Shown here: in pieces, positions 1-64,000 of the stretch
Layout of the letters: each line of letters opens with the position of its first letter
How positions within the stretch are numbered: position 1 is the first letter of the stretch
NCBI GenBank assembly: GCA_050084515.1
Contig: CM114271.1
Span: forward strand, 30,008,001 to 30,072,000
DNA length: 64,000 nt
From: Blasia pusilla
Taxonomy: Eukaryota
Reading direction: 5' to 3'
The notes under the pieces: generated by a model
The model's input: the letters and a program-made list of their open reading frames with translations, nothing else
What the model was told of the DNA's origin: nothing
Database searches by the model: none
Position numbers and translations under genes: made by a program

Positions 1-408
1 CCCACACTATGCTTGGACCCTACTCGTGCTAGGGCCATTTTTTTGTTGGGAACGCACGTGGGCAGGATGCAAGCTTTGCAAGCCCGCATCATGTTTGCAC
101 CTCACCCTCTTGCGTCTTGCCGATACCCTGCTTGCACATAGAAATGGACTTGTCCATGGACATACCATCCCACACAAGTACCTCGCTTGTATAGGCCAAT
201 CATGGGCGAGGGTTGCGGGCCAGGTGGGTGGGTGGAGCCCAATGCAAGAATGGTCACAGATGATGCAGTATGCGGCCCTTGTTCTTGCATCATGCCCCGC
301 CCAATGCATATCCCTACCATGACCCCTGCCCTCTTCCGGCTTGCGCAGGCAGACGCTGATCAGACCCAAATAGGTGCACGATGACATGCCCGTTGCTATG
401 CAACCTTG
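1..408. mobile_element. Right part of a hAT-like non-autonomous element (same TIR family as 685 and 4746-5014)
   Basis: Ends in ATGCAACCTTG (398-408), the reverse complement of the TIR CAAGGTTGCAT at 4746. The left end lies outside the window. Confidence 0.45.
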
Positions 409-684
409 GTTATGAATCTACTTTGAATCAAGATAAAAAAAATTCTCACACGAAAATCACAACTTGAACTTTTTTTTCACTCTTAGAAAATTAATTGAAA
501 AAAAATTCATATTTGCAATTAACTCACAAATTTCTTTCAGTGTTCTTTGGGGAATAGGGGAAAGGATCAATATTGGAAAGGAACATTTCCATGAAATTTG
601 TAGAAACCATGAACTTTTCTTCATGGTAGGGATGTAAAATTCCACACGTTTGTGGTTAGTGAGGTTTATGCTTATAATCTCAAC

Positions 685-850
685 CAAGGTTGTATGTGGA
701 CAAATTCCGTGTTCATGGACATGTTCATGACCGTCCTATGGAAGGACTTATCCGTATGAGCCCTACTTTTCCCTTTTTTCTCATTCCCCTTACTTGCCTT
801 CGTGTTCCATACTCCCAATTTCTTCCTCCCTCCACCTCCACTCCCTCCTC
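685..850. mobile_element. Left part of a hAT-like MITE, paralog of 4746-5014
   Basis: CAAGGTTGTATGTGGACAAA...CTATGGAAGGACTTATCCG aligns with 4746-4870. No right TIR found nearby. Confidence 0.55.
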
Positions 851-1898
851 CCTCAATGTCAAGGAATTGGCTAGAAGAATTTCCATAGATCAAGTAAATA
901 AGATAGCATATTTTGATGCTATTAGTGACGATTGCAGATGGTAATTGTATAAAGTCCTATCCCAAATGAGGATGCAATGGAACACGACCCTCTTCCACTT
1001 CCCATAACCAATCGACTATGATATCATTGAGCGGAAATTAATCTCTCCACGTCCATTAACGACCCACCAACACTTGCCATCTGCATAATACACCACGAAA
1101 CTATTATATAAATATGGTGATTGCAAAACAAAATTTTCAGAATTCCTTTAATTTTAAAATAATTTGATTAAATTTGAGAGAAATTTTTAATTAAGAAATT
1201 GTAAATTTGTATTGGGTCGGGAATAGGGTTGGTGACCTATCCAAGTGGAAAATTAAATGGGGAATTTTTTAAAAATCAAGGGGAAGAAGAGAAATAGTGG
1301 AGGGAGGTATTCTTCTTTAAGAAAATAAAATCCCAGGTTTGGTTAGGGAAAGGGTCGGAATCTTACCCGAACCTATCCCCAACCTCTGCCAACCCTACCC
1401 TACTCCGTGCAGGGCGATTGCCGCCGCCACCGCCCTAGGGTGGTCGATCGGCTCAATAGCCATTCGATTAAAATGGCCAAATCTATCTGGCCGTTCGTTC
1501 CCCTGCCAGCCCCCTCACTCGCCCTCTCACTCGCCCTTCCACTCCCCCTCTACCTCTGCCCTTCCATTCTTCCTTGTTCCTCTGCTGGTCTACGGGATTT
1601 CAGTCCACGCGCTGCTCCTCTCACCCCGTCTTGGTCCGCCCACATGCCCAAACTACAACTGGGAGGCTTCTTGAGATCCCAAGATGCAACCGGGATCCTT
1701 CTTGAGATCCCAAAATGCAACTGGGAGTTGCTTTCTTAGAACGCCGACTGCAATTTGGACTTCATTTTTAATGCAGAAAGCAGAATTGTAAGAGTCGAGC
1801 TAGATGGTGCCTAGTACATAAAACTTAATGGTAAGAGTAGAGTTGGATCTTACATAGAATATTCCATGTACTAATAATGATCCGATGCGGATATGAGC

Positions 1899-2123
1899 CA
1901 ACGTCCGGGGAGAACCGGCGTTACGTGTTGAGCTGGCCGGTAGAATTTGAGAATTGCCGAATCAGGTCGTCAGTTACCGGCCAAAAACCGAGGGTTCAGG
2001 GAGGGTGTCCTTCGTATTCGTATCTGTTTAGCCGGCTGGAATGAAGAGAACTTTGAAAATTTCCGCTCGGGTTTGTAGAGACCGGAAATGTACCGGTTGT
2101 CACGAAAAAACTCCCGGACCCTG
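1899..2123. mobile_element. hAT-type MITE (225 bp)
   Basis: Imperfect TIRs CAACGTCCGGGGA / CTCCCGGACCCTG. Perfect 8-bp TSD ATATGAGC at 1891-1898 and 2124-2131. Many internal (A)CCGG subterminal motifs. Confidence 0.8.
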
Positions 2124-4745
2124 ATATGAGCACACAAAGATGGCACAAATGTTTGTTAATATTTGAACTGTCGAATAAAGCTTCGCATTAACTCTCAATA
2201 GTGAAATGGTAACATTGAAGAAATCGTTACTTGAGTGTCCATTGAGCTCTCACTGTATCTGATCAGAGTTTCTAAACTTGGTAAACGTATCAATAAAATG
2301 GTCCAAAGGCCTCCAAGAAGCTTAAAAAGAGTCTTCGAGGAGATAGACATCTTGATGATCGGATGTCCTTCCTCACGATTGTAACAACCTCTAGGACATA
2401 ATTTAAATATATGACTAAAAAAAACCGTTACAATCAGATGGACCTATTGAAACCCTTAAATATCCTCGTAACTATATGAAGTGTACCAAAAGACCTAAAC
2501 GAAGTGAGCCTCCCCAAGTGGTTGGAAATGCCACGTGTCACACTCTTGACTATTTGTGAAATGAGAAGGTACTCTCTCATAATACTATAGATTATGTAAC
2601 TATAAAGTAGTTCATGAGTGAGAACTAATGGACCGCATGATATAAACACAATAACACACTTAAGGCGATTATTATGTGTGTGTCAAACTTATGGTTCAAA
2701 AATATTTTTTAACTTGTTATTTTGGGTAAAATGTGCAAGATAAGGATTATCCTTACCTCAAATATTTTCTTGTAAGCACATTCTTCAAGTATGCCCTTCT
2801 TGAAAAGGACACATTATCGGATATATGGACAAATAGAAGCAATGGCCAAAATGATGGATGTCTGTTTTTTGGATTTGAATTGTAATCATCATGATATAGA
2901 TATTAATGCATGATAGATATTTAAGGAGTTAAGCATCTTTGCACGACATACCTAAAGAGAATTAATTTGACCACTTTAAGGTTGAAGACGACTTGTTGAA
3001 AAGGTGGATAATTTATGTGTGAAAGTTAGACCCTGGTTTTGGGTCATCTAGACCTATTTTGGGGCATTTATCTTTTTTTATTAAAGTAATTATTTATAGC
3101 CTTTTTTACTTTCCGATTGGCAAGTGGGTCGTTAACCACTACTATGTGTTACAATAACAGAGGTGATATGTGCTAAGAGGTCACCAATGAGAGGCCCTAA
3201 GGAGAGAGGGGGGATATATCTCATGGGTATAGGAGGTTAATTTCTCCTTTTATTGAATCTTGTTATATGAACCATATGAGTTTTGGTCTTATAGGTTTCA
3301 TGTTTTCATGAGTAACCTCCACCTCTTACTAGGAGAGAAGATTTTATTTGAAAATATATAGGAGTAATGGCAAAAGTATGTATGTTCTCCTTGCTGATTT
3401 ATTTCCAATCATGATTTTTATTTAATAATAAGATCTTTTCTCCCTTGTAAAAATTCAAGTTGGCACCACAATTAAAAAGATAAAAAAGAATTCGTTGCAA
3501 TTCTCCTTAATACTTACAATGATGTATGTGATAATGCAAAAGCACATGCTCTATTTGACCACATAATATTACAAGACAAATCATTATTTGAACATTTCTA
3601 CACCAAGGTTGCAATTTTATCATATATGATAATTATAGAATTTTCTTATGCACAACAAATATGATACTAATTATCACTCTCATTCATTTTCAAAACTTAG
3701 AAGAAATGGTTTACATGATATGCAAGAAACTTGATCATTTTGACATGTGGAGAGAAGACCTTCGTCCAATGTAAATTTTCTTCTTGGAGAGGATTGAAGA
3801 TATGGATTGTTCCCACCCATGTACAAAGTGAATTATGCAGTTTTGTATGCTTGTCCATGGAATTTGAAGGGCATGATTAAAAACTACGAGAATAAAAATC
3901 ATCCCTTTTTATGTGAGAAGGGAAGACCTTGGCTCCCTTTTTGCCCATTTCCCCTTCAACCCATTTAATATTTTCACCACTTTTAGCTGAGCAAACGCGG
4001 ATTTTTTTATTCCTTAACACTTGTGATAAATGGAGCTTCCCCTTTATATCACTTTTTCTTCCTCTTGGAAATTGAATGTTTTAAAATTTCAATAAATAAA
4101 AGGTTTATCTAATAACATGTTACAAGATATATAAAATACCAGTAGCATGAGAGAACATGATTCCTTCTTTCTAAATAGAATAAATTTAGAAAGTGTATAT
4201 ACTTGTGGAACAAAGATCTCAAAATTAGGGGAAAATTCCCTTAAAATAAATCTTCAATGGAAAATCCAAAGAACACAAAATTGCATTATCTATGGCTCCA
4301 AAACCAAAGTAATAAGAGCAATAGCCATCAAAATGTAAGAATTTTGTTACAAGAATAAGTGGTAAAAGGATCGAAGTGTTCGGTTTAATTTGGAAAGGTT
4401 TCACACTTATCACAATACCCATAAGGATAGAATATTTTTAAAAAAAATTTATGGATTTGAGTTTTATGAACACCTCCTATAAGATTTCACATAAACTCTA
4501 TTAGTCACTCTTTGTTCTCCCAATGTTATCTATTTTATGATTTTCTTCCAATTGACGAAGAGTAAACCTAACCCCATTGTGACAATAAAATTTATGACTC
4601 AACATTGACCATCTTGTAGGATGAGTTTTTTATCACCCTCTAACTATAGAACTATATCGTCTAAGTCTCGCTTGGAGGACTTATTTAAGGATCCCACGTT
4701 GAAGTACTAAACTAGGCCTAACTCATAGATGTTTTCACCATTTAC

Positions 4746-5014
4746 CAAGGTTGCATGTGGACAAAGTTCGTGTATGCGGACATATCCATGTCCGTGCTAT
4801 GGAAGGACTTGTCCGCGTGGACCCCATCTTCCCCTTCTTTCTCATTCCCTCCACTTTCCTTCATATTCCATACTTTCTGATTTCTTTCTCCCTCCCCCTT
4901 ATTGTCCCACTCATCCTTGCCCCACCTTCCATCATAAGCTATAAGTATGGGCCTCACCTCTTATAAGTCATGTCCATGAATATGTCTAGACTTGTCCGTT
5001 TTTATGCAACCATG
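4746..5014. mobile_element. hAT-type MITE (~270 bp)
   Basis: TIRs CAAGGTTGCAT / ATGCAACCATG. 8-bp flanks CCATTTAC / TGATTTAC (6/8 match). Paralogous ends at 398-408 and 685. Confidence 0.7.
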
Positions 5015-8000
5015 TGATTTACGAACTTTTTCTTGGAAATTTTCTCAAGCCATAAATTTTGAACATTTTTCCTCTTTGCTCTCCCTAAGAAAGTTTTACA
5101 TCCATTTAGAAAGATGGAAAGTCATGGAAGCATGCAAAGAATAAATAACTGCAAACATGATACTGGAAGCAAAGATAGGCAAACATTTAAGGAAACTTTG
5201 TAGAACCTAGAGAAATCACTAAATCTCAAGTTTGTTGTTACAATTTGATTATTAAAAAAATATGGATAAAGAAACATAGCATCAAGACTATAAAGCAACA
5301 AACTTATTGAAGTCTAGTGCACATTGCACTTAACAACGACATTGCGCGACCAGTAGAGCAAAGAACAACACAGACTCATGTTGCAAAGAATAGCATGCAA
5401 CATCGGAGTTTGAATAACATAGAGCACTTATAAAAGAACAAGACCTGAATAAAAAAGAGATGGGGGAACCCATCAATGATCAAAAAGAGGGGAACTCAAA
5501 AATTCAAGAATACCAAGGCCACACACTGCCAAGATGAAGGAAAGAGGGAGAGCCCCCCTACAAGCTAAACTCACCAAGAGCATAGATGACATAAACTACA
5601 ACTAGAGAAGCATGACTACCACTAAGAGGACCTCTAGTTGTAGCATCTTCCACGGCTTGAGCCCGCCTCAAAAGCCTATTGGCTTGGGCATGCTGCAATG
5701 CTATAGAGACTTGTTGTCTATAGAAAAGGAGTGCAGTAAGCTAATAGCCAAAGAAAGCCCATTTCTCGAATAGAGATGATGAGATTAGTTCGGGAGGATT
5801 GAGTCAAACCTCTCCCCCATAGTCCTATAGATATCTCTAAACTATATTATGGGAGAGTACCCTCTTGATTTTCGAACACCTCTTCTTTTGACATATGACC
5901 CTCTCACCAATAGGATCAATTGAAGTTGATATAAGAAGTCAGTTAAAATTTTCGGGGGTTGGTCAAATCATTAGTTATCCTTTTATGCTAACAAATGGTA
6001 ATTTCAATTACTAGTCATTAACCCTTGCATAGCATGGACATCTCTATGGTTAGGAGGAAGGATTGATGTCCTTTGTGAAGAAAACTAAAAGGTTGGGTCT
6101 TTTTTATCCTCTACTTGTTGCAATCTCCCTTGTGCCCATACATAAGATATAACATCCGTCATCACCACCCTAATCCTAACGGGTCATTTCAATTTAAATA
6201 TCCACAAGCAGAAGGAATACGGCATGAAGTAGGGGAGACCTCTCTCACAAGTAATATTAAAATCCTTCCTTGATAAGTTCTCGAATTACAATCCTGTCAT
6301 CCCCAAGGGGACATAGTGTAAAAAACACCCCCAAGAAAGTCTAGGCCAAAAGTTTCTTACCAACAACATGCAGCTCGACGCACCCACAGCAACAAGCTTA
6401 AACGAAGTGACCAGACAAAACATCGCAGCGGAGAGAGTAGCAAACCGCCCGTGGCGACCATTCATTCACGAGCGAGGCCCCGATGCACTACGTGGATTCA
6501 CCCTCGGCCACCATGCAGTGCCAAGTTCCTACTTGTCTTGCCAGTATTTCTACCCGCACCCGGAGAAAGCGGTTCGCCTCCTGCCATCCTTCGAGATTTC
6601 TCAGCCAACTCCTCTGCCGGCGGTCATTTCCTGAACCCAGCGAAGGCCCTGCCACAACCGGTGACCTCCTCGTAGTCACAAGGCCGGTTGTGGTCGGAGA
6701 GGTGTCCTGAACCCGAACCCGAACCCCAACCCCAACACTTGACTAATTTGATTTGATCTGAGACGAGAAACATGTGTATTCATCTTACACTTCGTAGTTC
6801 CAATTGTTGTTATCGGCTTGTAGTTGGTTCCAACGTTCCAGAGGATGTGTACAGTACCCGTGGATTGAGATCCGATGTGAGGATGAACAGGTCTTCAAGG
6901 TTCCGAGCCATCACGACTATGTCCTCGGAGCAACCCAAGGTTTACCATTGAGCGTAAAGCAAGGCTTTCAAGCTCTAGAAGCAAATCGTTGAGGTAGTTT
7001 TAGCTGTCACTCTCTTGGATTTGGTACGTTCGTTTGGGTGTCAAAATCCTGTGGCTTACACTTCTGGAACAGAGGACAGAAGATAAAATCTTTGACTTGC
7101 TGAGCCTGAAGAATTAGGTGTCTTTTACAGCACCGAATCATCATGTCAAGATGGACGTAGTACTCGAGTTTGACTTCCGTGAGATCTACCAACGCGAGCA
7201 AAGACCTGGAAGTCCTGTGATTGGAGATGGCTCGCTGACTATCATAAGCACGGATAATTGGAACTGTTTGACAGTTTGACTCGCTGATTTCATCATGATT
7301 GTTCTCTTCTTACCACTTTCTCACGGGTGTTCGCTGACGGGGATGGCGAAGGGGAAGCTTTAATTTGTCTCCGGATTTCAATGACGGCGTCCTTTTCTTT
7401 CTTTCGACCGATGTAGGAAAAAAAAAAGCTTGTAATACTGTGCGGTGTAAGATCTACCCGATCGGAGGGGATGAAATGGTCGCCTCGAAAGTTCACGGTG
7501 TGCTTCTTTTCTTGAGTCCATGATACACCAGTGGCAGCAACTCTCTCTGTTGTAGGAAGCAGGCCAAGCGAAGACTTGAAGATTAATCACTGTCGTTGCC
7601 CGCGAGATTGCAGCCGGTCTTTCGGTCGTTTGTGGCCTCGTTGGTTGTGGACCAATTCCGTCCGCCTTGGCAATCTCCGAAGTGCTCCCAGGGATGTTCT
7701 TAAAGCGGACACCTCGAACTTGCTGTATGATTTGAAGTTGACAGTACTCTGAAGCGCTCATCCTATGTCGGAAGTCCTTAAACAAGCCTTGAACACTCTC
7801 ATCAATGCCTCACAGTTGTACATATGCCACCAAAGGACTGAATTGTGGACACATTGAAAAATTATCGCTCCCACCACGCCTCGCTTCCAACGGGACATTT
7901 TTAGGGATCGGCATGGCAGTCAAGGGAGTAATCCACTACTCCAAAATCTAATTTATATAGGGTAATCTGATAATCGTTCGGTCTCCCATTATTTTCAGCA

Positions 8001-9571
8001 AAGGGTCACCATATGATTAATCATGGAGGCTGAAATCCTAACAAGAAATTGTTTGCGGATCCGACTGTCTGTCGCTGTAACAAGTCCGAACTCGTGGTAT
8101 TCTCATCAATCCATCTAGCGTTAAACGGCAGTCGGATGTCGGCATGACTGTTTGTTGTGTTCGAATGAAAAGTTTTGAATTTAAAATTTAGAAAGCCCTA
8201 GTCAAAATATTCCGCCTCCCCTGATTAGCGACTTCAAACTCCCGTCCAAAGGACAATGCAAATCTTGATGCTGGTTGCCTTGTGTTGTGGACAGTTTCGT
8301 TCACTCAAAGCCTCACACAAGATGTCAGGGTCGTTGGCTGTACAACAGAGTCTTCTACGAGTAGGTGTGGCATCTCCATCGTCAAAAAATTGCGCACCCA
8401 AGTGCCTGTCATGCTTTAGGGTTCATGGTCTGCCACACCATCCAACATGTTCCACGCACCTGCGACTACATGTCAACCACCAGCTTGACATGTCGACTAC
8501 TGGAGTTCCGTGTTTGCGCGACCTGCATATTCGCAGGATTTATTAAGGACACGGTCTCATGAAACGCGACAGTCTTTAAAAATTTGCAATTTTTTGCGCT
8601 GGTTGAGCTGAGTTGCAATTTCTTCGGGTCCCGGCTCTTGGGCCGTCCGGTTCAGACTTCGGACTTGAGCCCTGTTTCCATTTCGCGAGATTCTCATATT
8701 CAAGTTTCGTATCACTGGTGACTCGTGTCTCCAGTGGGGAACGCAGGAGTATTCCTCCTTTGTTACTCAGTGGCAAATCACACTTCGAGCGTAAGGTGTT
8801 TCAACGTCACTCGCACGCTGAGTCATAATATGTGTGAGGTTTCCAAAGCTTGTAGTATAGCAGATCTCTTCGAATTGTGATGAGCTGGAAAAACTTCCAG
8901 TTCTCTCAATTTCGAAGATCACTTCATCTTTCGCAGGAGCCGTAGAGTCTCTCGTCTGCACTCCGCCACATTAAACACTTTGTCACCACAGCTTTCTGGC
9001 CTCCTAATTCGTTGCGAACTCCGGTAAACTTTCGTATCACGACATTCTCAAATTCTCCTCAACCCCACCCCCCTGACGGCCAGCACGATTCCTGATATAT
9101 AGTTGTTTACTTCAATTCAGCATGGAAATCCTTTCTATCTTCAAATATGGATCTAGGTATTTTTCCAAATAAGTATTGTTTCACAAGAATTTGGATCGAC
9201 TGGCTAGTGACTCATTTGTCTCCAGAATGTGATTAACCCGATGTGTGGGGAGTTTCGATATCTTCATTACCACCATGGAACAAACCGACGCAATCTACTC
9301 GTTCATCATTAGACATAATCCTCCCTGCACATTCACTGTTGTATCGAGAGTACATTACAGGTGAATTACGTGTCCATTAACCGGGGAGGTTTGTCTACAG
9401 TCTAAAGTTGGCGAGTGTAAACTACTAGCAGTCGGTCTTGGACCAAGACCGACTTCCCCTTGATTGATAATCCGAGTTCCAACTCTAGGTTTCGATTTAC
9501 ATGTGCCTACAGCGGGATCGTCACTTTCTTGACAGTCGATCTTAGGTCCTCACTTTTTCCACGCGATGGGC

Positions 9572-10006
9572 TCACTTCAACTTTCCTCGGAGTTTCACAC
9601 CGAGGGCCCTCTCCATCTTCGCAAGAATCTGCTGATTTGGAATTGCTTTTCCCGCCTCGTATTCCTGGACAACTTTAGGTAGCTCGCTAATCAGCTTCGC
9701 CAGCTCGACTTGCGTCAACTTCTTCTCCAGCCGAGCCTTCTGAATGGCCTGCTTCACTTCATGGGACACTCTGTCGATAGCGATAGACTCGGTTTCTTGG
9801 TCGAGCTTGCGGGGGTTGATTGCAGTCTGCCCAGCTTTCTTGTTAGATCCAGCGTCAGGTTTCTTGGTCACCTGCACTTCCGCTCCCGATCTTATTGCAG
9901 CAGCGACGGCTTTCGGATCGCGGGAGTCGGAAGCCTTGATTCCTCTCTTGTGAATGACAACAGGGTCCCAATCCTGAGTGACTGGACCTGTTCCTCTGGA
10001 TGGCAT
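9572..10006 (-). CDS. MBF1c: Multiprotein bridging factor 1c (144 aa, intronless CDS)
   Basis: MPSRGTGPVTQDWDPVVIHK N-terminus typical of MBF1c. HTH region AIQKARLEKKLTQVELAKLISE...VVQEYEAGKAIPNQQILAKMERALGVKLRGK. Confidence 0.95.
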   Translation of the reverse strand: MPSRGTGPVTQDWDPVVIHKRGIKASDSRDPKAVAAAIRSGAEVQVTKKPDAGSNKKAGQTAINPRKLDQETESIAIDRVSHEVKQAIQKARLEKKLTQVELAKLISELPKVVQEYEAGKAIPNQQILAKMERALGVKLRGKLK

Positions 10007-10974
10007 TTCCTCCTGTCCTTGAACACAGTATTAACTCCGATACATTTCCTACGCACATGTAAAACGTCCAACCAGAGACACAGCATAAATTGACAGTTTT
10101 CTTGAAATTACGAAATTGCTGTTCCACCTCACCAGAGAATCAAAACACAGGACTCAAGATCACGCAGGTTTGTCACTTGAATTCAATTTCCAAAGTAGAA
10201 ACCTAATGAATCCATTGGTTCCAAGGATTCTGAAACCGAGATTAGATGCCTTCGAGCTAATGGTTCGGTTTTGAGGATGCTGATAAATTTTCAACGACGG
10301 AGGAAAGAACAACCGCAGCCTTCATACGAAACGACATCTGGTAGTTTGCGCGTCCATAGTTGAATCGGAGTGATCAAAATAGCGGATTAGAGAACACCGG
10401 ACACCTACCTTATCTTACACGCACAAACAAAAACATGTATGGGATTATCACCTTCTAACAGTTACCCCCGGCAACAGGAAAACTGAAGCAACACCGTCGA
10501 ATGGAAATGCGCTCGCTCTACTTCAGTGCGTCGACGAAGACAGCGTCTTGGTACAACAAACACAGGAATTGACTGTGGGTACTTCCTTGAAGATAGATTA
10601 GATCAAATTGCCGGAGCCTAATGCACCAGGATGGCTAGATTTTGTATAGTTGCGCGCGCCGCAGAAGCCAGCTCACGACACTAGATGAAAGGCGACGTGA
10701 CGTATGGCAGGAAGGTAAATATAGTCGCAGACGCAGAGTCGATCGGTTGCACCAACTGCCGAGGCGCCACTACGAAGTGAAGATATTTCGCGGAGCGACA
10801 GTTTCTGGATAACCGACATCGCGCGTTTGAGCTTACTACAAGGTTCTCGAGGACCAACTGGGAGCAAGAGTGTAACTCACCTGTTCTTGACATGTGTCAG
10901 TGTCAAGAACGGTCTAATCTCTAATACGGTTGCGGTTTGGGCTGGAAGGAGGAATTTACTTGGAGACGTCCTCA

Positions 10975-10989
10975 GTTCGAGAAGCTTCA
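10975..10989. promoter_or_regulatory. Perfect 3-unit heat shock element upstream of MBF1c
   Basis: gTTCgaGAAgcTTCa matches nTTCnnGAAnnTTCn, ~970 bp upstream of the MBF1c ATG. MBF1c is a known heat-induced gene. Confidence 0.55.
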
Positions 10990-11725
10990 CGCTGATAGTT
11001 GAATTTGTCGTCTAGATCTATCGGTTCCCTCTTGTTGCGTTCTGCTAAGGGTTTCTAGCTGGTTCTCCCAGGATTCCTGACCATAGGAACTAGCTCTGCT
11101 TCACAGATTTACTTTCAGGATGCTTTGGCGTAAAATGGAAGAGAGAAGATCGGGCGAGTACAAATTGACCATCCTGCATGTCTAGGAAAACTGAACACGC
11201 AGACAGGACAACATATCTCAAATAAAAATACCTGATATACAGTACATAGTTCCCAGCATTTCTGACATTGGACATGGGAGACTTCACTTGGGTTCAAGAA
11301 TCCAACCATGAGTAAACCGATGTAACTGAGAATTCTGTTGGTCCAAGATGCATGGCAAGGTTCAGCTCCCATCACATGCGCATTTGAATTGTGCTTTGGG
11401 GAACTGCTGTTCCTCTTTAAACTGTCAAATCCTAAAGGAGAATTTCTCCGTAAAGTTACAGAAGGGGAAGCCCAAGGGAAACGACCATGCTCAGAACTAT
11501 CCTTTTCAACGAACCGTAGAAAATTCTTATCGGAATGATCTGGAGTAACCTCGGCTTCGTCGTACTCCCCACTTGAAGCATGAAGTCAAGAAAATTACTG
11601 TAAGTAATAAATTTCCTAGAACTCGTCGTACTGTACATGTGAGCACACCTGAGCACCTAACCAGCAGAAGGATAAACTACACCCGAGAGCCGTATACTGA
11701 AATGTGGGGTCCATTAACGAAGGAA

Positions 11726-14700
11726 TTAGCATGGGAGTATGGCAGGTTCACAAACATCGTTGAAAAAATTATGACGAAGGGCGTCTTCTGCTGTAATTCT
11801 ACTATCCGGGTCGATCTCCAGACACTTCTCGAGTAGGTCAACTAAGGAAGCCGGTATCTTGCTTTTCATATCAGGCCTTTTAGAATACTTTTCAATCCAA
11901 TCCTTTATTGTCACCGGTTCAAACGTCACAGAACGAGACTCCTGCAATCACAAATTCGTAATGATAAGTCGATCATTCAAAAATCACTACCACCTGACGA
12001 GTACATAGGATTCTCTCTTCGATCACGAGATATACTATTGTACAAACGCACCTTAGAAAGACTATGGTGACGATTGTGTTTTGCAGCAAGGCGCCAAAGT
12101 TTGTCAGATCCACGCATCTTCGCAATGTCCTTGAGGGCACTGCGCAAATAACAGTAAGAAAGACCGGTAAGGCACACAGAGAAGTTTGAAGCCGTAAACG
12201 GGATGTGACGTCATCGCCGTGTAGTTCACTGACCATGATCGTAGTAACAAATCCCTACAACTACAAGACGGCTGCCATGCTGACTAAATTTAAAAACCCG
12301 TAAAGCTTCCCGACTCAGGAAAGTGGGCATAATAGTGGGGCCTCAAGTTCGATGTCCAAAGTAGAAGCAAACCAAGGTATCACAGAACAGAGCGAAGGCA
12401 AATGCTACCCGTGACAACTAAAAGATAAGTCTACCACAGGCACTAACCCATCCGTGCTTGTTGAAGGAAATGGTGATCTTCCGGTTACCAACTGCAGCAA
12501 ACTCACTCCAGCCGACCATATGTCAACCTTCGTTGTCTGCTTAAATGACATCAACAGCACCTGTTTTGATTACAACATAAACGGTAGAACGATGACGCAA
12601 ACGGATAGGTTAGAAACCATCTCGCAAGTTAAACTAGCAGTCAAGCAAATTGGACAGAGACCTACATCCCTCGCCAGTCTTACAGCTTAGATCTCACAAA
12701 GGAGCAGAGATTTCGTTTTTTCTTGTACAAATGAGGTTTGCCGGGTTTGCTTAAGTTTGGTGGACCTAGGCAAAACCGCTTAACTTCGTAATAAGAAGGT
12801 TGTGAATCAGACAAGAAGACACAAAATGATTGATGACTACAATGAATATTTAGGAAAAACTTAAGCTCGAGGAAGGATCATCGAGGGGAGAGACCTCGGG
12901 AGCCCGGTATCCTTTCGTTCCAACACATGGTCCGTCTTTAACAGCATGGCCAACCCCTGCAGGAAGAACTTACGTCAGCAACCAATGTCTAGTATAACTG
13001 GTCAGTTGTCAAATAACAAGGTCGATGGGGAGATTTAGGTAACTTTCCAAGAGCCTACACACTAATCCAATTGATTTCCGTACTTGACGAAAATCCCTCC
13101 TTCTCACCTCTTACTTTCGGGGGTATCAACGCTTTGATCTGTCTGATATTTGAAGCTTGGGCTTCTTGTCGTAGGTCTCGAGGAATTTCGCCAGTTACGA
13201 GTTTCTTCCGATTGTTAAGTGCAGCCACTACCCTCTTTCTTCCCGATTGAGGGACGGAAGGCACTGGAGGTTGGTGATTGTAGACATTATCCGGACGAAT
13301 GTTATTTGCCCGCATATACTTGAGAATGGCAGGGTGCCCAATCTGGGGCCTAGGGGTTTGTGCCTGATTATTCTCCCGAGTAGAATCTGATACGTGGGCT
13401 TGCTGGGAAGCTCCGATATCCATGATTTGATTTGAAGCCCTCGGTGATTCCTGCACGTTGAGGTAGCAGTCAAAACTAAAAAGACGCAGGACATCACCAG
13501 ATTGAAGCTTCACTTCCAAGGCGTTACCGGCCTTGGAACAAAAAGAGACAGGGCAAGTACGGCTTCCCCATCAACACGGGAGAACGTGGACTACAGCAAG
13601 AAAGGCCCATAGCAAGCTAATGCTCTTGAAGGAAGTTTGGATGCGGATCAGTAAAAATCAATTAGCTGAGGAGCTATCAATACACTACATGGGAAGTACT
13701 ACACGATATAGATATTGTAATGAAACTTACCACGGGTTTCAGTGAAGAAGTGTTAGCTGCCATTATAGAGCTTGATTTAGGTTTGGCGTCATGTCTAATT
13801 CTTGCAAACGAAGTTTTGAGCTCCGCAGTCACACTGTGGGCTATCTTCTTATTACTTTGGTCTTGCAGCACAGCAGGAGTCTTGGCTGGCGACGGAGAAC
13901 TGGAGGATAAACAAGCGTCCATCAACAGGCGACTGCGTTTCGAAAGATTTAGCGGACTGCTTGCTGCCTCCTCCTGCAGTAAAGGTCTCTTTGCAGCTCT
14001 TTTCGCGTCATTTTTTTCTAGAACTGCAGTGATCCGTAGTTTCTTCAGTCTCTCTGTAGATAGAAGACGGTCAAAACCTTCAGACGAAGCAGCTGGAAGT
14101 CATTTACCTATCGCAAAGAACATGATAAAGTGATCATGACATTATGATGATTCCGCGTTGCACCTAATCACTAAATTCGTATGTTGAGGTGACTTGTTAT
14201 ATGCATGATCTCTGTTACACACCAATTGGGACGGACTCTAACAGGGCATCTAAACTCTATTCACAGCCTATATTACGTATTCCATTGCTCCACCTTCAGG
14301 TTTGAAAATGTAGATGGTACGTACTGGAAGGTCGGGACGTTTCATCCTGCAAGAAATGCAAACAGAAAAGAGGGGGTACTGTACATCAGCAAGCATTCAG
14401 ATCCCCTGAGGCATAACCTAGACAATGTCTTCCATCGGATGCGACGCAACACATTGGTGCACAATTTCAAGAGCAGAATTTCATGAGCAGTCAAAACTCT
14501 ATCAAGCTCTTGAAATCTCTATAATGGCAGCTAACACTTCTTCACTTTCCAGTCAAAACTAACTAGTCGAGCACGCAAATGGGGCATCCCAAACAACTCC
14601 ACGCCATCTATCTTATGGAGTTTCTGGTCTCGATTTCTCACATTAATAATATGCATACTATACTCGACCTGTGATCAAACAGTAAACACTAAGATCAGGA

Positions 14701-17506
14701 GTGCTCACCCTAGCAAGATTGAAATCGACTAGATAACCCAACTTGTTTGATCGTGAAAATAGGAAGTTCCCCGGCTTAACGTCCAGATGCATTATCTTCT
14801 GCACAATCGATTGTCAAGGTGATCCCTGTGAGAGACCGCAGAGTCGGTAATCCGTTCTTTACAAGTTTCCTAAATTACGACGCCGATGTATACGAATCTG
14901 CGGGAAAAGCATAGGTTCCTTCACTCACGGCTTACATTTTTATGCAAATGCGCCAGTGCTCTGAAGAGACAATAGAAGTAATTTTGAAGCTCTTCTATAG
15001 TGATCTCCTTTTTCAAAATCTGCAGAAAAAACAGGAGAATTAGTCGACGGAAACCTTTACCGTTAGGAGACTCATACAATATAAATTGATCGTGAGTTAT
15101 ATCTTTAGTCGATATAACCAATGCTCTACGTTACACTTGGGATGAAACGCTGATTCACATGTGTTAGCGTGAATGACACCCTAGGAATCATGACAACAAT
15201 TTGTGAGAGTTGCCCCAATTCAGGTTGAAGTTGTGACAAAAAAAAAGGGTTCTGAGGGAATATACCTCTGGCTTATCGTGTTCAACAAGCTCGAGAAGAA
15301 TGCATTGACATCGGCAGTACCCTCCAGGTTCGGACTCAGATTTATACCTGCCCGTGACAACATCTTCGAATTTGATGACGAAATTCTTCCCTCTGCCAGT
15401 TTACCTCATTGGGTCAGGGGTCATTCCTTGTACAGACGACATGCACTTCTCGTATCAAGGAAGCAATAATAAAACAGAATTCTCGCTGGACAGACTTTCG
15501 ATTTGACGGACTCAACACAATACATGCCGTGGGCATTCTGTATTGAAAACATAGCCCGCAGAAAACTCGTCAAGGCATGGATGTGAGGAAAGTTTTACCC
15601 AAAAACTTTTAGCATGGTTCTTTCATTTGAGACGCAAGAAGGGTGTGTCTTCGACAGTGGACCTGCATGCAAAAACGTTGCGCTTAATTACTGGATAGGC
15701 AAAAGCCCGTTCATTTCATGCCAATTCGTGAATTTCTAATATTGATCCACCACGAAAGCTGTAAGAGTGGCGAGCGAGAGTCAAAAACTTATGATGTAGA
15801 CGAGGCCAGAAAGCCGAACTTACATTTCATGGCGAAAATCTTCTCATCCTTCCTTCGTAGCACTTTATACACAGTCCCATAACCCCCTGCAGATACGAGC
15901 AACAGTAAGATCAACAGTGAAGAAGGACCGACACCAGGCTGAGTGAAGTCATTAAGAGGTACGAATCGAGGGATTCCACAATTGGAGTGTGCGATGCCTT
16001 CTGATCCCGTCGGGATACTTGAACGTCGTCTATCCAACCAACCTTACAAGAGCTCTGTGGAAGAGGTCTGCATTTTGAATTCCAAACACGTTGAAAAATA
16101 TACAATCAAAAGGGTTGTATAGATTAACTAATTGCATCCTTCAGCAACAACTTCCAGGTCACTGTTAGACCAATTCACCTCCAACACCCCCTATGGTGCA
16201 AATTTAAAATAGCGAGCCCCACTTTTTCCACTCTGTACTGTTACTGCGAAGAGTAGGACCGACAGACGGTAAAGGCGCTCATTCTCGAGAGAGATAGGAT
16301 TTTACATGCCTGAGCCCATCTCGCCTATTATGGTGTAGTTCTCAAACTCGGGCACAATTTTCAATTCCTGGTGCTTCTGCACACGTAGGAAGATAAGGAG
16401 CACGTCAAGTGAAATCTCAACCCTGTATTCCATCTGGGCAACGTGCGCACATTTCCTGCTTTTCAGAAGAGCAGGATAGCGATTTAATGTGATGAAAGGA
16501 CAGCATCTCGACTCGACACTCGACATCACAAGAAGTAAGCCATAACACCTCACACCTGTACTCATTGTCACTAGGTTAGAGCTTCACCACTAGCAATTCG
16601 TTCAAGCTGAGTACGAGCACATGCCAAACTTCTCCAAACCTATCCCAGATCCAAGGTACGTACATGAGAGAGCAAAATGTCCGTGGTCCGGGAGTTACAA
16701 AAATGCACATGAGTTCTATTAGAGATCTCGACATGCGGGAGGCTTCTTTCCAGGAGTACCTGCTTCTGTTGGGCGTCGGGCGGACCCACTAACTTTATTG
16801 GTGGAGCTACGACGCCAACGCCACCCTTTAACAGAGAATCCCACTCACACTTTTCGGGCGGTATGATGAATTTATCAAGGTCAACATTGTTCCCATTTTT
16901 CATCGATGGTTTTGCCTCAAGTTTCTCTTCGTGAGAAACTACGAGGCACCCAACCGTACCATTAATGCAGCCATCAACTACCCCCGGAGTGTCCCCAGCT
17001 CCGACACGATCTTCGGCGGTATCCAAGTTAATTTCTTCCAGCCTATCCATGGTTAGATTCTCATTCTCGTGCTTGACATCTTCCAACTTCACTGCCGCAG
17101 CCTGCATCATGGGATCAATCTCTCGCTCATGACCATGGGTTGAGCCGCTATTAGGCAACATTGGCTCAATCCGTTGAGCTCCGGGGTTCATGATGGCCTT
17201 TACCTCATTGAGTTGGAGGTGTTTAACAGTAGTTAAGAATCCACCTAAAGTTGCTTTCCCCATCGTCTGCGAATAATTGCTTGTAACGTATATACGGCCA
17301 TCGTTGAGTTTGAGCAACTGCGAGTTTGGTCGAACACAAAAATCTAGCAGCTCTGCATACGTGATTGGAAAGAGCACAATTTTTTTTGATAACTCTTCAG
17401 GAGTGCAGGGTCCACCGTGCTTGTAGAGAATGTAAGTCACCAAGTCGACCTTCTGCTGTTGAACTTCCTTCACAAAATCGACCTTCTTCTCCTCAACCTC
17501 CTCCAT
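11726..17506 (-). CDS. CDC7: Cell division control protein 7 (DDK catalytic) Ser/Thr kinase, ~13 coding exons
   Basis: Approximate exons: 17506-~16660 (plant CDC7-type N-terminus), 16377-16317 (IIGEMGSG), 15888-15823 (GYGTVYKV...AMKC), 15662-15598, 15392-15266, 15019-14935, 14798-14709 (HLDVKPGNFLF...LVDFNLA), 14347-14326, 14094-13730 and 13451-13108 (large kinase insert), 12957-12895 (GPCVGTKGYRAPE), 12560-12449 (DIWSAGV), 12140-12051, 11941-11726 (LLEKCLEIDPDSRITAEDALRHNFF). A split kinase domain with a large insert is characteristic of CDC7. Confidence 0.9.
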
Positions 17507-18525
17507 TAAGTCTCAGCAATTTTAGCTCCACCATCACATGTTCAATCACAGCGATTAAGGGAACCTTAGTTTCCCTCTGCGACGCTCCTTCGAGCAGTAC
17601 GAAAGGCTCTGCTCTTAAGTCCAAGTTGCCGCATCACTCCGAATGTCGTGCTTCAACTTAGATTGTGCAGGGTATACCGGTCATAGCTGCCGTTCGTGAT
17701 TCATGTGCAACTCTGAAGGGTTTATGCAGTTCAGCCTTCATATTGCCTGTCTATGCTCCCAGCGTTTCCTTGAATTGTTCATAATACAAGAACCATGGGC
17801 GTCTCAATTATTTACACGACGAGCCTTCGCGGAGATCACGCAAACAAGCCAGAAGCCGTCCAAATATAAGGCAGGTGCACTATTCACCATCAACTTCTGC
17901 ACCATTCGTGGAGAGAACGGATTTTTAACACCCTGCCATCGCACAACGTCCTAGTAATCCTATGTTGGCTCCACATTTCAATTACAAAACTACACACTTG
18001 CGCCACTCATTTGTAATTGACAAAATGACAATCACAATGGCGTCGCCCCGGGGAACGACATAGAATTCGATATTTGTTTAGCACTTACTAAAACACATCT
18101 CAGGGTTCATAGGATATTCGTTGGTTAACATCACAGACACATCGAGCGCAAATCAGGACAACTCGAAGTCAAAATCGCGTTGATCCAAGGTCAATAGAAC
18201 CAGCTAGAAAAACCAAAATTTTCCGAGAATCTCCGAACATGAGTTCAAGCATTCCACCGCGAACTCAAATCACTACTGCATGGTCTGGAAAACAGGATCA
18301 AGAACAGCAACTGACGGCAATTCAGACTCACCGAAGCCACGCGAGAGTAAGCAGCTCCTAGCGGAAATACCAGGCCGTACCTAGCCCGCAAATCCCGCGT
18401 TTCCGGAGGAAGACGTCGAGAGAGAAATCGAATGGCCGAGCAGATCACAAGAGGCGCGATGAAGCTCCGTTCAAACGCGGGCAGAACGGCGAGCGAAGGG
18501 GGAGCGAGGGAGGGAGGAACGCAAC

Positions 18526-18557
18526 TTTGCCGCGCGCCTCGGAGAAAGGGCGGGAAA
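18526..18557. promoter_or_regulatory. Two E2F sites in the CDC7 promoter region
   Basis: TTTGCCGC (18526-18533) and GGCGGGAAA, the reverse complement of TTTCCCGCC (18549-18557), in a GC-rich block upstream of CDC7. Fits an S-phase replication gene. Confidence 0.6.
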
Positions 18558-18987
18558 CAGGTGTGATCCGCGATGGTCGAAAGAGTCCGTCCAACTCGGC
18601 GAGACGTCTCAATAACTGGGTAAGTTTCCGAATTTCAGATTACCGTAGGTTCGCAAACCGTTTTGGATGGAGTAACTACTCCCATATCCCATAGTGGAGC
18701 GGTTTGCCGGCCACTAATGTGAGAATGAGAAACTAAGCTCCGTTAAGCCCCTCATCTGCTCCCAATTGAGGACGAGATGCCGTCAAAACCGTATCAATCT
18801 ATATTATTGAAAGAAAAGGGGTTAGGGAAGTCCTCACCTACACGTGTACAACAACATTTAACTAAGTGATGATAAGAAGAAGATTTGTTTCAATTGGAAA
18901 TCGTGTGGGTAAGGAGCTAGTACAACAAGTATGTGACCTAAGTAGTCCGTTTAGTATTGTGGAAAGTACAAAATGGTTAGAGTGATA

Positions 18988-19233
18988 TCTATACTACAAT
19001 GGGAGGAGTGTTTAGACATGGCGACACATGTTAAGAGGGGTGCGTATACGATGGGGTTGGGAAAAGATGGGCGCATATATGAGGGGCGTATATATCCCAC
19101 GCGGAGGGGGTTGGGAAAAGAAGGGTGTGTATATGAGGGTGTATATGTTTGGCGCGTTTACGCAGGGGCGTATACATTTTGGGTTGGGGAAACAAAAACC
19201 GTGCATCGCACGGTCGTCACAGGCATTAACTAG
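18988..19233 (+). mobile_element. Non-autonomous mini-Helitron (246 bp)
   Basis: 5' end A|TCTATACTAC. 3' hairpin CCGTGC-ATC-GCACGG followed by CTAG|T. No TSD, inserted at an AT site. An empty-site paralog GATATATGAG...AGTAGAAA lies at ~19586. Confidence 0.8.
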
Positions 19234-19261
19234 TATGAGTAAGTAGAAAACACGTAGGCCA

Positions 19262-19478
19262 TCGATACTATTATTTGAGGAGGGGTCTACTCTAGGACTC
19301 TCCAATGGCGACACCTCTTGAACACGTGTCGTGTTCCAGAGGTGTCGTGTTTCTCTTGCAAGGCATTTTAAATACGGGGCACGGTTCAGCACATAGGGTT
19401 AAGGCACATTCAAAGTGGACCGTACACAAGAGAGGGCATATACAAGAGGACCATGGCACGGTCACGGACACTAACTAG
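19262..19478 (+). mobile_element. Non-autonomous mini-Helitron (217 bp)
   Basis: 5' end A|TCGATACTATTAT. 3' end CCATGGCACGG...CTAACTAG|T. An empty-site paralog AGGCCA|TATGTAGAATGGTTGG lies at ~19732. Confidence 0.75.
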
Positions 19479-20369
19479 TATGTAGAATGGTTGGTTGTGA
19501 GGTGTCCATATTGGAGTACAAGTGTATTTTAAAATTTTGTAAGATAAAAAAATAATATTTTGGAAAGTAAAAAATGATTATACTGATATATGAGCAAAAG
19601 TAGAAACCAGTGTGTTGCCTTTGCAAAGGGTGGAGAAGAGAGTAATTAACACATGCGTGCATGGGACATGTGGATAGTCTAGATGGCCAAGAAAAAAAAT
19701 GACGAGCACTTGTAGAGGCCATAAATAGATAGGCCATATGTAGAATGGTTGGCTGTGAGATGTCGAGATTGGAGAACGCGTGTATCTGAAAAAATTGTGG
19801 GATTAAAAAATGGATATATTTTGGAGAAAATGAATAATTGACTTTAGAGATTATTGATGTATGTCGAAGTGAGAAATTGGAGATTGTTCAAAACATATGG
19901 AGATAGTAAACTTTTGGAAATGGAGAGTTGAGAATTGTGATGGCAAATACATGTAGTTAGAGCATGAAAGAAGACATTAACAATGCATAATGAGATAACT
20001 TCTTTTCTGTGTTTGAAGAAAATAAGCCACAAAGAGCCAAATGAAGAATATACTTATGAATATGAATAAATGAATTTTTTGTTAAGTGTTTGGCAGATTT
20101 TGAAGTTCGTTTGGTTATCTAACAACATGAAAAAGCTTACAAAGTATGAAAGAAATTAAAACATTTTTAAAAAAAAATGAAGAGCAAAATGCATTTTGCT
20201 TGGTTGTGTCAGCATAGTGAACTTCATGTAGATTAGATGGAAATTGATCCTAAAAGACACAACAGTGCAGGAAGTAGTGATTAGAGGATGATAAGAGATT
20301 TATGAGAGTGTAAGCTTTCCCCTTAATCATTCAGAAAATGCAACATGTATAATATGTGGCAGAATTTAT

Positions 20370-22287
20370 TATGAAAACTGGGCTGAGTTGATGTGTATGT
20401 CATTAGAATTGCAAAAGAGTACGTTGCAAAGTAAAGATGCTTGAAGGTTACAATTGAACAACTCTAACCTCTATAGTTGCGCAACATTGACTACAATGCA
20501 AGCAACTGCAATGAAAGCTTGGGATTGAATTCAAGTAATGAGCAACATCTTTTGCAAAGTCATAAAGTTGTGCCTTGCAATCCCTACGTTGTGTTTTCAG
20601 TGCCCCTAACTCAACAATATTTTTCTGATTATCTTGTAATGCATCTTGTAGCAGACTATTGAGAACGCTAACTTGAGTGCACTTGAAATGTGCCCCATAA
20701 TAGGTTATATGCAGATAATTGGAAGAGACCTAATAGGAATCACAAAAACATAATAAATTATAAAAGAAAATATTTTGTAGAAAATAAAACATGATGCATG
20801 AAACAAAACTGAATTGTAATAACTTAAAAATTTATCCAAGTGAAATGTGGATGGATAGTTGAAGTATCAAAATATAAATGTCTATTCCTGTCCCAACATA
20901 TAGAAATTTTAGGAAGAAATGGCAACATGTGCTAGACATAGCTGCAGTTGAAGGTACTAAGATAGAGCAGACTATATCGAAAAGAAATATGCTAATATCT
21001 AATTGTATTGTTTGAAGTGGAGAGCTGATTCGGAGTAGCAAGGAAGACCTGCACAAAAATTGTAGAGAGAATGGAGTTGAAGTCAATGATGAAATGCATT
21101 GAAAAATATAAAGTGATATAATTATAAAATCATAGCTTTAATACAGTAATTGGATGAGTAAATACCTAGACATGATATACCTTAAGAACATTTGCGCTTA
21201 TTGGGCGATGCAAGAGTAGGAGCGGGATCATAATTATCACTTGACGGAGTGGGAAAGGTTTCATTCTTAACAAGACTTCCGAACAAGCTTGGAGTGTCAG
21301 ATGGTATGTTATGGCTACTACTTCCACGTGTTGAAGAGATGATGATAACATCATCAAACTGAGGAAACAACGAAAAATGGTGGGAATTATGTAAATCTAT
21401 TGGAAGAGGCACAATCTCAAGTAATTGGCCATCACCACGTGCAGTCTTCATACCCTTAAGAAAGTGGCTTGCTTTCACATAGGTGAGGTCCAAGAGCATT
21501 CCAATAGGCACATGAAATTCATGCCTAGGCATACGTAGTTGGTCTAGGCGTATGCCGCCAGAGATAAATTTGAATAGGAGGGTTGCACCCTTCCCAGTTA
21601 AGGATACCTCTTTGAAATCAATATTTCTTTCTATATTCTTGAAAAAGCAAAGTAGAATGGATGAATAGTTAGATGCAAGTGGATAAGTAGTGACTTTCAA
21701 GTGGAGATGTACAAAATTTGAATGTATTTAGGTTTATGCATAAAGAATACTTAGAACAAAACTGAAAGTATATTTTTCACCGGATGCTTGTCCTTCCTTG
21801 TGGATTCTCTGAAACTTGGTATCCTATATTTGACCTTGTGCAGTGAAAGTCTGGATTTGACGTTTGGTGATGCCATGCTCCCATAAAGCAGGCATCACTC
21901 CAAGGTTATTTAGGTACTTAATCTAGTTCTCCGTGGGATTTGTATATATGGGCATGATGTCTTCTTGAAAAGTGTTTGTGTCGTTCAAGATCATATTTGC
22001 AAAGTCTAAATAATTCACAAGGACCTGATAACATAATGTTAGCTCAAAAGTGAGGGATCATGAGGATAGAAGGAAAGGGAGTATGAAAGAAATAAGAAAC
22101 CTCATATGGTGGCACGCTCTGTTGATGCACTAATGGTAGAGTGAAGTGTATTGTTGACATTGCTTGGATTCTCGTCATGTTGATTGACAAATGTTCCTCT
22201 AGCATTATGAGGTGGCTGAGTTTCCTGGTGAGTTTGATTCGATGATCTGCTTGAGTGTGTCCTTGAAGAATTCCCATAAGAAGCCAT
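20370..22287 (-). pseudogene. Spliced passenger/accessory gene remnant downstream of RepHel, function unknown
   Basis: ATG at ~22287 (MASYGNSS...). Exon-like blocks with AG/GT borders at ~22287-22102, 22024-21750, 21700-21182, 21050-20830 and 20731-20370, separated by short AT-rich intron-like gaps. Confidence 0.4.
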
Positions 22288-22445
22288 AATAACTTGTGTA
22301 GAAAGAGATAAGTGTAGTGTGAGTACTGTCACTGAGTATCAATTACTTTAAAATCATTAGGTACCAAATTGCTACAAATTTTCAGTTGGCTTCTACTCTA
22401 ATATCGGATAACATCACATAGGCAAGTCCTTGCCCAAAAATAGAT

Positions 22446-25400
22446 TTAATTACCACAAGGCAACTGGTGAAGTGTCTTCTCTTGTAGCCACAAAATAAAC
22501 TCAAGTGTTGTAGGCGCATTTGACCTAACATTTACTTCTACAATGGATGCACCATGAAAGAGCCTTCTAAGTGTTAACACATTGAAAATCAATACATCTT
22601 CACAATGAGTGCAAACTATTACTGTTTCAGAGTCAATGAAGTCAATGGCACCATCTTCAGAAACAAAACAAGAAGATAGAAATCCATTTATCTGATCTTG
22701 AGTGGGGATGCGAAGCTTGATAGAGTTCATGAACAAGAGATATGGTGGATCTACAACATGTCTCATTTGAGTGGTCAGTTGAAAGGTTAAAAGGTATCAA
22801 TGAAGAATGTAGAGGAGATGATGTGAAAACTTCTACATAATTCAAAGTATCTATGATTACAAATTCGTGATATTTGGCACAAGTCTCCAACCAGGAGTAC
22901 CAATTTTCCAGCAAAAGGAGTTGGGGATGATGAAGATGATACTTCATTTAAACGCATGGCTATAATTTGAAGTAATTGGGGTGTGAGCATTGAACACTCA
23001 TCTATAACTATAACCTGAGATGTTTTAAGTTTCAAAAAGTTGTCAGATGCAGCATGCATAAAGAAGATTACCTTTTATTGGTATTGCATATGCTGAATGG
23101 ACAGTGGTAGCTTTAGCATGAAGTCTTATAGTAGCAATATATGTTGTTGCAGTTAAAATTGGAGACATTTTTTTGTACTTCCAATAGCTATACATGAATG
23201 TAATAACAACAAATTCAACACCCAGGTGGTCCTTTGAGTAGTACTATATTAGATTTGATATCTTTGAAGAGGCAAAAAAGTTCGGATTGTCCATTGTTCA
23301 GATCAGCTATGTCAAGTTTAATAGGCTATATTATGTCTGGTGTAGACTTTTATGTTTGTGGAGGAGATTTTATTGATATAAGTTATGTGATATTAGCCCG
23401 TAATTCAGGTTGTAAGAGATCCTGCATTTTTGCAAGGATCTCTACTACATGGACCTGACTCCAAAGATTTTTGAAGGTATGTGCTTTAACCAGTTTATAA
23501 ACATCATCAATAGTTTTCATTATCTGCCTTAAAATACATTCATGGATATAAGTCCATTTGATTGCAGTAGAGGAAAACAAACTATTTTCAGATTGGAACG
23601 AAACACTACAAAGAAAAACTACATAAAAAATTCATTGGTTTGGTGAAGTGGGTGAAATTCAGTACACCTAACTCTACAAGTAGTTTTTGAGACTATATTA
23701 CCTAAGTTGTTGTAGCCAATGTAAGGTGTAAGATGCTTTGGATAAGTTTTCAGCAATTCATAATTACTCCACTAGCCTATGAAGATCACATCGTCAAAAA
23801 CTTGTAGTTTAATAGAATATAGGACAACAGGATGAATACATGGAAGTGAAGCATTTTTATACAAGGAACTCCTTCTATGGATAGGATTAAAGTCAATGTA
23901 TGTGACAGCTTGAGACCTATAGATTATGGGGATCTGCATCGATGTTAAAATAGCTTCTGTGGAAGACATAGACATGTTCAGAACCATTCCATAAATCAAA
24001 TTTAGTTTGATCTCATCTATTCTACCAAGACCTCGGTATCTAGAAATTTCTATGTCAATGTCCAAGGAGCCAATGGATTGAGACTTAAGGGCATACTTTG
24101 GTAAATAAAAGCTCGAGTCAATATTAGTTACACTATGTATGTTCATGTGAGCTTCCCAGAGAAGTAAAATGAGTGGATGGTATGCAATCACATTACAATG
24201 TTGAGGAGATGCTTTATAGCAAGTCCACTTCATTCTTAAAGGATCAATGAAGGGAACCAGTTCAAGGTGAATAACTGATGGAAAGCCAAGACGAAAATAT
24301 GGTTTTGTTTAGCTTTTCCGCACAACACAAACATCATCTTTGCACTTATATAATTTTTTTTCAATACATATGTTAGCAAAGTATCAAATATCTCGATCCT
24401 TCTAACACTCCGATATATTGGGCAGTGGAATAACAATAGTTTATGTTGGTATGTATGTACATATCTCAAAGGTTACTTGGTCTACATCCAAGGGCTCCAA
24501 CAATAAAATCATCTGACAATGAATACTACCCCTAACTTGCATCTCATAATGTAGCAAGTAATTTAACACTTTCCCAAGTAAGCGTAGCCTATTGAAAATA
24601 AATTGACTGAGAAAAGAATGTAACCTGGTGTGAAAAAATTGTGCACACTCAGCAGGGGCATCTCGTCATGTGGAAATGAGATTAAAGTTTTTCAGCAAGG
24701 TTTCCATATATGTGAACTCAGGCCAACACGTTTCTGAAATTTCATCAGAGGTCAAAGTGAGGAAAAAATGGAGCATGCTCCATTTGTGGACCATGGCTTT
24801 CAAGTCCTTCAAATGCCTTCTATGCCAAGTTGGGCTACTTGGTCATTGGGGACCTATAGACTATTTAGAGAGATGAGCATATCAATCTCCTTCATTTATA
24901 TCTGGTTTCTGTTTTCTAAGGTTGTATAATTCTCTATTTAGTATGAAGGTCCTACTATTTGAACATATAGAAATGGATTGACAGAGCTAGTGCATTAATA
25001 AGGCAAAAGGCTTATATAAGGAGAAGGGGCTAAATAACTATTTAGATCGATTGCGTAAAAACTCAGCAAATGTAGCGTGGCCAGTGAAATAACCCAGAAG
25101 GTAAGGAAACAAAAATGAAAAGAGTGTTGTTTCTATATTAAGAAGTGGGTCTAGAGAATTTCCTATGTTATTAAGGAGAAAATTTTCACGTACACATGCA
25201 TATGTACGTAGTGTTCTACTACCGTTGTGAAAGATGTCAATAGATGCACGCCTCCTAATAGATATTGTATAGGCTACATCTTGCATAATATTTAGTTTAG
25301 GTTGGTAAGGATCATAACTCATACTAAAGGTTACTTGAGCCTTTTCTTAAGATTGTTTTATTATGCTATCGATTGATGTAGAAGGAAGTATAACAAGGCC

Positions 25401-26211
25401 AATGGTAGGATTAGGTAACTCTACTAAGGCTTTGTATCTTTGTATAAGCTATTTGTTCGAAGATTCATTACAAAGATATCTTTCACGTTTGCTGAAAGTG
25501 AACTTCCACTTGTAGATCTTGTAAGATGTACTTTCTTGTAATATGTCTTCGTAAATGCCTATCTTGGAGTCTACTATAGATAAAATTTGCAGTTCAAGTG
25601 GATCAACATTAAGAATGTTTCTAATGTAGGACGGTGTCATATATACATGAAAGTTAGTGCATGGCTGGTTTTAGGTACATAGATCACAAATGTGGAAGTG
25701 GTCTCGTTTAATTAGGTATAATATAATCTTTACGGAATCCATCACATAGTCCATAGGGTGGATATGTTGATGAGTGCACCACACACATTTTTGTTCGTTG
25801 GTTACTGTAGAGAATATTTCCACAATACCTACAACTTTGCATGTCTCTAAATATAGATGAGCATATCTTCTTCCATTTAAGTAGGTAGCTATTTGCAAAT
25901 GACCAACGATTGACAATGTTGTTTTCTGCGGTGGGCAATTTTTTCTGGCTCCTTTTCCTTTGTATTGCTAATCGACTCTTATTAAATGTATAGTATTGCC
26001 TTCTTGAGGTTGTGTGTGACTTGTTGTATGGCATTGGTTCCATCTTAGTTGGGGCTTGGTTTGGAACTGAGTTTTTTTCATTCTTACTTCTAACCATGTT
26101 ATTAAGTTTCAAGAAGAGTACATGCGGATAATTTTCACTCATTGTATATGAGAGCATTAGAAAAAAGAAATTCCATGACACTTTTGTTCTCAAGAAGTCT
26201 AGATCTTCCAT
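22446..26211 (-). mobile_element. Decayed Helitron Rep/helicase (RepHel) pseudogene
   Basis: Rep motif 1 region SPTWHRRHLKDLKAMV...HFFLTLTSDE...WPE (~24720-24838). Motif 2 EMQVRGSIHC (~24517-24546). VIAYHPLILLLWEAHMNI...YLPKYALK (motif 3). PIF1 helicase GPPG (~23221-23232), VIVIDECSML and PFAGKLVLLVGDLCQI. Many stops and frameshifts. Confidence 0.9.
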
Positions 26212-26439
26212 GGCACGTAAGATTTGAGAAGTATTAGTCTAGCTGATTTCTACACATTAAATTTTAACACTTGGTTAGTTTGTTGCACTATATGTTTGTC
26301 TTTGGTACACTCTCTCAAGTCTTATTAGTGGGCCATCATCTACCTCAAACCCATGGTAAATGAAGGCAAGGTAAGGAATTTTGGATCTAAAGAGCAGGTT
26401 CCGTTGTGCAAAAGTTTTTTTCGAAATTTCACACAACCC

Positions 26440-29400
26440 TATCATTGGAACAAGGTAGAAGTTGGCCTCATTTTGGGATAGAATCCTAGAGTACTAGAAC
26501 AAGAACCGCTATGCCCATGCTCAATAAAGGCCATGGTTTTCACTTGAGACAAAGTGGTCATCAATCAAGATAGATGTTGCAAAGATCAACAACTTGTATA
26601 GTCAAATGGAGGCACTCCAAGGAAGCAAGAGAAATAAGGAAGATAAGATGAAGAAGGCATTAAAACTCTTCCATGTTTAAGAGCCCAAAGAATGCTAACT
26701 TCTCTTCCATCCATTATTGGGAGATATTGAAAGACATACCCAAGCAGACATCATATCAAGAGGGTGCTAAAAAAGTGAATTTCATGAAGAAGAGAGCCAT
26801 CACGCTTGATAACCTCAACCACGACCCACCTATACAAGGAAAGGATGCTCATTTTCCAAGTGTCTCCACACATGACTCACCAAGCATCATTGCTCAAGGA
26901 CCCATTGGCACCAAGGTAGTCGATACGAGCACGCGGTTTGAGACTAGTCTTAGGTGAGAAAGGGCATAGATACTAGTGGGGATAAGGGCAAAGAAAACAA
27001 GGTGTAAGACTTGTGAGCCAAGACAACCATGAGATATAAAACAAAAAGATTCAAGATGGGAACTAGCCATAAGAAACAAAAAACACGAGTCCAAGGTCCA
27101 ACGTATGTTTGGGGAATTGGGAGTTGCAAATTATTCAAGAAGGCTCCACTAAGTTATATTGAGGGATAACTTTGGGTATGCGGGTCGCAAAACACATTTG
27201 GGTTGTCGGACAAATTGGAGGCATTGCTCACCTTAAAAATGAGGAGGTCCTTAGTGCTCCATGATCAAGTAACCCACGCTAGGATTCAATTGCGGAAAAT
27301 GTACTTTTGAAGCTCAATTGCGAGATTTGTCACTCAGTTCCAATAGACGTTGGCGGTGATTGATGATATGTCAAACATCGACCAAGGCTTAAATTTTTTA
27401 AGACCATGATGCCTTAGTTGAAAAGGAAATTGTGAGAGACGAATGCAATGCTAGAAATCAAGTTAGGAAGTAGAAGGTGGGCATTGATATGGAAATTCAA
27501 CTAGTGGCGGGAAAGATTCAACTAGTGAGACAAGATGGTCCCAACTATAAATACAAGAGCATAGTTTGGCCGGATTAATAGGAGGAAACCCAAAGAGATT
27601 AGGCCACAACCGAGATCAGAACCTAAGAGGTTCAAACCCAATAAGCGTCGATTTCCAAGCAAGAGAGGACATCAAGTGAACCCGGAGCTAAAGGGTCTTA
27701 TCTGTGTGGAGATCTAGATCACTTCAAGCGAGAGTGCCCCAAACCAAAGGGAGCCAATGCAAGAGAGATCTAATGATTGCTCAAAGAAGTGAGATCAGTC
27801 ACCAAATGTGAGGATACTTATTGGGTGATGGGGACCAACGTCTTTACGTTTAACTTGATCAATTGCAAGCCTTCGAGAAATAAGTTAACGGAAGGTGTAG
27901 AAACTTCAAACAATTCACATTAGGATGCTAGTGAATATCACTTTCTAGTTGAGGTATTGAATGGAGGAAAAATGTATGGTTGCTCTATTTGATATAGAGG
28001 AAACCTGCAACTTCCTAGATCCTAAAGCGGTGGAGCGGTTGGGAGAGCAAGTAAACAATATGAAATAACCCCAAGTTGTGATATATGCGGATGGATAACC
28101 TAGAACCATCCCAAACCAAGCATAAAATATCAATATGGTGATTCCAAGAGAGGAAGTTGAATTTAGTGATAGGGAAAATTTTATAGTGTGTAGCTTAGGC
28201 AAGATAGGTATGATTTTATCACTTAGGTTTTTGCATAGACATGCCATGGTGATTAGATCAACCAATGGCATATCTACACAAAAACCTTTTTGGGATGGAG
28301 ATGCAATGAGAATTTTCGAGATTCAAAGCGCAAATTTGCATCCTCAAATATTGAGGGTTAGTCAAGTAAAATACGTTGCTCACTTGATTTTTGCTAAGAA
28401 ATTTGAGAAGGATCTTAAGGGTGAGTTCTAATATTTGGGAGTTATGTTAAAAATTGTGGAGTCTCAATAGAATAAGGTACCATTAAAGGAGGAATTAAAA
28501 AGGAATCTTGGAAGAATTTGGGGATGTTTTGACCGGGGAACTTCCAAAAGGGTTTTTGTCTAAGAGAGATATGGATCATAAAATTGAACTCGAACCCTAA
28601 ACTGCGAGGAATCCTTGGAGGATGACTCCCCAAGAAATATTTTTTTTGTATGAGTGCATTAAGGCATTGGAGGAAATCGATTTTATCCACTCAAGTATGT
28701 CGGTATTTGGAGCCCCTTCCCTTTTCATCTCGAAAAAGGATGGATCTATATATGTGGTGATGCGTGGATTATAAGGGGGATTGAACAAAAATACCATCAA
28801 GAATAAGTATTCATTGTTTTTGATAGATGTCTTGTTCAATGGGATGGTAGGTTCAAAGAATTTTACCAAGATTGACATGAGATAGGAATATTACTAAATC
28901 CAAATTGCAAGGGAGGATGAACATAAGACAACTAAGAGGACAATCTTCGAATCCTACAAGTTCCTAGTGATGCCATTTCGACTAGCTAATCCGCCAACTA
29001 CTTTCATGATTCTCATGAATTCTATCTTTCAAGATACTTTAGATAGGGGAGTAGTGGTATTCTTTGATGACATCCTCATATATTCGGTGATCCATAAGGA
29101 ACATGAGGTTCCCCTCAAAGAAGTCTTGGGGGGGCATGAAGAAGAACAAGTTGAATACAAAACCTTGTAAGTGTTGCTTCATAGTTCATGAAGTAGAATT
29201 CTTAAGATGCACATTGATCACGGAAGGCACATGATCCATTCATGACAAGCTTGAGGCTATCAAGCTATAGCTAGCACTAAGGAGTTTTATTGAAACAAGG
29301 TTATTTGTTGGATTGATTACCTTATGTCGAAGATACATCCACCACTTTGCCTAGATTACTAGACTGCTCTGTGTTTTGATGCCTAAAGTGACCGTGTTCT

Positions 29401-29620
29401 GATAGTCTAAGGAGTGCTAGGAGGCGTTTGAGCAACTAAAGTTTATGGTTAGTAATGTACAAAACTTGGCAAAAGTTAGGGTTTAATTCAAAGTTTGGAC
29501 TAAAACATCAAACTTTATAATTGGGTGAGTGTTGAACTAAGCGTGTCGACCAGTTTCTTTTGAGTCAGCCAAGTTAGAAAATAATTGGCCAACTCATGAA
29601 AGAGATATGTAGAAAATTCT
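26440..29620 (+). mobile_element. Decayed Ty3/gypsy retrotransposon (gag-PR-RT-partial RNase H)
   Basis: Zinc knuckle SYLCGDLDHFKRECP (~27696-27740). Protease-like VALFDIEETCNFL (~27979). RT VMPFRLANPPTTFM...VVVFFDDILIY (28967-29083). RNase H fragments to NWPTHER (~29600). No integrase or LTR seen. Confidence 0.85.
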
Positions 29621-30978
29621 CATGGTTGAATTCTTTTTATCTCTACCATGAGAATTTTTTACTAGTGTTCATTTTAAGAGGAAGATTACAATTGTAAAGT
29701 TGCTAGTGCAGTTCTTTAATGCATTTATTTGTTTATACCTAATTTTTGTCTCTATTTTTTTCTTTCCTCTACCCCATTTTAGTCACTTTACGAATTTAAT
29801 TATCAACAATCTTCCTGCTATATCCTAATATTGCACTAATTCTATCTTTTGAAAGAAATTTATCAGAAAAGTGTAGTTTAGAAAAGTAAGGTCAATATAA
29901 TAAAAATAAAATCGTTCAAAGTGTTGAATAGGACTCCGGGCTGACTCAATATCAAATCCCACATCATTAACCTTTGTGGATTTTCAGACCATACGGAACT
30001 TTGTTTTGATGTGGAGGACTGTTCACTTTGGAAAATTATCAAAGTACTGGATGACATTTTTATTTATACTTTCTAGTTGATGAAAAATTCCGAGATGTAG
30101 ATTGTAAATAAATTACAGCTAATTCTTCAAAGTCATTCATTTTAAACGTTTCTATGAAAGTATAATTTTCTAAGAACGTTTCATTGTGTGACTATTCGTG
30201 GTTACACATTACATCAACCAATGAGACCTTCCCGATACATCTAAACTTTCAACCATATTAGCATTCCTTCTAATCTAGAACCACATTTCCACCACTACTC
30301 CTATCGTTCCTTACAGGTGAACATTTCATGTAAATAATAACACCAACCAGTGTGTGAGGCCCTTTGAGAGGGGTGGGGGAGGAAGCAATTATAAAAAAGA
30401 GTGCTTGGATGGAGAGGAGGAAAAAAGGTGATCAGAGCTCGTATGAATTAAGACAAAAGATCATGTTCCCCATCTTCCAATTACAAACGACCGATAGTGC
30501 ATTTTTCCATCAAGGAAACATACGACTTAATATTTTCCCAATGTACACTATTATGCAGGATTTTACAAAGGTTTCTACATCAGACACAAAACTATGTACA
30601 CATGAACAATACTAAACAGACCCAATAATACCCTTTCCTCAACCACCGTAATTTCTCTTATAAACAAACCTAGATCTTTCTAACTGGTTTTTTTTTTCTT
30701 TTTCTCTCACCACCTGTATCTTTTCTCATCAACAAAACTAACCTTTCGACCTATTTTTTTTTCCCTTCACTATTTCACATCTGGTAAGGTGCTATCCAAC
30801 AGAAATTGTTCCAAGTTCTTGCTAAGACAATTCCTAGTTTGCATGTTTCTTTTCTCTAGCCATCTCCTGTGGTTTAGTTACACAAAAGAAACTCGATATA
30901 AAACCAGAAATAGCCAATCTCCTTTCTGTAACCGTTCATTTCCCACCGCTTACTAAGTCAGTACATATGTTTACTGGT

Positions 30979-33900
30979 CTACTCTTCCATGATCTGCTTG
31001 CCCTTGCCCATAGGTTCTTTGTACATCTGGACCAGCTCTTTCACGACACGTTTCACAGAGCCATTGTTCTTAAACATTAAGCGCCGATTCATCTCAACGT
31101 CATAAAATCCCATCTCTTCCAGCTCCTCCAGAATTGGATCCCACTCTGCAGCGACACACAAATCGTCCAAAGTGCGTTGGAAGTCTAACTTGTTTTTCTC
31201 CAGCAACTCCAGGATTAGTTTTCGATTGGTGAAACCCATTGCTTCCAGCTTGTCACATACTGCAGGTGCAACCTTATCGCTCATCACCTCTGCCATTTCT
31301 GCGCTGATGGAACTCTCTGATACAGGGGCTTGAATCGGAGCACTAGAAACATTCATTGTAGGTGGCATCTCAACCATGGAGAAACCACCCCCTAATTCAC
31401 TACTCTCCACCGCTGCGACATCATCCTGTGCCTTCACATCTATCTTAGGTTCCAAGACGCTTGGATATTTTGACTCCTCCACAGGCAGTTGTGCTACTAC
31501 CTCACATGCTGGAATTGATTTTTCCACCCTTGAAATCTTCGAAAATGGATTCTCCTCTCTACTTCCATCTTCCTCCGTTACAATAGTCATTGGTGTTTCC
31601 CCTTTAATGCCGTTATTTTCCTGGTTAGCTAATTGCACATCGAATGGAAGAGCGTTCTCAACAACGCTTTCCTCCTCAGCCACATCCTTACTACACTCAG
31701 CACTGGGTGTAGCGACAGATTCGGAGGTAGAGATGAAGTAACGAATAGCAGATAAGGAGTCCACCAAGTTCAGCCCTGAACTTTCTTCTGTACTTTCTGA
31801 TTCATCTACCGTCACATCCAACGTTGCCTGATTCAACCCATTCTCAATATTGTGTACATTTGTTTCATGTACTTTCTCAACCACCTTTATCAACCCCAAA
31901 GGAATCGGATTAGAAAGAGAGAAGTGTCAAACAGTTTAACCACAGCTAATACGCACATTGAAATCAAACATTACACTCACAGTTATTGAAGTCACACTTT
32001 GAAGAGAGTAATAATCTGCAATACCAGTCTGCTTACTCCAGGCAAAGCAATGGGAGGGTACCTGAATTGACACCCACACACGATGTCCGAACTTTGGGCC
32101 GAGAGGGGATGCAAGACGCCAGTGGGAGACATAGCGGCCAGGTCTCTCGGGTGCCACAAACTCTACTGATACTTCCACCTCCTCCTCGGGACTTAATCCT
32201 TGCTGGGGTAACTGAACCCAGGAAACATGGACATCAATACGGCAAGGCCACGATAAAAATGTTTCGTATGAAGTCATCCCGTGGACCGCAACAGACAGAT
32301 CACGAGTAGAGAAAGAAAACCGGGATGTGAACACCGGAAGCTCCCCAAAGAAAAGTTAAGCTAGCCTTTAGCATTCGAATTTTCCTATTAACTGGCCCAC
32401 ACCTTGGTCCAATTTTACTCAATTTGGTGAGTTAGATTATACTCATGAGAAACTTACATCTAATGGCGCGCTGACGCCACAACCCAGATCGTCACCGCTG
32501 ACCTGTACAATCTTCGTGCCAGCAGGCCACGACAACGTGCCGCTATTTCGAAAACGCCAGGTTTTCGTGAATTTGGTTCGAGGAGGCAACTCTGTCCCGT
32601 CCAGAATAGTAACGTCTTGCACGAACCGGGCATCCAACTTTCCTCCGTAACCACCATTCATATGGTACGTATGAGTGCACCGACTATCAGGTCGCGCACC
32701 ATACGGTCCACGCGTAGTGCAAGTCTTCCCCGGGTAGTTGTTTCCACTCAATGCAGGACAGCGCTGAAACATAACTCCGTTAAGTCAGAGCTTCTTAAGT
32801 TAAAACATACAAGACCTGTTCATCTCAAATGTGTAATTTCTCCACAAGCGGACAACCAGTTCTACATCAACATTCACAGGGAGGAAAAACGTACCACCCG
32901 TCCGGTGGCGGGGGAGTGCATGTGCCGAGGACGATACACCGGACGATCCATTCGTGTGTACTCACTGCTATTACCTATGTCCTTGAAACAACCCAGGCAC
33001 AGGTCGTAGTCATGGTTCCTACAATTATGACAAATTGTGAGTAAGTTTTCCAGATTAGCGTAATTCCATGGGACAACACTCGTCTCAATGAAAGGAACCA
33101 GTGCGAGCGACTTACTTTGATGACTTAAAACGAGGACCGATTATAGGGTTCACTCCACAGCCGTCGCACTGCACACCAGTATGAAAAACGCGAGTCACGT
33201 TCACTGCTTCAAGCGGATCGCTATCTACTCTCTCTCTATCAGTGGACGGGGGGCCTTCAGGATTTTCAGAAACTAGATCAGCCGAAGTCTTGATTGGGGC
33301 TGTCTCTGAGGGAGTAGTAGTCGACGCTTCCCGAGTACTAGTGGAGGTGAAGAGTTCGGCCGAGACACGTCCCGTGCCTGAATCCACGCTCTTCACTGAA
33401 GACACAATTTGAGAGGTAACCGTTTTCACGATGGTTTCGAGCAAGTCTGAAAGCTGGCGCGGTGATGCAGAACCCTTCAGAAGAGGTTGCAAGGCGACCA
33501 CACACGGCTTCACAGCATCTGGGGAGAACTCTCTCAGCAAATCGTCGCAACTGGCACCAGGCTCCACATTTGATGTACGCTGCTCAGCACGTATCTCATC
33601 CTTGTGCGTGAGGAGAACGACGTTCAAGCGCAAAGGATTGAGGGCTTGCACGACACACGCATCCTCCAAGTCCTGGTCGTCTCCCATGGTAACAATATCA
33701 TTGTCCTTGTCCGTGTAAGTGATACGAAGCTGTGAATTTTTCGGCAGCTTGAAGATTTCCCGAATCTTGGCTTCCAGCCTCGCGAAAGAAAGAAGACCTC
33801 TATTCTCATCCTGAGGTCGGTCGCCGTAATACGACAGGCGGCGCAGCGTATCTTCGTACTTTATCTGCAAAAAATCGATTGGTTACAAATCATAAATCCT

Positions 33901-34220
33901 GAGCAGAAACGCTACATCCACATCGTGGGCACAAGCCGAATACCGACACCGCCAAATTTCAACATCGATTCGCAACCTCGCAAGGCACCGAAAAATTTGG
34001 CATCAAGATCCACCACACACCCTGCAGATTATGAACCATACTTGGCTCCAGCGAGCAATTACTGTTCTAACAGATTCCTATCGACAGGGTAACCCTTCAA
34101 AGAGCCAGAGAGGAGATCAAGAGACAACGACTGGCAATTGGCCGTCAATTGCCATTGACGAACAGAACTCCTGCTTGAAATCGAGGGACGGCCACAATTC
34201 ACCTTGAGAACGTAAGTCAT
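30979..34220 (-). CDS. NBR1: NBR1 selective autophagy receptor (PB1-ZZ-FW-UBA-LIR-UBA), 6 coding exons
   Basis: Approximate exons: 34220-34203 (MTYVLK), 33864-33116 (PB1 IKYEDTLRR...YTDKDNDIVTM; ZZ start HTGVQCDGC), 33019-32895 (HDYDLCLGC), 32768-32459 (FVQDVTILDGT...TKTWRFRNSG), 32217-32062 (APERPGRYVSHWRL...FGHRVWV), 31887-30979 (two UBA domains flanking the AIM/LIR EWDPIL). Confidence 0.95.
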
Positions 34221-34765
34221 GGTGAAGAATAACAATTCCAGTCGCGAATTAGCAGCGAGCTCGCCGGCTCGCCAACAGACGCAAAGAACCCACGAAGCAC
34301 AGTCGCAAGAACGCGTTCCGGTGAGCCGCGACAACGGTATAACCCAAGATGAAATAACAGAGGAAGAGTCCTGTCGCAGGACTAATCAAGCCCAGCCCAG
34401 ATCAACAAATGGCTGTGAATGCGCGCGTTCCTGTAAGCCGCGTTTGCCCCAGCAGAGAGTGAAATGGCACACCAGGTAAGAAAACCAATGATCCAAGAAA
34501 GGGTAATGGAGGAGATAGAGTGGGTATCATCCCGTTATATGGACCCGCTGCTTTGCCGTGTGGATCAAGCGAGGTCGACGACAGCGGAAGGCAGGCCTCT
34601 CTTCCTACCATAGCACAACTGAAGATCAGTCCGGACAAGGCCAACTGAAGCGTGCACCCAACCAACTCCCATCTCTCACTCTCCTCCCATCCGACTTCCA
34701 GTATTTCCGACTCGACCGGTACCCTAATATATATCGGATTATGTACAAAATTGTTTTCAGAAGAA

Positions 34766-35110
34766 CTAGTATGTTGCCCGTGACAGATTTTTCTCTTAAT
34801 TAAAAATTTAATTATTTGTAAATGACATCCATTGAGTCTCAATGGACCTATGTCAAGAATAGAAGGGCCTTAAAAAGATAGGTGTCCAACATTTGAAAAC
34901 GTTTTCCTCTAATTCCATGCACGGGGATGTAAGGACTAATCATGTTGTACGTAAAAACAAATTTAAACGTGTAGAATGGGAAAAAAATTTCTTGCTGCCC
35001 GTAGAGTAGGAAACATTTTTTTACTTTCCCGTTACCATATGTCAAGCATAGAGACGATTGCAAATCAAGAAGGCACCCTCCAATAATAATATAGATTATA
35101 TGGCCCTTTG
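34766..35110 (-). mobile_element. 3' end of a non-autonomous Helitron, paralog of 42879-43110, with the terminal hairpin split by a ~130-bp insertion
   Basis: A|CTAGTATGTTGCCCGTG [34783-34914 insert] CCATGCACGGGG...CTAATCATGTTG...CATATGTCAAGC aligns with 42879-43070. Confidence 0.6.
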
Positions 35111-35444
35111 ATACGGTTGGGGAGAAAATAATGATCAAGTATGTGTGTAATACACATGTTTGCTAGATGGAAAGAAAAATTATAAGAGTTGTAATTAGTC
35201 TTTCGTTGAATACTTTTTGAGAAAAAATATTTTTGTGATGAAGGGGATTAATGATGGATAATTTGAATTATTTATCTATTTTGGTTGATTTCAAAATTAA
35301 CTCCCAACTTGATCTTAAGCATCCAAAATTGATGATTTGATTGTCTCCAAATTTGATTTTAATTCTAAATTATCCAAGAATATGTATCACAACGTGATTG
35401 GCTAAAAGAACTATCAAGTGTCAATAAGAGACAAGTGTGAAAGT

Positions 35445-35894
35445 CGTCACATATTTTAGGATAGATCGACAAGTTTATAATAGAGCGCCTTCAAGGATAT
35501 TGGAGGAAAACCTCATGAGATCAATGACAACATGTTGGGGCATTGGGTAACTTGAGAGGGCATGTTTCTCCTTCGTTTCAATCGATTTGGAATCATGAAG
35601 AGAAACTTACTATTTTTAGTAAATTGTTGTTATGAATATAGTTGACTTTCTATTTTGGGAAGTGATGCTCGACCCTCTATAACGGGTCAAGAGCCAAGGA
35701 GATCCTAAACCCTAAACCTACGAGCATAGGTTACCATGGAGAGAGCTCGAGAGAGTGAAGGGGGTATACCCAAGGAGAGAGCGTTAGAGCTCATTCTCTC
35801 TTTTTTGAATCTTTTGGCATGAAGCGGCGGAGCTATGGTCCTCATGGCCATGTGAGTAATCGAAGCCTCGGATTACCAGACTGGATTTCGTTAC

Positions 35895-35940
<46 letters not shown>

Positions 35941-36060
35941 CTTGTGTGCACTTGTTGAGTGATCTTGATTTAATTGCATATATTTTGGTGCTCGATTATC
36001 TGGATGTTTAGATGCCATGAGTTAGTATGGTATCTTATATGTTTGTGTGTATACTCGCAA
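35445..36060 (+). mobile_element. Diverged solo terminal repeat (B+A) of the DNMT-bearing retroelement family, inverted relative to 49584-50226
   Basis: Colinear with the reverse complement of 49584-50226: GTCAC..TTTTAGGATAGATCG, GTCAAGAGCCAAGGAG, GAGCATAGGTTACCATGGAGAGAGCT, GCGGAGCTATGGTCC, and then the A segment GATGCCATGAGTTAG. Confidence 0.75.
35897..35936. repeat. (GA)20 microsatellite inside the solo repeat
   Basis: Direct reading. The related copies carry only a short GAGAGAGA at this position. Confidence 0.95.
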
Positions 36061-39000
36061 TCTCTCTCCCTTAAAATTACATGTGTCAATATCAAAGATA
36101 TCAACATTAGAAGAGTTGTTTCTTGTAACCCTCCCCTCTTAATTGTATAAACACTAGGGACTCCCTACGGTTTCGAAGTCTGGCTTCTTTCCCGTTGGAA
36201 CACAAGAGGAAAAATCTATTCTCAATTTCTCAATTTTTTTCCGAAAAGTAGATATATATTATAATGGGAGAAATATTCTTGATTTCCAAACACTTCCTTG
36301 ATTGACACGTGGCATTCAGGCAGTAAGAAAATATTTCTCGTACAACTTGCAAAAAAAATCCTCTAAAGGTAGTAAGAATTTAGTTTTTGAAGCATGAATA
36401 ATCATGTATAAGGCACGAGATATGCACTAGTGATTAATGTCCGATATGTATTTGAATGAACAATGATAAATTCAAAGTCTCCGTTGGGCTTAAAGGGTTG
36501 CTAATTCAATATTCCGGTAATGTTACACTTCATAGTTGATTTCAATGAATTTCTATTTAGGGTGAGAAATTTGGAGCTAAATCATCAAATTTTCATCAGA
36601 AGTTTTTTTTTGGATTTTTAATTACTCTTTCAATTTGTTTTATCTCTGATTTTCCATTTCTAGGTTTTCAATCGTTATATTTATTTCACCATATTTCACT
36701 TGAGTGATATTGGGATGAGTAAGATAGCATTGGAAAGCTTGTAATAATCCAATTCAGAAAACACTAGAAATCTTGCCAAACACAAGGAAAACTATTGAAG
36801 TATGACCATAATTGTCAAATAACGACTTTGATTGAGAGCTTCAAGTAATTGCCCAAGTAGGATACTTACAAAACAACTAAAGATTTCTAGAATCTATGGC
36901 TAATTTACTTAAACTAAAGGCGCGTCATGCAAATTTTTTGGCCCAAAAAGTATAATCAACTGAGTGGTTTGATTGATGATCCTTTTTTTATTAGACATCG
37001 TATTGTTTAAAATTAAAAGTGACCATTTGTTATTTAGATAAAAGTTTCATTTGTGTGTCCAACTAAGTGTTTTTGCAATGAAGCTAGCAAGGGGAAATCA
37101 CTATCATTGGAGTTTGGTGGTGGTTTCAAGTGTATTTTCACATACTAGGACAATTTTAATAAACTTTGGAGAATTCCCATTCTTTGAATTTAGAGTTTTT
37201 TTTCCTTAATTCTCTTTTTTTAGGGTCATACCTACTCTTAGCTCTACTATAATATCTATGCCCTATGCTCATCCATAGACTATTGTGCTTGACATAGCCT
37301 CTAACCTCCATATCCCCCTCCCACAAGGTAGACTTCATTTAAGGGCCTTGGGAACAAAATGTCATTAATATAGTTATCCAACATCTATGGCAACATCACA
37401 TGATAACAACATGCTTACTTTATTACAACTCAAAATCAAACTAATATTCATGCATCTTTGATAGATATTGAAATTCAAGAAACTAAATGTTTACAAATGA
37501 AATTGGAAATTCTAATTGAAAACCGTACATTATCATAGTTATACATTAGATTTTAATTTTCCAACATGATATTCCTCTATGATTGAATCTAATCATATGT
37601 TTTTGGTATCCTACCTACAAGCGCTTCATCATAAAGGATATAATGCTACTATAATAGTATGCAAGCCAATCTTTCTTCTATAGGAACCGTATGGATATCT
37701 AATCACTTCCTTACTTACTTAGATTTTTCGATAGGAGGATGCTATAAGTGTTTGGAGAACTTTTAGGGCCTAGCTATTTTGAGTGCCCCATGCATATTCT
37801 AATATTTCCACAATCCTCTTGGCCGATTGCCTTTGGCAGTATGGGTCTTCTCTTGACAAAGTTAATGGCCCATATGGCTATTTTAGGTAGTTAGGCCCTA
37901 TGAGCATCACTTCTTTGATCTAGATTCTTTGTTAGAAATAGATCCCTCCTACTTCGGTCGGTGGCTCCAGTTGATGAAGGCTGTTTCCCATCATAATCTT
38001 GTCTCAGGGCATGTAGAGAGTTTCTCTTCTAGAGGTTAGGATGGATCTCTAAACTCTCTTCCTTGGTTGTCTATGGTCTGTATGGGCTCAAATCTATTTA
38101 ATGGATGCCCACTTAATGATGTTTTTTTTAGACACTATGTTTGAAGAAGGTATTCCTATGGAGGTTCAAGTCCATATTTGCTCATGACTCAAGAAGGGGA
38201 GCAATTCATAGATGGATGCTCTCCCCCTCATTTTCCACATTTTTTGTTACATCTTTACTATAACGACAAGATTTAATTTATGCCTCTTCTAAACATCTAC
38301 AATTGGTTTAGTGCATTATGTGCGTCATTGAAGCTTGGATTTTCTTTGTTTGCATTTAAAATGCTATCCAAGAGGGGGTGAGTGGATAACCACTCACAAT
38401 GGTGTGCAAGACATCATATTCGGCAAAACATATGAGAGCAACATAAATGCCTAAGAGAATGATATTACTCCATTCAAGATTCCCTCATTCAAACATCCTT
38501 ATACTTGGTGAGGGACATTGACATGATGAAGATTGACATTATAATTATCAGGGCACATGTGATAGCATGGGGAGATTGCTACAATCGCACTGTCAAAAGA
38601 CAAGAATCAACTTTATAGTTGCCTCACAAATGACATCATCTAATTTCAGTAATCACAAGAACAAATGGGACCATATGCAAAAGCTGAAGCACTTTCCTTT
38701 TGCCAATGGTCAGACACACCCACATTCCTCAAAGTGGAGGTCATCTCCTCCACTTGATTAGGTTGTTTTAATCTAAAACACTTCTTTATTATACAAAATG
38801 GATCCCTATTGTTTTGCATCTTTGCAAACTAAACAGCATCTCTATTGGACTCATGTTCTAAGAGATGCCATTGCTGAAAGCCTTTGTGATGGTAATCATG
38901 TTTCTTCAGATGTAATTAATATTATTTTCTTTTGTTGTTGAAGGTAGATTTTAAGACTTTTTCTTTTTCATTCTCCTTTTTTTATTGAAGGTGCTCAAAA

Positions 39001-39501
39001 TCAAGAATTCTCTCCTAACAATACGAAGTTTCTAGTGGTCTTCTACCTCCCCTTCCCACTCCCCACCCCCTTTAGAGATATTAGAGATACACCTTGAGAT
39101 ATCAGTGTTTATGAAAAAAGATCTAATTAGATATAACACCACAGAAGCAGTTCTAACACACATAAGAGCAGTTACTGGAGGATTCATTTATCATTCACTA
39201 TCCAATGTAGGCTAACAGTTTGTAAGAATCACGAAGAAAGCTCACACTGTAAAACAAGACCGGTCTGTTTTACATCCTTTGCGTCCCACACATCAACTGC
39301 CAAAAAAAGCTCACATAGGGCCCAATCATCATTTTGAATACACTGCACGTTGTATACCATGCCAAAGCTCCGTAAGCTTGGAAGAAGCTTCGTCTTAGTG
39401 GAGTTCCAGCTGACTGGCTTCGTGAGTCCCTTAGACTGCTCATACCTTACATGGAAAACGGGACGACTTCACTACTCCCTTTCTCAGTCCCAATGTTTTC
39501 T

Positions 39502-41756
39502 TCAAAGCCAGGCAGGATGTGCAACTGGTATGCGAACAAGATCTGTGTCAAATAGTTCAATAAACTGCACCAACACAAATAGATCGTTCAGTAAACACGA
39601 TCAGATCCAATCATGGACTTCAAGACGATCAGATTTTACATCGCTGCATTGTGATGCAGAGTCATTATGGTCCCATGAATAGCTGCTGCGGCCATCATCC
39701 AGACAGAGATTGGTAACCAAAGGGGTGGATGATCCTCTTTAATTGGAATGAATCTAGTAATTCAGCACAAGCAAGGCAAGGTAATATCTATTGTATAATA
39801 GAAGCGTCGAAGTCACTGCACTGTGGGAATGTGGCAAGTCCTGACATTTAGTCTTTCATGCACATGGAGACAGGGTCTTTCAGAAAGATTGAAATACAGT
39901 CCAACTGAAAATTAGGTTGAAACTCAAGTCAGAAATAGGGCTGAACTTCATGTGGACTGAATCTAGAGAGTTACAGAGATTTGCAGGAGATCCCAACAAA
40001 GTCGTCACAAAAAAGCACCAAGATACTTAAACTAGAGAGAAGCTGTTCTTCTAAGGTGTGAGACTCTTCTTCCCACACTGTAGACTCATAGGCAATATCT
40101 GATGAAAACTCCACTGGCAAACGAACATTGAATATGCATAACTCTGAAGACAAGGACTAAGTACCTGCTCATTCAAGAGTCGGACCTTTATACCAGCATA
40201 CCGTCGATACTCCTCGAATATAGCTGTGAGATTCCACCTTTGCAGCTTTCTCAAGCAGCCAATGACAGTGCCTGCCTCCAGTTCCCGCCCACTCTGGTTG
40301 TCAGTGACAATCAGCTCAGGGCTCCACGATGCTCCAAGGTCGCTACACTTGCTCTACGGCATCTTTCTAATGAAATTGACGGCTATGACCCACCACAAGA
40401 ACATCTATCCTCCAGTCAAACATATACCCCACTCACCAGTTCTGTGGCGCCCTAAACTGCACATTACATGCAGCGGGTAGTACTGCGGAGAGAGAATCAC
40501 CTAGACCAGAAACAACGAAATAGATCATTTGTTCAATGCACCAATATAGTGAAGAAACTCTGTGCACAGTACTCTCTGATTACGGCTTTTGTATTAACTA
40601 CAAAAACCCAAGAGTAGTCTGAATAATGAAGAATGCGAAAGAGGCACAGCCACAGGCTTTTTGTCGCTCTGTCAGGTCCAGGCATACTTCCAGCGGTGGC
40701 AGTATAAGGAGCTTCAAGACATGAAACATACCTGTAATGCAGACAGAACCTCCGCTTCTGACATCGGACTGGGAGGGTTGCCAGTTTGTTCCTCTGCTCC
40801 GGATGGTCTCACTAGATCAATGCCTTGGTCGACCAGAAAGTTTATGCTGCGGTCAAAAAACTTGGTCATGTCACAAGCAGGTTCTAAAACATCATCCCAG
40901 CTTACATGAGTACTGATCCATAGATCCTAATGCAATCAAAAGACTCTCAGCAAGTCACTCAGTGGATTCAATCCAAATTTTTTTGAGCATGATTGAGGCA
41001 GAAAAAAACATATGGTGGACTTTCTATATGCCGTAGACCTCCAAAAACAGAGTGCAAAAAGTTGATACAGTCCTGAGTCGAGGATCACTCGGTTCGCGTG
41101 TCTAAGTCAGAAACAGAAGCGAATAGAAAATAATTAGGCGAGCAAATCAGCGGTAATCAACTAGGCATTCTCAATGTCACAGACATGACCTATTGCAATT
41201 TTTTCCAAGCGCGTGCCATCAGTCCCAATTAATTCATGGATCTATCCTATGTTAGCGATTGATGAACGAGAACGAGTCCCTAGTCCTTATGAGAAAACAG
41301 GTAATTGAGTGGGTCCCAATTTCACAGCTTTCGTTGACATTTCTTCCTGAACTGACATTCTCTCCGCCCCTATGGAAGATTAAGTAACCTATGGTTTTGA
41401 CGATCTTACTCACACTTTGAATCCCTATTTTGGAAAAAGCATGCAACAGTCATAATCTCCGGACTCGGCCACAGACACGAACTTTTTGCAGAAATGTTGC
41501 TTGAATGGAAGAAAAAGGCACCATCTCCCTAACAGAGAAACCAGGTTTCCTGATATGCACTATGTACAAAGTCAAAGCATATGCGTTCAGAAAGAGGACC
41601 GTACAAGGGCTGCGAGGGCTCCTCGTGAGAGAGGTAGATGACGGTCTTCAAATTGAGACGCTCCAGGAAGGGAAAATTCAGCTGATGGCACTGTCCAGAT
41701 CTGCTGAGATCGTGCTCTACCATGCCGTAGTTGCAGGGCGGCACGAAATAAGACAT
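39502..41756 (-). CDS. Atypical dual-specificity phosphatase, Siw14/Oca1 (PFA-DSP) family, 5 exons
   Basis: Approximate exons: 41756-41603 ([18 protein letters not shown]...[17 protein letters not shown]), 40847-40732, 40500-40437 ([14 protein letters not shown]), 40272-40165 ([27 protein letters not shown]...RLLNEQ), 39564-39502 ([10 protein letters not shown]...PAWL*). CX5R motif intact. Confidence 0.9.
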
Positions 41757-42878
41757 TTTCTGCTACCCCAGTGATTCTCAAGCGACTGCAGATGTACTCC
41801 CTTCACGCGTCTCTTGACAAAACATTCTTCCCAACTTCCTCTCGACTACTCCTGCTTCTGCAATTCCCTTCCCTCCCCGTCACTGACTCGCATTGAATGG
41901 GAACAACATGTAAAAACTGCGCACCCTTCTTCTTCAATCCTTCTCGTCAGCACTGGCTCTGCACTTCTACGCCAAATGCTTGTCGTCTCCAAAATTCGCA
42001 ATACCTAGAGTAAATTACAGTTTCATAGCTTCTGCACCCAACAGCGTGCACATATCATCATCACCGTCATCATCCCATCACGATTTGCGCGACACCGGAA
42101 TAACCCGAGCCTTTCATCACTCGTCTTGTCTTCAGAGTGCCCGACTCTGAGTCTCATAATTTCACAATTTCCCCTACCTTTGTTCTTTTTCTTGCTGTAC
42201 ACTGACGACCAGCGGCATGGAATAGTTTCCTGAAAGTCAAGAATTCTGAGAAATCCGGGTCTAGTCTAGTTAGTTGGGTCTCCAATTTGGCCATGTGACG
42301 TTTTACACCCTTTAGGGGTCGATTCCATGGCAAGTTTCTTGGGGTCACGCGACCCCAAGAAACTTTATCCGGCTGCAACAGCCAGCGCGTTCAGCCAGGA
42401 CATGCGGAATTGCGCCGGTCTCCTCCCCGGTCAGGTCATTCGGTTACTCTACGCTATCAACGGAAACCTGTATCTTTTCTAATAGTAATCGGTCCTGTAT
42501 CTTTTCATAGGGCATGAGGACGTCGCGTCTTTCTAGCGCCCAAGAATAATAGTCGCAGTGAATTACAAGGACCCGGGAAAAAACTGAGGACGCTATCATA
42601 AATCAAGGACTTTGACCATTTCAGAAATATATTAACCGTAGGACGTAACTGCCAGGGTCGTCACTTCGAGTTAGTCCATGGAATGGCGCTCTCATTCTCG
42701 AAATAAAATTAGGCTCACGGGTAGTGTAGTGCGAGGGTTTAAATTATCAAGATCCTTATGGTTCATAAGATGAACAATTTTATTTGCTGAAAGTGTGAGG
42801 CGGAAAAACAGAGAGATGTTTGAAAAAGGAAGGTGTACTCTCAAATAATATACAAAAATAAATTTTGTTCTAAGATCA

Positions 42879-43110
42879 CTAGTAGGCAGCCCATGCCATG
42901 CAGGGGAGTGAAGGGTCTAATCATGTTGCACAAAAAGAAAATTTCTTGTTGCATATAGAGGGAAAATATTTTCTTGTTTTATGTAGAATAGAAAACATTT
43001 TCTTGCTACCCGGTTGCCACATGTCAAACAAAGAGGAGTTTGCAAATTAGATGATGAAAGACCATGTAATTTTTGAAGATATATATGCCCAATACTCTTA
43101 TGCCACACAT
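42879..43110 (-). mobile_element. 3' end of a non-autonomous Helitron
   Basis: Minus strand reads CCCCTGCATGGCATGGG (imperfect hairpin)...CTAG|T. Paralog at 34766-35110. Confidence 0.6.
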
Positions 43111-43176
43111 TTAGTTTTGTGACTTTTTGGCCAATATCCTACGTCTACTATACTCCTCTTGAACGTCAATCTCTAG

Positions 43177-46088
43177 TGTTGCGGAAGCGTATGTTTAGTA
43201 GGGCATGCTCTCACTACTGACTGCATCCAAACACAATCCCATTAATCTGGTCTAGATGAATTAGCCTTCCAACTCACTGAATTCTCAACTCGGCACTCCA
43301 TCAAGCTCAACCTTCCTAGTTTCCCACTTTCCAACGCAGGTTAGTCTTTTGAGACTTGGGACACACTTTCTAGATATTCCAAGCATCCAAAATGATGTTC
43401 GCATGGCGGGCGGTCCCAACTATCCAATAGACCTCATATGAGCCCCTAAAAAAGATCCACTTAAATGAGTCGCAAGTTGGAATCCAAAAGTGGCCTCCGA
43501 AATCCACTCTATTGGACTTGGTTTGGGTTGCGAATCCTAACGCCAAACTTTCGATCCATTATGTGCCTTTGGTTCGCCCCACAACGCCCCAAAATGGGGT
43601 TTGAGTCCCAAGCATTCCTAGATACCTTCCCCCTTACTAGTACTTATGGGTTTCTCCGCCCTCCCCCTATCTTTTGGGAAAAAATTCTCGACCCTTCTTT
43701 TCGGGCCTCAACCCAACTCTGTGTATGGTCATTTTGGGCAGTTTCTCAACTTTTGTTTTTGCATTTTCTAAGATCTTTGGTGCTTTAGAAGTGGCTTTGC
43801 ATGAGCTTTCCAACGCCATCCTACTCGTTGGAAAAAAATCTTGGAACTAAAAGTTATGGTAAAAAATATAGACAAAACCCCAAACACTCATCAGGTTCCA
43901 AATCTGGTTCTCACCTCTTTGGAAACCACTCTTCCTAGACTCTACTCCTCTCAAGTCTCAATTCACGTTTGATTAAGGTTTCCTAGTTACGACCATAGAC
44001 GCATGTAATGCTCAACCTTGTTTGCGTCTCATATCGTGTGTCTCCTTCAAGAGACCTCTCTAATGTGCAAACCATCCTAGTGTGAGCCCACTACAGTTCT
44101 GATATTCCGCTTAACGCTCGTTTGGTTATGAGGGTCATGACACTTATCCCTCGTTAGAGATTGATTCCATCATCAACGACAACCTTCTAATGTAAAGTAT
44201 TTTTGGGAAGTTGATCCTTTGACATCAAATTGCATTCTAATAGCAAACCCATAATTCCTCTTTTGGCTCAATTCTTAGTTTGTTGCATCGGCCACTTAGC
44301 ATCTTTTAGTATCTCCTCTTCGATAAGTCTGGATCAGTTATTCGAAACTAATCTAACCTATCAAATAAGCTAACTAAGTCTGCTACCTAAGACTTCTCTT
44401 GCTTATGACTCGTAAACATCCCACATGTTTACAAGGTCCACAAGTCATACTACTTTGGGGTCGCTCTCATATTCGACTTTTGTGTGTCATTAAGTTCACT
44501 CATGCTATCACAAGTAGGATCACCCCAAGCCCCAAGATAGAGTGATATGCGCGCCGATGCTAGGGTGAGCCCAAGTGTTAGTCACCTAACACTTGGTCCT
44601 ATTCTAGGTGCTTATCCAAGATCTCATCTCAAATACTCCTTGTCTCTCCTCTTGACTTACATTCTAAGCATATGAGGAACTAACCATTGCCATGCACTAC
44701 CAAAACCAAATTGCAATCAACCACTAGCATCCGAATCCATGCATTCTTTTATTGCAACACTAGCCTGTTATAGTCACAATAGCCTTTCGCCCGAACTTCC
44801 TATGGTCACAAGTCATGTCCCTAGCTACTTCAAATACTAACACATGTGCTTTTCTTACATGCGCTTGAAGTCTCGTGACAACTCTTGCTTATATTCCAAA
44901 TCTTCGTCTATAATCCAAGTCACCTCTTTCATATGGTAGCCCTTCCATTTGACCAAGTACTCGTACTTCTTGGCCCATGTCTCAAACAAAAAATGGTCTC
45001 CACCTAGAATTCCGGTTCCTTGTTGACGATCACTAGTTGTAGTGTCAATACTTGCCTTCGCTCGGGATGCACATTATCTTGAAGATACTTCTTTAATGGT
45101 GACAGATGGAAAATCAGGTGAATCTTGAACTCTTCTAGCAACTCCAATGTATAAATATCCTCTAATGGGTTTGCCTTGATCACATACAGTTCAACATACT
45201 TGGAAGACACCTTTGTGGAAAACTCTTTCTGAAGAGTGAGATTCTTCACACTCAACCACACTAGCTCCCCTACTTGGAAACTCACTTAGCACTGATTCTT
45301 GTTAGCATGCTTAATGTACCTTAGTTGAGCCTTTGCAAGACTCCTTCTTTTCCCCCTTGTTTGGCTCTCGCATCTCCATTAACAAATCTTATGTAGTTTC
45401 TTGTTGGTTCCATGCCGATGTAGTACCCTTCGAAAGGGCCAAGTCCAGAGGCCCTTCTAGCTCATTTAAGTGGGTTTTGAATCTCGACGCCATACTTCCA
45501 ATCCATTTTGTGCCCTTGGTTCACCCCGCGGCGCCCCAAAGTAAGGTTTGAGTCCCAAGAAATCTTGCAGACCTTCCCCTTTACTAGTACCTCTAGAGTT
45601 CTCTACCCTCCCCCTATCTTTTGGGAAAAGACTCTCGGCCCCTCTTTTTGGGCCTCAATCCATCTCCCCCTATAGTTGTTTTTGGACAATTTATCATCTT
45701 CACCTTGTCATCTGTTAAGATCTTTGGTGCGTTAGAACCAACTTTGCATAAGATTTCCAACGCCACCTTACATATTCTAAGTACATCTTGGGACTCAAAG
45801 AAAAAATCCAAAATATAGTCTAAATTCCAAACTCTAATCACGTTACAAATGGAGTTCTCACCTCTTTGGCAGCCACTCTTCTTAGACTCGACTCCTCTCA
45901 AGTCTTGGTTTATGTTTGGTTTAGGTTTCCTAGTCACGACCATGAACGCATATAACGTTCAATCTTGTTCTTGTCTTATATCTTGTGTCACCTTTAAGAG
46001 ACCTCTCCAATGTGCAACCATCCTAGTGTAAGTCCACTAGAGTTCTAATGTTCCGCTTGGCGCTTGATTGGTTATTAGGGTTGCGACA
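43177..46088 (-). mobile_element. Internally deleted chromoviral Ty3/gypsy element (full 3' LTR, integrase C-terminus/chromodomain, partial 5' LTR)
   Basis: LTR 43177-44142 (TG...CA) with adjacent PPT-like GAGGGATAAG. A second, partial LTR copy at ~45470-46088. GPY/F region FQVGELVWL...IHLIFHLSPLKKY (45004-45285). Chromodomain KKYEYLVKWKGYHMKEVTWIIDEDL (~44895-44971). Confidence 0.8.
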
Positions 46089-46099
46089 GCTAATTTGAT

Positions 46100-46267
46100 T
46101 ATACATTGTTGTTTGAATCTTTGGCATAAAAAAACTAATTTGAACATTATTCCATATCTTTTTACTTTAATTATCATAGTCTGGTCATCCCTTATTTCAA
46201 TGAAACAACCATATGTGTTAAATTTCACATAATAACCTTGTTTTACTATCTCTCCTATAGAGATCAA
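46100..46267 (-). mobile_element. Ty1/copia pre-integrase region fragment
   Basis: ISIGEIVKQGYYVKFNTYGCFI...GIMFKL resembles the copia LISV.QL...G..V.F....C.I segment. Confidence 0.45.
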
Positions 46268-46465
46268 GTCTAGAAGTGTATGAAGCCAATTCGAAAACCT
46301 TCGATATAAACAATGAAATTAGGATTATGTGGGGAGAATTTTGAGAGAAGGCATGACGAAGATCATGACTTGCATTTACTAGTTTGGACTTGAAGGTGTT
46401 ATATACAAAGTTGCTCCAAAAACTATGTATAAGCCAGAACCATTTGAGAAACACGACCTGTGATA

Positions 46466-48930
46466 TGGTTATCAGAGTTGAGAGAAGGGAGTAGACTAGA
46501 TGGAAATGTTTGGCTGAAGCTCAAAGGACATGGAAATTTGCAATTAAAAAATAATTCACTCTTGGGATCATCTTACTTCGTGTGATATGTTGATTAGAGA
46601 ACATTGTATTCTTCAGAAATAGAATGGTGAGAATAGATAATGGGCATATTGTATGCATAAAGGATACAAAAAATTAGAATAAGAGTCAATAGTTGTTCTT
46701 ATGCAAAGCATAACTCCTTGAATATGGCCGCATAAGAAACTAAATTAAATAAGTTTTTCATATTGACTTTAATCATTACCAAATTTGGATGAGTATCATG
46801 ATTTTGATATTCCATAAAGCGTTGCCTCACAACCTATAAGGGCGGACACTCCAAACTAGTGTGGAAATAAGTGAGCATTGAAGTGGGGATGAAACTACAA
46901 GCAAAAGGATCGAGTAACCAAGAAATCTAAATACCTCTCAAACAGCCAAAGGGTGAAACACTAGTAGAAGGCTTATAAATAGCCAATAATCACTTATGAA
47001 CCTAGAGATAGGATATGTTAGATGACTTCTTGCAATATATGCACACATCTTATAAAGAGAGATAAACCAATCCATAGAATATATTGGGATAAAGCAATCG
47101 TGGAGATACTAAAAACCATGCTTAAAAGCTAAAATTTTTTAATAAGAAAGAAACATGAATAAACACGCTCGTAGAAACCTAAAAGTTAAGTTCAAAGTCA
47201 AGATCTAGTGTAGGATCTTCCACAAAAGAGGATGCATGGCCACTTGAAGGAGGGTGAATTCGAAGAGCATGTAATAGTGCCAATTTATCTCCAATTCAAA
47301 TAATTGGAGAAAGAGATCCCAATGCTCAAGCCATCGTATAAAATCATCAAATTTCCCCAAAATTTGGCTACATTGAAGGCATTGTTGCATTGAAAGCCTC
47401 CCATGATTGACATGTTGAGTGAGGGCGAGCCATCGCTAAGGCGTGTGCTGAAAGAAAATACTCATTCTAGAGATTATTCTAATCCCCAGACGTACAACAT
47501 TGAATATGCAAGTAGGTTTCGTGATGGTTGGTTGCACTTTTGATACCTCTTGAGTGAGGACTAAAACCTACTAGCTAAAGAGTAATAGGAGCTAATAGAC
47601 ATAAGTTTATATGGGATCATGCACTTATCCTTTGAATGGGAAAATCTACACTTGTTGGATGATGGGAAAAAAAGAAATAGAGCTACAACTAAGACAAAAA
47701 AGATAGGGATGGAAAGAGCAAAAGAGATTAATTAAGTTCAAGTATGTCCAAGCATTTGATATAGGAATTGCAATAGGAGGGGATATGGGTTTAGGGATTG
47801 AAGGCCTATGGATGGATTAATAATATCGTAGTTATCTTTGATCTCATTACGACTCAAATCTATATCACAAGGTATAAATGTAGATGAAGGGTTATAAAGG
47901 GAAGAGATATCAAATGAATGAGATGATAATGGATGATAAACTATATAATTAAAAGTGGATGGGGTTAGAGAAACCCTCCTCTGGTGTTGACACATGTCGT
48001 TTCAACCCCCCTCCGATGTTGACATGTGTCAAATTTAAGAGAATAACTAAATTAACAAGATCAAGGATTAACCGGATGACTAGAATGCCTTTCCCCTCAC
48101 CAATGTATAGCACGGGCATCACACTAGTGTGGATTAAGTAAGGTAGGGAAGGAGGTTTAGGAGAGGGGATAATAGTATATAAGATAGGAGTTGGAAGCAA
48201 AGGTTCATATAAAGTATGTGAGGATGGAAAAATAATAATATTCTATAATTATAGATAAGAGGTTATGATGGAAGGAGGACATTTCAAACTATAAACATTA
48301 TTTTTGGGTCCATTATGTATCAAAAGATTGATAAAAACAAGAGGAATATGTGTGCAATTCCAGAATCTGTGAAATTGAGTCTAATCTATATTATTATTGA
48401 ATAGGGCTTCCTAAATTATCGAGTCTTACTGTGTTATACGTATGCCTTGCTTACCAATTTGGGAAATAAATTAGATTTCCGTTTCAATTTCCAAAGCAAG
48501 GTAGAAGAATATCCAAGATATTTGAGTTGATTCACAATTATGTGTGGACAATATCATAATATAGCCTTAGTGGTTGTCAATAGTTTATTTTGTTTATTAA
48601 TGACTTCTCTATGTATAAATGGATATACTTTCTAAAAGCCAAGTTAAAATAAGTATTCTCAATGTTTGAAACATTCATAATTCTCATAGAAAAGCAGACT
48701 AGACAATATAATCTCAAATTGCGTTGTGATGGAGGAGGAGAGTACTTTTCAACAGAGTTTGATGACTACTTACATCAAAATGGCATCCAACAATAAAAGA
48801 CTTGCCATTTCATTCCACAAGAAACTAGAGTGGTTGAGCAAAATAATCGACATTTTATTGAAGCGACACATACTATGATAAATGAGAAGAACATGCTTAA
48901 GGTGTATTTGGCAAAGATTGTAGCGTGCGC
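46466..48930 (+). mobile_element. Decayed Ty1/copia retrotransposon (PBS-like site to integrase core)
   Basis: TGGTTATCAGAG (tRNA-Met PBS-like) at 46466. Integrase fragments FINDFSMYKWIYFLK, LRCDGGGEYFSTEFDDYLHQNGI and PQETRVVEQNNRH at ~48590-48880. Confidence 0.65.
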
Positions 48931-49583
48931 AATCTTTGGGAAGTATTTGGGCTGAGAATTCTACCACCACCAATGTCCACCATCCCATTTCACAATTTTC
49001 TTCTCCTCCAACCCTACTTCTATTAGAGCTCAAACAAGTGTCCTTAAGAGGAAGAGCTCTATTTTAATCGATAGTTTCCCACTTCGGATTGTGTGGAATT
49101 TTCCTTTAGTTTGATAGAGTTTCTAGTAGATTTCCAAAGAGTTTGACGAAGTGAGTTGTCATTGCTCTAGCCAATGACAAAGAAGAATTTGCGTTGGAGG
49201 ATTTGAAAGTCCCATTCTCTTCGAATTCGTGCAAATTAAAATGTGAAGAGGGCATATTGCTTTCCTCGCTAGCATTTTTTGCTTACCTCTTTGATTAACA
49301 CCAATTTCCTCCACTTGGTCACCATTAGTTAAGATTTCCCGTGGACTCCATATCACACGAGTTGTTGCATTGCAATTCAGCCAAGACCATTGGATGCTTT
49401 CCAACATCTATTTGTCTGGGTTTTATTGATCCATGATTTCAAAGCTCATGATAGAAAGTGAGATCACAATTGAGAGAAAATGTCTTCTTATTGTACCAAA
49501 AAACCTACAACGAGTGTTCATGACCAATTGGGAGCAATGTGGTCCCTTGAAAGAAGAGTTGTGATCTTTGTTCAAATGTGGAC

Positions 49584-49709
49584 TGTCGTGCGCATACACA
49601 TCACTATACAACATACATCATTGTCACCCAACACACACACAAACACACACGATCCCAGGCTAACTCATGGCATCCAAATAACGAGACAAGAAGTACCAAA
49701 ACATCTCCA
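49584..49709. repeat. Terminal repeat segment A, outer copy
   Basis: TGTCGTGCGCATACAC...GCTAACTCATGGCATCCAAA...GACAAGAAGTACCAAAACATCTCCA, repeated at 50229-50345. Confidence 0.85.
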
Positions 49710-50226
49710 ATTAAAATAAGATCCAATCTCTCTCATAACACCATAGTTCTCACATGTGTGCACTCTCACATGTCTCTCTCAATGTCAAATCAAACCCACT
49801 CTCTTAATGAGAGGCTTGGGCTACACTCACAATGCAAGGGACCATAGCTCCGCTGCCTCGTGCCAAGAGGTTCAACAAAAAGAGAATGAGCTTTCAAGCT
49901 CTCTCTCCTTGAGATATACCCCTCCCTTCTCCCAAGCTCTCTCCATGGTAACCTATGCTCCCAAGTCACCTCCTTGGCTCTTGACTTGATGTAGGAGGTC
50001 AAAGGCCACTTACCAAAAATATAAGTCGACCATATACTCAAAATAGTACTTACCTAAAATAGTAAGTTTCTCAATATGGCTACAAATGAGCCGAAACGAA
50101 AGGGAAACCTGCTTTCTCACGTTTTCCGAGGCCTCAACAGGTCATCCTCGACCTCTTGAGCATATCCTCCACTACTCGCGAAGGCACTCTACTACATCTC
50201 AACGATATATCCTAAAAGACGTGATA
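49710..50226. repeat. Terminal repeat segment B, 3'-side copy
   Basis: Aligns with 59444-60011. About 11 differences in a 165-bp stretch compared by eye. Confidence 0.9.
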
Positions 50227-50228
50227 AT

Positions 50229-50345
50229 TGTCGTGCGCATACACAACATACATCGCTGTCACCGAACACACCTACAAACACGCACGATCCCATGCTAACT
50301 CATGGCATCCAAAAAACAAGACAAGAAGTACCAAAATATCTCCAA
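50229..50345. repeat. Terminal repeat segment A, inner copy, next to a PPT-like tract
   Basis: Second copy of A. On the minus strand it is preceded by TAGGGGGGCGAT (PPT-like) and begins TGGAGA. Confidence 0.85.
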
Positions 50346-50526
50346 TCGCCCCCCTAGTTGGTGGTTAGGTCCCTCTAACTCCAGATAGCCATGTATCCCT
50401 ACCTCCCATGACATACATCTCTCGGACACTAAGAGCAAGAAGGCTGGGTGCTCATGTGGCCCCGTCGTTAGTCGCCTTCTTGTCATTAATGTCACAGACA
50501 TAAGTCGGAATGTAGAAATAGCTATG

Positions 50527-50670
50527 CTATGTACATCTAGGACACATCCATCTTCCTTGAGGAATCCTAGTGAGAGGTGGCGTCAAACATACCATATGCC
50601 ATCCTCTCGAACATCCATCACAGACTAGCATAATGGCTGCACCACGGGCAGAACCACACAACATACATCG
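50527..50670 (-). pseudogene. PHD finger (C4HC3) at the integrase C-terminus
   Basis: RCMLCGSARGAAIMLVCDGCSRGWHMVCLTPPLTRIPQGRWMCPRCT*, with all 8 zinc ligands present. Confidence 0.9.
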
Positions 50671-50829
50671 CAAGCCTGCAAAAACTATTGCTAAGCTCGG
50701 ATCAAGTGTATCATCAATTTTTGGAATGTGACACGACATACAGTTACGCACATGGTCCTTCCAAACCATACCATCGCTTCCCTCCAATAAGAGAACAACT
50801 GATGGCGAAACCTCATGCACTCTCAAGAT

Positions 50830-51800
50830 GGTGCCCTTCAGTCACATCCAACGACGTGGATGCCGTCTGCTGCAAGTAGACATAGTCTCCCTGATGAAAC
50901 CTCCGGATAGTAGGTCGATAACCACCTCCCCATATAGTTGTATACCTCAATATATCCCGATGTTGCGCAATCGCCAAGTTCTCAAATGCCATGGGCATCA
51001 CTCTTCGAAACAATTAAGCCCTCTGAGAATATGCTTGCATCCATACATTAGGGTCATTAAGGTTCAACACCTCACCAACATCTTGACGAATGGCTGCAAG
51101 TAAATCACGCTCTCGGCAATACAAAAGCAATTATGGTGAGAAAGACGCTAAGGATGCCTGCTTGTTGAATCTGTGTCCCATCGCCAACCACGACAACTGG
51201 AGGTCCCAATCTCCTATGTGACCTCTCTACAAGCCATACTTGCGTAGTCTTCTCTTCACGGTCTGCACAACCCGCTCCGCTAGTCCATCCGCCTCAGGAT
51301 GATCTCGCGAAGTAGTGCAGTGGTCGATCAGTGCCTGATCTTACAAGGCCTGAAACTCCCCGCGGAACTCTGTACCCTGGTCTATCAACACTTCAGCTGG
51401 TGCATCGCAATGACTTAGCACTTGATCTAGGAAGGAAAATGCTACTCCCTCACTCGCTTTGTCAAGCAATGCAACCAACTCTATCCACTTTGAGAAGTGC
51501 TCGACCATCACCAACACATAATGACTATGGCGCTCTGTAAGAGGCAAAGGTCATGCAAAATCCAAACTCCATATATAACCTAAACCCATGATTGGAAATG
51601 GATGCAACTGTGGAGTTGGAGCATTGAACGATGCTATGACTCGATCACACACCATGCATCTGGAAACAAACTGGTGAACGTATGTTTGCATGCCTCGCCA
51701 CCACAACTGAATGTGGAGCAAGCTGTACGTCCGCTTCACTCCAAAATGACCCAACTCCTCCTGGGCATGACGCACCAAACGTGCTCTCTACGAAGGATGA
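50830..51800 (-). pseudogene. DDE integrase (H2C2 zinc region + rve core), disrupted
   Basis: GHFGVKRT...WWRGM...RCMVC; WSLDFA*PLP; VMVEHFSKWIELV; VLIDQGTEF; TTSRDHPEADGLAERVVQTVK; FHQGDYVYL. Confidence 0.9.
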
Positions 51801-52230
51801 GGCACTACACGCACTCTACCATCCTCCCACACTCGCACCACATGTGTCCCCTCCCATCAGAATCGTCTTGCTCGCTGTAGGATTCGATCCAGCTCCCTAG
51901 CACCCACTGTGCTCACGACACTGCCAGTGCGCATGTACTCCAAGACCACTCCATCGTCGTGAATATCTCGGCTACCTATCGTATCTTCATCAACCTTTGG
52001 ATCTAAGGACTCTACATCAAACCTTCCCATCGAAGTCTCAAAGATTTGGCTCTCCATAGCCAACAAGCCCAAATAGGCTGACGCATGCCATCCTGGCACC
52101 AACTCCCCATCAATCTCACCATGCCAACGAGCTCAAGTCGTATCTCGTTGACTCGGACATGGGTTACGGCTCAAACTATCTGCATCCTGGTTGACCGTCC
52201 CAGGTCTATGCACACTTGGAAGTCATACTC

Positions 52231-53500
52231 CTATAACAAAAGAGCCCACCTCGCAAGCTTCCCTGTAAGCTTGTGAGACTCCATCAACCACTTAAGTGGC
52301 TGATGATCAGTATTGATGGTAAAAGGATTGCCAAATAGATAACATCTAAAATGTGTGACAGCCCACATTGCAACCAAGCACTCACCCTCATAAGAGTTAT
52401 ATTTTGCCCCTGCAGCGTTGTTCGAGCAACTAGCATAAGCCACCACAAACTCTCTACCATCATCGTCATATTGGGTGAGCACGGCTCCAAGCCCCAACAT
52501 ACTCCAATCAGTATGGAATTGGAAAGGACGCCCCTTGATCGGTCTCCTCAATATGGGCACGGACGTCAATCTATCCTTGAGCATATGAAATGATATCTCC
52601 TGTTCATCCTCCCAGTGCCACTCCTGATCCACCTTGCTCAGCAAAGTCAGCGGCTTTGCAATGAAGCTGAAATCCTTGACGTACCGTCGATAGAAGTTTG
52701 CCAATCCCATGAATGCACAAACTCGACTCACATCTGTAGGGCGTGGAATGTGTGAAATAGCCTCTACCTTCATCTGCTGCACACCAAGGCCACCTAGGTA
52801 TATTGTATGACCCAAATACTCAATCTGGTCATAGAAGAACTTGCACTTGTCTGGATGTAGCTTCAGTCTATGTAACTGCAATCGTCAAAACACCTCAGCT
52901 AGGTGTCGTTCATGCTCCTCAACTATGGCGCTAAAGACTGCGATGTCATCAATATAACACCTAGCAAAATCCAGACCTACCAAGATCCTATTTATGACCC
53001 TTTCAAACTCGGCCGGGGCGTTCTTCAACCCAAATGGTAAGAACCGCCAGTGGTATAAGGAATCCTTCATGTGAGGATTGATGCCCAAAAATGCCGTCTT
53101 CTGCATGTCCTCCAATCTGATAGCTAGCTGATGGTATCCGGCTCAAAGATCTAACGAACTGAAGACCTTTGCATGCCCAATTGCATCAAAGATCTCCTCA
53201 AGAGTAGGCATGACATACCTATCGGACTTCGTCTATCGATTGATAGGTCGATAATCTCCACACATCCACCTATCTGTCTCGTCGCCATGCACATCCTTCT
53301 TGGCAGGCATGATAGTGGCAGATGCATACTCTTCATGCGACATCTCCACTAGTCCTGCTCCAACCAAGTCTTGGCTCCTACTCTGAATCAAAGCCCTCTC
53401 CATGTCACTTTATCTGTAGGGTCGTCAGAAGATTGACGTGTCCCTTGACAACTCAATGCGGATCCTTGGATCCTTCAGTGTACCCAAATCATGCATACTA
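52231..53500 (-). pseudogene. Reverse transcriptase and RNase H, disrupted
   Basis: MCGDYRPIN; FSSLDL*AGYHQ; FLPFGLKNAPAEF; YIDDIAVFS; FHTDWSMLGLGAVL; YNSYEGECL; TDHQPLKWL; KLARWALLL. Confidence 0.95.
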
Positions 53501-53934
53501 AATGCAAAACAACACCTATAACTCCTAAGGAACTGGTGTATCCGGCGCCGCTCTCCTCTTGTCAACTTAGGGCTCATATCTTGCTGCCAAAAGTCCATCG
53601 TGACAACGGTAGGACTCTCCGGCGCGGGTGTCGGTGGTTGCTATAGTGCAATCCCATCTCGGACAAAAAAATTCGACTGCTCCCCTACAGTCAACTGCAA
53701 AATCGGATCTCCATATGCAGTACCCGGAACCACGCTCGATGTTGTGGCTACCATCTCCTAGCGTACCGGCAAAACATCCCAAGGAGTTCAAGGGCGTCTC
53801 TCCCAATCACCCTTGGTGTGTCAATCTCCTCGAGTCTCGCCCCCAGCCATTGCCTCAACCATCTCGGTAGGCATGGGGCTCACCAACGCAACTGCTGTGA
53901 TCTATTGCATCCCAAAAGGACAATGCTCAGCTAT

Positions 53935-54890
53935 TCCTAAGCTGAAAATCCATGTTAAGTAGTTCAGGTCCATCGCCTGACCCAAGACATCACATTGTGA
54001 TGCCTCTGAAAATGAAGGTTCTACCGTCACTCATGTGGGGAATCCCATCGCTCACTCTCGCTCATCGACGTTGGGCTCTACCAACCTCTGTACGTGGTCA
54101 TCCCAAACCAAGCCAGGTCCGGCCTCCTTGAATGTATAGGAAGCGGGAAAACTCACCAATGTGGGAAAGGTTGCCCATGGTATGCCAATCCTGTTGAGCA
54201 TAGTCAACGGCGGTCGATCATCTAGCCTCATTGCGTATGATCGATGGCCCGGATCCAATATAGAATCCACCAACAAATCGGAGGGGTGCTCCACTCTCGC
54301 ATATGCCCTCCGCAACACCTCGTGTGGTACCAAGTTGGTCCACCAAAGACACAGGCGATGTGCTCATGAACCCACACTTGACGCATCCAACAAAACTGCC
54401 GGGTCGATTCATGCGCGCACCTGATGTGCACTTGTCACCACACGGGACCTCGAATCGCCCAAAATTGGTACATTTTCCAGAATGTATCCTTCATGACGAG
54501 ATTGATGCTCCTGCAAGTGTCGCAAGATCCGCATCATCTCCCAAAACAACGTGGACCGAGAGTCAGCTAATACGCTACCCCGTTCAGCACTCGACTGGCC
54601 CTGATATGGCCAACCAGCAATGACCAAGTTTATGGTCCCTACCCGCTCTGAGTCCTGCGCCCCCAACAATGAAATGTCCCTCAGTAGGGAACTCTGGTAA
54701 CCCTGAATGGCGGACCCAGACAACAAGTCAGGAAAACAGAGGCACAACTTCGCTATATGGTGAAGTGAAGTGCGCCTCGCAACATCATCAATCTCCACAT
54801 ACAGGTACTGTTGCACACGCACTCCACTTTGCAAAACAGCAACTAATCCAGCACTGATCCCTCCAAAGAGATCCAACACCCGAATACCCT
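53935..54890 (-). pseudogene. C5 cytosine DNA methyltransferase domain (DNMT3-like motif order) within retroelement pol, disrupted
   Basis: Motif I RVLDLFGGI (~54857-54882). Motif II YVEID. Motif IV LVIAGWPYQG, where the catalytic PC is PY (codon 54604-54606). Motif VI YILENV (~54469-54486). Motif VIII S*AHRLCLWWTNL. Motifs IX/X ERE*AMGFP...VLGQAMDL. Same frame as the RT ORFs. Confidence 0.85.
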
Positions 54891-55299
54891 TCTCTAGGAT
54901 CCACCACAAAATCGGGGTGGTATCCAAATGGGTCATAGCAAATCTCTTGGCTACCTTGGGTCCCTCTGACCCGTCACACTCTGGTGCAAACGTCTCGCTC
55001 CACGCGGTCTACACATGCTCAGTGGCTAAGCGTCGAAGCTCCTCAATCAAGCCCCAAAGAGGCACCTCTCCTCCACTGATTGATGTGGCTACCATGACAC
55101 TCCTCTCCATAGAAATGTGAGGAACGAGAGTATCCTCTGCATGGACATATCCCTCAATCAAATCACTAGGCCAAGTGATGGCAATGCTAAATGCTCCTAA
55201 GGTCGCCATCTCTCCTGGCCGTCGCTCGATCACTGTACTTGTGAATCAAATGGGTAATGAGCTAAGGCGTCCATCACCTGACTGCCATCATGGTCTCGA

Positions 55300-55610
55300 G
55301 GACCCTGACTCCTCCCAATAATCCAAGGAAAACCCCATCGGATATAACACTGCTCCACCAACCAAGACGTCATAGGACACTGCATCAGTCACTATCGCCT
55401 TGGCTCGCACCACGGACTCATCTGTAGGATGTCTTGGGAAAATCCTCACCATGACCTCATGTCGGGTGATATACTATATGGTACTCGCTCTACCCAAGGA
55501 TGTCTGTATCCGGAATGGAAAACGCTCCACATCGGCTCTCGTCAAGCCCAATCCTCTGAATGACGCTTTCCCCAACATAGGGGTTGCGCTCCTGAATCCA
55601 ACAAGACGCA
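55300..55610 (-). pseudogene. Retroviral-type aspartic protease, frameshifted
   Basis: Active site VLLDSGAQPL (~55580-55608). Downstream DAVSYDVLVGGAVLYPMGF. Confidence 0.75.
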
Positions 55611-56239
55611 TTGCGGACTAAAAGGTGTTCCTCATGGACTCACCAACTGGAAGACCTCTCCCCAATTATCCAGCAATACAACACTAAGAGAAGCCATGGC
55701 ACGCTCTATCATGGGTCTAGCGGGCATCTCCGCCATCCTAGCAACCGCAGCCTGCCATGAATCTGACGTGGACGGCCTGAGCATCCGCTCCAAGGGCACT
55801 TCCATCATCTCCTCTACAATCACCTCCGAATGTTATGCATGAACTACAATTCCACGCTCACATAGCATAGCAACCAGCCGGAAAACCTCGACGGACGTAC
55901 CCCCCAACGTCATAACATCAGAAGAAGTAAATAGCGGAGCACAGTACACCATCGTGGTCACCCCCAACATCATACTTGACACATGCTCCTCATGAGCATC
56001 AACAATAGGAGTCACAATACTCGCTTCTCCCATCGCCCTCCATGCTTGCATACCAATAACATCACCAACTCTATGGGAACTCTGATCACGATCCATCGAT
56101 GGGGTCCTCATTGCCTCAGACAATGTGAAAGATTGAGGAAGCCTGGTCTGTTTCTTGGCTTCCCCTCCTTGTGGATCCAACTCTACGACTGCTCCATGCA
56201 TCACAATTGCAGCGACCTCCATCTGGGCAACCACGCACA

Positions 56240-57697
56240 TTCAACCAGGATCCTCCATATCTCTAGCAGCTCCATATGATATCAATGCCACGGATTCGTC
56301 ATCGGGTAACCTCAATGCCATAGCGGCAATGTGCTCATGTAGCTGCTGTATCTGAGCAGCCATCCCAGCCTCACGCTTGACATCTCCCTCAACGCATCTA
56401 GGTGGTGGGACTCTATCTCCTCCACGGGCAGCTCCACCACCCTGTCGGGAAACTCTAGCTCCTCGTCCCCCAACGAGACCACATAGTGCATGATCTCTGG
56501 GCCCACTCGGACCGACTACTCGCTCTGGTGCCCTCTTTGTCCCTCGGTCCGCACGTAACTCAGGGTGTAAAGTGAAACACCTGGCACGTGTTTGACCATA
56601 CCTCTGAAAATAGTCACACTCAAAATCTTCCGGTGCAACACCCTCTACTCCTCCATGCTGAGGCACACGTCCATGACCTAGACGAGTGCAATCACGCTCA
56701 TGATGGGCTCCACCACATGACCAACAAGTAATTGTAGGCAGCTGCTACTGAGCCGCATATGCATGCGCAGGTCTCTGTGGCATGGCTTCGCGGTATCCTC
56801 CCTTAGCTCGTGGTGCCACAGTCGACCTATCTCGGAGTCCACTTTGCTGCATTGGTGGTGCAAACAATCGTGACTTCTCTCGCCCAGAACCCATGGTGGC
56901 TACGCTCTCCTCCGCCATGTTGCGCTCAATGTTCTTGGCGGTCCTAAAAACATCTCTCAATGTAGGCGAGGTGTTCATAAGAAGCACCCCTCCTGCACCC
57001 TTGTCCGCAGGGTCCGATCCAGCATGGCGTACCATGACTCGATAGCCTGAGCCTCTGTCACCCCCTGAGTGACGTTGATCAACTGACGCAAGCGAGTGTA
57101 AGCCTCACCCAAACTCTCACCCGGGTGCCTCTGGAAGTTGTGGATGCTCTGCAACTTCTCCGTCCGTACCGCGTGGTAGCTCGTCCTCAACTCAGCGAAG
57201 AACTCAACCACGGGGTTGAACCTGGGATGAACTTGACTAGACGGTGAAACTGCTCCAGTGCAAGTGACCCCTCCTAAAATATCACTAGTGGAAGAGGAAG
57301 TAGCCTCTTCTGACTCCTCCTCCTCATATGGGAACGGCTCCGTCAATGACACATAGTGTGGGTCATAGTAGAGTCGCCATGCCTCAATCTCCTGGGCATA
57401 TCTGTGGGAGAACTCATGGTAATCGTCAATAGGCGCCCCCTCTAAATGCTAGAACAAACCGTTCCATGCTGTAAATGGGTTGAACGCTATAGAGTTCCTA
57501 GCCTACTGTGAGTCACACCAACTCCTAAACTCCACAATGAACTCGTGTAGCTCTAAAGTGCCTACAACACCCGAAAACCTACGCGGTCCTCTACCTTGGT
57601 CGTCCATCTCGTGCGCCAAACTGGCAGGACTACTTAATATGTATGGTGGATCACCAACACACTCCTCTACACCCTTCCCCTTGTCTGAAGACGACAA
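56240..57697 (-). pseudogene. Retrotransposon gag with degenerate zinc knuckle
   Basis: MSSSDKGKG...PRRFSG; FQRHPGESLGEAYTRLRQL; CDYFQRYGQTRARC (decayed CX2CX4HX4C). Confidence 0.8.
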
Positions 57698-59443
57698 AGA
57701 AGGAGATCGAGGTGATCTCTCACGTGGAGACCCTCGAAACCTCGCACCATTCTAGGTTAACCCTCCAGAGCTTCTCTCAGGTCTACTACCTCGCCTCTCA
57801 AAATCCCAAAGGATGCCGTGATGGCCCTGGTACCCCTCTTACACGATCACTCTCAATCTAGCAAGTAATCCCTCAATCACTAAAACTAAACATGCGACAC
57901 TCAATCTACACTCTCTCACTGAGACGTGTGTTGTGCAGCAACAAGCGGTGCGGTCTGATAAATCAACAGATCTATCATCTCATCGACGAACCATCCTCAA
58001 CTCTAGACATCCCACACAAGTCTATGTCCCCTAAACCCATATATCATTGCTGCTCTCACCATCAGCACAAAACCCAATATCCCAAATAACTTCCCAATAC
58101 CCAGATATCCCTCAGATGTGTAGGGTAAGAGACCAGAATGGGTAACCTGAAAACAATGTCGATGTCGCTCCTCGACAACTGCAAATCTCGACCCCAACTC
58201 GGTCGTGAAGACAAATCCTCCAATCAGCAAGTCGTACTCCTCCCGTACTGATGCTGATGAAACCTCCTCGATGTGCGATGCACGTCCAGTGGTCCAATGC
58301 GGCACTGGCAGCACGGAACGGCTACAAACGGCATGGCACTCGGGAATGGGATGCGGCACTCGGTGGCATATCCTCCTCAATCAGCAATTCACACACTCTG
58401 CTCCTTAGTGAAGGAGCGACTCCGCGATGAAGATGGTGTGGTGTGGCCACGAGTGGCCAGCGCGACAATTAGCGGCGCGTTGCGGTTACGGGCAACACGG
58501 CACGGTACTCGATCGTCGTCGAGTGGCTACCAATCACAACATAATAGCACGAAATGAAAATTCAAACTCCATAGCCCGAGGTCACCTGCCATCACTGGTT
58601 GTTGACGAAACTGCGATGACAATAGCGACCAAAACAAAGTACATGGTGGCGACGCAAGTCAGAAAATCAATGGTCATCATGGAAGACCCTCCACTCTGTA
58701 ATGGCGGCAATGGCAACCAAGGGTGGACAATGGCCAAAAGCAGCTCAGAGTAGTGCTAGGCGGCGGCAGCGGCGGCGGCGGACGACAATAGACGGTGGAT
58801 GGTGAACCAATGATGTTGACGGTTGACTGTTGATGGCGTACTATTGACGATGACTATGGCGGCAGTGGCTGCCGCCGGCGCCGTGGCTGGTTTAGGGTTT
58901 GAACAATTTAACCCAAAAAATCGCCTAACAATGGAAAATTTTTCAAGATTGACCATAAGTTTTTGTTTGCAACTCCAAATTGTGGATTTTTTTTTTGCAC
59001 AGCATGCACAACTTCACGATCTACGACAACATCAAAAAATAATTTGAATTGGATCTTCCAATAAAAACGTACGTGGACTGTTGTAATGCACAACGTCTCT
59101 TTCTCCTACACAAAATGTGGCAGCGCTTCCGGGCTGATTTCTCCCAACGAAACTGTAAAACTTGTGAGAACACAAATCAAGAAGCTACATGGTACTCCCA
59201 AGAGCACCGACATGGAGCAATCTTCCCCCATACTCAATTCCTGTCGAGAATTGGGCAGCGCTTCCGTGTGCCTTTCTCCCGTACAAAATATCAGCAAAGC
59301 AAAACAGCAAACTCGCACGACTCTTGCTCCGATGAGCACTCCCATGAGCCATGAAGTACGGAACATGGTCCCCCAACCTGCACCAAACATCGAACAACCA
59401 GCTAGCTCCCCCATCAAGCTCTCTCACTCACTCATTCTCTTTT

Positions 59444-60011
59444 TGTAATATAAGATCTAATTTCTTGCACAACACCATAGTTCTCACATGTGTGCACTCA
59501 CACATGTCTCTCTCAATGTCAAACCAAACCCACTCTTCTAATGAGAGGCTTGGGTTACACTCACAAGCCAAGGGACCATAGCTCCGCCGCCTCGTTCCAA
59601 GAGGTTCAACAAAGAGAGAATGAGCTCTCAAGCTCTCTCTCTCCTTAAGTATACCCCTCCCCTCTCCCAAGCTCTCTTCATGATAACCTATGCTCCCAAG
59701 TCACCTCCTTGGCTCTTGACCTGATGTAGGAGGTCAAGGGCCACTTACCAAAAATATAAAGTTGACTATATACTCAAAATAGTACTTACCTGAAATAGTA
59801 CTTTTCTCAATATGGCTCCAAATGAGCGGAAATGAAGGGGAAACCTACTCTCTCAGGTTTTCCGCGGCCTCACCAGGTCATCTTTGACCTCATGAGCGTG
59901 TCCTCCACTAATCATGCCTCAGAAGGTCATCTTCGACCTCCTAAGCCTGTCCTCCACTAATTGCAAAGGCGCTCTACTAGATCTCAACGATCTATCCTAA
60001 AAGACGTGACA
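59444..60011. repeat. Terminal repeat segment B, 5'-side copy
   Basis: TGTAATATAAGATC...CCTAAAAGACGTGACA. Contains a ~49-bp tandem duplication (~59870-59965) that is absent from the other B copy. Confidence 0.9.
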
Positions 60012-60408
60012 TGACAATTAAACCTCTAACATGAAATTCTCGAAATCCTTGGAGCATAAAGAGTGGCATTGAAAGTAAGTAGGTTTTTCTTGTCTTGCCC
60101 TAGTTTTTATACTCTTCTTTCTTTACCCAAAAACTTTTGGTCTAGATTCTTACAACACTTGCAATGATTCTTGGCGCTTGCTAGCTCATTTGCTTCGTCA
60201 AGCTAATCGACATTCTATCACATATCTACATACTTTAGATGACTATATGAGAATAGTTTGAAGCCACCCTTCTCAACTACAACTTTTCTTTCTAAAGCAT
60301 TTTCTAACATATGATGGAAGAAACCGATGGAAGATGGAGAAACTCAACCAGAGCTCTAATGTAAGCAAGTGTCTCGTCCCTTTTTTTTATAGAATTTTCC
60401 TCCCAATT

Positions 60409-60518
60409 GGGAAAATCCTCTAGTTAGAATTTGATAATTATTTGTGAATTTGAGATATAGATGTTGTTATAAAATGGGAGCATCTAAAGTGAACAAATTC
60501 TAACTAGAGGATTTTCCC
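60409..60518. mobile_element. 110-bp MITE with perfect 25-bp TIRs and AATT flanks
   Basis: AATT|GGGAAAATCCTCTAGTTAGAATTTG ... CAAATTCTAACTAGAGGATTTTCCC|AATT. Confidence 0.7.
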
Positions 60519-61568
60519 AATTGCATATGGACATTAGTTTGGTTCGGAAGCCGATAGCTAGACACACACCAAACGCTAATTTATATGTAGCAAATTCTTC
60601 ATAATCCATAACATAGACTAAAGACACACACCATATGTTAAGAAATAGTCATCACCGCTACTTGTATGCATTCAAAGGGCGTCCAGAAAGAGACACGAGA
60701 AGCTATTCATCTAATTTGGTTGGATGAACTAGCTGTGTAAAAAAAATATTGCTTTCAATGTAATTCTACGCAACGTAATCATTCATGATACAAAGCGAAA
60801 CAAAACAACAAGGATCGATGTGTTGAAAATCTATCGAGACATGTGGACAGAACAGATGGAACAAAACTTGAGCAATGGATATTAGCTCAAACATCCATCG
60901 GCGCTGATAGGTCTAAGAGGGTGTGAGGAAAGAAGGCCCTTCTTGTGCCAACAAATTTTGGGTATAATAAAGGCCACGATCTCGTGAAAAAACAAGGACT
61001 CTAAGCAAATGTTCCCTGAATCTAATTGTTTCAAATTATTCTCAATCATAGGATCAACTTTTAAATCCAACCTAATGTCAATGTCCCTTGGCAATGATTG
61101 CTGCTAGCCCATGGAATCGACCCCTTGGGGAAATTCAAACTTACCTATGTCTAAGGTAGCTTATATCATGATAGAGGCCACACACATGATTTTTTTCATT
61201 ATTGATACATGTTTATTTAAAAAAATTATGAGAGCTTTTTATGTTAAATGGAATAGGAAGATATCCTCTTTTTGGGTGTCACAAACGATCTCCATAACCC
61301 CAATGGGGTATCTCCTTCGGTACCTAGTTTAGATGTACAATGAACTTTTGTAAATAGTCCTACAATAACTTTTGTAGGATGCTTTCAAATGCCCTACTAG
61401 ATGAGTTCCATGAATTACCCCTATATGGTTTTATGAAAACTCTCACAATCTTGCCCTTTTGGTCGTTTGCTTTGCTGTCATTCCACATTTATCCCCATTT
61501 CAAATATCGAACTTTTGAAATTGAGTCCAATAAGACATGACCTACCAGAAAAAGTCATGAATCTGGAT

Positions 61569-61675
61569 TTCATAGAGTTGGAGTATGGAATGAAAATCTC
61601 CCATAATGGTAATCAATACTTTGAGTATTAATTACCTTTATGGGAGATCTTTATTCCACACTCCAACTCTATGAA
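61569..61675. repeat. Long inverted repeat/hairpin (52-bp arms, 3-nt loop)
   Basis: 61569-61620 pairs with 61624-61675 with 5 mismatches. Confidence 0.9.
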
Positions 61676-64000
61676 TAGCCAAGTTTGTGAGGTGAGATCT
61701 CGTTGATATCGCTAGCTTGAGTATATCATACTTGGATTGCATCAAGGTCATTTTCACATCTTCCGTGACACACTAATATAATGGAGGAGAGGAATGTGGT
61801 AAGTAGGGTAAACATGGAAGAGGATACTTCTTTCACATGAACATTAGTTATGGGAATAAGCTCAATTTTAGTGTACATTGTATACTCCTTCTTTGTAGTG
61901 TAAATACAAATGGCTAACCATACTTCAACTATCATCAATATATATGTACAATCAAATTTCCAACCTAGAGTTCACTATGTACTCATCCTCAACTACCTCA
62001 ACACCTAATCCTCCATGCATGGTTAATAAGGGAAGGCTTGTCATGATAGGTGACCATAGGTCTATCCCTCTAGTGTCATCCCCTTAAGCTTCACAGGATC
62101 TAGTGGAACCATTATATTATCATATAATTTACATGTAAGAGCATAGAGCAGTTGTTGGACATACCTTGAAAGGTCAGACGTTGATCTCAATAGGTATAGG
62201 GTGACTTTTTTAGGAGGTGGGAAACATGAGTGGGGAGGCTTCCCCTATTTGGGGTCCAATTAGGGATTTGGAGGAACTTAGGGTTGAAGAGGTGAGATGT
62301 GTGCACATATCACCAAGAAGAAGATTTGGGAGAGGGAGAGCCTATAGACAATAGAGACCTCACTCTATTGTCGTTGAACCTCCTTCCATGAGGCAACAAA
62401 GCTATGATGTCTTGCCTTGTGAGTTATCCTAAGCATCTCGCTATGAGCAGAGGTTTGGATATAACAAAGCTTTGTGATGTGATAATGTTTCCCCTACTTA
62501 CCACATTTGTCTCTTTGTTTATATGTACAAAGAGTGAATGAGAGAGAACTGTTAAAATAGGAAATTTTGCCATGAGGGAACTGTAGAGCTAGAGTATAGA
62601 TATTAGACATTTACTATGTAAGCACAAACTAATGTGCCTAGTCGTAAGAGTGCCATGGAGGCTTACTTAGCTTCTCTTTGTTGTTGTAAGTTTTAGCTGA
62701 GAATATCAAATGCAAAACAATTGCCAAAATTTTGTAGATTGGAGGCTTTGGGATGGTAAATTGCAATTGCCAAGGAGACTATTTCTTGTTTGAGATTTGC
62801 TCATGTTGGAGATAGAAAGGTTAGGAATGTAATGCAATTAATGGTGTGCAAAATGGGAAAACAAGGGGCAAGTTGTAACAATGGTGCCTAATGTGACGCC
62901 CTAGGATGTTGTGTGTGTGGTTGCCCGTGTCGGCATCATGCATGGTTTTAGACTTACGACATACGTAGAACCCTAAAAATGCATCAAGATGTCTTGCATT
63001 TTAATGCAAAATAGGGTTAGGTCATCTAAATGATCCTCTAGTTTGTAAACCATCTACATTTTGGGTGGGTGTGGGGAAGGAACACCGAGCGTTGGGAGCA
63101 TCAAGAGGGTATGCCAATGCCACGAGGGGATGATTGGATGTTGAGCGTTGACAAAGGGCTTTAGGGATGGGCTTCGGAAGAGGCATAAAAAACTTACCAC
63201 TAAATTTGTTAGTGCCTTCAACCATTTTTGATGAATGTTTGCAATTTAAAAAAAAATTCAAACCAAAATTTTGCGAGTGCTAAACCTTGATATAGGCTTC
63301 TTTATGTATAAGGGGGCCATTAGGGATGTAAGTCAAGAGGTGGATATCAAATTTCCAAAATTCACTAAAGCAAGTGTGAGTTACTTGAAAATATATTGCA
63401 AGTAATATATCTTAAATATTTGAAGATAGTTTCTTTAGCAGATTTTGGGGCTAGAATAGATCAACGCATGTCTTTTCTGTAGCTTGGGAAGACAAGAAAT
63501 TAGAAGGGAAGAATATCTTATATTGTTTTAGTCCAAGGATATCATAAATATGGAAGACTAGTATCATACTAAAGAATGAAACCTAGAGGTCTAACTACCT
63601 CAATATGCACCACATATCCACATAGACACGTGATTGCTCATGTCTCGCAAAATGAAATCATCAAATGGAAGTGACATAAAATGACAAGTATTATATCAAA
63701 CTTGATTTGTAAAATCCCAATCTCAAATTGGTACATTTTATAAATTTTGTTATAGTTTACTCAAATAGAGTGGATGCACAATGCCTATTGAGATTCCAAG
63801 ATGTGTCAGTCAAATGTTGTAGGTCAAATGCTAATAAATTAGGACAAGAAAATTTACTAGTGGTTGTAATATGGTTGGCATTGAAGGAACTAACTTGCAT
63901 AAGTACTAACTTAAATATATACCGCCAGTGAGAATATGCACAAAAATAATCAACGAATTTAATTTTTATTTCTATACATAAAGTTAGAGGCAAGGAGGTT

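Follow-up and report, generated by a model that had tools for sequence, protein, structure and literature searches.

Split Direct Repeats on a Gypsy-Type Retroelement with a DDE Integrase in Blasia pusilla, and a Possible Route through Joined cDNA Ends

Repeat Layout at the Locus

The window analysed here is a stretch of 64,000 nucleotides from Blasia pusilla (assembly GCA_050084515.1, contig CM114271.1, positions 30,008,001 to 30,072,000). On its minus strand, which carries all features described below, self-BLAST and direct reading revealed a retroelement with two kinds of repeat, designated A and B, in the order B-internal-A-NN-B-A. The left end of the integrated element is B1 (60011-59446), which begins with TGTCAC and contains an extra tandem unit of about 50 bp in this copy; the span 59446..60011 would hold the RNA start as well as R and U5. 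B1 is adjoined by a putative primer-binding site, a 15-mer that is not of the tRNA type (59445-59431), and by its complementarity to this site a self-primer of 15 nt, which is also the predicted 5' end of the RNA, was predicted inside B1 (59610..59624).

At the other end, a polypurine tract (50355-50347) was found directly 5' of A1 (50346-50229), which forms the start of the reverse-transcription LTR (A-NN-B) and ends with CACGACA. The dinucleotide AT (50228-50227) serves as spacer between A1 and B2 (50226-49712), and A2 (49711-49584), also ending with CACGACA, is the right end of the integrated element. The putative inner attachment site, CACGACA-NN-TGTCAC with its 2-nt spacer, occupies 50221..50235 and reads CACGACA-AT-TATCAC in this copy, while the joint of B2 and A2 (49705..49720), predicted to be a join of two cDNA ends, is of the one-base-longer type. 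In self-BLAST, B1 and B2 are 90% identical over 469 bp (E 4e-180), and A1 and A2 are 84% identical over 128 bp (E 1e-35). Upstream of B1, there is no A. The outer ends, TGTCAC...CACGACA, are flanked by GTCA (60012..60015) and GTCC (49580..49583) in element orientation, a 4-bp duplication with one mismatch.

The integrated element is not bounded by two full direct LTRs, in the place of which B-internal-A-B-A was found, and the primer site 3' of the 5' repeat and the purine tract 5' of the 3' repeat frame A-NN-B, not the integrated ends. A first-pass annotation of this DNA had described the same layout, including the missing 5' A, the TG...CA ends, the inner junction and the PPT-like tract, and all of these were recovered. 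Its borders had to be moved by 1-2 bases: A begins with ATTGG, and the CA that follows B1 is part of the primer site.

Coding Content and Affiliation

The element in the window is an old, decayed copy. A broken gag-like region (56244..57751) shows a CCHC knuckle near 56726-56688, and a frameshifted aspartic-protease-like region (55290..55610) shows a DSG motif near 55598; both names are inferred from the motifs, because no Pfam match was obtained for either region of this copy. Stop-interrupted domains were identified for a C5 cytosine methyltransferase (53938..55008; PF00145, E 1.1e-5), which aligns with residues 3-324 of P0028 in tblastn (E 2e-34), for reverse transcriptase and RNase H (52234..53620; RVT_1 E 1e-11, RT_RNaseH E 5e-30) and for a DDE integrase (50830..51787). 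The latter consists of an H2C2 finger (PF17921, E 7e-13) and an rve core (PF00665, E 5e-7, with a score of 30.3 slightly below the cut-off of 32.6), and the triad of D, D and E is readable by eye. A C-terminal PHD finger is located at 50533..50667 (PF00628, E 2e-11). The methyltransferase domain and the self-primer had both been overlooked in the first-pass annotation.

The order of the pol domains is protease-RT-RNase H-DDE integrase, as in Ty3/Gypsy, with the protease placed by its motif only and the methyltransferase inserted between this motif and RT. For RT-RNase H, the best similarity is to Gypsy-type proteins, by comparison and in an RT tree that holds no reference set of named lineages. 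The element is thus Ty3/Gypsy by its proteins, but not a canonical member by its structure. The earlier description of an rve integrase unaccompanied by a recognisable tyrosine recombinase was borne out: tyrosine-recombinase families gave no match in the 77 stop-free frames of at least 60 aa on both strands of the window, nor in the 37 frames of the relative L242, and the families displayed for three intact relatives include none. A chromodomain match was likewise not obtained in the window element.

The nearest named relatives come from liverworts, namely Calypogeia (76%) and Marchantia (71%). A clade of 32 rows (SH-aLRT 94 in a quick RT tree) also holds three RT-RNase H proteins from Klebsormidium, for which PF00145 is not listed and identity with KnitGypsy-Dnmt3 is not implied. 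As part of the best overall explanation given below, the element probably belongs to a streptophyte Gypsy clade of the Gypsy-DNMT3/PHD type.

Recurrence of the Split Layout

It was confirmed that the split layout is real and common to the whole family. Forty of 9571 candidate 3' ends, one of them the window locus, were scored for PPT-A-B-A, and all 40 match 766-817 of the 817 bases. All 30 of the 5' loci begin with a TGTCAC-like B with no A directly upstream. Genome-wide, 1152 exact PPT/A matches were counted, and a second family in the B. pusilla genome has the same layout; for the two families together, 1000 exact B/A joints and 1982 exact B starts were obtained in 390 Mb. The layout was also identified in four full and eight partial metagenome relatives, and in the RT tree its carriers occupy separate branches. 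No relative was found in the viral contigs searched. A misassembly, which the first-pass annotation had considered, was not borne out, as about 400 raw reads from a public DNA sequencing run cross the B-to-A joint.

Nested and deleted copies are common in the genome. Among 30 inner-site loci, one (L089) resembles an ordinary shared LTR, with the primer site following A-NN-B. A second candidate of this kind, L296, came from a loose pattern match to A-NN-B-PBS and was rejected, since its upstream letters are host DNA; a presumed rolling-circle array with three B starts 1036 bp apart proved to be a local duplication that spans flank, B and leader. Within one element, B1 and B2 are 0.933 alike, little above the 0.916 across elements, and the own partner is the best match in 4 of 13 cases.

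Eighteen of the 39 elements examined for target duplications have both ends. Here, a 4-bp duplication is exact in nine and within one mismatch in 16, compared to 0.6 and 1.9 for shuffled flank pairs, and exact duplications of 3, 5, 6 or 7 bp occur in none of the 18. In four metagenome relatives, the duplication is exact in one, off by one in another and not evident in two. Together with the TG...CA ends, this length fits the 4-6 bp of Ty3/Gypsy elements. The 4-bp candidate noted earlier thus remains imperfect at the window locus itself and reflects a rule of the family, in which genomic copies share the same ends and a fixed duplication length instead of conventional LTR pairs. An A or T was seen three bases past the 3' duplication in 40 of 43 cases and on the 5' side in 20 of 31, so that a preference is not claimed.

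The Inner Site and the B/A Joint

The inner site CACGACA-NN-TGTCAC with a 2-nt spacer has at least 461 exact matches genome-wide, compared to none for the reversed control. With a 4-nt spacer between A and B, 14 matches were obtained versus 8 in the control; a tandem insertion, which would leave a spacer of this length, was rejected as the origin of the inner site. For the variable spacer, a special origin from a heteroduplex or from donor flanks was rejected as well: its states AC, AT, GT and GC change 14 and 16 times on the tree, no more than is seen in ordinary CHG and CpG columns (up to 19), so that the decay of methylated sites is enough.

The B/A joint is variable. Among the first 100 of 1000 matches, 71 joints are short, 23 are one base longer, and six carry 2-24 extra letters that match the primer site over as much as all of its 15 nt; in one further joint (L093), letters of the purine tract are retained. 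The B/PBS joint, used as a control, has one length in 98 of 100. Read by eye, each of the two joint types is found alongside either allele of a subfamily marker close by. On a star-like tree, the joint type requires 15 changes versus 13.8 after shuffling. The 2-nt spacer requires 24 changes versus 26.6 on the same tree, with 10% of shuffles as low; the spacer is expected to be inherited and yet gives little signal, which implies that the tree is too star-like to show that the joint type is not inherited. The B/A joint, which would be the new join, looks like a fossil union of two cDNA ends, and the A/B site seems to be an attachment site that is templated and inherited, its spacer being fixed at 2 nt.

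For the mirror form B-A-B-internal-A, nine pattern matches were obtained versus 582 for the usual form, and none is clean: seven result from chance host flanks, and the other two are not clean mirrors. Since the mirror product was not found, opening appears to be one-sided.

Self-Priming and RNA

A perfect complement to the primer site, 10-17 nt in length, is present in 38 of 58 5' ends at about 174-182 nt from the end of B, while a control stretch never exceeds 8 nt. In the minimum-energy fold of the window copy, it pairs with 59445-59431, and a tRNA scan of the window found none. The second family has another primer-site sequence and its own complement of 12-13 nt about 166 nt from the B end; in the metagenome relatives, the complement measures 9-15 nt. 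Since this complement lies within B, ordinary LTRs of the form A-NN-B are expected from reverse transcription. The RNA is predicted to start at the 15-mer. In three RNA runs, family-level reads come from one strand, without a pile-up of read starts, and 6, 7 and 6 reads cross the B/A joint.

Proposed Mechanism and Alternatives

The most likely explanation, for which there is good though not compelling reason, is that the ends of integration have become uncoupled from those of reverse transcription: the cDNA tips would be joined, and the integrase would then open the inner CA-NN-TG site. The RNA would begin in B at the 15-mer and prime itself on the site after B1 in a Tf1-like manner. Ordinary reverse transcription would yield a linear A-NN-B-PBS-internal-PPT-A-NN-B, the tips of which would lack attachment sites. 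The right tip, that is the end of B, sometimes with a leftover primer copy, would be joined to the left tip at the start of A. The integrase would open the inner site in the copy 5' of the primer site with a 2-nt stagger, leaving the usual recessed CA ends, and B-internal-A-NN-B-A would be inserted with a 4-bp duplication. For the joining step, a template jump of the plus strand by RT is tentatively favoured, at slightly under even chances; it would leave the growing 3' end exactly at the used site, which would explain the one-sided opening. A ligation into a 2-LTR circle with a biased choice of site is a less likely alternative. On balance, we lean towards a wider reading, in which a plant and algal Gypsy clade with methyltransferase and PHD finger has shifted its integrase sites away from the cDNA tips to the middle of the LTR, with integration only after these tips have been joined.

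Several of these steps have precedents. The cDNA tips of Tf1 were reported to retain copies of PBS and PPT (PMC11042837), the integrase of foamy virus to cleave the CA..TG palindrome at a joint, leaving 5' overhangs of 2 nt (PMC1180852), and reverse transcriptases, including that of Tf1, to clamp 2-nt overlaps in vitro (PMC3035444). However, according to titles cited in PMC1180852, MLV integrates poorly from circle junctions or inner attachment sites. The shared repeat of L089, the small difference in B1-B2 likeness within and across elements, the missing pile-up of RNA starts and the two metagenome relatives with no evident duplication also weigh against the proposed route. The first-pass annotation had suggested that two A-B LTRs lie in tandem on a circle, which is opened at an inner A/B site. 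This interpretation is directly supported by the self-primer, by the remnants of the primer site at B/A and by the constant 4-bp length of the duplication; its symmetry did not stand, since a symmetric 2-LTR circle predicts the missing mirror form, and the new join appears to lie at B/A rather than at the A/B site.

It might be argued instead that the element is copied in the manner of PAT and Ngaro, with RNA reading through B2 into A2, strand transfers rebuilding the whole of B-internal-A-B-A including its joint, and an integrase that only processes the ends. The repeat order equals that of PAT, Ngaro and VIPER (PMC9210276, PMC6681497), a few RNA reads do span the joint, and 94 of 100 joints fall into two simple types. 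However, the primer site is placed 3' of B1 and the purine tract 5' of A1, as in the ordinary LTR route, and the six joints with pieces of the primer site, in five lengths, and the one with purine-tract letters can have arisen only where cDNA tips meet. The occurrence of both joint types with both marker alleles points the same way, and this copying route is regarded as improbable.

A single scrambling of an ordinary LTR element by autointegration, tandem insertion with deletion, or recombination, followed by amplification with an unchanged mechanism, is largely refuted and retains only a very small probability, in spite of the frequent nested and deleted copies and the shared repeat of L089. 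An ordinary mechanism would place A at the left end of each new copy, a tandem insertion would leave the 4-nt spacer, which is rare beside the 2-nt sites, and the layout recurs in the second family, in the metagenome relatives and on separate RT branches. Integration of a circle by a tyrosine recombinase, own or borrowed, with the DDE integrase as a passenger, has marginally less to recommend it: split repeats otherwise mark elements with this enzyme, but its domain is missing from the frames and families listed above, and a DDE integrase is indicated by the TG...CA ends and by a duplication that is always 4 bp long at target sites unrelated to each other. For an assembly artefact, it could be held that raw reads cover the flank of the window locus at a depth of about 1 only, leaving the locus ends without read confirmation. 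This possibility is rendered negligible by hundreds of independent loci, each having its own flanks and duplication, by the raw short reads across B/A and by the agreement of independent metagenome assemblies.

Significance

Insertion by a retroviral-type integrase from a joined circle is the subject of an old dispute, having been argued for in foamy virus and HIV-1 and reported against in MLV. Here, a natural family with more than a thousand joints seems to depend on this route and to have kept a genomic record of it. If the proposed route is correct, an LTR retrotransposon has to pass through a circle-like intermediate that is always opened on the same side, every insertion records its own end-join, and other enzymes have led to the layout of PAT and Ngaro, which suggests the opening of LTRs at an inner site as the general origin of split repeats. 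Tools requiring two full LTRs will miss or mis-delimit such elements, of which relatives have been named from liverworts including Marchantia.

Comparison with Known Systems

The layout had been noted once before in print on a Gypsy element, which corrects the first-pass annotation on this point. For KnitGypsy-Dnmt3 of Klebsormidium nitens (de Mendoza et al. 2018), the legend of Fig. 4c describes a DIRS repeat structure with Gypsy domains (PMC5890265). Both elements have a C5 methyltransferase inside a Gypsy pol and DIRS-like repeats, the latter according to the legend text; ends, duplication length, primer, inner attachment site and mechanism were not found in the text of that paper (PMC5890265). 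In the search for a published mechanism for split repeats on Gypsy elements, this legend was the only find; Repbase reports, theses, subscription papers and supplements may hold more. Troyka, also an unusual Gypsy-like lineage, was rejected as a known match, since it is described with ordinary LTR pairs, CG...CG ends and 3-bp duplications, and from animals only (PMC12440569).

PAT, Ngaro, VIPER and TATE share the split direct repeats, X-ORFs-Y-X-Y (PMC9210276, PMC6681497). However, they encode a tyrosine recombinase, while the Blasia element has a DDE integrase, TG...CA ends and 4-bp duplications. In Tf1/sushi and Tcn1, the primer site also pairs with a stretch inside the LTR, and copies of it are left on the cDNA tips, as the joints suggest for the Blasia element; these elements differ in integrating by their cDNA tips with two full LTRs (PMC4600332, PMC11042837, PMC6317226). 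In self-priming of the Tf1 type, the complementary stretch forms the 5' end of the RNA and acts as primer after cleavage by RNase H. Tcn1 moreover belongs to the chromovirus clade, and chromodomain rows lie outside the RT clade of the Blasia element.

For foamy virus (PMC1180852) and HIV-1 (PMC1905944, PMC4372172), the integrase was likewise reported to open a palindromic CA..TG joint into processed ends. In these viruses, the integrase acts on the very junction of the cDNA tips, and the route is debated or minor. In the Blasia element, by contrast, cleavage would occur at an inner site that is templated and distinct from this junction, and the route appears to be obligatory.

Repeat Layout and Coding Content of the Element

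The element at 49584-60011 (minus strand) begins with B1 (60011-59446), which is directly followed by a 15-mer serving as the presumed primer site (59445-59431), and after the internal region continues with a purine tract (50355-50347), A1 (50346-50229), the dinucleotide AT, B2 (50226-49712) and A2 (49711-49584), A and B being the parts of a split terminal repeat. By self-comparison and direct reading, the repeat positions of the first-pass annotation were confirmed, with borders shifted by only 1-2 bases. B1 and B2 are 90% identical, and A1 and A2 84%. An additional tandem unit of about 50 bp is present in B1 (59962-59914) and absent from B2 and from other copies.

Pfam domains were identified for a C5 cytosine methyltransferase, reverse transcriptase (RT), RNase H, an H2C2/rve integrase and a PHD finger, and no Pfam match to a tyrosine recombinase was obtained among the 77 stop-free frames of at least 60 amino acids in the window. 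This agrees with the earlier claim of an rve integrase without a recognisable tyrosine recombinase. Gag and protease are putative, being identified by motifs only. Stops and frameshifts are numerous in the reading frames, so that this copy is old and dead.

In three RNA runs from one study, one strand reached a depth of about 45-350 over most of the stretch from the purine tract through A1 to B2, and the opposite strand 0-17; the deeper strand corresponds to the element sense, provided that the library was made by the customary stranded protocol. Since most reads are 85-95% identical to the window copy, the signal belongs to the family and not to this copy. No pile-up of RNA 5' starts was seen in these runs.

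Elsewhere in the window, direct repeats at 43524-44142 and 45471-46088 (about 1947 bp apart, about 79% identical, both ending in GACA on the plus strand) are perhaps a small LTR-type element. MITE-like structures are present just beyond the 5' end of the element (60404-60523, a perfect 30-nt inverted repeat), at 13741-14546 (a 33-nt terminal inverted repeat pair flanking about 740 bp) and at 61569-61675 (a hairpin of 52 nt).

Split Repeats and Target Duplications throughout the Family

The split layout is real, and is a trait of both the family and a clade. The order purine tract-A-B-A was unbroken in all 40 matches scored, out of 9571 candidates, and all 30 5' ends fetched begin at B with no A immediately upstream; the recurrence of B...A-B-A termini in other genomic copies was thereby borne out. 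Exact genome-wide counts gave 461 inner A-NN-B sites (NN, 2-nt spacer), 445 joints of B with the primer site, 1000 B|A joints and 1152 joints of the purine tract with A, with 0 for each reversed control. In one public run of raw DNA reads, about 400 reads cross the joint from B to A, and A also ends on varied flanks; the depth over the flank of the window locus itself was only about 1.

A fixed length of the target duplication, the other expectation raised for further copies, was also found. Among 39 elements traced end to end, both outer ends were reachable in 18, and of these 9 had a 4-bp duplication without mismatch and 16 one with at most a single mismatch (shuffled-pair control: 0.6 and 1.9, respectively), while none had an exact duplication of 3, 5, 6 or 7 bp. 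Tandem insertion as the source of the inner A-NN-B predicts a 4-nt spacer, yet this spacing occurs 14 times in the genome versus 8 for the control, and this origin was rejected.

Several deviating loci were identified. Five solo B-A units (L165, L167, L177, L289 and L301) have 4-bp duplications, exact in four and with one mismatch in L165; such units are the product expected of recombination between B1 and B2. A diverged solo B-A with an eroded A end, about 70% identical to B2-A2, lies in the window at 35447-36050 (plus strand). Locus L020 (B-internal-A) stops at the first A, has an exact 4-bp duplication, and may have resulted either from recombination between A1 and A2 or from cutting at both inner sites. 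Locus L089, with internal region, A, spacer, B and then the primer site, resembles a pair of elements with one repeat in common; its A and B contain long TG and GA expansions.

Predicted Self-Priming and the Ends of the cDNA

The 15-mer adjoining B1 does not resemble a tRNA-type site. Its reverse complement lies within B (59624-59610), and RNA beginning at this stretch is predicted to fold back on the primer site. Of 58 5' ends, 38 hold a perfect complement of 10-17 nt, which in almost every case lies 174-182 nt from the end of B; in the control stretch, complementarity was at most 8 nt. Metagenome relatives have the same pairing with other letters (9-15 nt). This self-complement fits Tf1-type self-priming, as described in the relevant parts of PMC4600332 and PMC6317226. 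With self-priming, and with the purine tract directly adjoining A, ordinary reverse transcription by the standard LTR route would yield A-NN-B at both cDNA ends. These predicted tips are not the ends of the integrated copies.

Proposed Opening of a Joined Molecule

Each outer end of the element corresponds to one half of the inner site CACGACA-NN-TGTCAC. If both strands of this site were cut behind the CA, the resulting CA ends would be recessed, with 5' overhangs of 2 nt; according to PMC1180852, foamy-virus integrase produces ends of this form from its circle junction in vitro. The spacer is constant at 2 nt, its letters (n=59) being AC in 19, AT in 12, GT in 12, GC in 8 and other or unread in 8, a variability no greater than that of methylatable columns elsewhere. 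A molecule with joined ends would hold two inner sites. The observed B-internal-A-NN-B-A would result from opening at the site that precedes the primer site, and the mirror form B-A-NN-B-internal-A from opening at the other. For the mirror form, 9 pattern matches were obtained versus 582 for the observed form, 7 of them being chance host flanks and 2 partial run-on forms, and it was absent from the sampled loci. Because the mirror form was not found, the proposed opening is taken to be one-sided.

The B|A joint appears to record the joining of cDNA tips. Of the first 100 of its 1000 matches, 71 are short, with one A common to both tips, and 23 exceed these by one base. The other 6 have extra letters copying the primer site (2 letters in two joints, 4 and 11 in one each, all 15 with one more letter in another, and in the last all 15 followed by the final portion of the site a second time). 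Purine-tract letters are retained at this joint in locus L093, and 39 bases of A are missing in L016. The control joint of B with the primer site had a single length in 98 of 100 cases, and variation at the joint of purine tract and A was, by eye, confined to the G run. For Tf1, cDNA with copies of the primer site and purine tract left at its tips is reported in PMC11042837.

A putative jump of the plus strand, from the right tip over to the left one, would place the nascent 3' end at the site actually used; RTs, that of Tf1 among them, are described to clamp short overlaps in vitro (PMC3035444). Alternatively, ligation of the tips together with a biased choice of the inner site may account for the same product. 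By either route, the cDNA probably has its ends joined first, and is integrated after being opened at an attachment site in its interior. Locus L193, in which host DNA is followed by A-GC-B-A-GC and part of B, begins at the left tip of the cDNA and continues beyond the second A; it may have arisen by read-through of the joined form.

Occurrence in Related Elements

The genome holds a second family of this split layout, larger and younger than the first (1982 exact B starts; for example, loci L278/L279, L292/L291, L300/L299 and L308/L309). Its A1 and A2 are 97-99% identical at three loci checked, 4-bp duplications were exact in all four paired elements, and the mirror form was absent among 30 B starts. 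It has a self-primer complement of its own (12-13 nt, with letters unlike those of the first family), and its junction letters were seen as loose ends of RNA reads.

A metagenome survey yielded 80 loci, and the 47 of at least 7 kb were examined. Where a layout could be assigned, it was the full B-internal-A-B-A in 4, an A...A pair at the 3' end in 8 (two of these near-identical) and ordinary LTR pairs in 4. The split relatives have a CA-NN-TG site of the same kind, and their target duplications were exact in one, off by one in one and not evident in two. In a quick RT-RNase H tree, from which L242, L260 and L237 were left out as their matches were too short, a 32-row clade (SH-aLRT 94) contained the window element together with nine split or A-B-A rows, three Klebsormidium proteins and proteins from liverworts, and all four LTR-pair rows fell outside it. 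Among named proteins, the nearest come from Calypogeia (76%) and Marchantia (71%), which makes a host of liverwort type likely. Two relatives, P0065, a polyprotein with a thymidylate-kinase domain next to integrase and PHD, and P0058/P0059, a DNMT-PHD protein near Tetraselmis sequences, suggest that the clade may reach chlorophytes.

Comparison with Known Systems

Judged from its predicted proteins, the window element is a Gypsy element, very likely of the Gypsy-DNMT3 kind; in structure, it lacks the two full LTRs of such elements' canonical form. In the literature searched, which excluded Repbase reports, theses and subscription papers, no published mechanism for a split-repeat Gypsy was found. 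The odd repeats of the Gypsy-DNMT3 kind were remarked on once in that literature: the legend to Fig. 4c of de Mendoza et al. 2018 (PMC5890265) gives KnitGypsy-Dnmt3 a DIRS-like repeat arrangement with Gypsy domains. Streptophyte Gypsy-DNMT3 is mentioned in a 2026 preprint (10.64898/2026.05.21.726589). Troyka was also compared and does not fit. Chlamydomonas Gypsy-7a, described with a PHD finger and 'LTR subparts' (PMC9940879), shares the PHD finger with the window element, but has two nearly full LTRs according to the legend. The repeat order of the window element is shared by PAT, Ngaro and VIPER, which have a tyrosine recombinase.

What the first reader, a model, noticed from the sequence alone, without database searches (positions are those of the whole stretch)
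50527..50826. PHD finger fused after the integrase: a histone reader paired with a DNA-methylation writer in one element
Seen: an intact C4HC3 PHD (C..C...MLVCDGC...WHMVCLTPPL..IPQGRWMCPRC) ends the pol region, where chromoviruses carry a chromodomain. Known: PHDs of this sequence style (BAZ/UHRF1/CHD4-like) generally bind the unmodified H3 N-terminus. Cellular DNMT3 likewise uses a PHD-like ADD domain that reads H3K4me0. Inference: the element may target H3K4-unmethylated chromatin and methylate it, forming a self-contained reader-writer module.
Basis: partly seen in the sequence, partly recalled or inferred. Interest (0 to 1): 0.75.

Follow-up and report, generated by a model that had tools for sequence, protein, structure and literature searches.

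The report
PHD finger ending a retrotransposon integrase
A dead jumping gene in a plant-like genome ends its integrase with a real, evolutionarily conserved PHD zinc finger and also carries a DNMT3-like DNA methyltransferase, a pairing that turns out to be common in green-lineage retrotransposons but whose histone-reading role is still unproven.

Summary
On the minus strand, 50533-50667 encodes a complete C4HC3 PHD finger (Pfam PF00628, E 2.3e-11), and a stop follows at 50527-50529.

It closes the pol of a decayed Ty3/gypsy element (~49605-60009): gag-PR-DNMT3-like-RT-RNaseH-IN-PHD. The element has split direct repeats like those published for KnitGypsy-Dnmt3.

In this copy one frameshift (~50825-50832) separates the integrase from the PHD. 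In relatives the two are collinear in one frame:
- bryophyte proteins, 60-76% identical;
- 73 of 80 metagenome loci;
- 18 of 18 long polyproteins.

The DNMT and PHD travel together: 28 of 31 loci with enough upstream DNA, and 101 of 116 algal polyproteins that carry the same DNMT between RNase H and IN.

The nearest solved structures are PHDs that read the unmodified H3 tail (KDM5 PHD1, BAZ2, BHC80, UHRF1). However, the window's clade has lost the acidic face of those fingers: 1 acidic and 4 basic residues, against 6 and 1 in the algal relatives. H3K4me0 reading is therefore not secure here. The DNMT also lies about 1,100 residues upstream of the PHD.

Most likely the PHD is an integrase chromatin tether, analogous to a chromodomain, co-inherited with the DNMT but not shown to be coupled to it. 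It is a new member of a known kind.

The parts
50533..50667 (-). PHD finger proper (aa 59-103 of the terminal ORF), C4HC3, all eight zinc ligands intact
   Evidence: Pfam PF00628 E 2.3e-11, 44 bits against a cut-off of 24. Ligands listed. Fold supported.
50527..50841 (-). Terminal ORF of pol: integrase C-terminal (SH3-like) tail plus PHD; stop codon at 50527-50529
   Evidence: Aligns over its whole length to bryophyte IN-PHD proteins at 60-76% identity.
50825..50832 (-). Frameshift separating the integrase C-terminal region (frame of 51013-50816) from the tail+PHD ORF
   Evidence: tblastn of intact relative P0194 gives two collinear pieces in adjacent frames, meeting here.
50816..51293 (-). 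Integrase C-terminal region, broken into pieces; contains the GDYVYL motif of the SH3-like domain
   Evidence: translation. alignment to P0194 residues 1-119. No Pfam hit for the pieces on their own.
51344..51787 (-). Integrase zinc-binding (H2C2) domain and catalytic core
   Evidence: PF17921 E 7.2e-13. PF00665 E 5.3e-07 (30.3 bits, below the 32.6 cut-off because the piece is a fragment).
52231..53640 (-). Reverse transcriptase and RNase H
   Evidence: RT_RNaseH E 4.9e-30 and RVT_1 E 1.4e-11. The N-terminal RT pieces are assigned by translation only.
53905..55008 (-). DNMT3-like C5 cytosine methyltransferase between protease and RT, in three pieces. Motifs I and VI are present; motif IV reads WPYQG, so the catalytic Cys is lost in this copy.
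   Evidence: PF00145 E 1.1e-05, 25.5 bits against a cut-off of 22. Alignment A2, where 7 of 7 relatives read WPCQG. For intact relative P0173 the best solved relatives are the DNMT3A/3B catalytic domains, E 6e-12.
55291..55640 (-). Aspartic protease remnant
   Evidence: Translation matches the protease end of relatives P0175 and P0177, which run on into the DNMT. No Pfam hit.
55836..57448 (-). gag remnant with a CCHC knuckle
   Evidence: Translation. gag piece found upstream of the DNMT in related loci at 36-57% identity. No Pfam hit.
59446..60009 (-). 5' long direct repeat ('B')
   Evidence: About 90% identical to 49712-50224.
49605..50346 (-). 3' repeat block A-B-A: short repeat 50240-50346, long repeat 49712-50224, short repeat 49605-49711. 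The whole element therefore reads B-coding-A-B-A (split direct repeats).
   Evidence: Related locus L002 has the same layout.

Best explanation
The feature is the C-terminal PHD finger of the integrase of a decayed Ty3/gypsy LTR-type retrotransposon. The element is on the minus strand at about 49605-60009 and reads gag-PR-DNMT3-like-RT-RNaseH-IN-PHD. It belongs to the streptophyte 'Gypsy-DNMT3' kind and sits in a plant-like, probably bryophyte-like, genome.

Shown:
- The PHD is a standing, selected part of the integrase in this lineage.
- It is collinear with the IN SH3-like tail.
- It closes the polyprotein.

Inferred:
- It works like the chromodomain of chromoviruses. As part of the intasome it tethers integrase to chromatin and so biases where new copies land.
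- The ligand is most likely a nucleosomal surface, with the H3 N-terminal tail as first candidate. H3K4me0 specificity is not secure for this clade, because the acidic binding face of the related readers has been replaced by a basic one.
- The DNMT3-like enzyme of the same pol is a separate module. As proposed in print for retrotransposon DNMTs, it could methylate the element's own new DNA.
- The two modules are co-inherited, but in this family they probably end up on different mature proteins.

This particular copy is dead and does nothing now.
For: Reality and position of the PHD:
- Pfam match, fold model and ligand set.
- One frameshift only between the IN region and the PHD ORF.

Family trait:
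- 19 named or unnamed proteins at 60-76% identity from Marchantia polymorpha, Calypogeia fissa, Sphagnum fallax and metagenomes carry the IN tail and PHD contiguously. Two of them also hold the rve core.
- 73 of 80 related metagenome loci give one single-frame alignment from the GDYVYL motif to the end of the PHD.
- 18 of 18 long polyproteins among the best 150 library hits have Integrase_H2C2 followed by the PHD.

Selection:
- dN/dS of the window against 74-76 loci is 0.22 overall and 0.17 for the PHD codons. Among the decayed loci themselves it is 0.8-0.97.
- Seven of the eight zinc ligands (the second Cys is conserved in at least 90% of rows), the Asp after the third Cys and the Trp before the seventh Cys are invariant across 28 proteins of both architectures.

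Reader class:
- The nearest solved sequences and structures are PHDs solved with unmodified H3 tails: KDM5A/B PHD1, BAZ2A/B, PHF21A, ATXR5, UHRF1, AIRE, CHD4 and DPF3.

Terminal position:
- In 63 of the 78 loci whose reading frame closes within the contig (80 examined), the stop lies 3 codons past the end of the 104-residue query, that is 4 residues after the last Cys. This is the position of the chromodomain in chromoviruses (passages seen).

Co-inheritance with the DNMT:
- 28 of 31 loci with more than 4450 nt upstream.
- 101 of 116 long polyproteins found by the DNMT alone list PF00628.
Against: - No binding data of any kind.
- The window's clade has a median of 1 acidic and 4 basic residues in the N-terminal half of the PHD, against 6 and 1 in the algal relatives. 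In one search the acidic residues of KDM5B PHD1 align to neutral or basic ones here. The canonical way of holding the basic H3 tail may therefore be lost.
- The structure model is only moderate (mean pLDDT 60.8).
- Only 5 of 68 loci keep an uninterrupted ORF from the IN core to the PHD, and only 7 of the 73 single-frame alignments are free of stops. Most of what was examined is dead DNA.
- dS against the window is saturated (1.1-1.6), so the dN/dS values are rough.
- Protease cleavage sites are unknown, so whether the DNMT and IN-PHD separate is an inference.
- Insertion-site preference could not be measured.
Confidence: 0.55

Rival explanations
1. Reader-writer module. The PHD reads H3K4-unmethylated chromatin and directs or licenses the element's own DNMT3-like enzyme to methylate it, as the ADD domain does for cellular DNMT3.
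For: - The DNMT and PHD are kept together in 28 of 31 loci and in 101 of 116 algal polyproteins.
- The DNMT of the two architectures is the same lineage: 34-38% identity over about 335-350 residues, E about 1e-60. The pairing therefore survived a move of the DNMT within pol.
- In the algal architecture the DNMT lies directly upstream of IN-PHD and could stay fused to it.
- The nearest solved PHDs read unmodified H3.
Against: - In the window's family RT, RNase H and IN lie between the DNMT and the PHD.
- The acidic face expected of an H3K4me0 reader is missing in this clade.
- Co-inheritance inside one polyprotein gene is expected whatever the functional link.
- No test of contact between the two domains could be run.
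Confidence: 0.2
2. The PHD binds something other than a histone tail: a host protein N-terminus, DNA or the nucleosome acidic patch, or a partner inside the virus-like particle or pre-integration complex. It serves import, assembly or host-factor tethering.
For: - The basic N-terminal half in this clade.
- Solved UHRF1 PHD complexes with the non-histone peptides PAF15 and Stella are among the structural neighbours.
Against: - The overall closest relatives are histone readers.
- The Asp after the third Cys and the P-x-G-x-W loop are invariant. From recall, these hold H3R2 and the H3 N-terminus in those readers.
Confidence: 0.18
3. The PHD is an H3K4me3 reader that sends integration to active promoters.
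For: PHD fingers as a family include such readers. UHRF1-H3K4me3 and Ehd3-H3K4me1 entries appear low in the list.
Against: - None of the best sequence matches is a known cage-type reader.
- The single Trp before the zinc-binding His aligns with the core Tyr or Phe of the unmodified-H3 readers shown, not with a cage position (partly from recall).
Confidence: 0.05
4. The PHD is not part of the element: a chance ORF, or a host exon next to a retrotransposon.
For: None, beyond the frameshift in this copy.
Against: - E 2.3e-11.
- Collinearity with IN in 73 of 80 loci and in 18 of 18 polyproteins.
- It lies inside the repeats that bound the element.
Confidence: 0.02

Closest known systems
KnitGypsy-Dnmt3 of Klebsormidium nitens ('Gypsy-DNMT3' of streptophytes), de Mendoza et al. 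2018, PMC5890265 (section 9 and passages read)
   Same: - A Ty3/gypsy pol with an unrearranged DNMT3-type methyltransferase inside it.
- A repeat layout of the DIRS kind (A-coding-B-A-B), which the window and locus L002 show as B-coding-A-B-A.
- A streptophyte-like host.
   Different: - The paper's main text never mentions a PHD (0 occurrences). Its figure 4c and PDF supplement could not be seen.
- The position of the DNMT in the K. nitens element is not stated in the text.
- No K. nitens sequence was retrieved here, so direct kinship is untested.
- The window's relatives are bryophyte sequences.
Chromoviruses (Ty3/gypsy elements with a C-terminal integrase chromodomain)
   Same: A small histone-reader-type domain fused to the very end of the integrase after the SH3-like tail. 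The published role of the chromodomain is to direct integration (passages).
   Different: - The domain here is a PHD zinc finger, not a chromodomain. No chromodomain was found in the window's pol or in 18 long relatives.
- The ligand is unknown.
PHD-bearing retrotransposons of green algae (REM1, Gypsy-7a_cRei) and CR1 non-LTR elements. Passages in PMC6673714, PMC8557442 and PMC9940879. The REM1 paper itself is not held.
   Same: A PHD finger as an accessory domain of a retrotransposon polyprotein. It is said there to be a common accessory domain in Chlamydomonas transposons.
   Different: - In Gypsy-7a_cRei the figure legend lists the PHD before INT, with no DNMT. Here the PHD follows IN and a DNMT is present.
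- Kinship with these elements was not tested.
EpiLTRs (chromodomain + adenine methyltransferase + DNMT in one LTR element), bioRxiv 10.64898/2026.05.21.726589 (passages)
   Same: The idea of a retrotransposon that assembles a chromatin reader and a DNA methylation writer in one unit.
   Different: - Their reader is a chromodomain.
- Their DNMT is said to be sister to DNMT4 and appended at the 3' end of pol.
- Those elements carry a DAM domain as well.
- That preprint treats the streptophyte Gypsy-DNMT3 as a separate acquisition.
Cellular DNMT3 with its ADD (PHD-like) domain
   Same: A DNMT3-type catalytic domain in the same gene product as a PHD-type zinc finger.
   Different: - In DNMT3 the ADD domain is adjacent to the catalytic domain and regulates it (established knowledge, recalled). 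Here the two are about 1,100 residues apart, with RT, RNase H and IN between them.
- The finger is a plain PHD rather than an ADD.

Membership tests
PHD finger (Pfam PF00628) | C4HC3 zinc-ligand pattern with canonical spacing | tested here: met
   C-x2-C-x11-C-x2-C-x4-H-x2-C-x14-C-x2-C in the window. Seven of the eight ligands are invariant across 28 relatives; the second Cys is conserved in at least 90% of rows.
PHD finger (Pfam PF00628) | Profile score above the curated threshold over the whole model | tested here: met
   44 bits against 24, profile positions 1-47 of 47, E 2.3e-11.
PHD finger (Pfam PF00628) | PHD fold | tested here: met
   AlphaFold2 model with pLDDT 65-86 in the PHD part. 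Foldseek finds 34 PDB matches at E <= 0.001; those aligned over 45-51 columns are PHD fingers at 0.6-2 A rmsd.
PHD fingers that read the unmodified H3 N-terminus (KDM5 PHD1, BHC80/PHF21A, AIRE, BAZ2, UHRF1 type) | Closest sequence and structure relatives belong to this class | tested here: met
   Best single-domain PDB hits are KDM5B, KDM5A and Lid PHD1 (E about 5e-14 to 9e-14), then DPF3, KAT6A, PHF21A, ATXR5, BAZ2A/B, AIRE and UHRF1. Several entry titles state 'unmodified H3'.
PHD fingers that read the unmodified H3 N-terminus (KDM5 PHD1, BHC80/PHF21A, AIRE, BAZ2, UHRF1 type) | Acidic residues before or after the first Cys pair that hold H3K4 and H3R2 (the role of these residues is recalled, not from a call) | tested here: not met
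   The window has 1 acidic and 3 basic residues. The clade median is 1 and 4, against 6 and 1 in 12 algal relatives. The acidic run of KDM5B PHD1 aligns to neutral or basic residues. Only the Asp after the third Cys is kept.
PHD fingers that read the unmodified H3 N-terminus (KDM5 PHD1, BHC80/PHF21A, AIRE, BAZ2, UHRF1 type) | Binding of H3(1-10) peptide, abolished by K4 methylation | not testable with these tools
Gypsy-DNMT3 retrotransposons (KnitGypsy-Dnmt3 kind) | Ty3/gypsy pol composition (PR, RT, RNase H, DDE integrase) | tested here: met
   RVT_1, RT_RNaseH, Integrase_H2C2 and rve. The protease is assigned by alignment to relatives.
Gypsy-DNMT3 retrotransposons (KnitGypsy-Dnmt3 kind) | Unrearranged DNMT3-type methyltransferase inside the pol ORF | tested here: met
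   PF00145 in the window. Relatives run PR->DNMT (P0175, P0177) and DNMT->RT->RNase H (P0187) in one ORF. The best solved relatives are DNMT3A/3B. The window's own copy has lost the catalytic Cys.
Gypsy-DNMT3 retrotransposons (KnitGypsy-Dnmt3 kind) | DIRS-like split direct repeats (A-coding-B-A-B) | tested here: met
   Window: 59446-60009 / coding / 50240-50346, 49712-50224, 49605-49711. L002 has the same layout. L013 and L020 showed no such repeats at the settings used.
Gypsy-DNMT3 retrotransposons (KnitGypsy-Dnmt3 kind) | Sequence kinship with the K. nitens elements | not tested
   No K. nitens protein appeared, and no K. nitens DNA is reachable with these tools.
Chromovirus | Chromodomain at the integrase C-terminus | tested here: not met
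   No chromodomain family was reported for the window's pieces or for 18 long relatives. A PHD occupies that place.

The most novel reading that the evidence does not exclude
A single old lineage of Ty3/gypsy elements, spread from chlorophyte algae to bryophytes, has kept a DNMT3-like writer and an integrase-fused PHD together as a co-adapted epigenetic toolkit.

The DNMT has moved within pol: it lies between RNase H and IN in algae, and between protease and RT in the land-plant branch. In the same branch the PHD's predicted binding face flipped from acidic to basic.

If the PHD chooses the chromatin and the DNMT marks the newly integrated copy, these elements would be self-contained reader-writer-integrase machines. 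This holds above all in the algal form, where DNMT-IN-PHD may be one protein. The charge flip would then mark a change of chromatin target on the way to land plants.
Probability: 0.2. Interest if true: 0.7.

Novelty: new member of a known kind. Interest (0 to 1): 0.4.

Why it matters
Retrotransposons that carry their own DNA methyltransferase are a recent and still small chapter of epigenetics, and what guides their integration is unknown.

This work shows three things:
- The DNMT3-carrying gypsy elements regularly end their integrase in a PHD finger.
- The pairing extends from green algae to bryophytes.
- The land-plant branch changed the charge of the PHD face.

These give concrete, cheap experiments: peptide arrays on two PHD types, and insertion maps in Marchantia. 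The experiments could tell whether these elements pick their chromatin and mark it themselves.

For this window the practical message is modest. The copy is an old, dead member of a known kind.

Tried and rejected
- Own genome: none is held for this window, so family copies had to come from metagenome contigs and protein collections.
- Earlier scan notes: nothing near this place or like this sequence. One note on another genome was found by words.
An H3 peptide could not have been offered in any case.
- Looking for Klebsormidium proteins by the DNMT or by the IN-PHD: none was listed. Whether the published K. nitens element carries the PHD therefore stays open.
- REM1 paper (PMC1291216): not held.
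- Supplements of PMC5890265: one file of 5,162 characters is held as text, with no occurrence of PHD, PF00628 or KnitGypsy. The PDF supplement and the figures were not seen.
- Literature searches for a PHD together with a DNMT in a retrotransposon found no paper that describes the pairing. Searches. Passages read.
- Uninterrupted ORF from IN core to PHD in the loci: only 5 of 68. The copies are decayed, so collinearity was judged by single-frame alignment instead.
- Repeat search in L013 and L020 found no terminal repeats at the settings used.
- ESM Atlas look-up of P0196 gave one IN-PHD cluster (score 0.94, 80 members, commonest phylum Mollusca). This is a lead only and was not followed.
- Considered and rejected: chance ORF or host exon; chromovirus membership; H3K4me3 cage reader.

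Full report
**What is at the coordinates**

On the minus strand, 50527-50841 is a 104-residue stop-to-stop ORF.
- Its last 45 residues are a full C4HC3 PHD finger. Pfam PF00628 covers the whole profile at E 2.3e-11, 44 bits against a cut-off of 24.
- All eight zinc ligands are present.
- The stop follows one residue after the last Cys.
- An AlphaFold2 model built on 19 aligned sequences is moderate overall (mean pLDDT 60.8) but reaches 65-86 over the PHD.
- Foldseek places the model on solved PHD fingers at 0.6-2 A over 45-51 residues.

**The element around it**

The PHD closes the pol of one decayed Ty3/gypsy-type element on the minus strand. From 5' to 3' the parts are:
- gag with a CCHC knuckle (57448-55836);
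- a protease remnant (about 55640-55291);
- a C5 DNA methyltransferase (55008-53905; PF00145, E 1.1e-05);
- RT and RNase H (53640-52231; RVT_1 E 1.4e-11, RT_RNaseH E 4.9e-30);
- integrase (52132-50816; Integrase_H2C2 E 7.2e-13, rve E 5.3e-07);
- the IN tail plus PHD ORF.

These assignments rest. The frames are broken many times.

The element is bounded by repeats about 90% alike. In element orientation they are laid out as long repeat - coding - short repeat - long repeat - short repeat: 59446-60009; 50240-50346; 49712-50224; 49605-49711. A related locus, L002, has the same layout; L013 and L020 showed none at the settings used. This is the 'A-coding-B-A-B' DIRS-like arrangement that de Mendoza et al. 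2018 describe for KnitGypsy-Dnmt3 of Klebsormidium nitens (PMC5890265, section 9 read).

No whole genome is held for the window. The closest relatives of both the DNMT and the IN-PHD are bryophyte proteins. The surrounding DNA is about 35% G+C. From this I infer a non-seed land-plant host. This is an inference, not a test.

**Is the PHD in frame with integrase in the family?**

- *This copy.* An intact Marchantia protein (P0194) aligns to the window as two collinear pieces in adjacent frames, meeting at about 50825-50832. This copy therefore has one frameshift there.
- *Close relatives.* Nineteen proteins at 60-76% identity run from the IN C-terminal region through the GDYVYL motif and the SH3-like tail into the PHD. 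They end a few residues after it. They come from Marchantia polymorpha, Calypogeia fissa, Sphagnum fallax and metagenomes. Two of them also contain the rve core.
- *Metagenome loci.* A scan found 211 pattern matches. Of these, 143 were confirmed and the best 80 were kept. Of the 80, 73 give one single-frame alignment from GDYVYL to the end of the PHD. Three do not, two are cut by a contig end upstream, and two end before the end of the PHD.
- *State of those copies.* Most are dead. Only 7 of the 73 alignments are free of stops. Only 5 of 68 loci have an uninterrupted ORF from the IN core to the PHD. Of 76 ungapped rows, 40 have no stop in the 104 codons and 55 keep all eight ligands.
- *Library search.* The 1.84-billion-protein search returned 7,653 hits at E <= 0.001 and 856 at E <= 1e-10. 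Most of the best 150 match the whole IN tail plus PHD stretch.
- *Long hits.* Of 18 long hits scanned, 18 have Integrase_H2C2 followed by the PHD, and 17 also have rve.

**Selection**

Against 74-76 loci, the window's 104 codons give a median dN/dS of 0.22. The value is 0.25 for the IN tail and 0.17 for the PHD. dS is saturated at 1.1-1.6, so these values are rough. Pairs of the decayed loci give 0.8-0.97, as expected for neutral decay after insertion.

Across 28 proteins of both architectures, these residues are invariant: seven of the eight zinc ligands (the second Cys is conserved in at least 90% of rows), the Asp after the third Cys, a Pro, and the Trp before the seventh Cys.

**The methyltransferase and its pairing with the PHD**

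- *Type.* The DNMT is of DNMT3 type. For the intact relative P0173, the best solved relatives are the catalytic domains of DNMT3A (E 6e-12) and DNMT3B, then plant DRM2.
- *State in this copy.* Seven of seven aligned relatives read WPCQG at motif IV. The window reads WPYQG, so the catalytic Cys is lost.
- *Position in the family.* Relatives run protease->DNMT in one ORF (P0175, P0177). They also run DNMT->RT->RNase H (P0187 of Marchantia).
- *Pairing in the loci.* Of 31 loci with more than 4450 nt upstream of the PHD, 28 have the DNMT upstream in the expected order. The three without it (L025, L049, L078) lack it at the searched threshold and look truncated or nested.
- *A second architecture.* RT-RNase H-DNMT-IN-PHD occurs in long polyproteins that include a Scenedesmus 'pol'. 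Five of 18 have PF00145 at E <= 1e-4. Of eight rescanned proteins, six carry a long RNase H-to-IN gap, and four of those six have weaker matches at the same place.
- *Same DNMT lineage.* The bryophyte-type DNMT is 34-38% identical over about 335-350 residues to the DNMT of that second architecture, at E about 1e-60. This is far closer than to DNMT3A.
- *Pairing in algae.* A search with that DNMT alone, among proteins of 1185-3772 residues, gave 116 hits. Of these, 101 list PF00628. The named ones are from Haematococcus lacustris, Scenedesmus, Chlamydomonas eustigma, Chromochloris and Cymbomonas. Of the 15 without a PHD, nine also lack rve and so look truncated.

The pairing of this DNMT with an IN-fused PHD is therefore old and widespread in the green lineage. 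It survived a move of the DNMT within pol.

**What kind of PHD is it?**

By sequence, the best single-domain matches among solved structures are PHD1 of KDM5B, KDM5A and Lid (E about 5e-14 to 9e-14). After these come DPF3, KAT6A, PHF21A/BHC80, ATXR5, BAZ2A/B, CHD4, AIRE and UHRF1. The fold search gives the same set, and several entry titles name complexes with the unmodified H3 tail.

The N-terminal half of the finger tells a different story. I counted residues from four before the first Cys to the His.
- The window has 1 acidic and 3 basic residues.
- Its clade has a median of 1 and 4 (15 sequences).
- Twelve algal-type relatives have a median of 6 and 1, with runs of Asp and Glu before the conserved LLCD.

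From recall, not from a call: those acidic residues hold H3K4 and H3R2 in readers of the unmodified tail. The claim 'reads H3K4me0' is thus reasonable for the algal relatives. For the window's clade it is weak, although that clade's finger is clearly under selection.

**Mechanism**

*Shown:* the PHD is a conserved, terminal part of the integrase, and a DNMT3-like enzyme is co-inherited with it.

*Inferred:*
- The PHD tethers the intasome to chromatin, as the chromodomain does in chromoviruses (passages). The H3 tail is the first candidate ligand, but K4me0 specificity is uncertain in this clade.
- The DNMT acts as a separate module, perhaps on the element's own new DNA. This was suggested for retrotransposon DNMTs in the abstract of PMC5890265 (listing).
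- In the window's family RT, RNase H and IN lie between the DNMT and the PHD. A single reader-writer polypeptide is therefore unlikely there. In the algal form, DNMT-IN-PHD could be one protein.

I could not test contact between the domains, because the complex predictor was not available.

**What is known in print**

- DNMT3 inside gypsy elements of a streptophyte is published (PMC5890265). It is cited as 'Gypsy-DNMT3' in streptophytes in a 2026 preprint and mentioned in PMC12344493.
- PHD fingers in retrotransposons are published. PMC6673714 states that many retrotransposons encode one. PMC8557442 calls it a common accessory domain in Chlamydomonas. PMC9940879 lists a PHD in Gypsy-7a_cRei.
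- A reader plus writers in one LTR element is described as 'EpiLTR', with a chromodomain and different methyltransferases.
- I found no text that describes a PHD together with the DNMT3 in these elements. The main text of PMC5890265 has 0 occurrences of 'PHD'. Its one supplement held as text has none. Its figures and PDF supplement were not seen and may show it.

**Verdict**

The element is a dead new member of the known Gypsy-DNMT3 kind, and the PHD is a genuine part of its integrase. It is weakened by the domain order in this family and by the loss of the acidic face. Interest is moderate.

Noticed in passing
window 49605-50346 and 59446-60009; L002 1676-1975, 10238-10805: The element has split direct repeats (long - coding - short - long - short) instead of two plain LTRs, yet it encodes a DDE integrase rather than a tyrosine recombinase. 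The layout is the same in one related locus. It matches the DIRS-like layout reported for KnitGypsy-Dnmt3.
   Followed up: partly
window 54580-54600 region (DNMT motif IV), minus strand: The window's DNMT reads WPYQG where 7 of 7 aligned relatives read WPCQG, so the catalytic cysteine is lost in this copy.
   Followed up: yes
loci L001-L080, the 104 codons of IN tail and PHD: Of 1,542 differences from the commonest codon, 1,088 (71%) are G>A or C>T. Many stops are Gln, Arg or Trp codons turned into stops. This is the pattern expected from deamination of methylated cytosines in silenced copies.
   Followed up: partly
proteins P0099, P0117, P0097, P0075 and the list: A second architecture, RT-RNase H-DNMT-IN-PHD, is common in chlorophyte polyproteins. 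Its DNMT belongs to the same lineage as the bryophyte-type DNMT that sits between protease and RT.
   Followed up: partly
P0099 residues 1184-1223; also P0221, P0225, P0311: Some algal polyproteins carry a G-patch domain (PF01585) between the DNMT and the integrase.
   Followed up: no
P0053, P0117, P0129, P0141, P0024: Several algal polyproteins continue for 300-500 residues after the PHD with no Pfam match. In the bryophyte type, pol ends a few residues after the PHD.
   Followed up: no
P0202 (Marchantia gene model, 410 aa): This annotated protein joins a truncated PHD to a piece that resembles DNMT motif IV. It is probably a chimeric model across adjacent or nested copies.
   Followed up: no
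window 35447-36050: A stretch 72-74% identical to the long repeat of the element, on the opposite strand. It is possibly a solo repeat of a related family.
   Followed up: no
window 45004-45285 (-) and 28955-29378 (+): Fragments of other retroelements. One is an integrase C-terminal-like ORF (read from the translation). The other is a weak RT/RNase H match at 29-38% identity.
   Followed up: no
window 9572-10030 (-) and 30979-33882 (-): Long host-like ORFs. From their translations they look like a multiprotein-bridging-factor-type protein and an NBR1-like protein. These names are recalled from reading the sequences and were not tested.
   Followed up: no
L042, L044, L034, L038, L039, L059, L064, L078: Other gypsy pol fragments lie within a few kb of the element in several loci. 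In L044 the fragment includes a second, 35%-identical IN-PHD. This suggests nesting among retroelements. No base rate was available.
   Followed up: no
ESM Atlas cluster nearest to P0196: A cluster of 80 proteins with PHD (99%), rve (94%) and Integrase_H2C2 (66%), whose commonest recorded phylum is Mollusca. This hints that IN-PHD fusions also occur in animals. It is a lead only.
   Followed up: no

Follow-up and report, generated by a model that had tools for sequence, protein, structure and literature searches.

Transposon-encoded cytosine methyltransferases were reported in 2018, and their known hosts, Symbiodinium and Klebsormidium, do not lend themselves easily to manipulation. The closest described system is KnitGypsy-Dnmt3 of Klebsormidium nitens (de Mendoza et al. 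2018, PMC5890265), an LTR element of the Gypsy type from a streptophyte host; its coding region includes a DNMT3-related domain that is not rearranged, and its repeat layout is called DIRS-like, rather than plain LTRs, in the legend of Figure 4c of that paper. SymbioDIRS-Dnmt3 of Symbiodinium, described in the same paper, is also a retrotransposon with a DNMT3-type domain within its polyprotein, and its de novo CG methylation in yeast is the sole functional precedent (PMC5890265). This element is, however, an independent capture by a dinoflagellate DIRS element that uses a tyrosine recombinase. The idea that a retrotransposon methyltransferase methylates the element's own cDNA or insertion is an already published hypothesis (PMC5890265).

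Here, we analyzed a stretch of 64,000 nucleotides of liverwort DNA (Blasia pusilla), referred to below as the window. A first-pass annotation had proposed that it contains a Ty3/gypsy-type element with a C5 methyltransferase between the protease and the reverse transcriptase (RT), and Pfam matches, tblastn alignments and motif positions all bear this out. Taking identity and anatomy together, we consider it very probable that the window holds one decayed minus-strand insertion of about 10.4 kb of the Ty3/gypsy type, belonging to a family of green-plant retrotransposons that encodes a DNMT3-derived cytosine methyltransferase. Judged by its architecture against the published description, the element appears to be of the same kind as KnitGypsy-Dnmt3. 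In contrast to KnitGypsy-Dnmt3, the host is a land plant, and there are relatives in mosses.

Layout, borders and decay of the insertion

The element spans positions 49,584 to 60,009, approximately, and its parts follow each other in the order A1 - Gag (with a zinc knuckle) - protease - DNMT - [UAG] - RT - RNase H - integrase - PHD finger - B1-A2-B2 (Table 1). The Pol order protease, RT, RNase H, integrase was confirmed by the positions of motifs and Pfam matches on the minus strand (55604 > 53589-52213 > 51970-50867). Pfam matches were obtained in seven of the 10 pieces scanned, and those in the pieces neighbouring the methyltransferase were to RVT_1, RT_RNaseH, Integrase_H2C2, rve and PHD. 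The gypsy-type domains PF17917/PF17919, PF17921 and PF00665 were found with E = 4.9e-30, 1.4e-27 and 7.2e-13. The rve match of the window copy scores 30.3 bits, slightly below the cut-off of 32.6, and is plain in relatives. No tyrosine recombinase domain appeared in the Pfam results for the window and the full polyproteins, which have rve and Integrase_H2C2 instead.

Table 1. Features of the element, in positions of the whole window
Feature	Position	Strand	Evidence
Terminal repeat A1, element 5' end, starts TGTCACG	59446..60009	-	Against 49712-50224: 90.1% over 466 nt and 86% over 94 nt
Gag N-terminal region	56978..57592	-	tblastn with Marchantia P0008 residues 9-215: 51% identity, 2 stops
Gag zinc knuckle CWSCGGAHHERDC	56688..56726	-	Translation of ORF 56241-56744; homologous knuckle in P0008
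Aspartic protease active-site motif LLDSGAQPL	55578..55604	-	Same motif kept in P0008, P0015, P0005 and P0006
DNMT3-like C5 cytosine methyltransferase domain, motifs I-X in normal order	about 53929..54888	-	PF00145; tblastn with P0084 and P0008; 4 premature stops
Catalytic Cys codon, now TAT (Tyr)	54604..54606	-	Cys in 139/142 family representatives covering the position
In-frame stop and context TAG CAA CCA (UAG + CARYYA)	53635..53643	-	Homologous stop in 47/80 related loci and the window
Reverse transcriptase and RNase H	52213..53589	-	RVT_1, RT_RNaseH, RT_RNaseH_2; 64% identity to P0015 residues 696-1102, 6 stops
Integrase (H2C2 zinc domain and DDE core)	50867..51970	-	Integrase_H2C2, rve; 42% identity to P0084 residues 1189-1554, 7 stops
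PHD finger, C-terminal end of integrase ORF	50533..50832	-	PF00628, E 2.3e-11
Internal repeat B1	50240..50346	-	89.7% identical to 49605-49711
Repeat A2	49712..50239	-	Pairs with A1
Terminal repeat B2, element 3' end, ends ...CGACA	49584..49711	-	1103 sister-copy DNA reads diverge exactly at 49584

Two stretches of Gag scanned with Pfam, 56978-57448 and 55836-56240, gave no match, and Gag was assigned through its homology to the Marchantia protein P0008; a candidate start Met lies near 57607, and the relative P0132 has a CCHC domain (PF00098). For the protease, PF13650 is precomputed for the relatives P0072, P0076 and P0077. The RT has the motif YIDD at 52956-52945. Of 80 related loci, 26 contain the PHD peptide, in most cases with 55-71% identity, and the algal-type polyproteins P0084, P0094 and P0125 likewise end in a PHD finger. 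Chromoviruses are Ty3/gypsy elements with a chromodomain after the integrase; they and the window element thus both have a chromatin-reader module on the C-terminus of the integrase, which is a chromodomain in the former and a PHD finger in the latter.

The terminal repeats are split. Repeats arranged as A1...B1-A2-B2 are present in the window and in four related loci (L013, L051, L058 and L065), where two equal bounding LTRs were not seen, and a shorter form with A...B alone is present in five further loci. Where sister-copy reads reach the corresponding border of A, they continue into dissimilar flanking DNA (loose ends at 50224), and B1 adjoins A2 through a ...CA-NN-T(G/A)... junction. The element has TG...CA ends, reading TGTCA...CGACA. 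A perfect 4-bp target duplication was detected in eight of nine related loci, and the shorter end form is also accompanied by target duplications; the window's own duplication matches in three of its four bases (GTCA versus GTCC). No tRNA primer-binding site or polypurine tract could be recognized by eye in the usual places beside A1 and A2. Termini of the A1...B1-A2-B2 type are known from PAT and Ngaro elements (PMC4157794). These use a tyrosine recombinase, whereas the window family combines this layout with an rve integrase, TG...CA ends and 4-bp duplications.

The window copy is dead and unable to make any protein: it contains 30 premature stops and at least four frameshifts, with changes of frame at about 56980, 55578, 52213 and 50832-50867. 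Due to the second of these, the protease motif (55604-55578) is out of frame with DNMT-RT, and the integrase is entered via the frameshift at 52213. The window also holds an exon of NBR1, whose best matches are in Marchantia paleacea (51%) and Riccia (40%), both liverworts, which supports a land-plant host.

The methyltransferase domain and the stop codon behind it

The first-pass annotation had described a non-permuted, DNMT3-like set of methyltransferase motifs at 53935-54936, on ORF fragments sharing one reading frame. All the motifs it quoted were found in a single-frame translation of 55245-52231 on the minus strand: VLDLFGGIS at 54879-54853, AGWPYQG at 54618-54598, ILENV at 54483-54469, AHRLCLWWTN at 54363-54334, AMGFP (of ERE*AMGFP) at 54051-54037 and LGQAMD at 53985-53968, with VEID likewise present. 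The proposed span is essentially that obtained by tblastn, and the translation confirmed the common frame. PF00145 matches 54412-55008 with E 1.1e-5 and 25.5 bits (cut-off 22). A chance ORF was rejected as the source of the domain, as a 199-aa fragment matches 21 proteins at E <= 1e-3 (best 1.7e-60) with 54-58% identity; a host DNMT3 gene broken by a transposon was rejected as well.

The proposed type and motif order also hold in sequence and fold comparisons. A PDB sequence search with the relative P0001 gave DNMT3A at 6e-12, followed by DRM (1e-8) and M.HaeIII (3e-4). The AF2 model of P0001 has a pLDDT of 91.5, and Foldseek with this model returned DNMT3A/B/C throughout the matches listed, to rank 50, with target TM scores of 0.80-0.84 against catalytic-domain chains. 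The element's DNMT is therefore DNMT3-like in sequence and, as modelled, in fold, resembling DNMT3 more than DNMT1, DRM or bacterial methyltransferases. It has the catalytic fold and motif order of the host enzymes DNMT3A/B, unlike DRM with its permuted motif order, and is located in an intron-less transposon ORF. The PWWP and ADD domains of cellular DNMT3 are absent from the Gag-PR-DNMT relatives, for which Pfam gives PF00145 only.

The catalytic residues are retained across identities of 35-78% (Cys in 139 of 142 family representatives, Glu in 142/145, Arg in 140/145 and 142/145). In the window copy they are broken, with PY in place of PC and four stops in the domain. The unbroken proteins of the bryophyte clade retain every one of FGG, PCQ, ENV, RxR and GQ, and the Marchantia protein P0008, 1278 aa long, is a complete Gag-PR-DNMT in which PC, ENV and RxR are present; an uninterrupted DNMT domain was found in just two of 80 metagenome loci. 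The median Ka/Ks of the DNMT was 0.56 (1220 pairs from 50 mostly dead copies), compared with a value below 0.2 given for KnitGypsy-Dnmt3 (PMC5890265), and that of two intact copies was 0.86 (p = 0.61). As these values are just moderately below 1, we argue for selection on the enzyme from the deep conservation of its motifs.

These data also bear on a different reading of its retention, which we regard as unlikely: that the methyltransferase serves the host, or that it lost its activity on DNA in this clade and has an RNA-directed or structural role, in either case unrelated to cDNA methylation. Such a reading would fit three observations: in 64 of the 75 matched pairs, Ka/Ks of the DNMT exceeds that of RT-RNase H; 71 of 141 representatives have Glu where the PC motif has its Pro; and one Symbiodinium retrotransposon DNMT is reported to have given no DNA methylation in yeast (PMC5890265). 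The intact bryophyte motifs and the close match of the modelled fold to DNA-bound DNMT3A argue against it.

The DNMT domain is followed by a conserved in-frame stop codon. With the window included, there are 37 TAG and 11 TAA codons at this position, and in 14 predicted proteins the sequence stops 72-158 residues past motif X. Because the stop is kept in place and these proteins end there, the DNMT is the C-terminal part of a Gag-PR-DNMT ORF. Forty of the 56 rows have DNMT and RT in a common frame. The first-pass annotation had assigned the methyltransferase to the RT/RNase H polyprotein; the common frame agrees with this, but one conserved stop interrupts the continuity, and the DNMT would be joined to RT/RNase H only if that stop is read through. 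In gammaretroviruses, Gag-Pol is produced by read-through of an in-frame UAG ahead of the polymerase, which is a similar arrangement.

The sequence behind the stop resembles the type I read-through motif UAG-CARYYA of plant viruses (PMC5382211), in which an in-frame UAG also separates a structural ORF from the polymerase downstream of it. The hexamer of the window, CAACCA, matches CARYYA completely and is of exactly this class; in 45 of the 47 loci with the stop it is CAACCC, corresponding to five of the six positions. Two differences from the plant viruses are that the element is a retrotransposon and that its upstream ORF already holds a protease and a methyltransferase. Alternatively, the stop might not be a read-through site, with RT and integrase being made through splicing, re-initiation or a separate transcript, or with the DNMT-bearing ORF1 acting alone as a regulator. 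The incomplete context in the relatives would suit this alternative, read-through itself being a prediction from sequence, as would an RNA depth about 4-fold higher toward the 3' half and the Marchantia gene models P0015 and P0020, which span the stop with an intron. Such introns are, however, most simply explained as annotation devices, and a co-framed pair of ORFs with exactly one conserved stop between them, together with the full motif in the window, makes the alternative rather improbable.

Distribution of the family and origin of its methyltransferase

Relatives of the domain include 17 annotated proteins of Marchantia polymorpha and proteins of Calypogeia fissa, Sphagnum troendelagicum and S. 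fallax, and among 267 metagenome stretches with a match, 200 code for a relative. Cluster representatives numbered 4268, 965 and 269 at E <= 1e-3, 1e-10 and 1e-30, respectively. In the phylogenetic tree, the window domain falls within a clade with Marchantia, Calypogeia and Sphagnum (SH-aLRT 100). The domain, the stop behind it, the PHD finger and the split repeats recur in Marchantia, Calypogeia and Sphagnum-like contigs, and in part in green algae, whose relatives include a Scenedesmus sp. 'pol'.

In DNA reads labelled with the same species, depth was about 1900-3800 on the element, compared with 24-35 for the flank bins of lowest depth, at a likeness of at least 80%, which suggests roughly 60-125 family copies. 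RNA depth was 35-230 with an about 10-fold strand bias in the direction expected of sense transcripts in a standard stranded library, suggesting that the family makes sense-strand transcripts. As most of the aligned reads (155,122 of 195,841) are less than 90% alike, the copy number is a rough figure for the family, and the RNA is not assignable to intact copies. In an index of sequencing runs, the best DNA runs contained 0.18-0.23 of the sequence words and no RNA run was listed, a result that speaks neither for nor against transcription.

The resemblance to the Klebsormidium element could in principle be convergent, the bryophyte elements having captured DNMT3 separately. Repeated capture of DNMTs by retrotransposons has been described (PMC5890265), in the wider family the domain is located either ahead of RT or between RNase H and the integrase, and no Klebsormidium sequence was named in the protein searches. 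Against this, the tree of element domains unites bryophyte, unnamed and chlorophyte (Scenedesmus) domains at E < 1e-44, the RT, integrase and PHD finger of the window match the algal-type polyprotein P0084 at 40-45%, and the odd DIRS-like repeat layout described for the Klebsormidium element is present here too. We therefore consider a separate acquisition quite improbable.

It is hardly credible that a single insertion took up, or landed beside, a host DNMT3 fragment in a family otherwise devoid of methyltransferase, as the degenerate copy and its modest Pfam score (25.5 bits) might suggest: 39 related loci have the domain in the same place and frame with the same stop behind it, Marchantia proteins carry it as well, its DNA read depth (about 1900) is comparable in magnitude to that of RT (about 3000), with 24-35 in the flanks, and neither PWWP nor ADD of a host DNMT3 lies alongside. 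The first-pass view that the domain is not a randomly captured fragment was therefore correct.

The first-pass annotation had also pointed to methyltransferase-bearing retrotransposons from dinoflagellates and a charophyte alga, which correspond to the Symbiodinium and Klebsormidium elements of PMC5890265, and was unaware of any description in land plants. We likewise found none in the literature, although relatives are already in the databases as 'hypothetical proteins', and PMC5890265 and PMC12344493 may include bryophyte copies in their supplements; later papers mention only 'streptophytes' for such retrotransposons. Hence, this kind of element is not new, and it is its occurrence in land plants (liverworts, including Marchantia, and mosses) for which no description was found in print. 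Nor did we find the conserved UAG, the PHD-tipped integrase or the split repeats with 4-bp duplications described in the main texts of the related literature.

Possible roles in bryophytes

The functional steps that we propose for an active member of the family are much less certain than its anatomy, and are offered tentatively, as they may well prove wrong. Gag-PR-DNMT would be the main translation product, and a minority of ribosomes would pass the UAG in its type I context, adding RT-RNase H-integrase-PHD. The methyltransferase might go with the particle or work in the nucleus, carrying out de novo methylation of the new cDNA or insertion. The PHD finger could steer the integrase by reading histone H3 tails, and the DDE integrase would insert the TG...CA-ended DNA, leaving 4-bp target duplications.

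A broader proposition, which we hold to be doubtful, is that in living bryophytes, Marchantia polymorpha among them, transcribed gypsy elements produce a DNMT3-type enzyme in amounts similar to Gag, since the DNMT would be encoded upstream of a leaky UAG, and that this enzyme methylates the elements' own new DNA and possibly host DNA, while the PHD-tipped integrase chooses the chromatin.

Marchantia polymorpha is genetically tractable and has elements of this kind whose enzyme motifs are intact, and in a related liverwort the family appears to be multi-copy and transcribed. Therefore, the questions of cDNA methylation and of effects on the host methylome are open to experiment. Surveys of bryophyte methyltransferases should also heed element copies, which are not included in the five DNA methyltransferases counted in Marchantia in the text of PMC5784723. 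If the proposed reading is true, integrase-driven replication of split repeats would be a mode undescribed for LTR elements, and early land plants would owe some of their de novo methylation capacity to transposon-encoded enzymes.

The methyltransferase domain, its class and its host

The minus strand from 55245 to 52231 translates as a single reading frame broken by stops, within which the DNA methyltransferase (DNMT) motifs follow in the order I, II, IV, VI, VIII, IX, X. All the motifs quoted in the first-pass annotation, which had reported a DNMT inside pol at 53935-54936, were found in place in this translation. The PF00145 check proposed with it was positive, with 54412-55008 matching at 25.5 bits (E 1.1e-5; Pfam gathering cut-off 22). 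Pfam matches were obtained for seven of ten scanned pieces, and the neighbours of the DNMT domain are RVT_1, RT_RNaseH, Integrase_H2C2, rve and PHD. A 199-residue DNMT fragment retrieved 21 protein matches at E <= 1e-3, the top one at 1.7e-60.

When P0001, an intact related protein, was compared with solved structures, DNMT3A ranked first (6e-12), followed by DNMT3B and DNMT3C; plant DRM (1e-8) and bacterial enzymes (3e-4 or worse) ranked lower. Its AlphaFold model (pLDDT 91.5; 39 sequences as input) was used for a Foldseek search, in which all matches among those listed were DNMT3A, 3B or 3C; for the catalytic-domain chains, the target TM-scores were 0.80-0.84. The motif order is permuted in plant DRM but unpermuted in the element, and the domain is therefore not a DRM. 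Thus, sequence search, fold comparison and motif order all agree with the DNMT3-like, non-permuted class first proposed. Because PF00145 is the sole Pfam domain reported in the Gag-protease (PR)-DNMT proteins, these lack PWWP and ADD domains beside the DNMT.

The NBR1-type exon at 33115-33882 matched Marchantia paleacea (51%), Riccia fluitans and R. sorocarpa (40%) and Calypogeia fissa (33%). The window is therefore from a liverwort, and hence from a land plant, as first supposed. Elsewhere in the window, direct repeats at 43524-44061 and 45471-46008 are 78-79% alike and 1947 bases apart, and reads show a joint that goes back 1944. DNA depth over 43524-46008 is 90-400, while the lowest flank bins stand at about 30, indicating another repeated element.

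Features of the element and of its surroundings in the window
Feature	Position	Strand	Basis or remark
MBF1 homologue	9575-10030	minus	PF08523 + HTH_3
NBR1-type autophagy receptor	30982-33882	minus	PB1, NBR1 Ig-like, UBA domains
A1	60009-59446	minus	opens element; ~90% identical to A2
Gag	57592-56978	minus	homology to relatives
Zinc knuckle	56726-56688	minus	homology to relatives
Protease motif	55604-55578	minus	homology to relatives
DNMT domain	~54888-53929	minus	homology to relatives
RT-RNase H	53589-52213	minus	homology to relatives
Integrase	51970-50867	minus	homology to relatives
PHD finger	50832-50533	minus	homology; Pfam on 50530-50841, E 2.3e-11
B1	50346-50240	minus	89.7% identical to B2
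A2	50239-49712	minus	between B1 and B2
B2	49711-49584	minus	closes element

A family of elements and a decayed copy

Seventeen proteins of Marchantia polymorpha annotated as 'hypothetical' carry an element-type DNMT domain, which is also present in proteins of Calypogeia fissa, Sphagnum troendelagicum and S. fallax; the 'pol' of the chlorophyte Scenedesmus sp. belongs to the wider DNMT-bearing family. Among metagenome contigs, scanning yielded 267 matching stretches, 200 of which code for a relative, and 80 of these loci were kept for comparison; just two of them have an uninterrupted DNMT domain. HMMER searches against 1.84 billion cluster representatives gave 4268 matches at E <= 1e-3, 965 at <= 1e-10 and 269 at <= 1e-30, and 68 of the best 150 are at least 1000 residues long. 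The domain, recurring in Marchantia, Calypogeia, Sphagnum and the metagenome loci, is indeed family-wide and not a random captured fragment. One family match with integrase and PHD, P0117, is labelled as belonging to a Spirochaetia metagenome-assembled genome and is most likely mis-binned eukaryotic DNA.

To map the parts of the window copy, we used its homology to P0008 and P0015 of Marchantia and to the long polyprotein P0084. The PHD finger was an unexpected find; its peptide is also present in 26 of the 80 related loci. P0008 (1278 aa) runs unbroken from Gag and knuckle through protease to DNMT, with FGG, PCQ, ENV, RxR and GQ intact. The intact PC motif looked for at the outset is therefore seen in P0008, but not in the window, where the catalytic Cys codon is now TAT (54606-54604). 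This copy also has 30 premature stops and changes frame at about 56980, 55578, 52213 and 50832-50867; judged from its sequence, it has no coding capacity and is a fossil. At the frame-change sites (52212, 55578, 56986 and 50832), one quarter to two thirds of the sister-copy DNA reads show a length difference, so that the lesions are private to the window copy or its near kin. A1 and A2 share about 90% of their sequence, which, with the substitution rates commonly taken for plants, puts the age of the insertion at some millions of years.

DNA reads from a run labelled with the same species were placed at >= 80% likeness, most being < 90% alike. Their depth is ~1900-3800 over the element and 24-35 in the lowest flank bins, a comparison that yields roughly 60-125 family copies. 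In three RNA runs, the depth over the element was 35-230 with an about ten-fold strand bias, which, given a standard stranded library, has the direction expected of sense transcripts, the reads not being assignable to intact copies. RNA reads (4, 8 and 10 per run) and no DNA reads showed a 489-base skip at 49920-50410, with six other letters between the sides, possibly from a spliced or variant family transcript at the 3' end.

Reading frame, position in Pol and termini

The reading frame in which the DNMT ends is also the one in which the RT begins in 40 of 56 rows (39 loci and the window). A single stop at a fixed place between the two domains was found in 47 of the 80 loci and in the window (TAG 37, TAA 11), followed by CAACCC in 45 loci and by CAACCA in the window (53643-53635). 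In plant viruses, type I read-through is signalled by UAG with CARYYA directly after it (PMC5382211), and the window matches this context in full; in the relatives, five of the six positions agree. In addition, 14 predicted proteins from Marchantia, Calypogeia and other sources terminate 72-158 residues past motif X. The fixed stop and the proteins ending there indicate that the methyltransferase closes the Gag-protease ORF, and fusion of DNMT to RT would then occur only through read-through. The Marchantia gene model P0015 links PR, DNMT, RT and RNase H. Hence, the shared RT frame originally described stands, but the conserved stop separates the enzyme from the RT/RNase H polyprotein in which it had been placed.

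A quick maximum-likelihood analysis of 44 DNMT domains, in which the stops of the window copy were entered as X, groups its domain in one clade (SH-aLRT 100) with those of Marchantia, Calypogeia, Sphagnum fallax and the Sphagnum-like loci, on a long branch consistent with the decay of this copy. This bryophyte clade is nested in a support-98 group that includes P0132, a knuckle-DNMT-RT-RNase H-integrase protein. Outside this group are elements with a terminal PHD finger and the DNMT between RNase H and integrase, as in the algal-type polyproteins P0125, P0084 and P0094 (including the Scenedesmus 'pol'), whereas the window clade carries it between protease and RT. Its position within Pol has thus shifted; the tree (branch support 98) suggests a single move, with the architecture checked in four polyproteins. 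The RT, integrase and PHD of the window are 40-45% identical to a polyprotein of the former architecture. The element DNMTs of liverworts and moss-like sources are 72-76% identical (P0008, P0068, P0006, L002/L035), and the host NBR1 exon, at 33-51% between this and other liverworts, is well below that; the high DNMT likeness may come from strong constraint or from horizontal spread between bryophytes.

The element lacks two equal LTRs. Its A1...B1-A2-B2 layout is shared by four related loci (L013, L051, L058 and L065), and five others (L015, L024, L037, L038 and L008) have an A...B form without any terminal repeat. The element begins with TGTCA and finishes with CGACA, and the sequence at the internal B|A junction, CA-NN-T(G/A), resembles two ends joined together. 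Target duplications of 4 bp are perfect around all four A...B-A-B loci and around four of the five A...B loci, the fifth matching at three of four bases; the window flanks are GTCA and GTCC, and sister-copy reads depart from the element at precisely 49584. The two integrated forms would stem either from replication or from a B x B recombination that deletes A-B. Such split direct repeats are the defining trait of PAT and Ngaro elements (PMC4157794); the enzyme here is a DDE integrase and not a tyrosine recombinase. According to the legend of Fig. 4c, Klebsormidium Gypsy-Dnmt3 also combines DIRS-like repeats with Gypsy domains (PMC5890265). A plus-strand segment at 35447-36050, 72-74% identical to repeat A in opposite orientation, is probably a remnant of an older family member.

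Selection, precedent and possible function

Pairwise Ka/Ks was calculated for copies whose domain aligns as one stretch, most of them dead. The median was 0.56 for DNMT (50 loci, 1220 pairs) and 0.39 for RT-RNase H (17 loci, 135 pairs), in both cases over mostly dead copies; the DNMT value was the higher in 64 of 75 matched pairs, and two intact DNMT copies gave 0.86 (p = 0.61). Among cluster representatives 35-78% identical, the catalytic Cys is retained in 139/142, the Glu in 142/145 and the two Arg in 140/145 and 142/145. As an argument for selection on the DNMT, Ka/Ks is weak, and residue retention at such identities is the stronger one. At the Pro position of the Pro-Cys motif, the 150 representatives of the HMMER pass have Glu in 71/141 and Pro in 55/141, which gives much of the wider family an unusual 'EC' active-site loop.

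DNMT-bearing retrotransposons have been reported in Symbiodinium, and Gypsy-Dnmt3 in Klebsormidium (de Mendoza et al. [quoted passage not shown] Marchantia is absent from the main text of that paper, the available text of a 2025 paper and a 2026 preprint mentions hosts solely as 'streptophytes', and the Marchantia methylome paper, in the text available, has five methyltransferases, none transposon-borne (PMC5784723). We found no description of a land-plant DNMT-bearing retrotransposon in the literature; supplements, outside that search, may list copies. The feature first noticed is therefore real, well described and part of a family of interest, but the window copy is dead and the kind was already published. 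As far as checked, four points are new: the presence of such elements in bryophytes, a model species among them; a conserved stop of the read-through type, by which the methyltransferase belongs to the Gag ORF; an integrase that ends in a PHD finger; and split repeats combined with target duplications of the integrase type. The Symbiodinium DIRS enzyme produced CG methylation in yeast, and cDNA methylation, camouflage or self-restraint have been proposed as roles of retrotransposon DNMTs (PMC5890265); any function of the element-borne methyltransferase described here is hypothetical.
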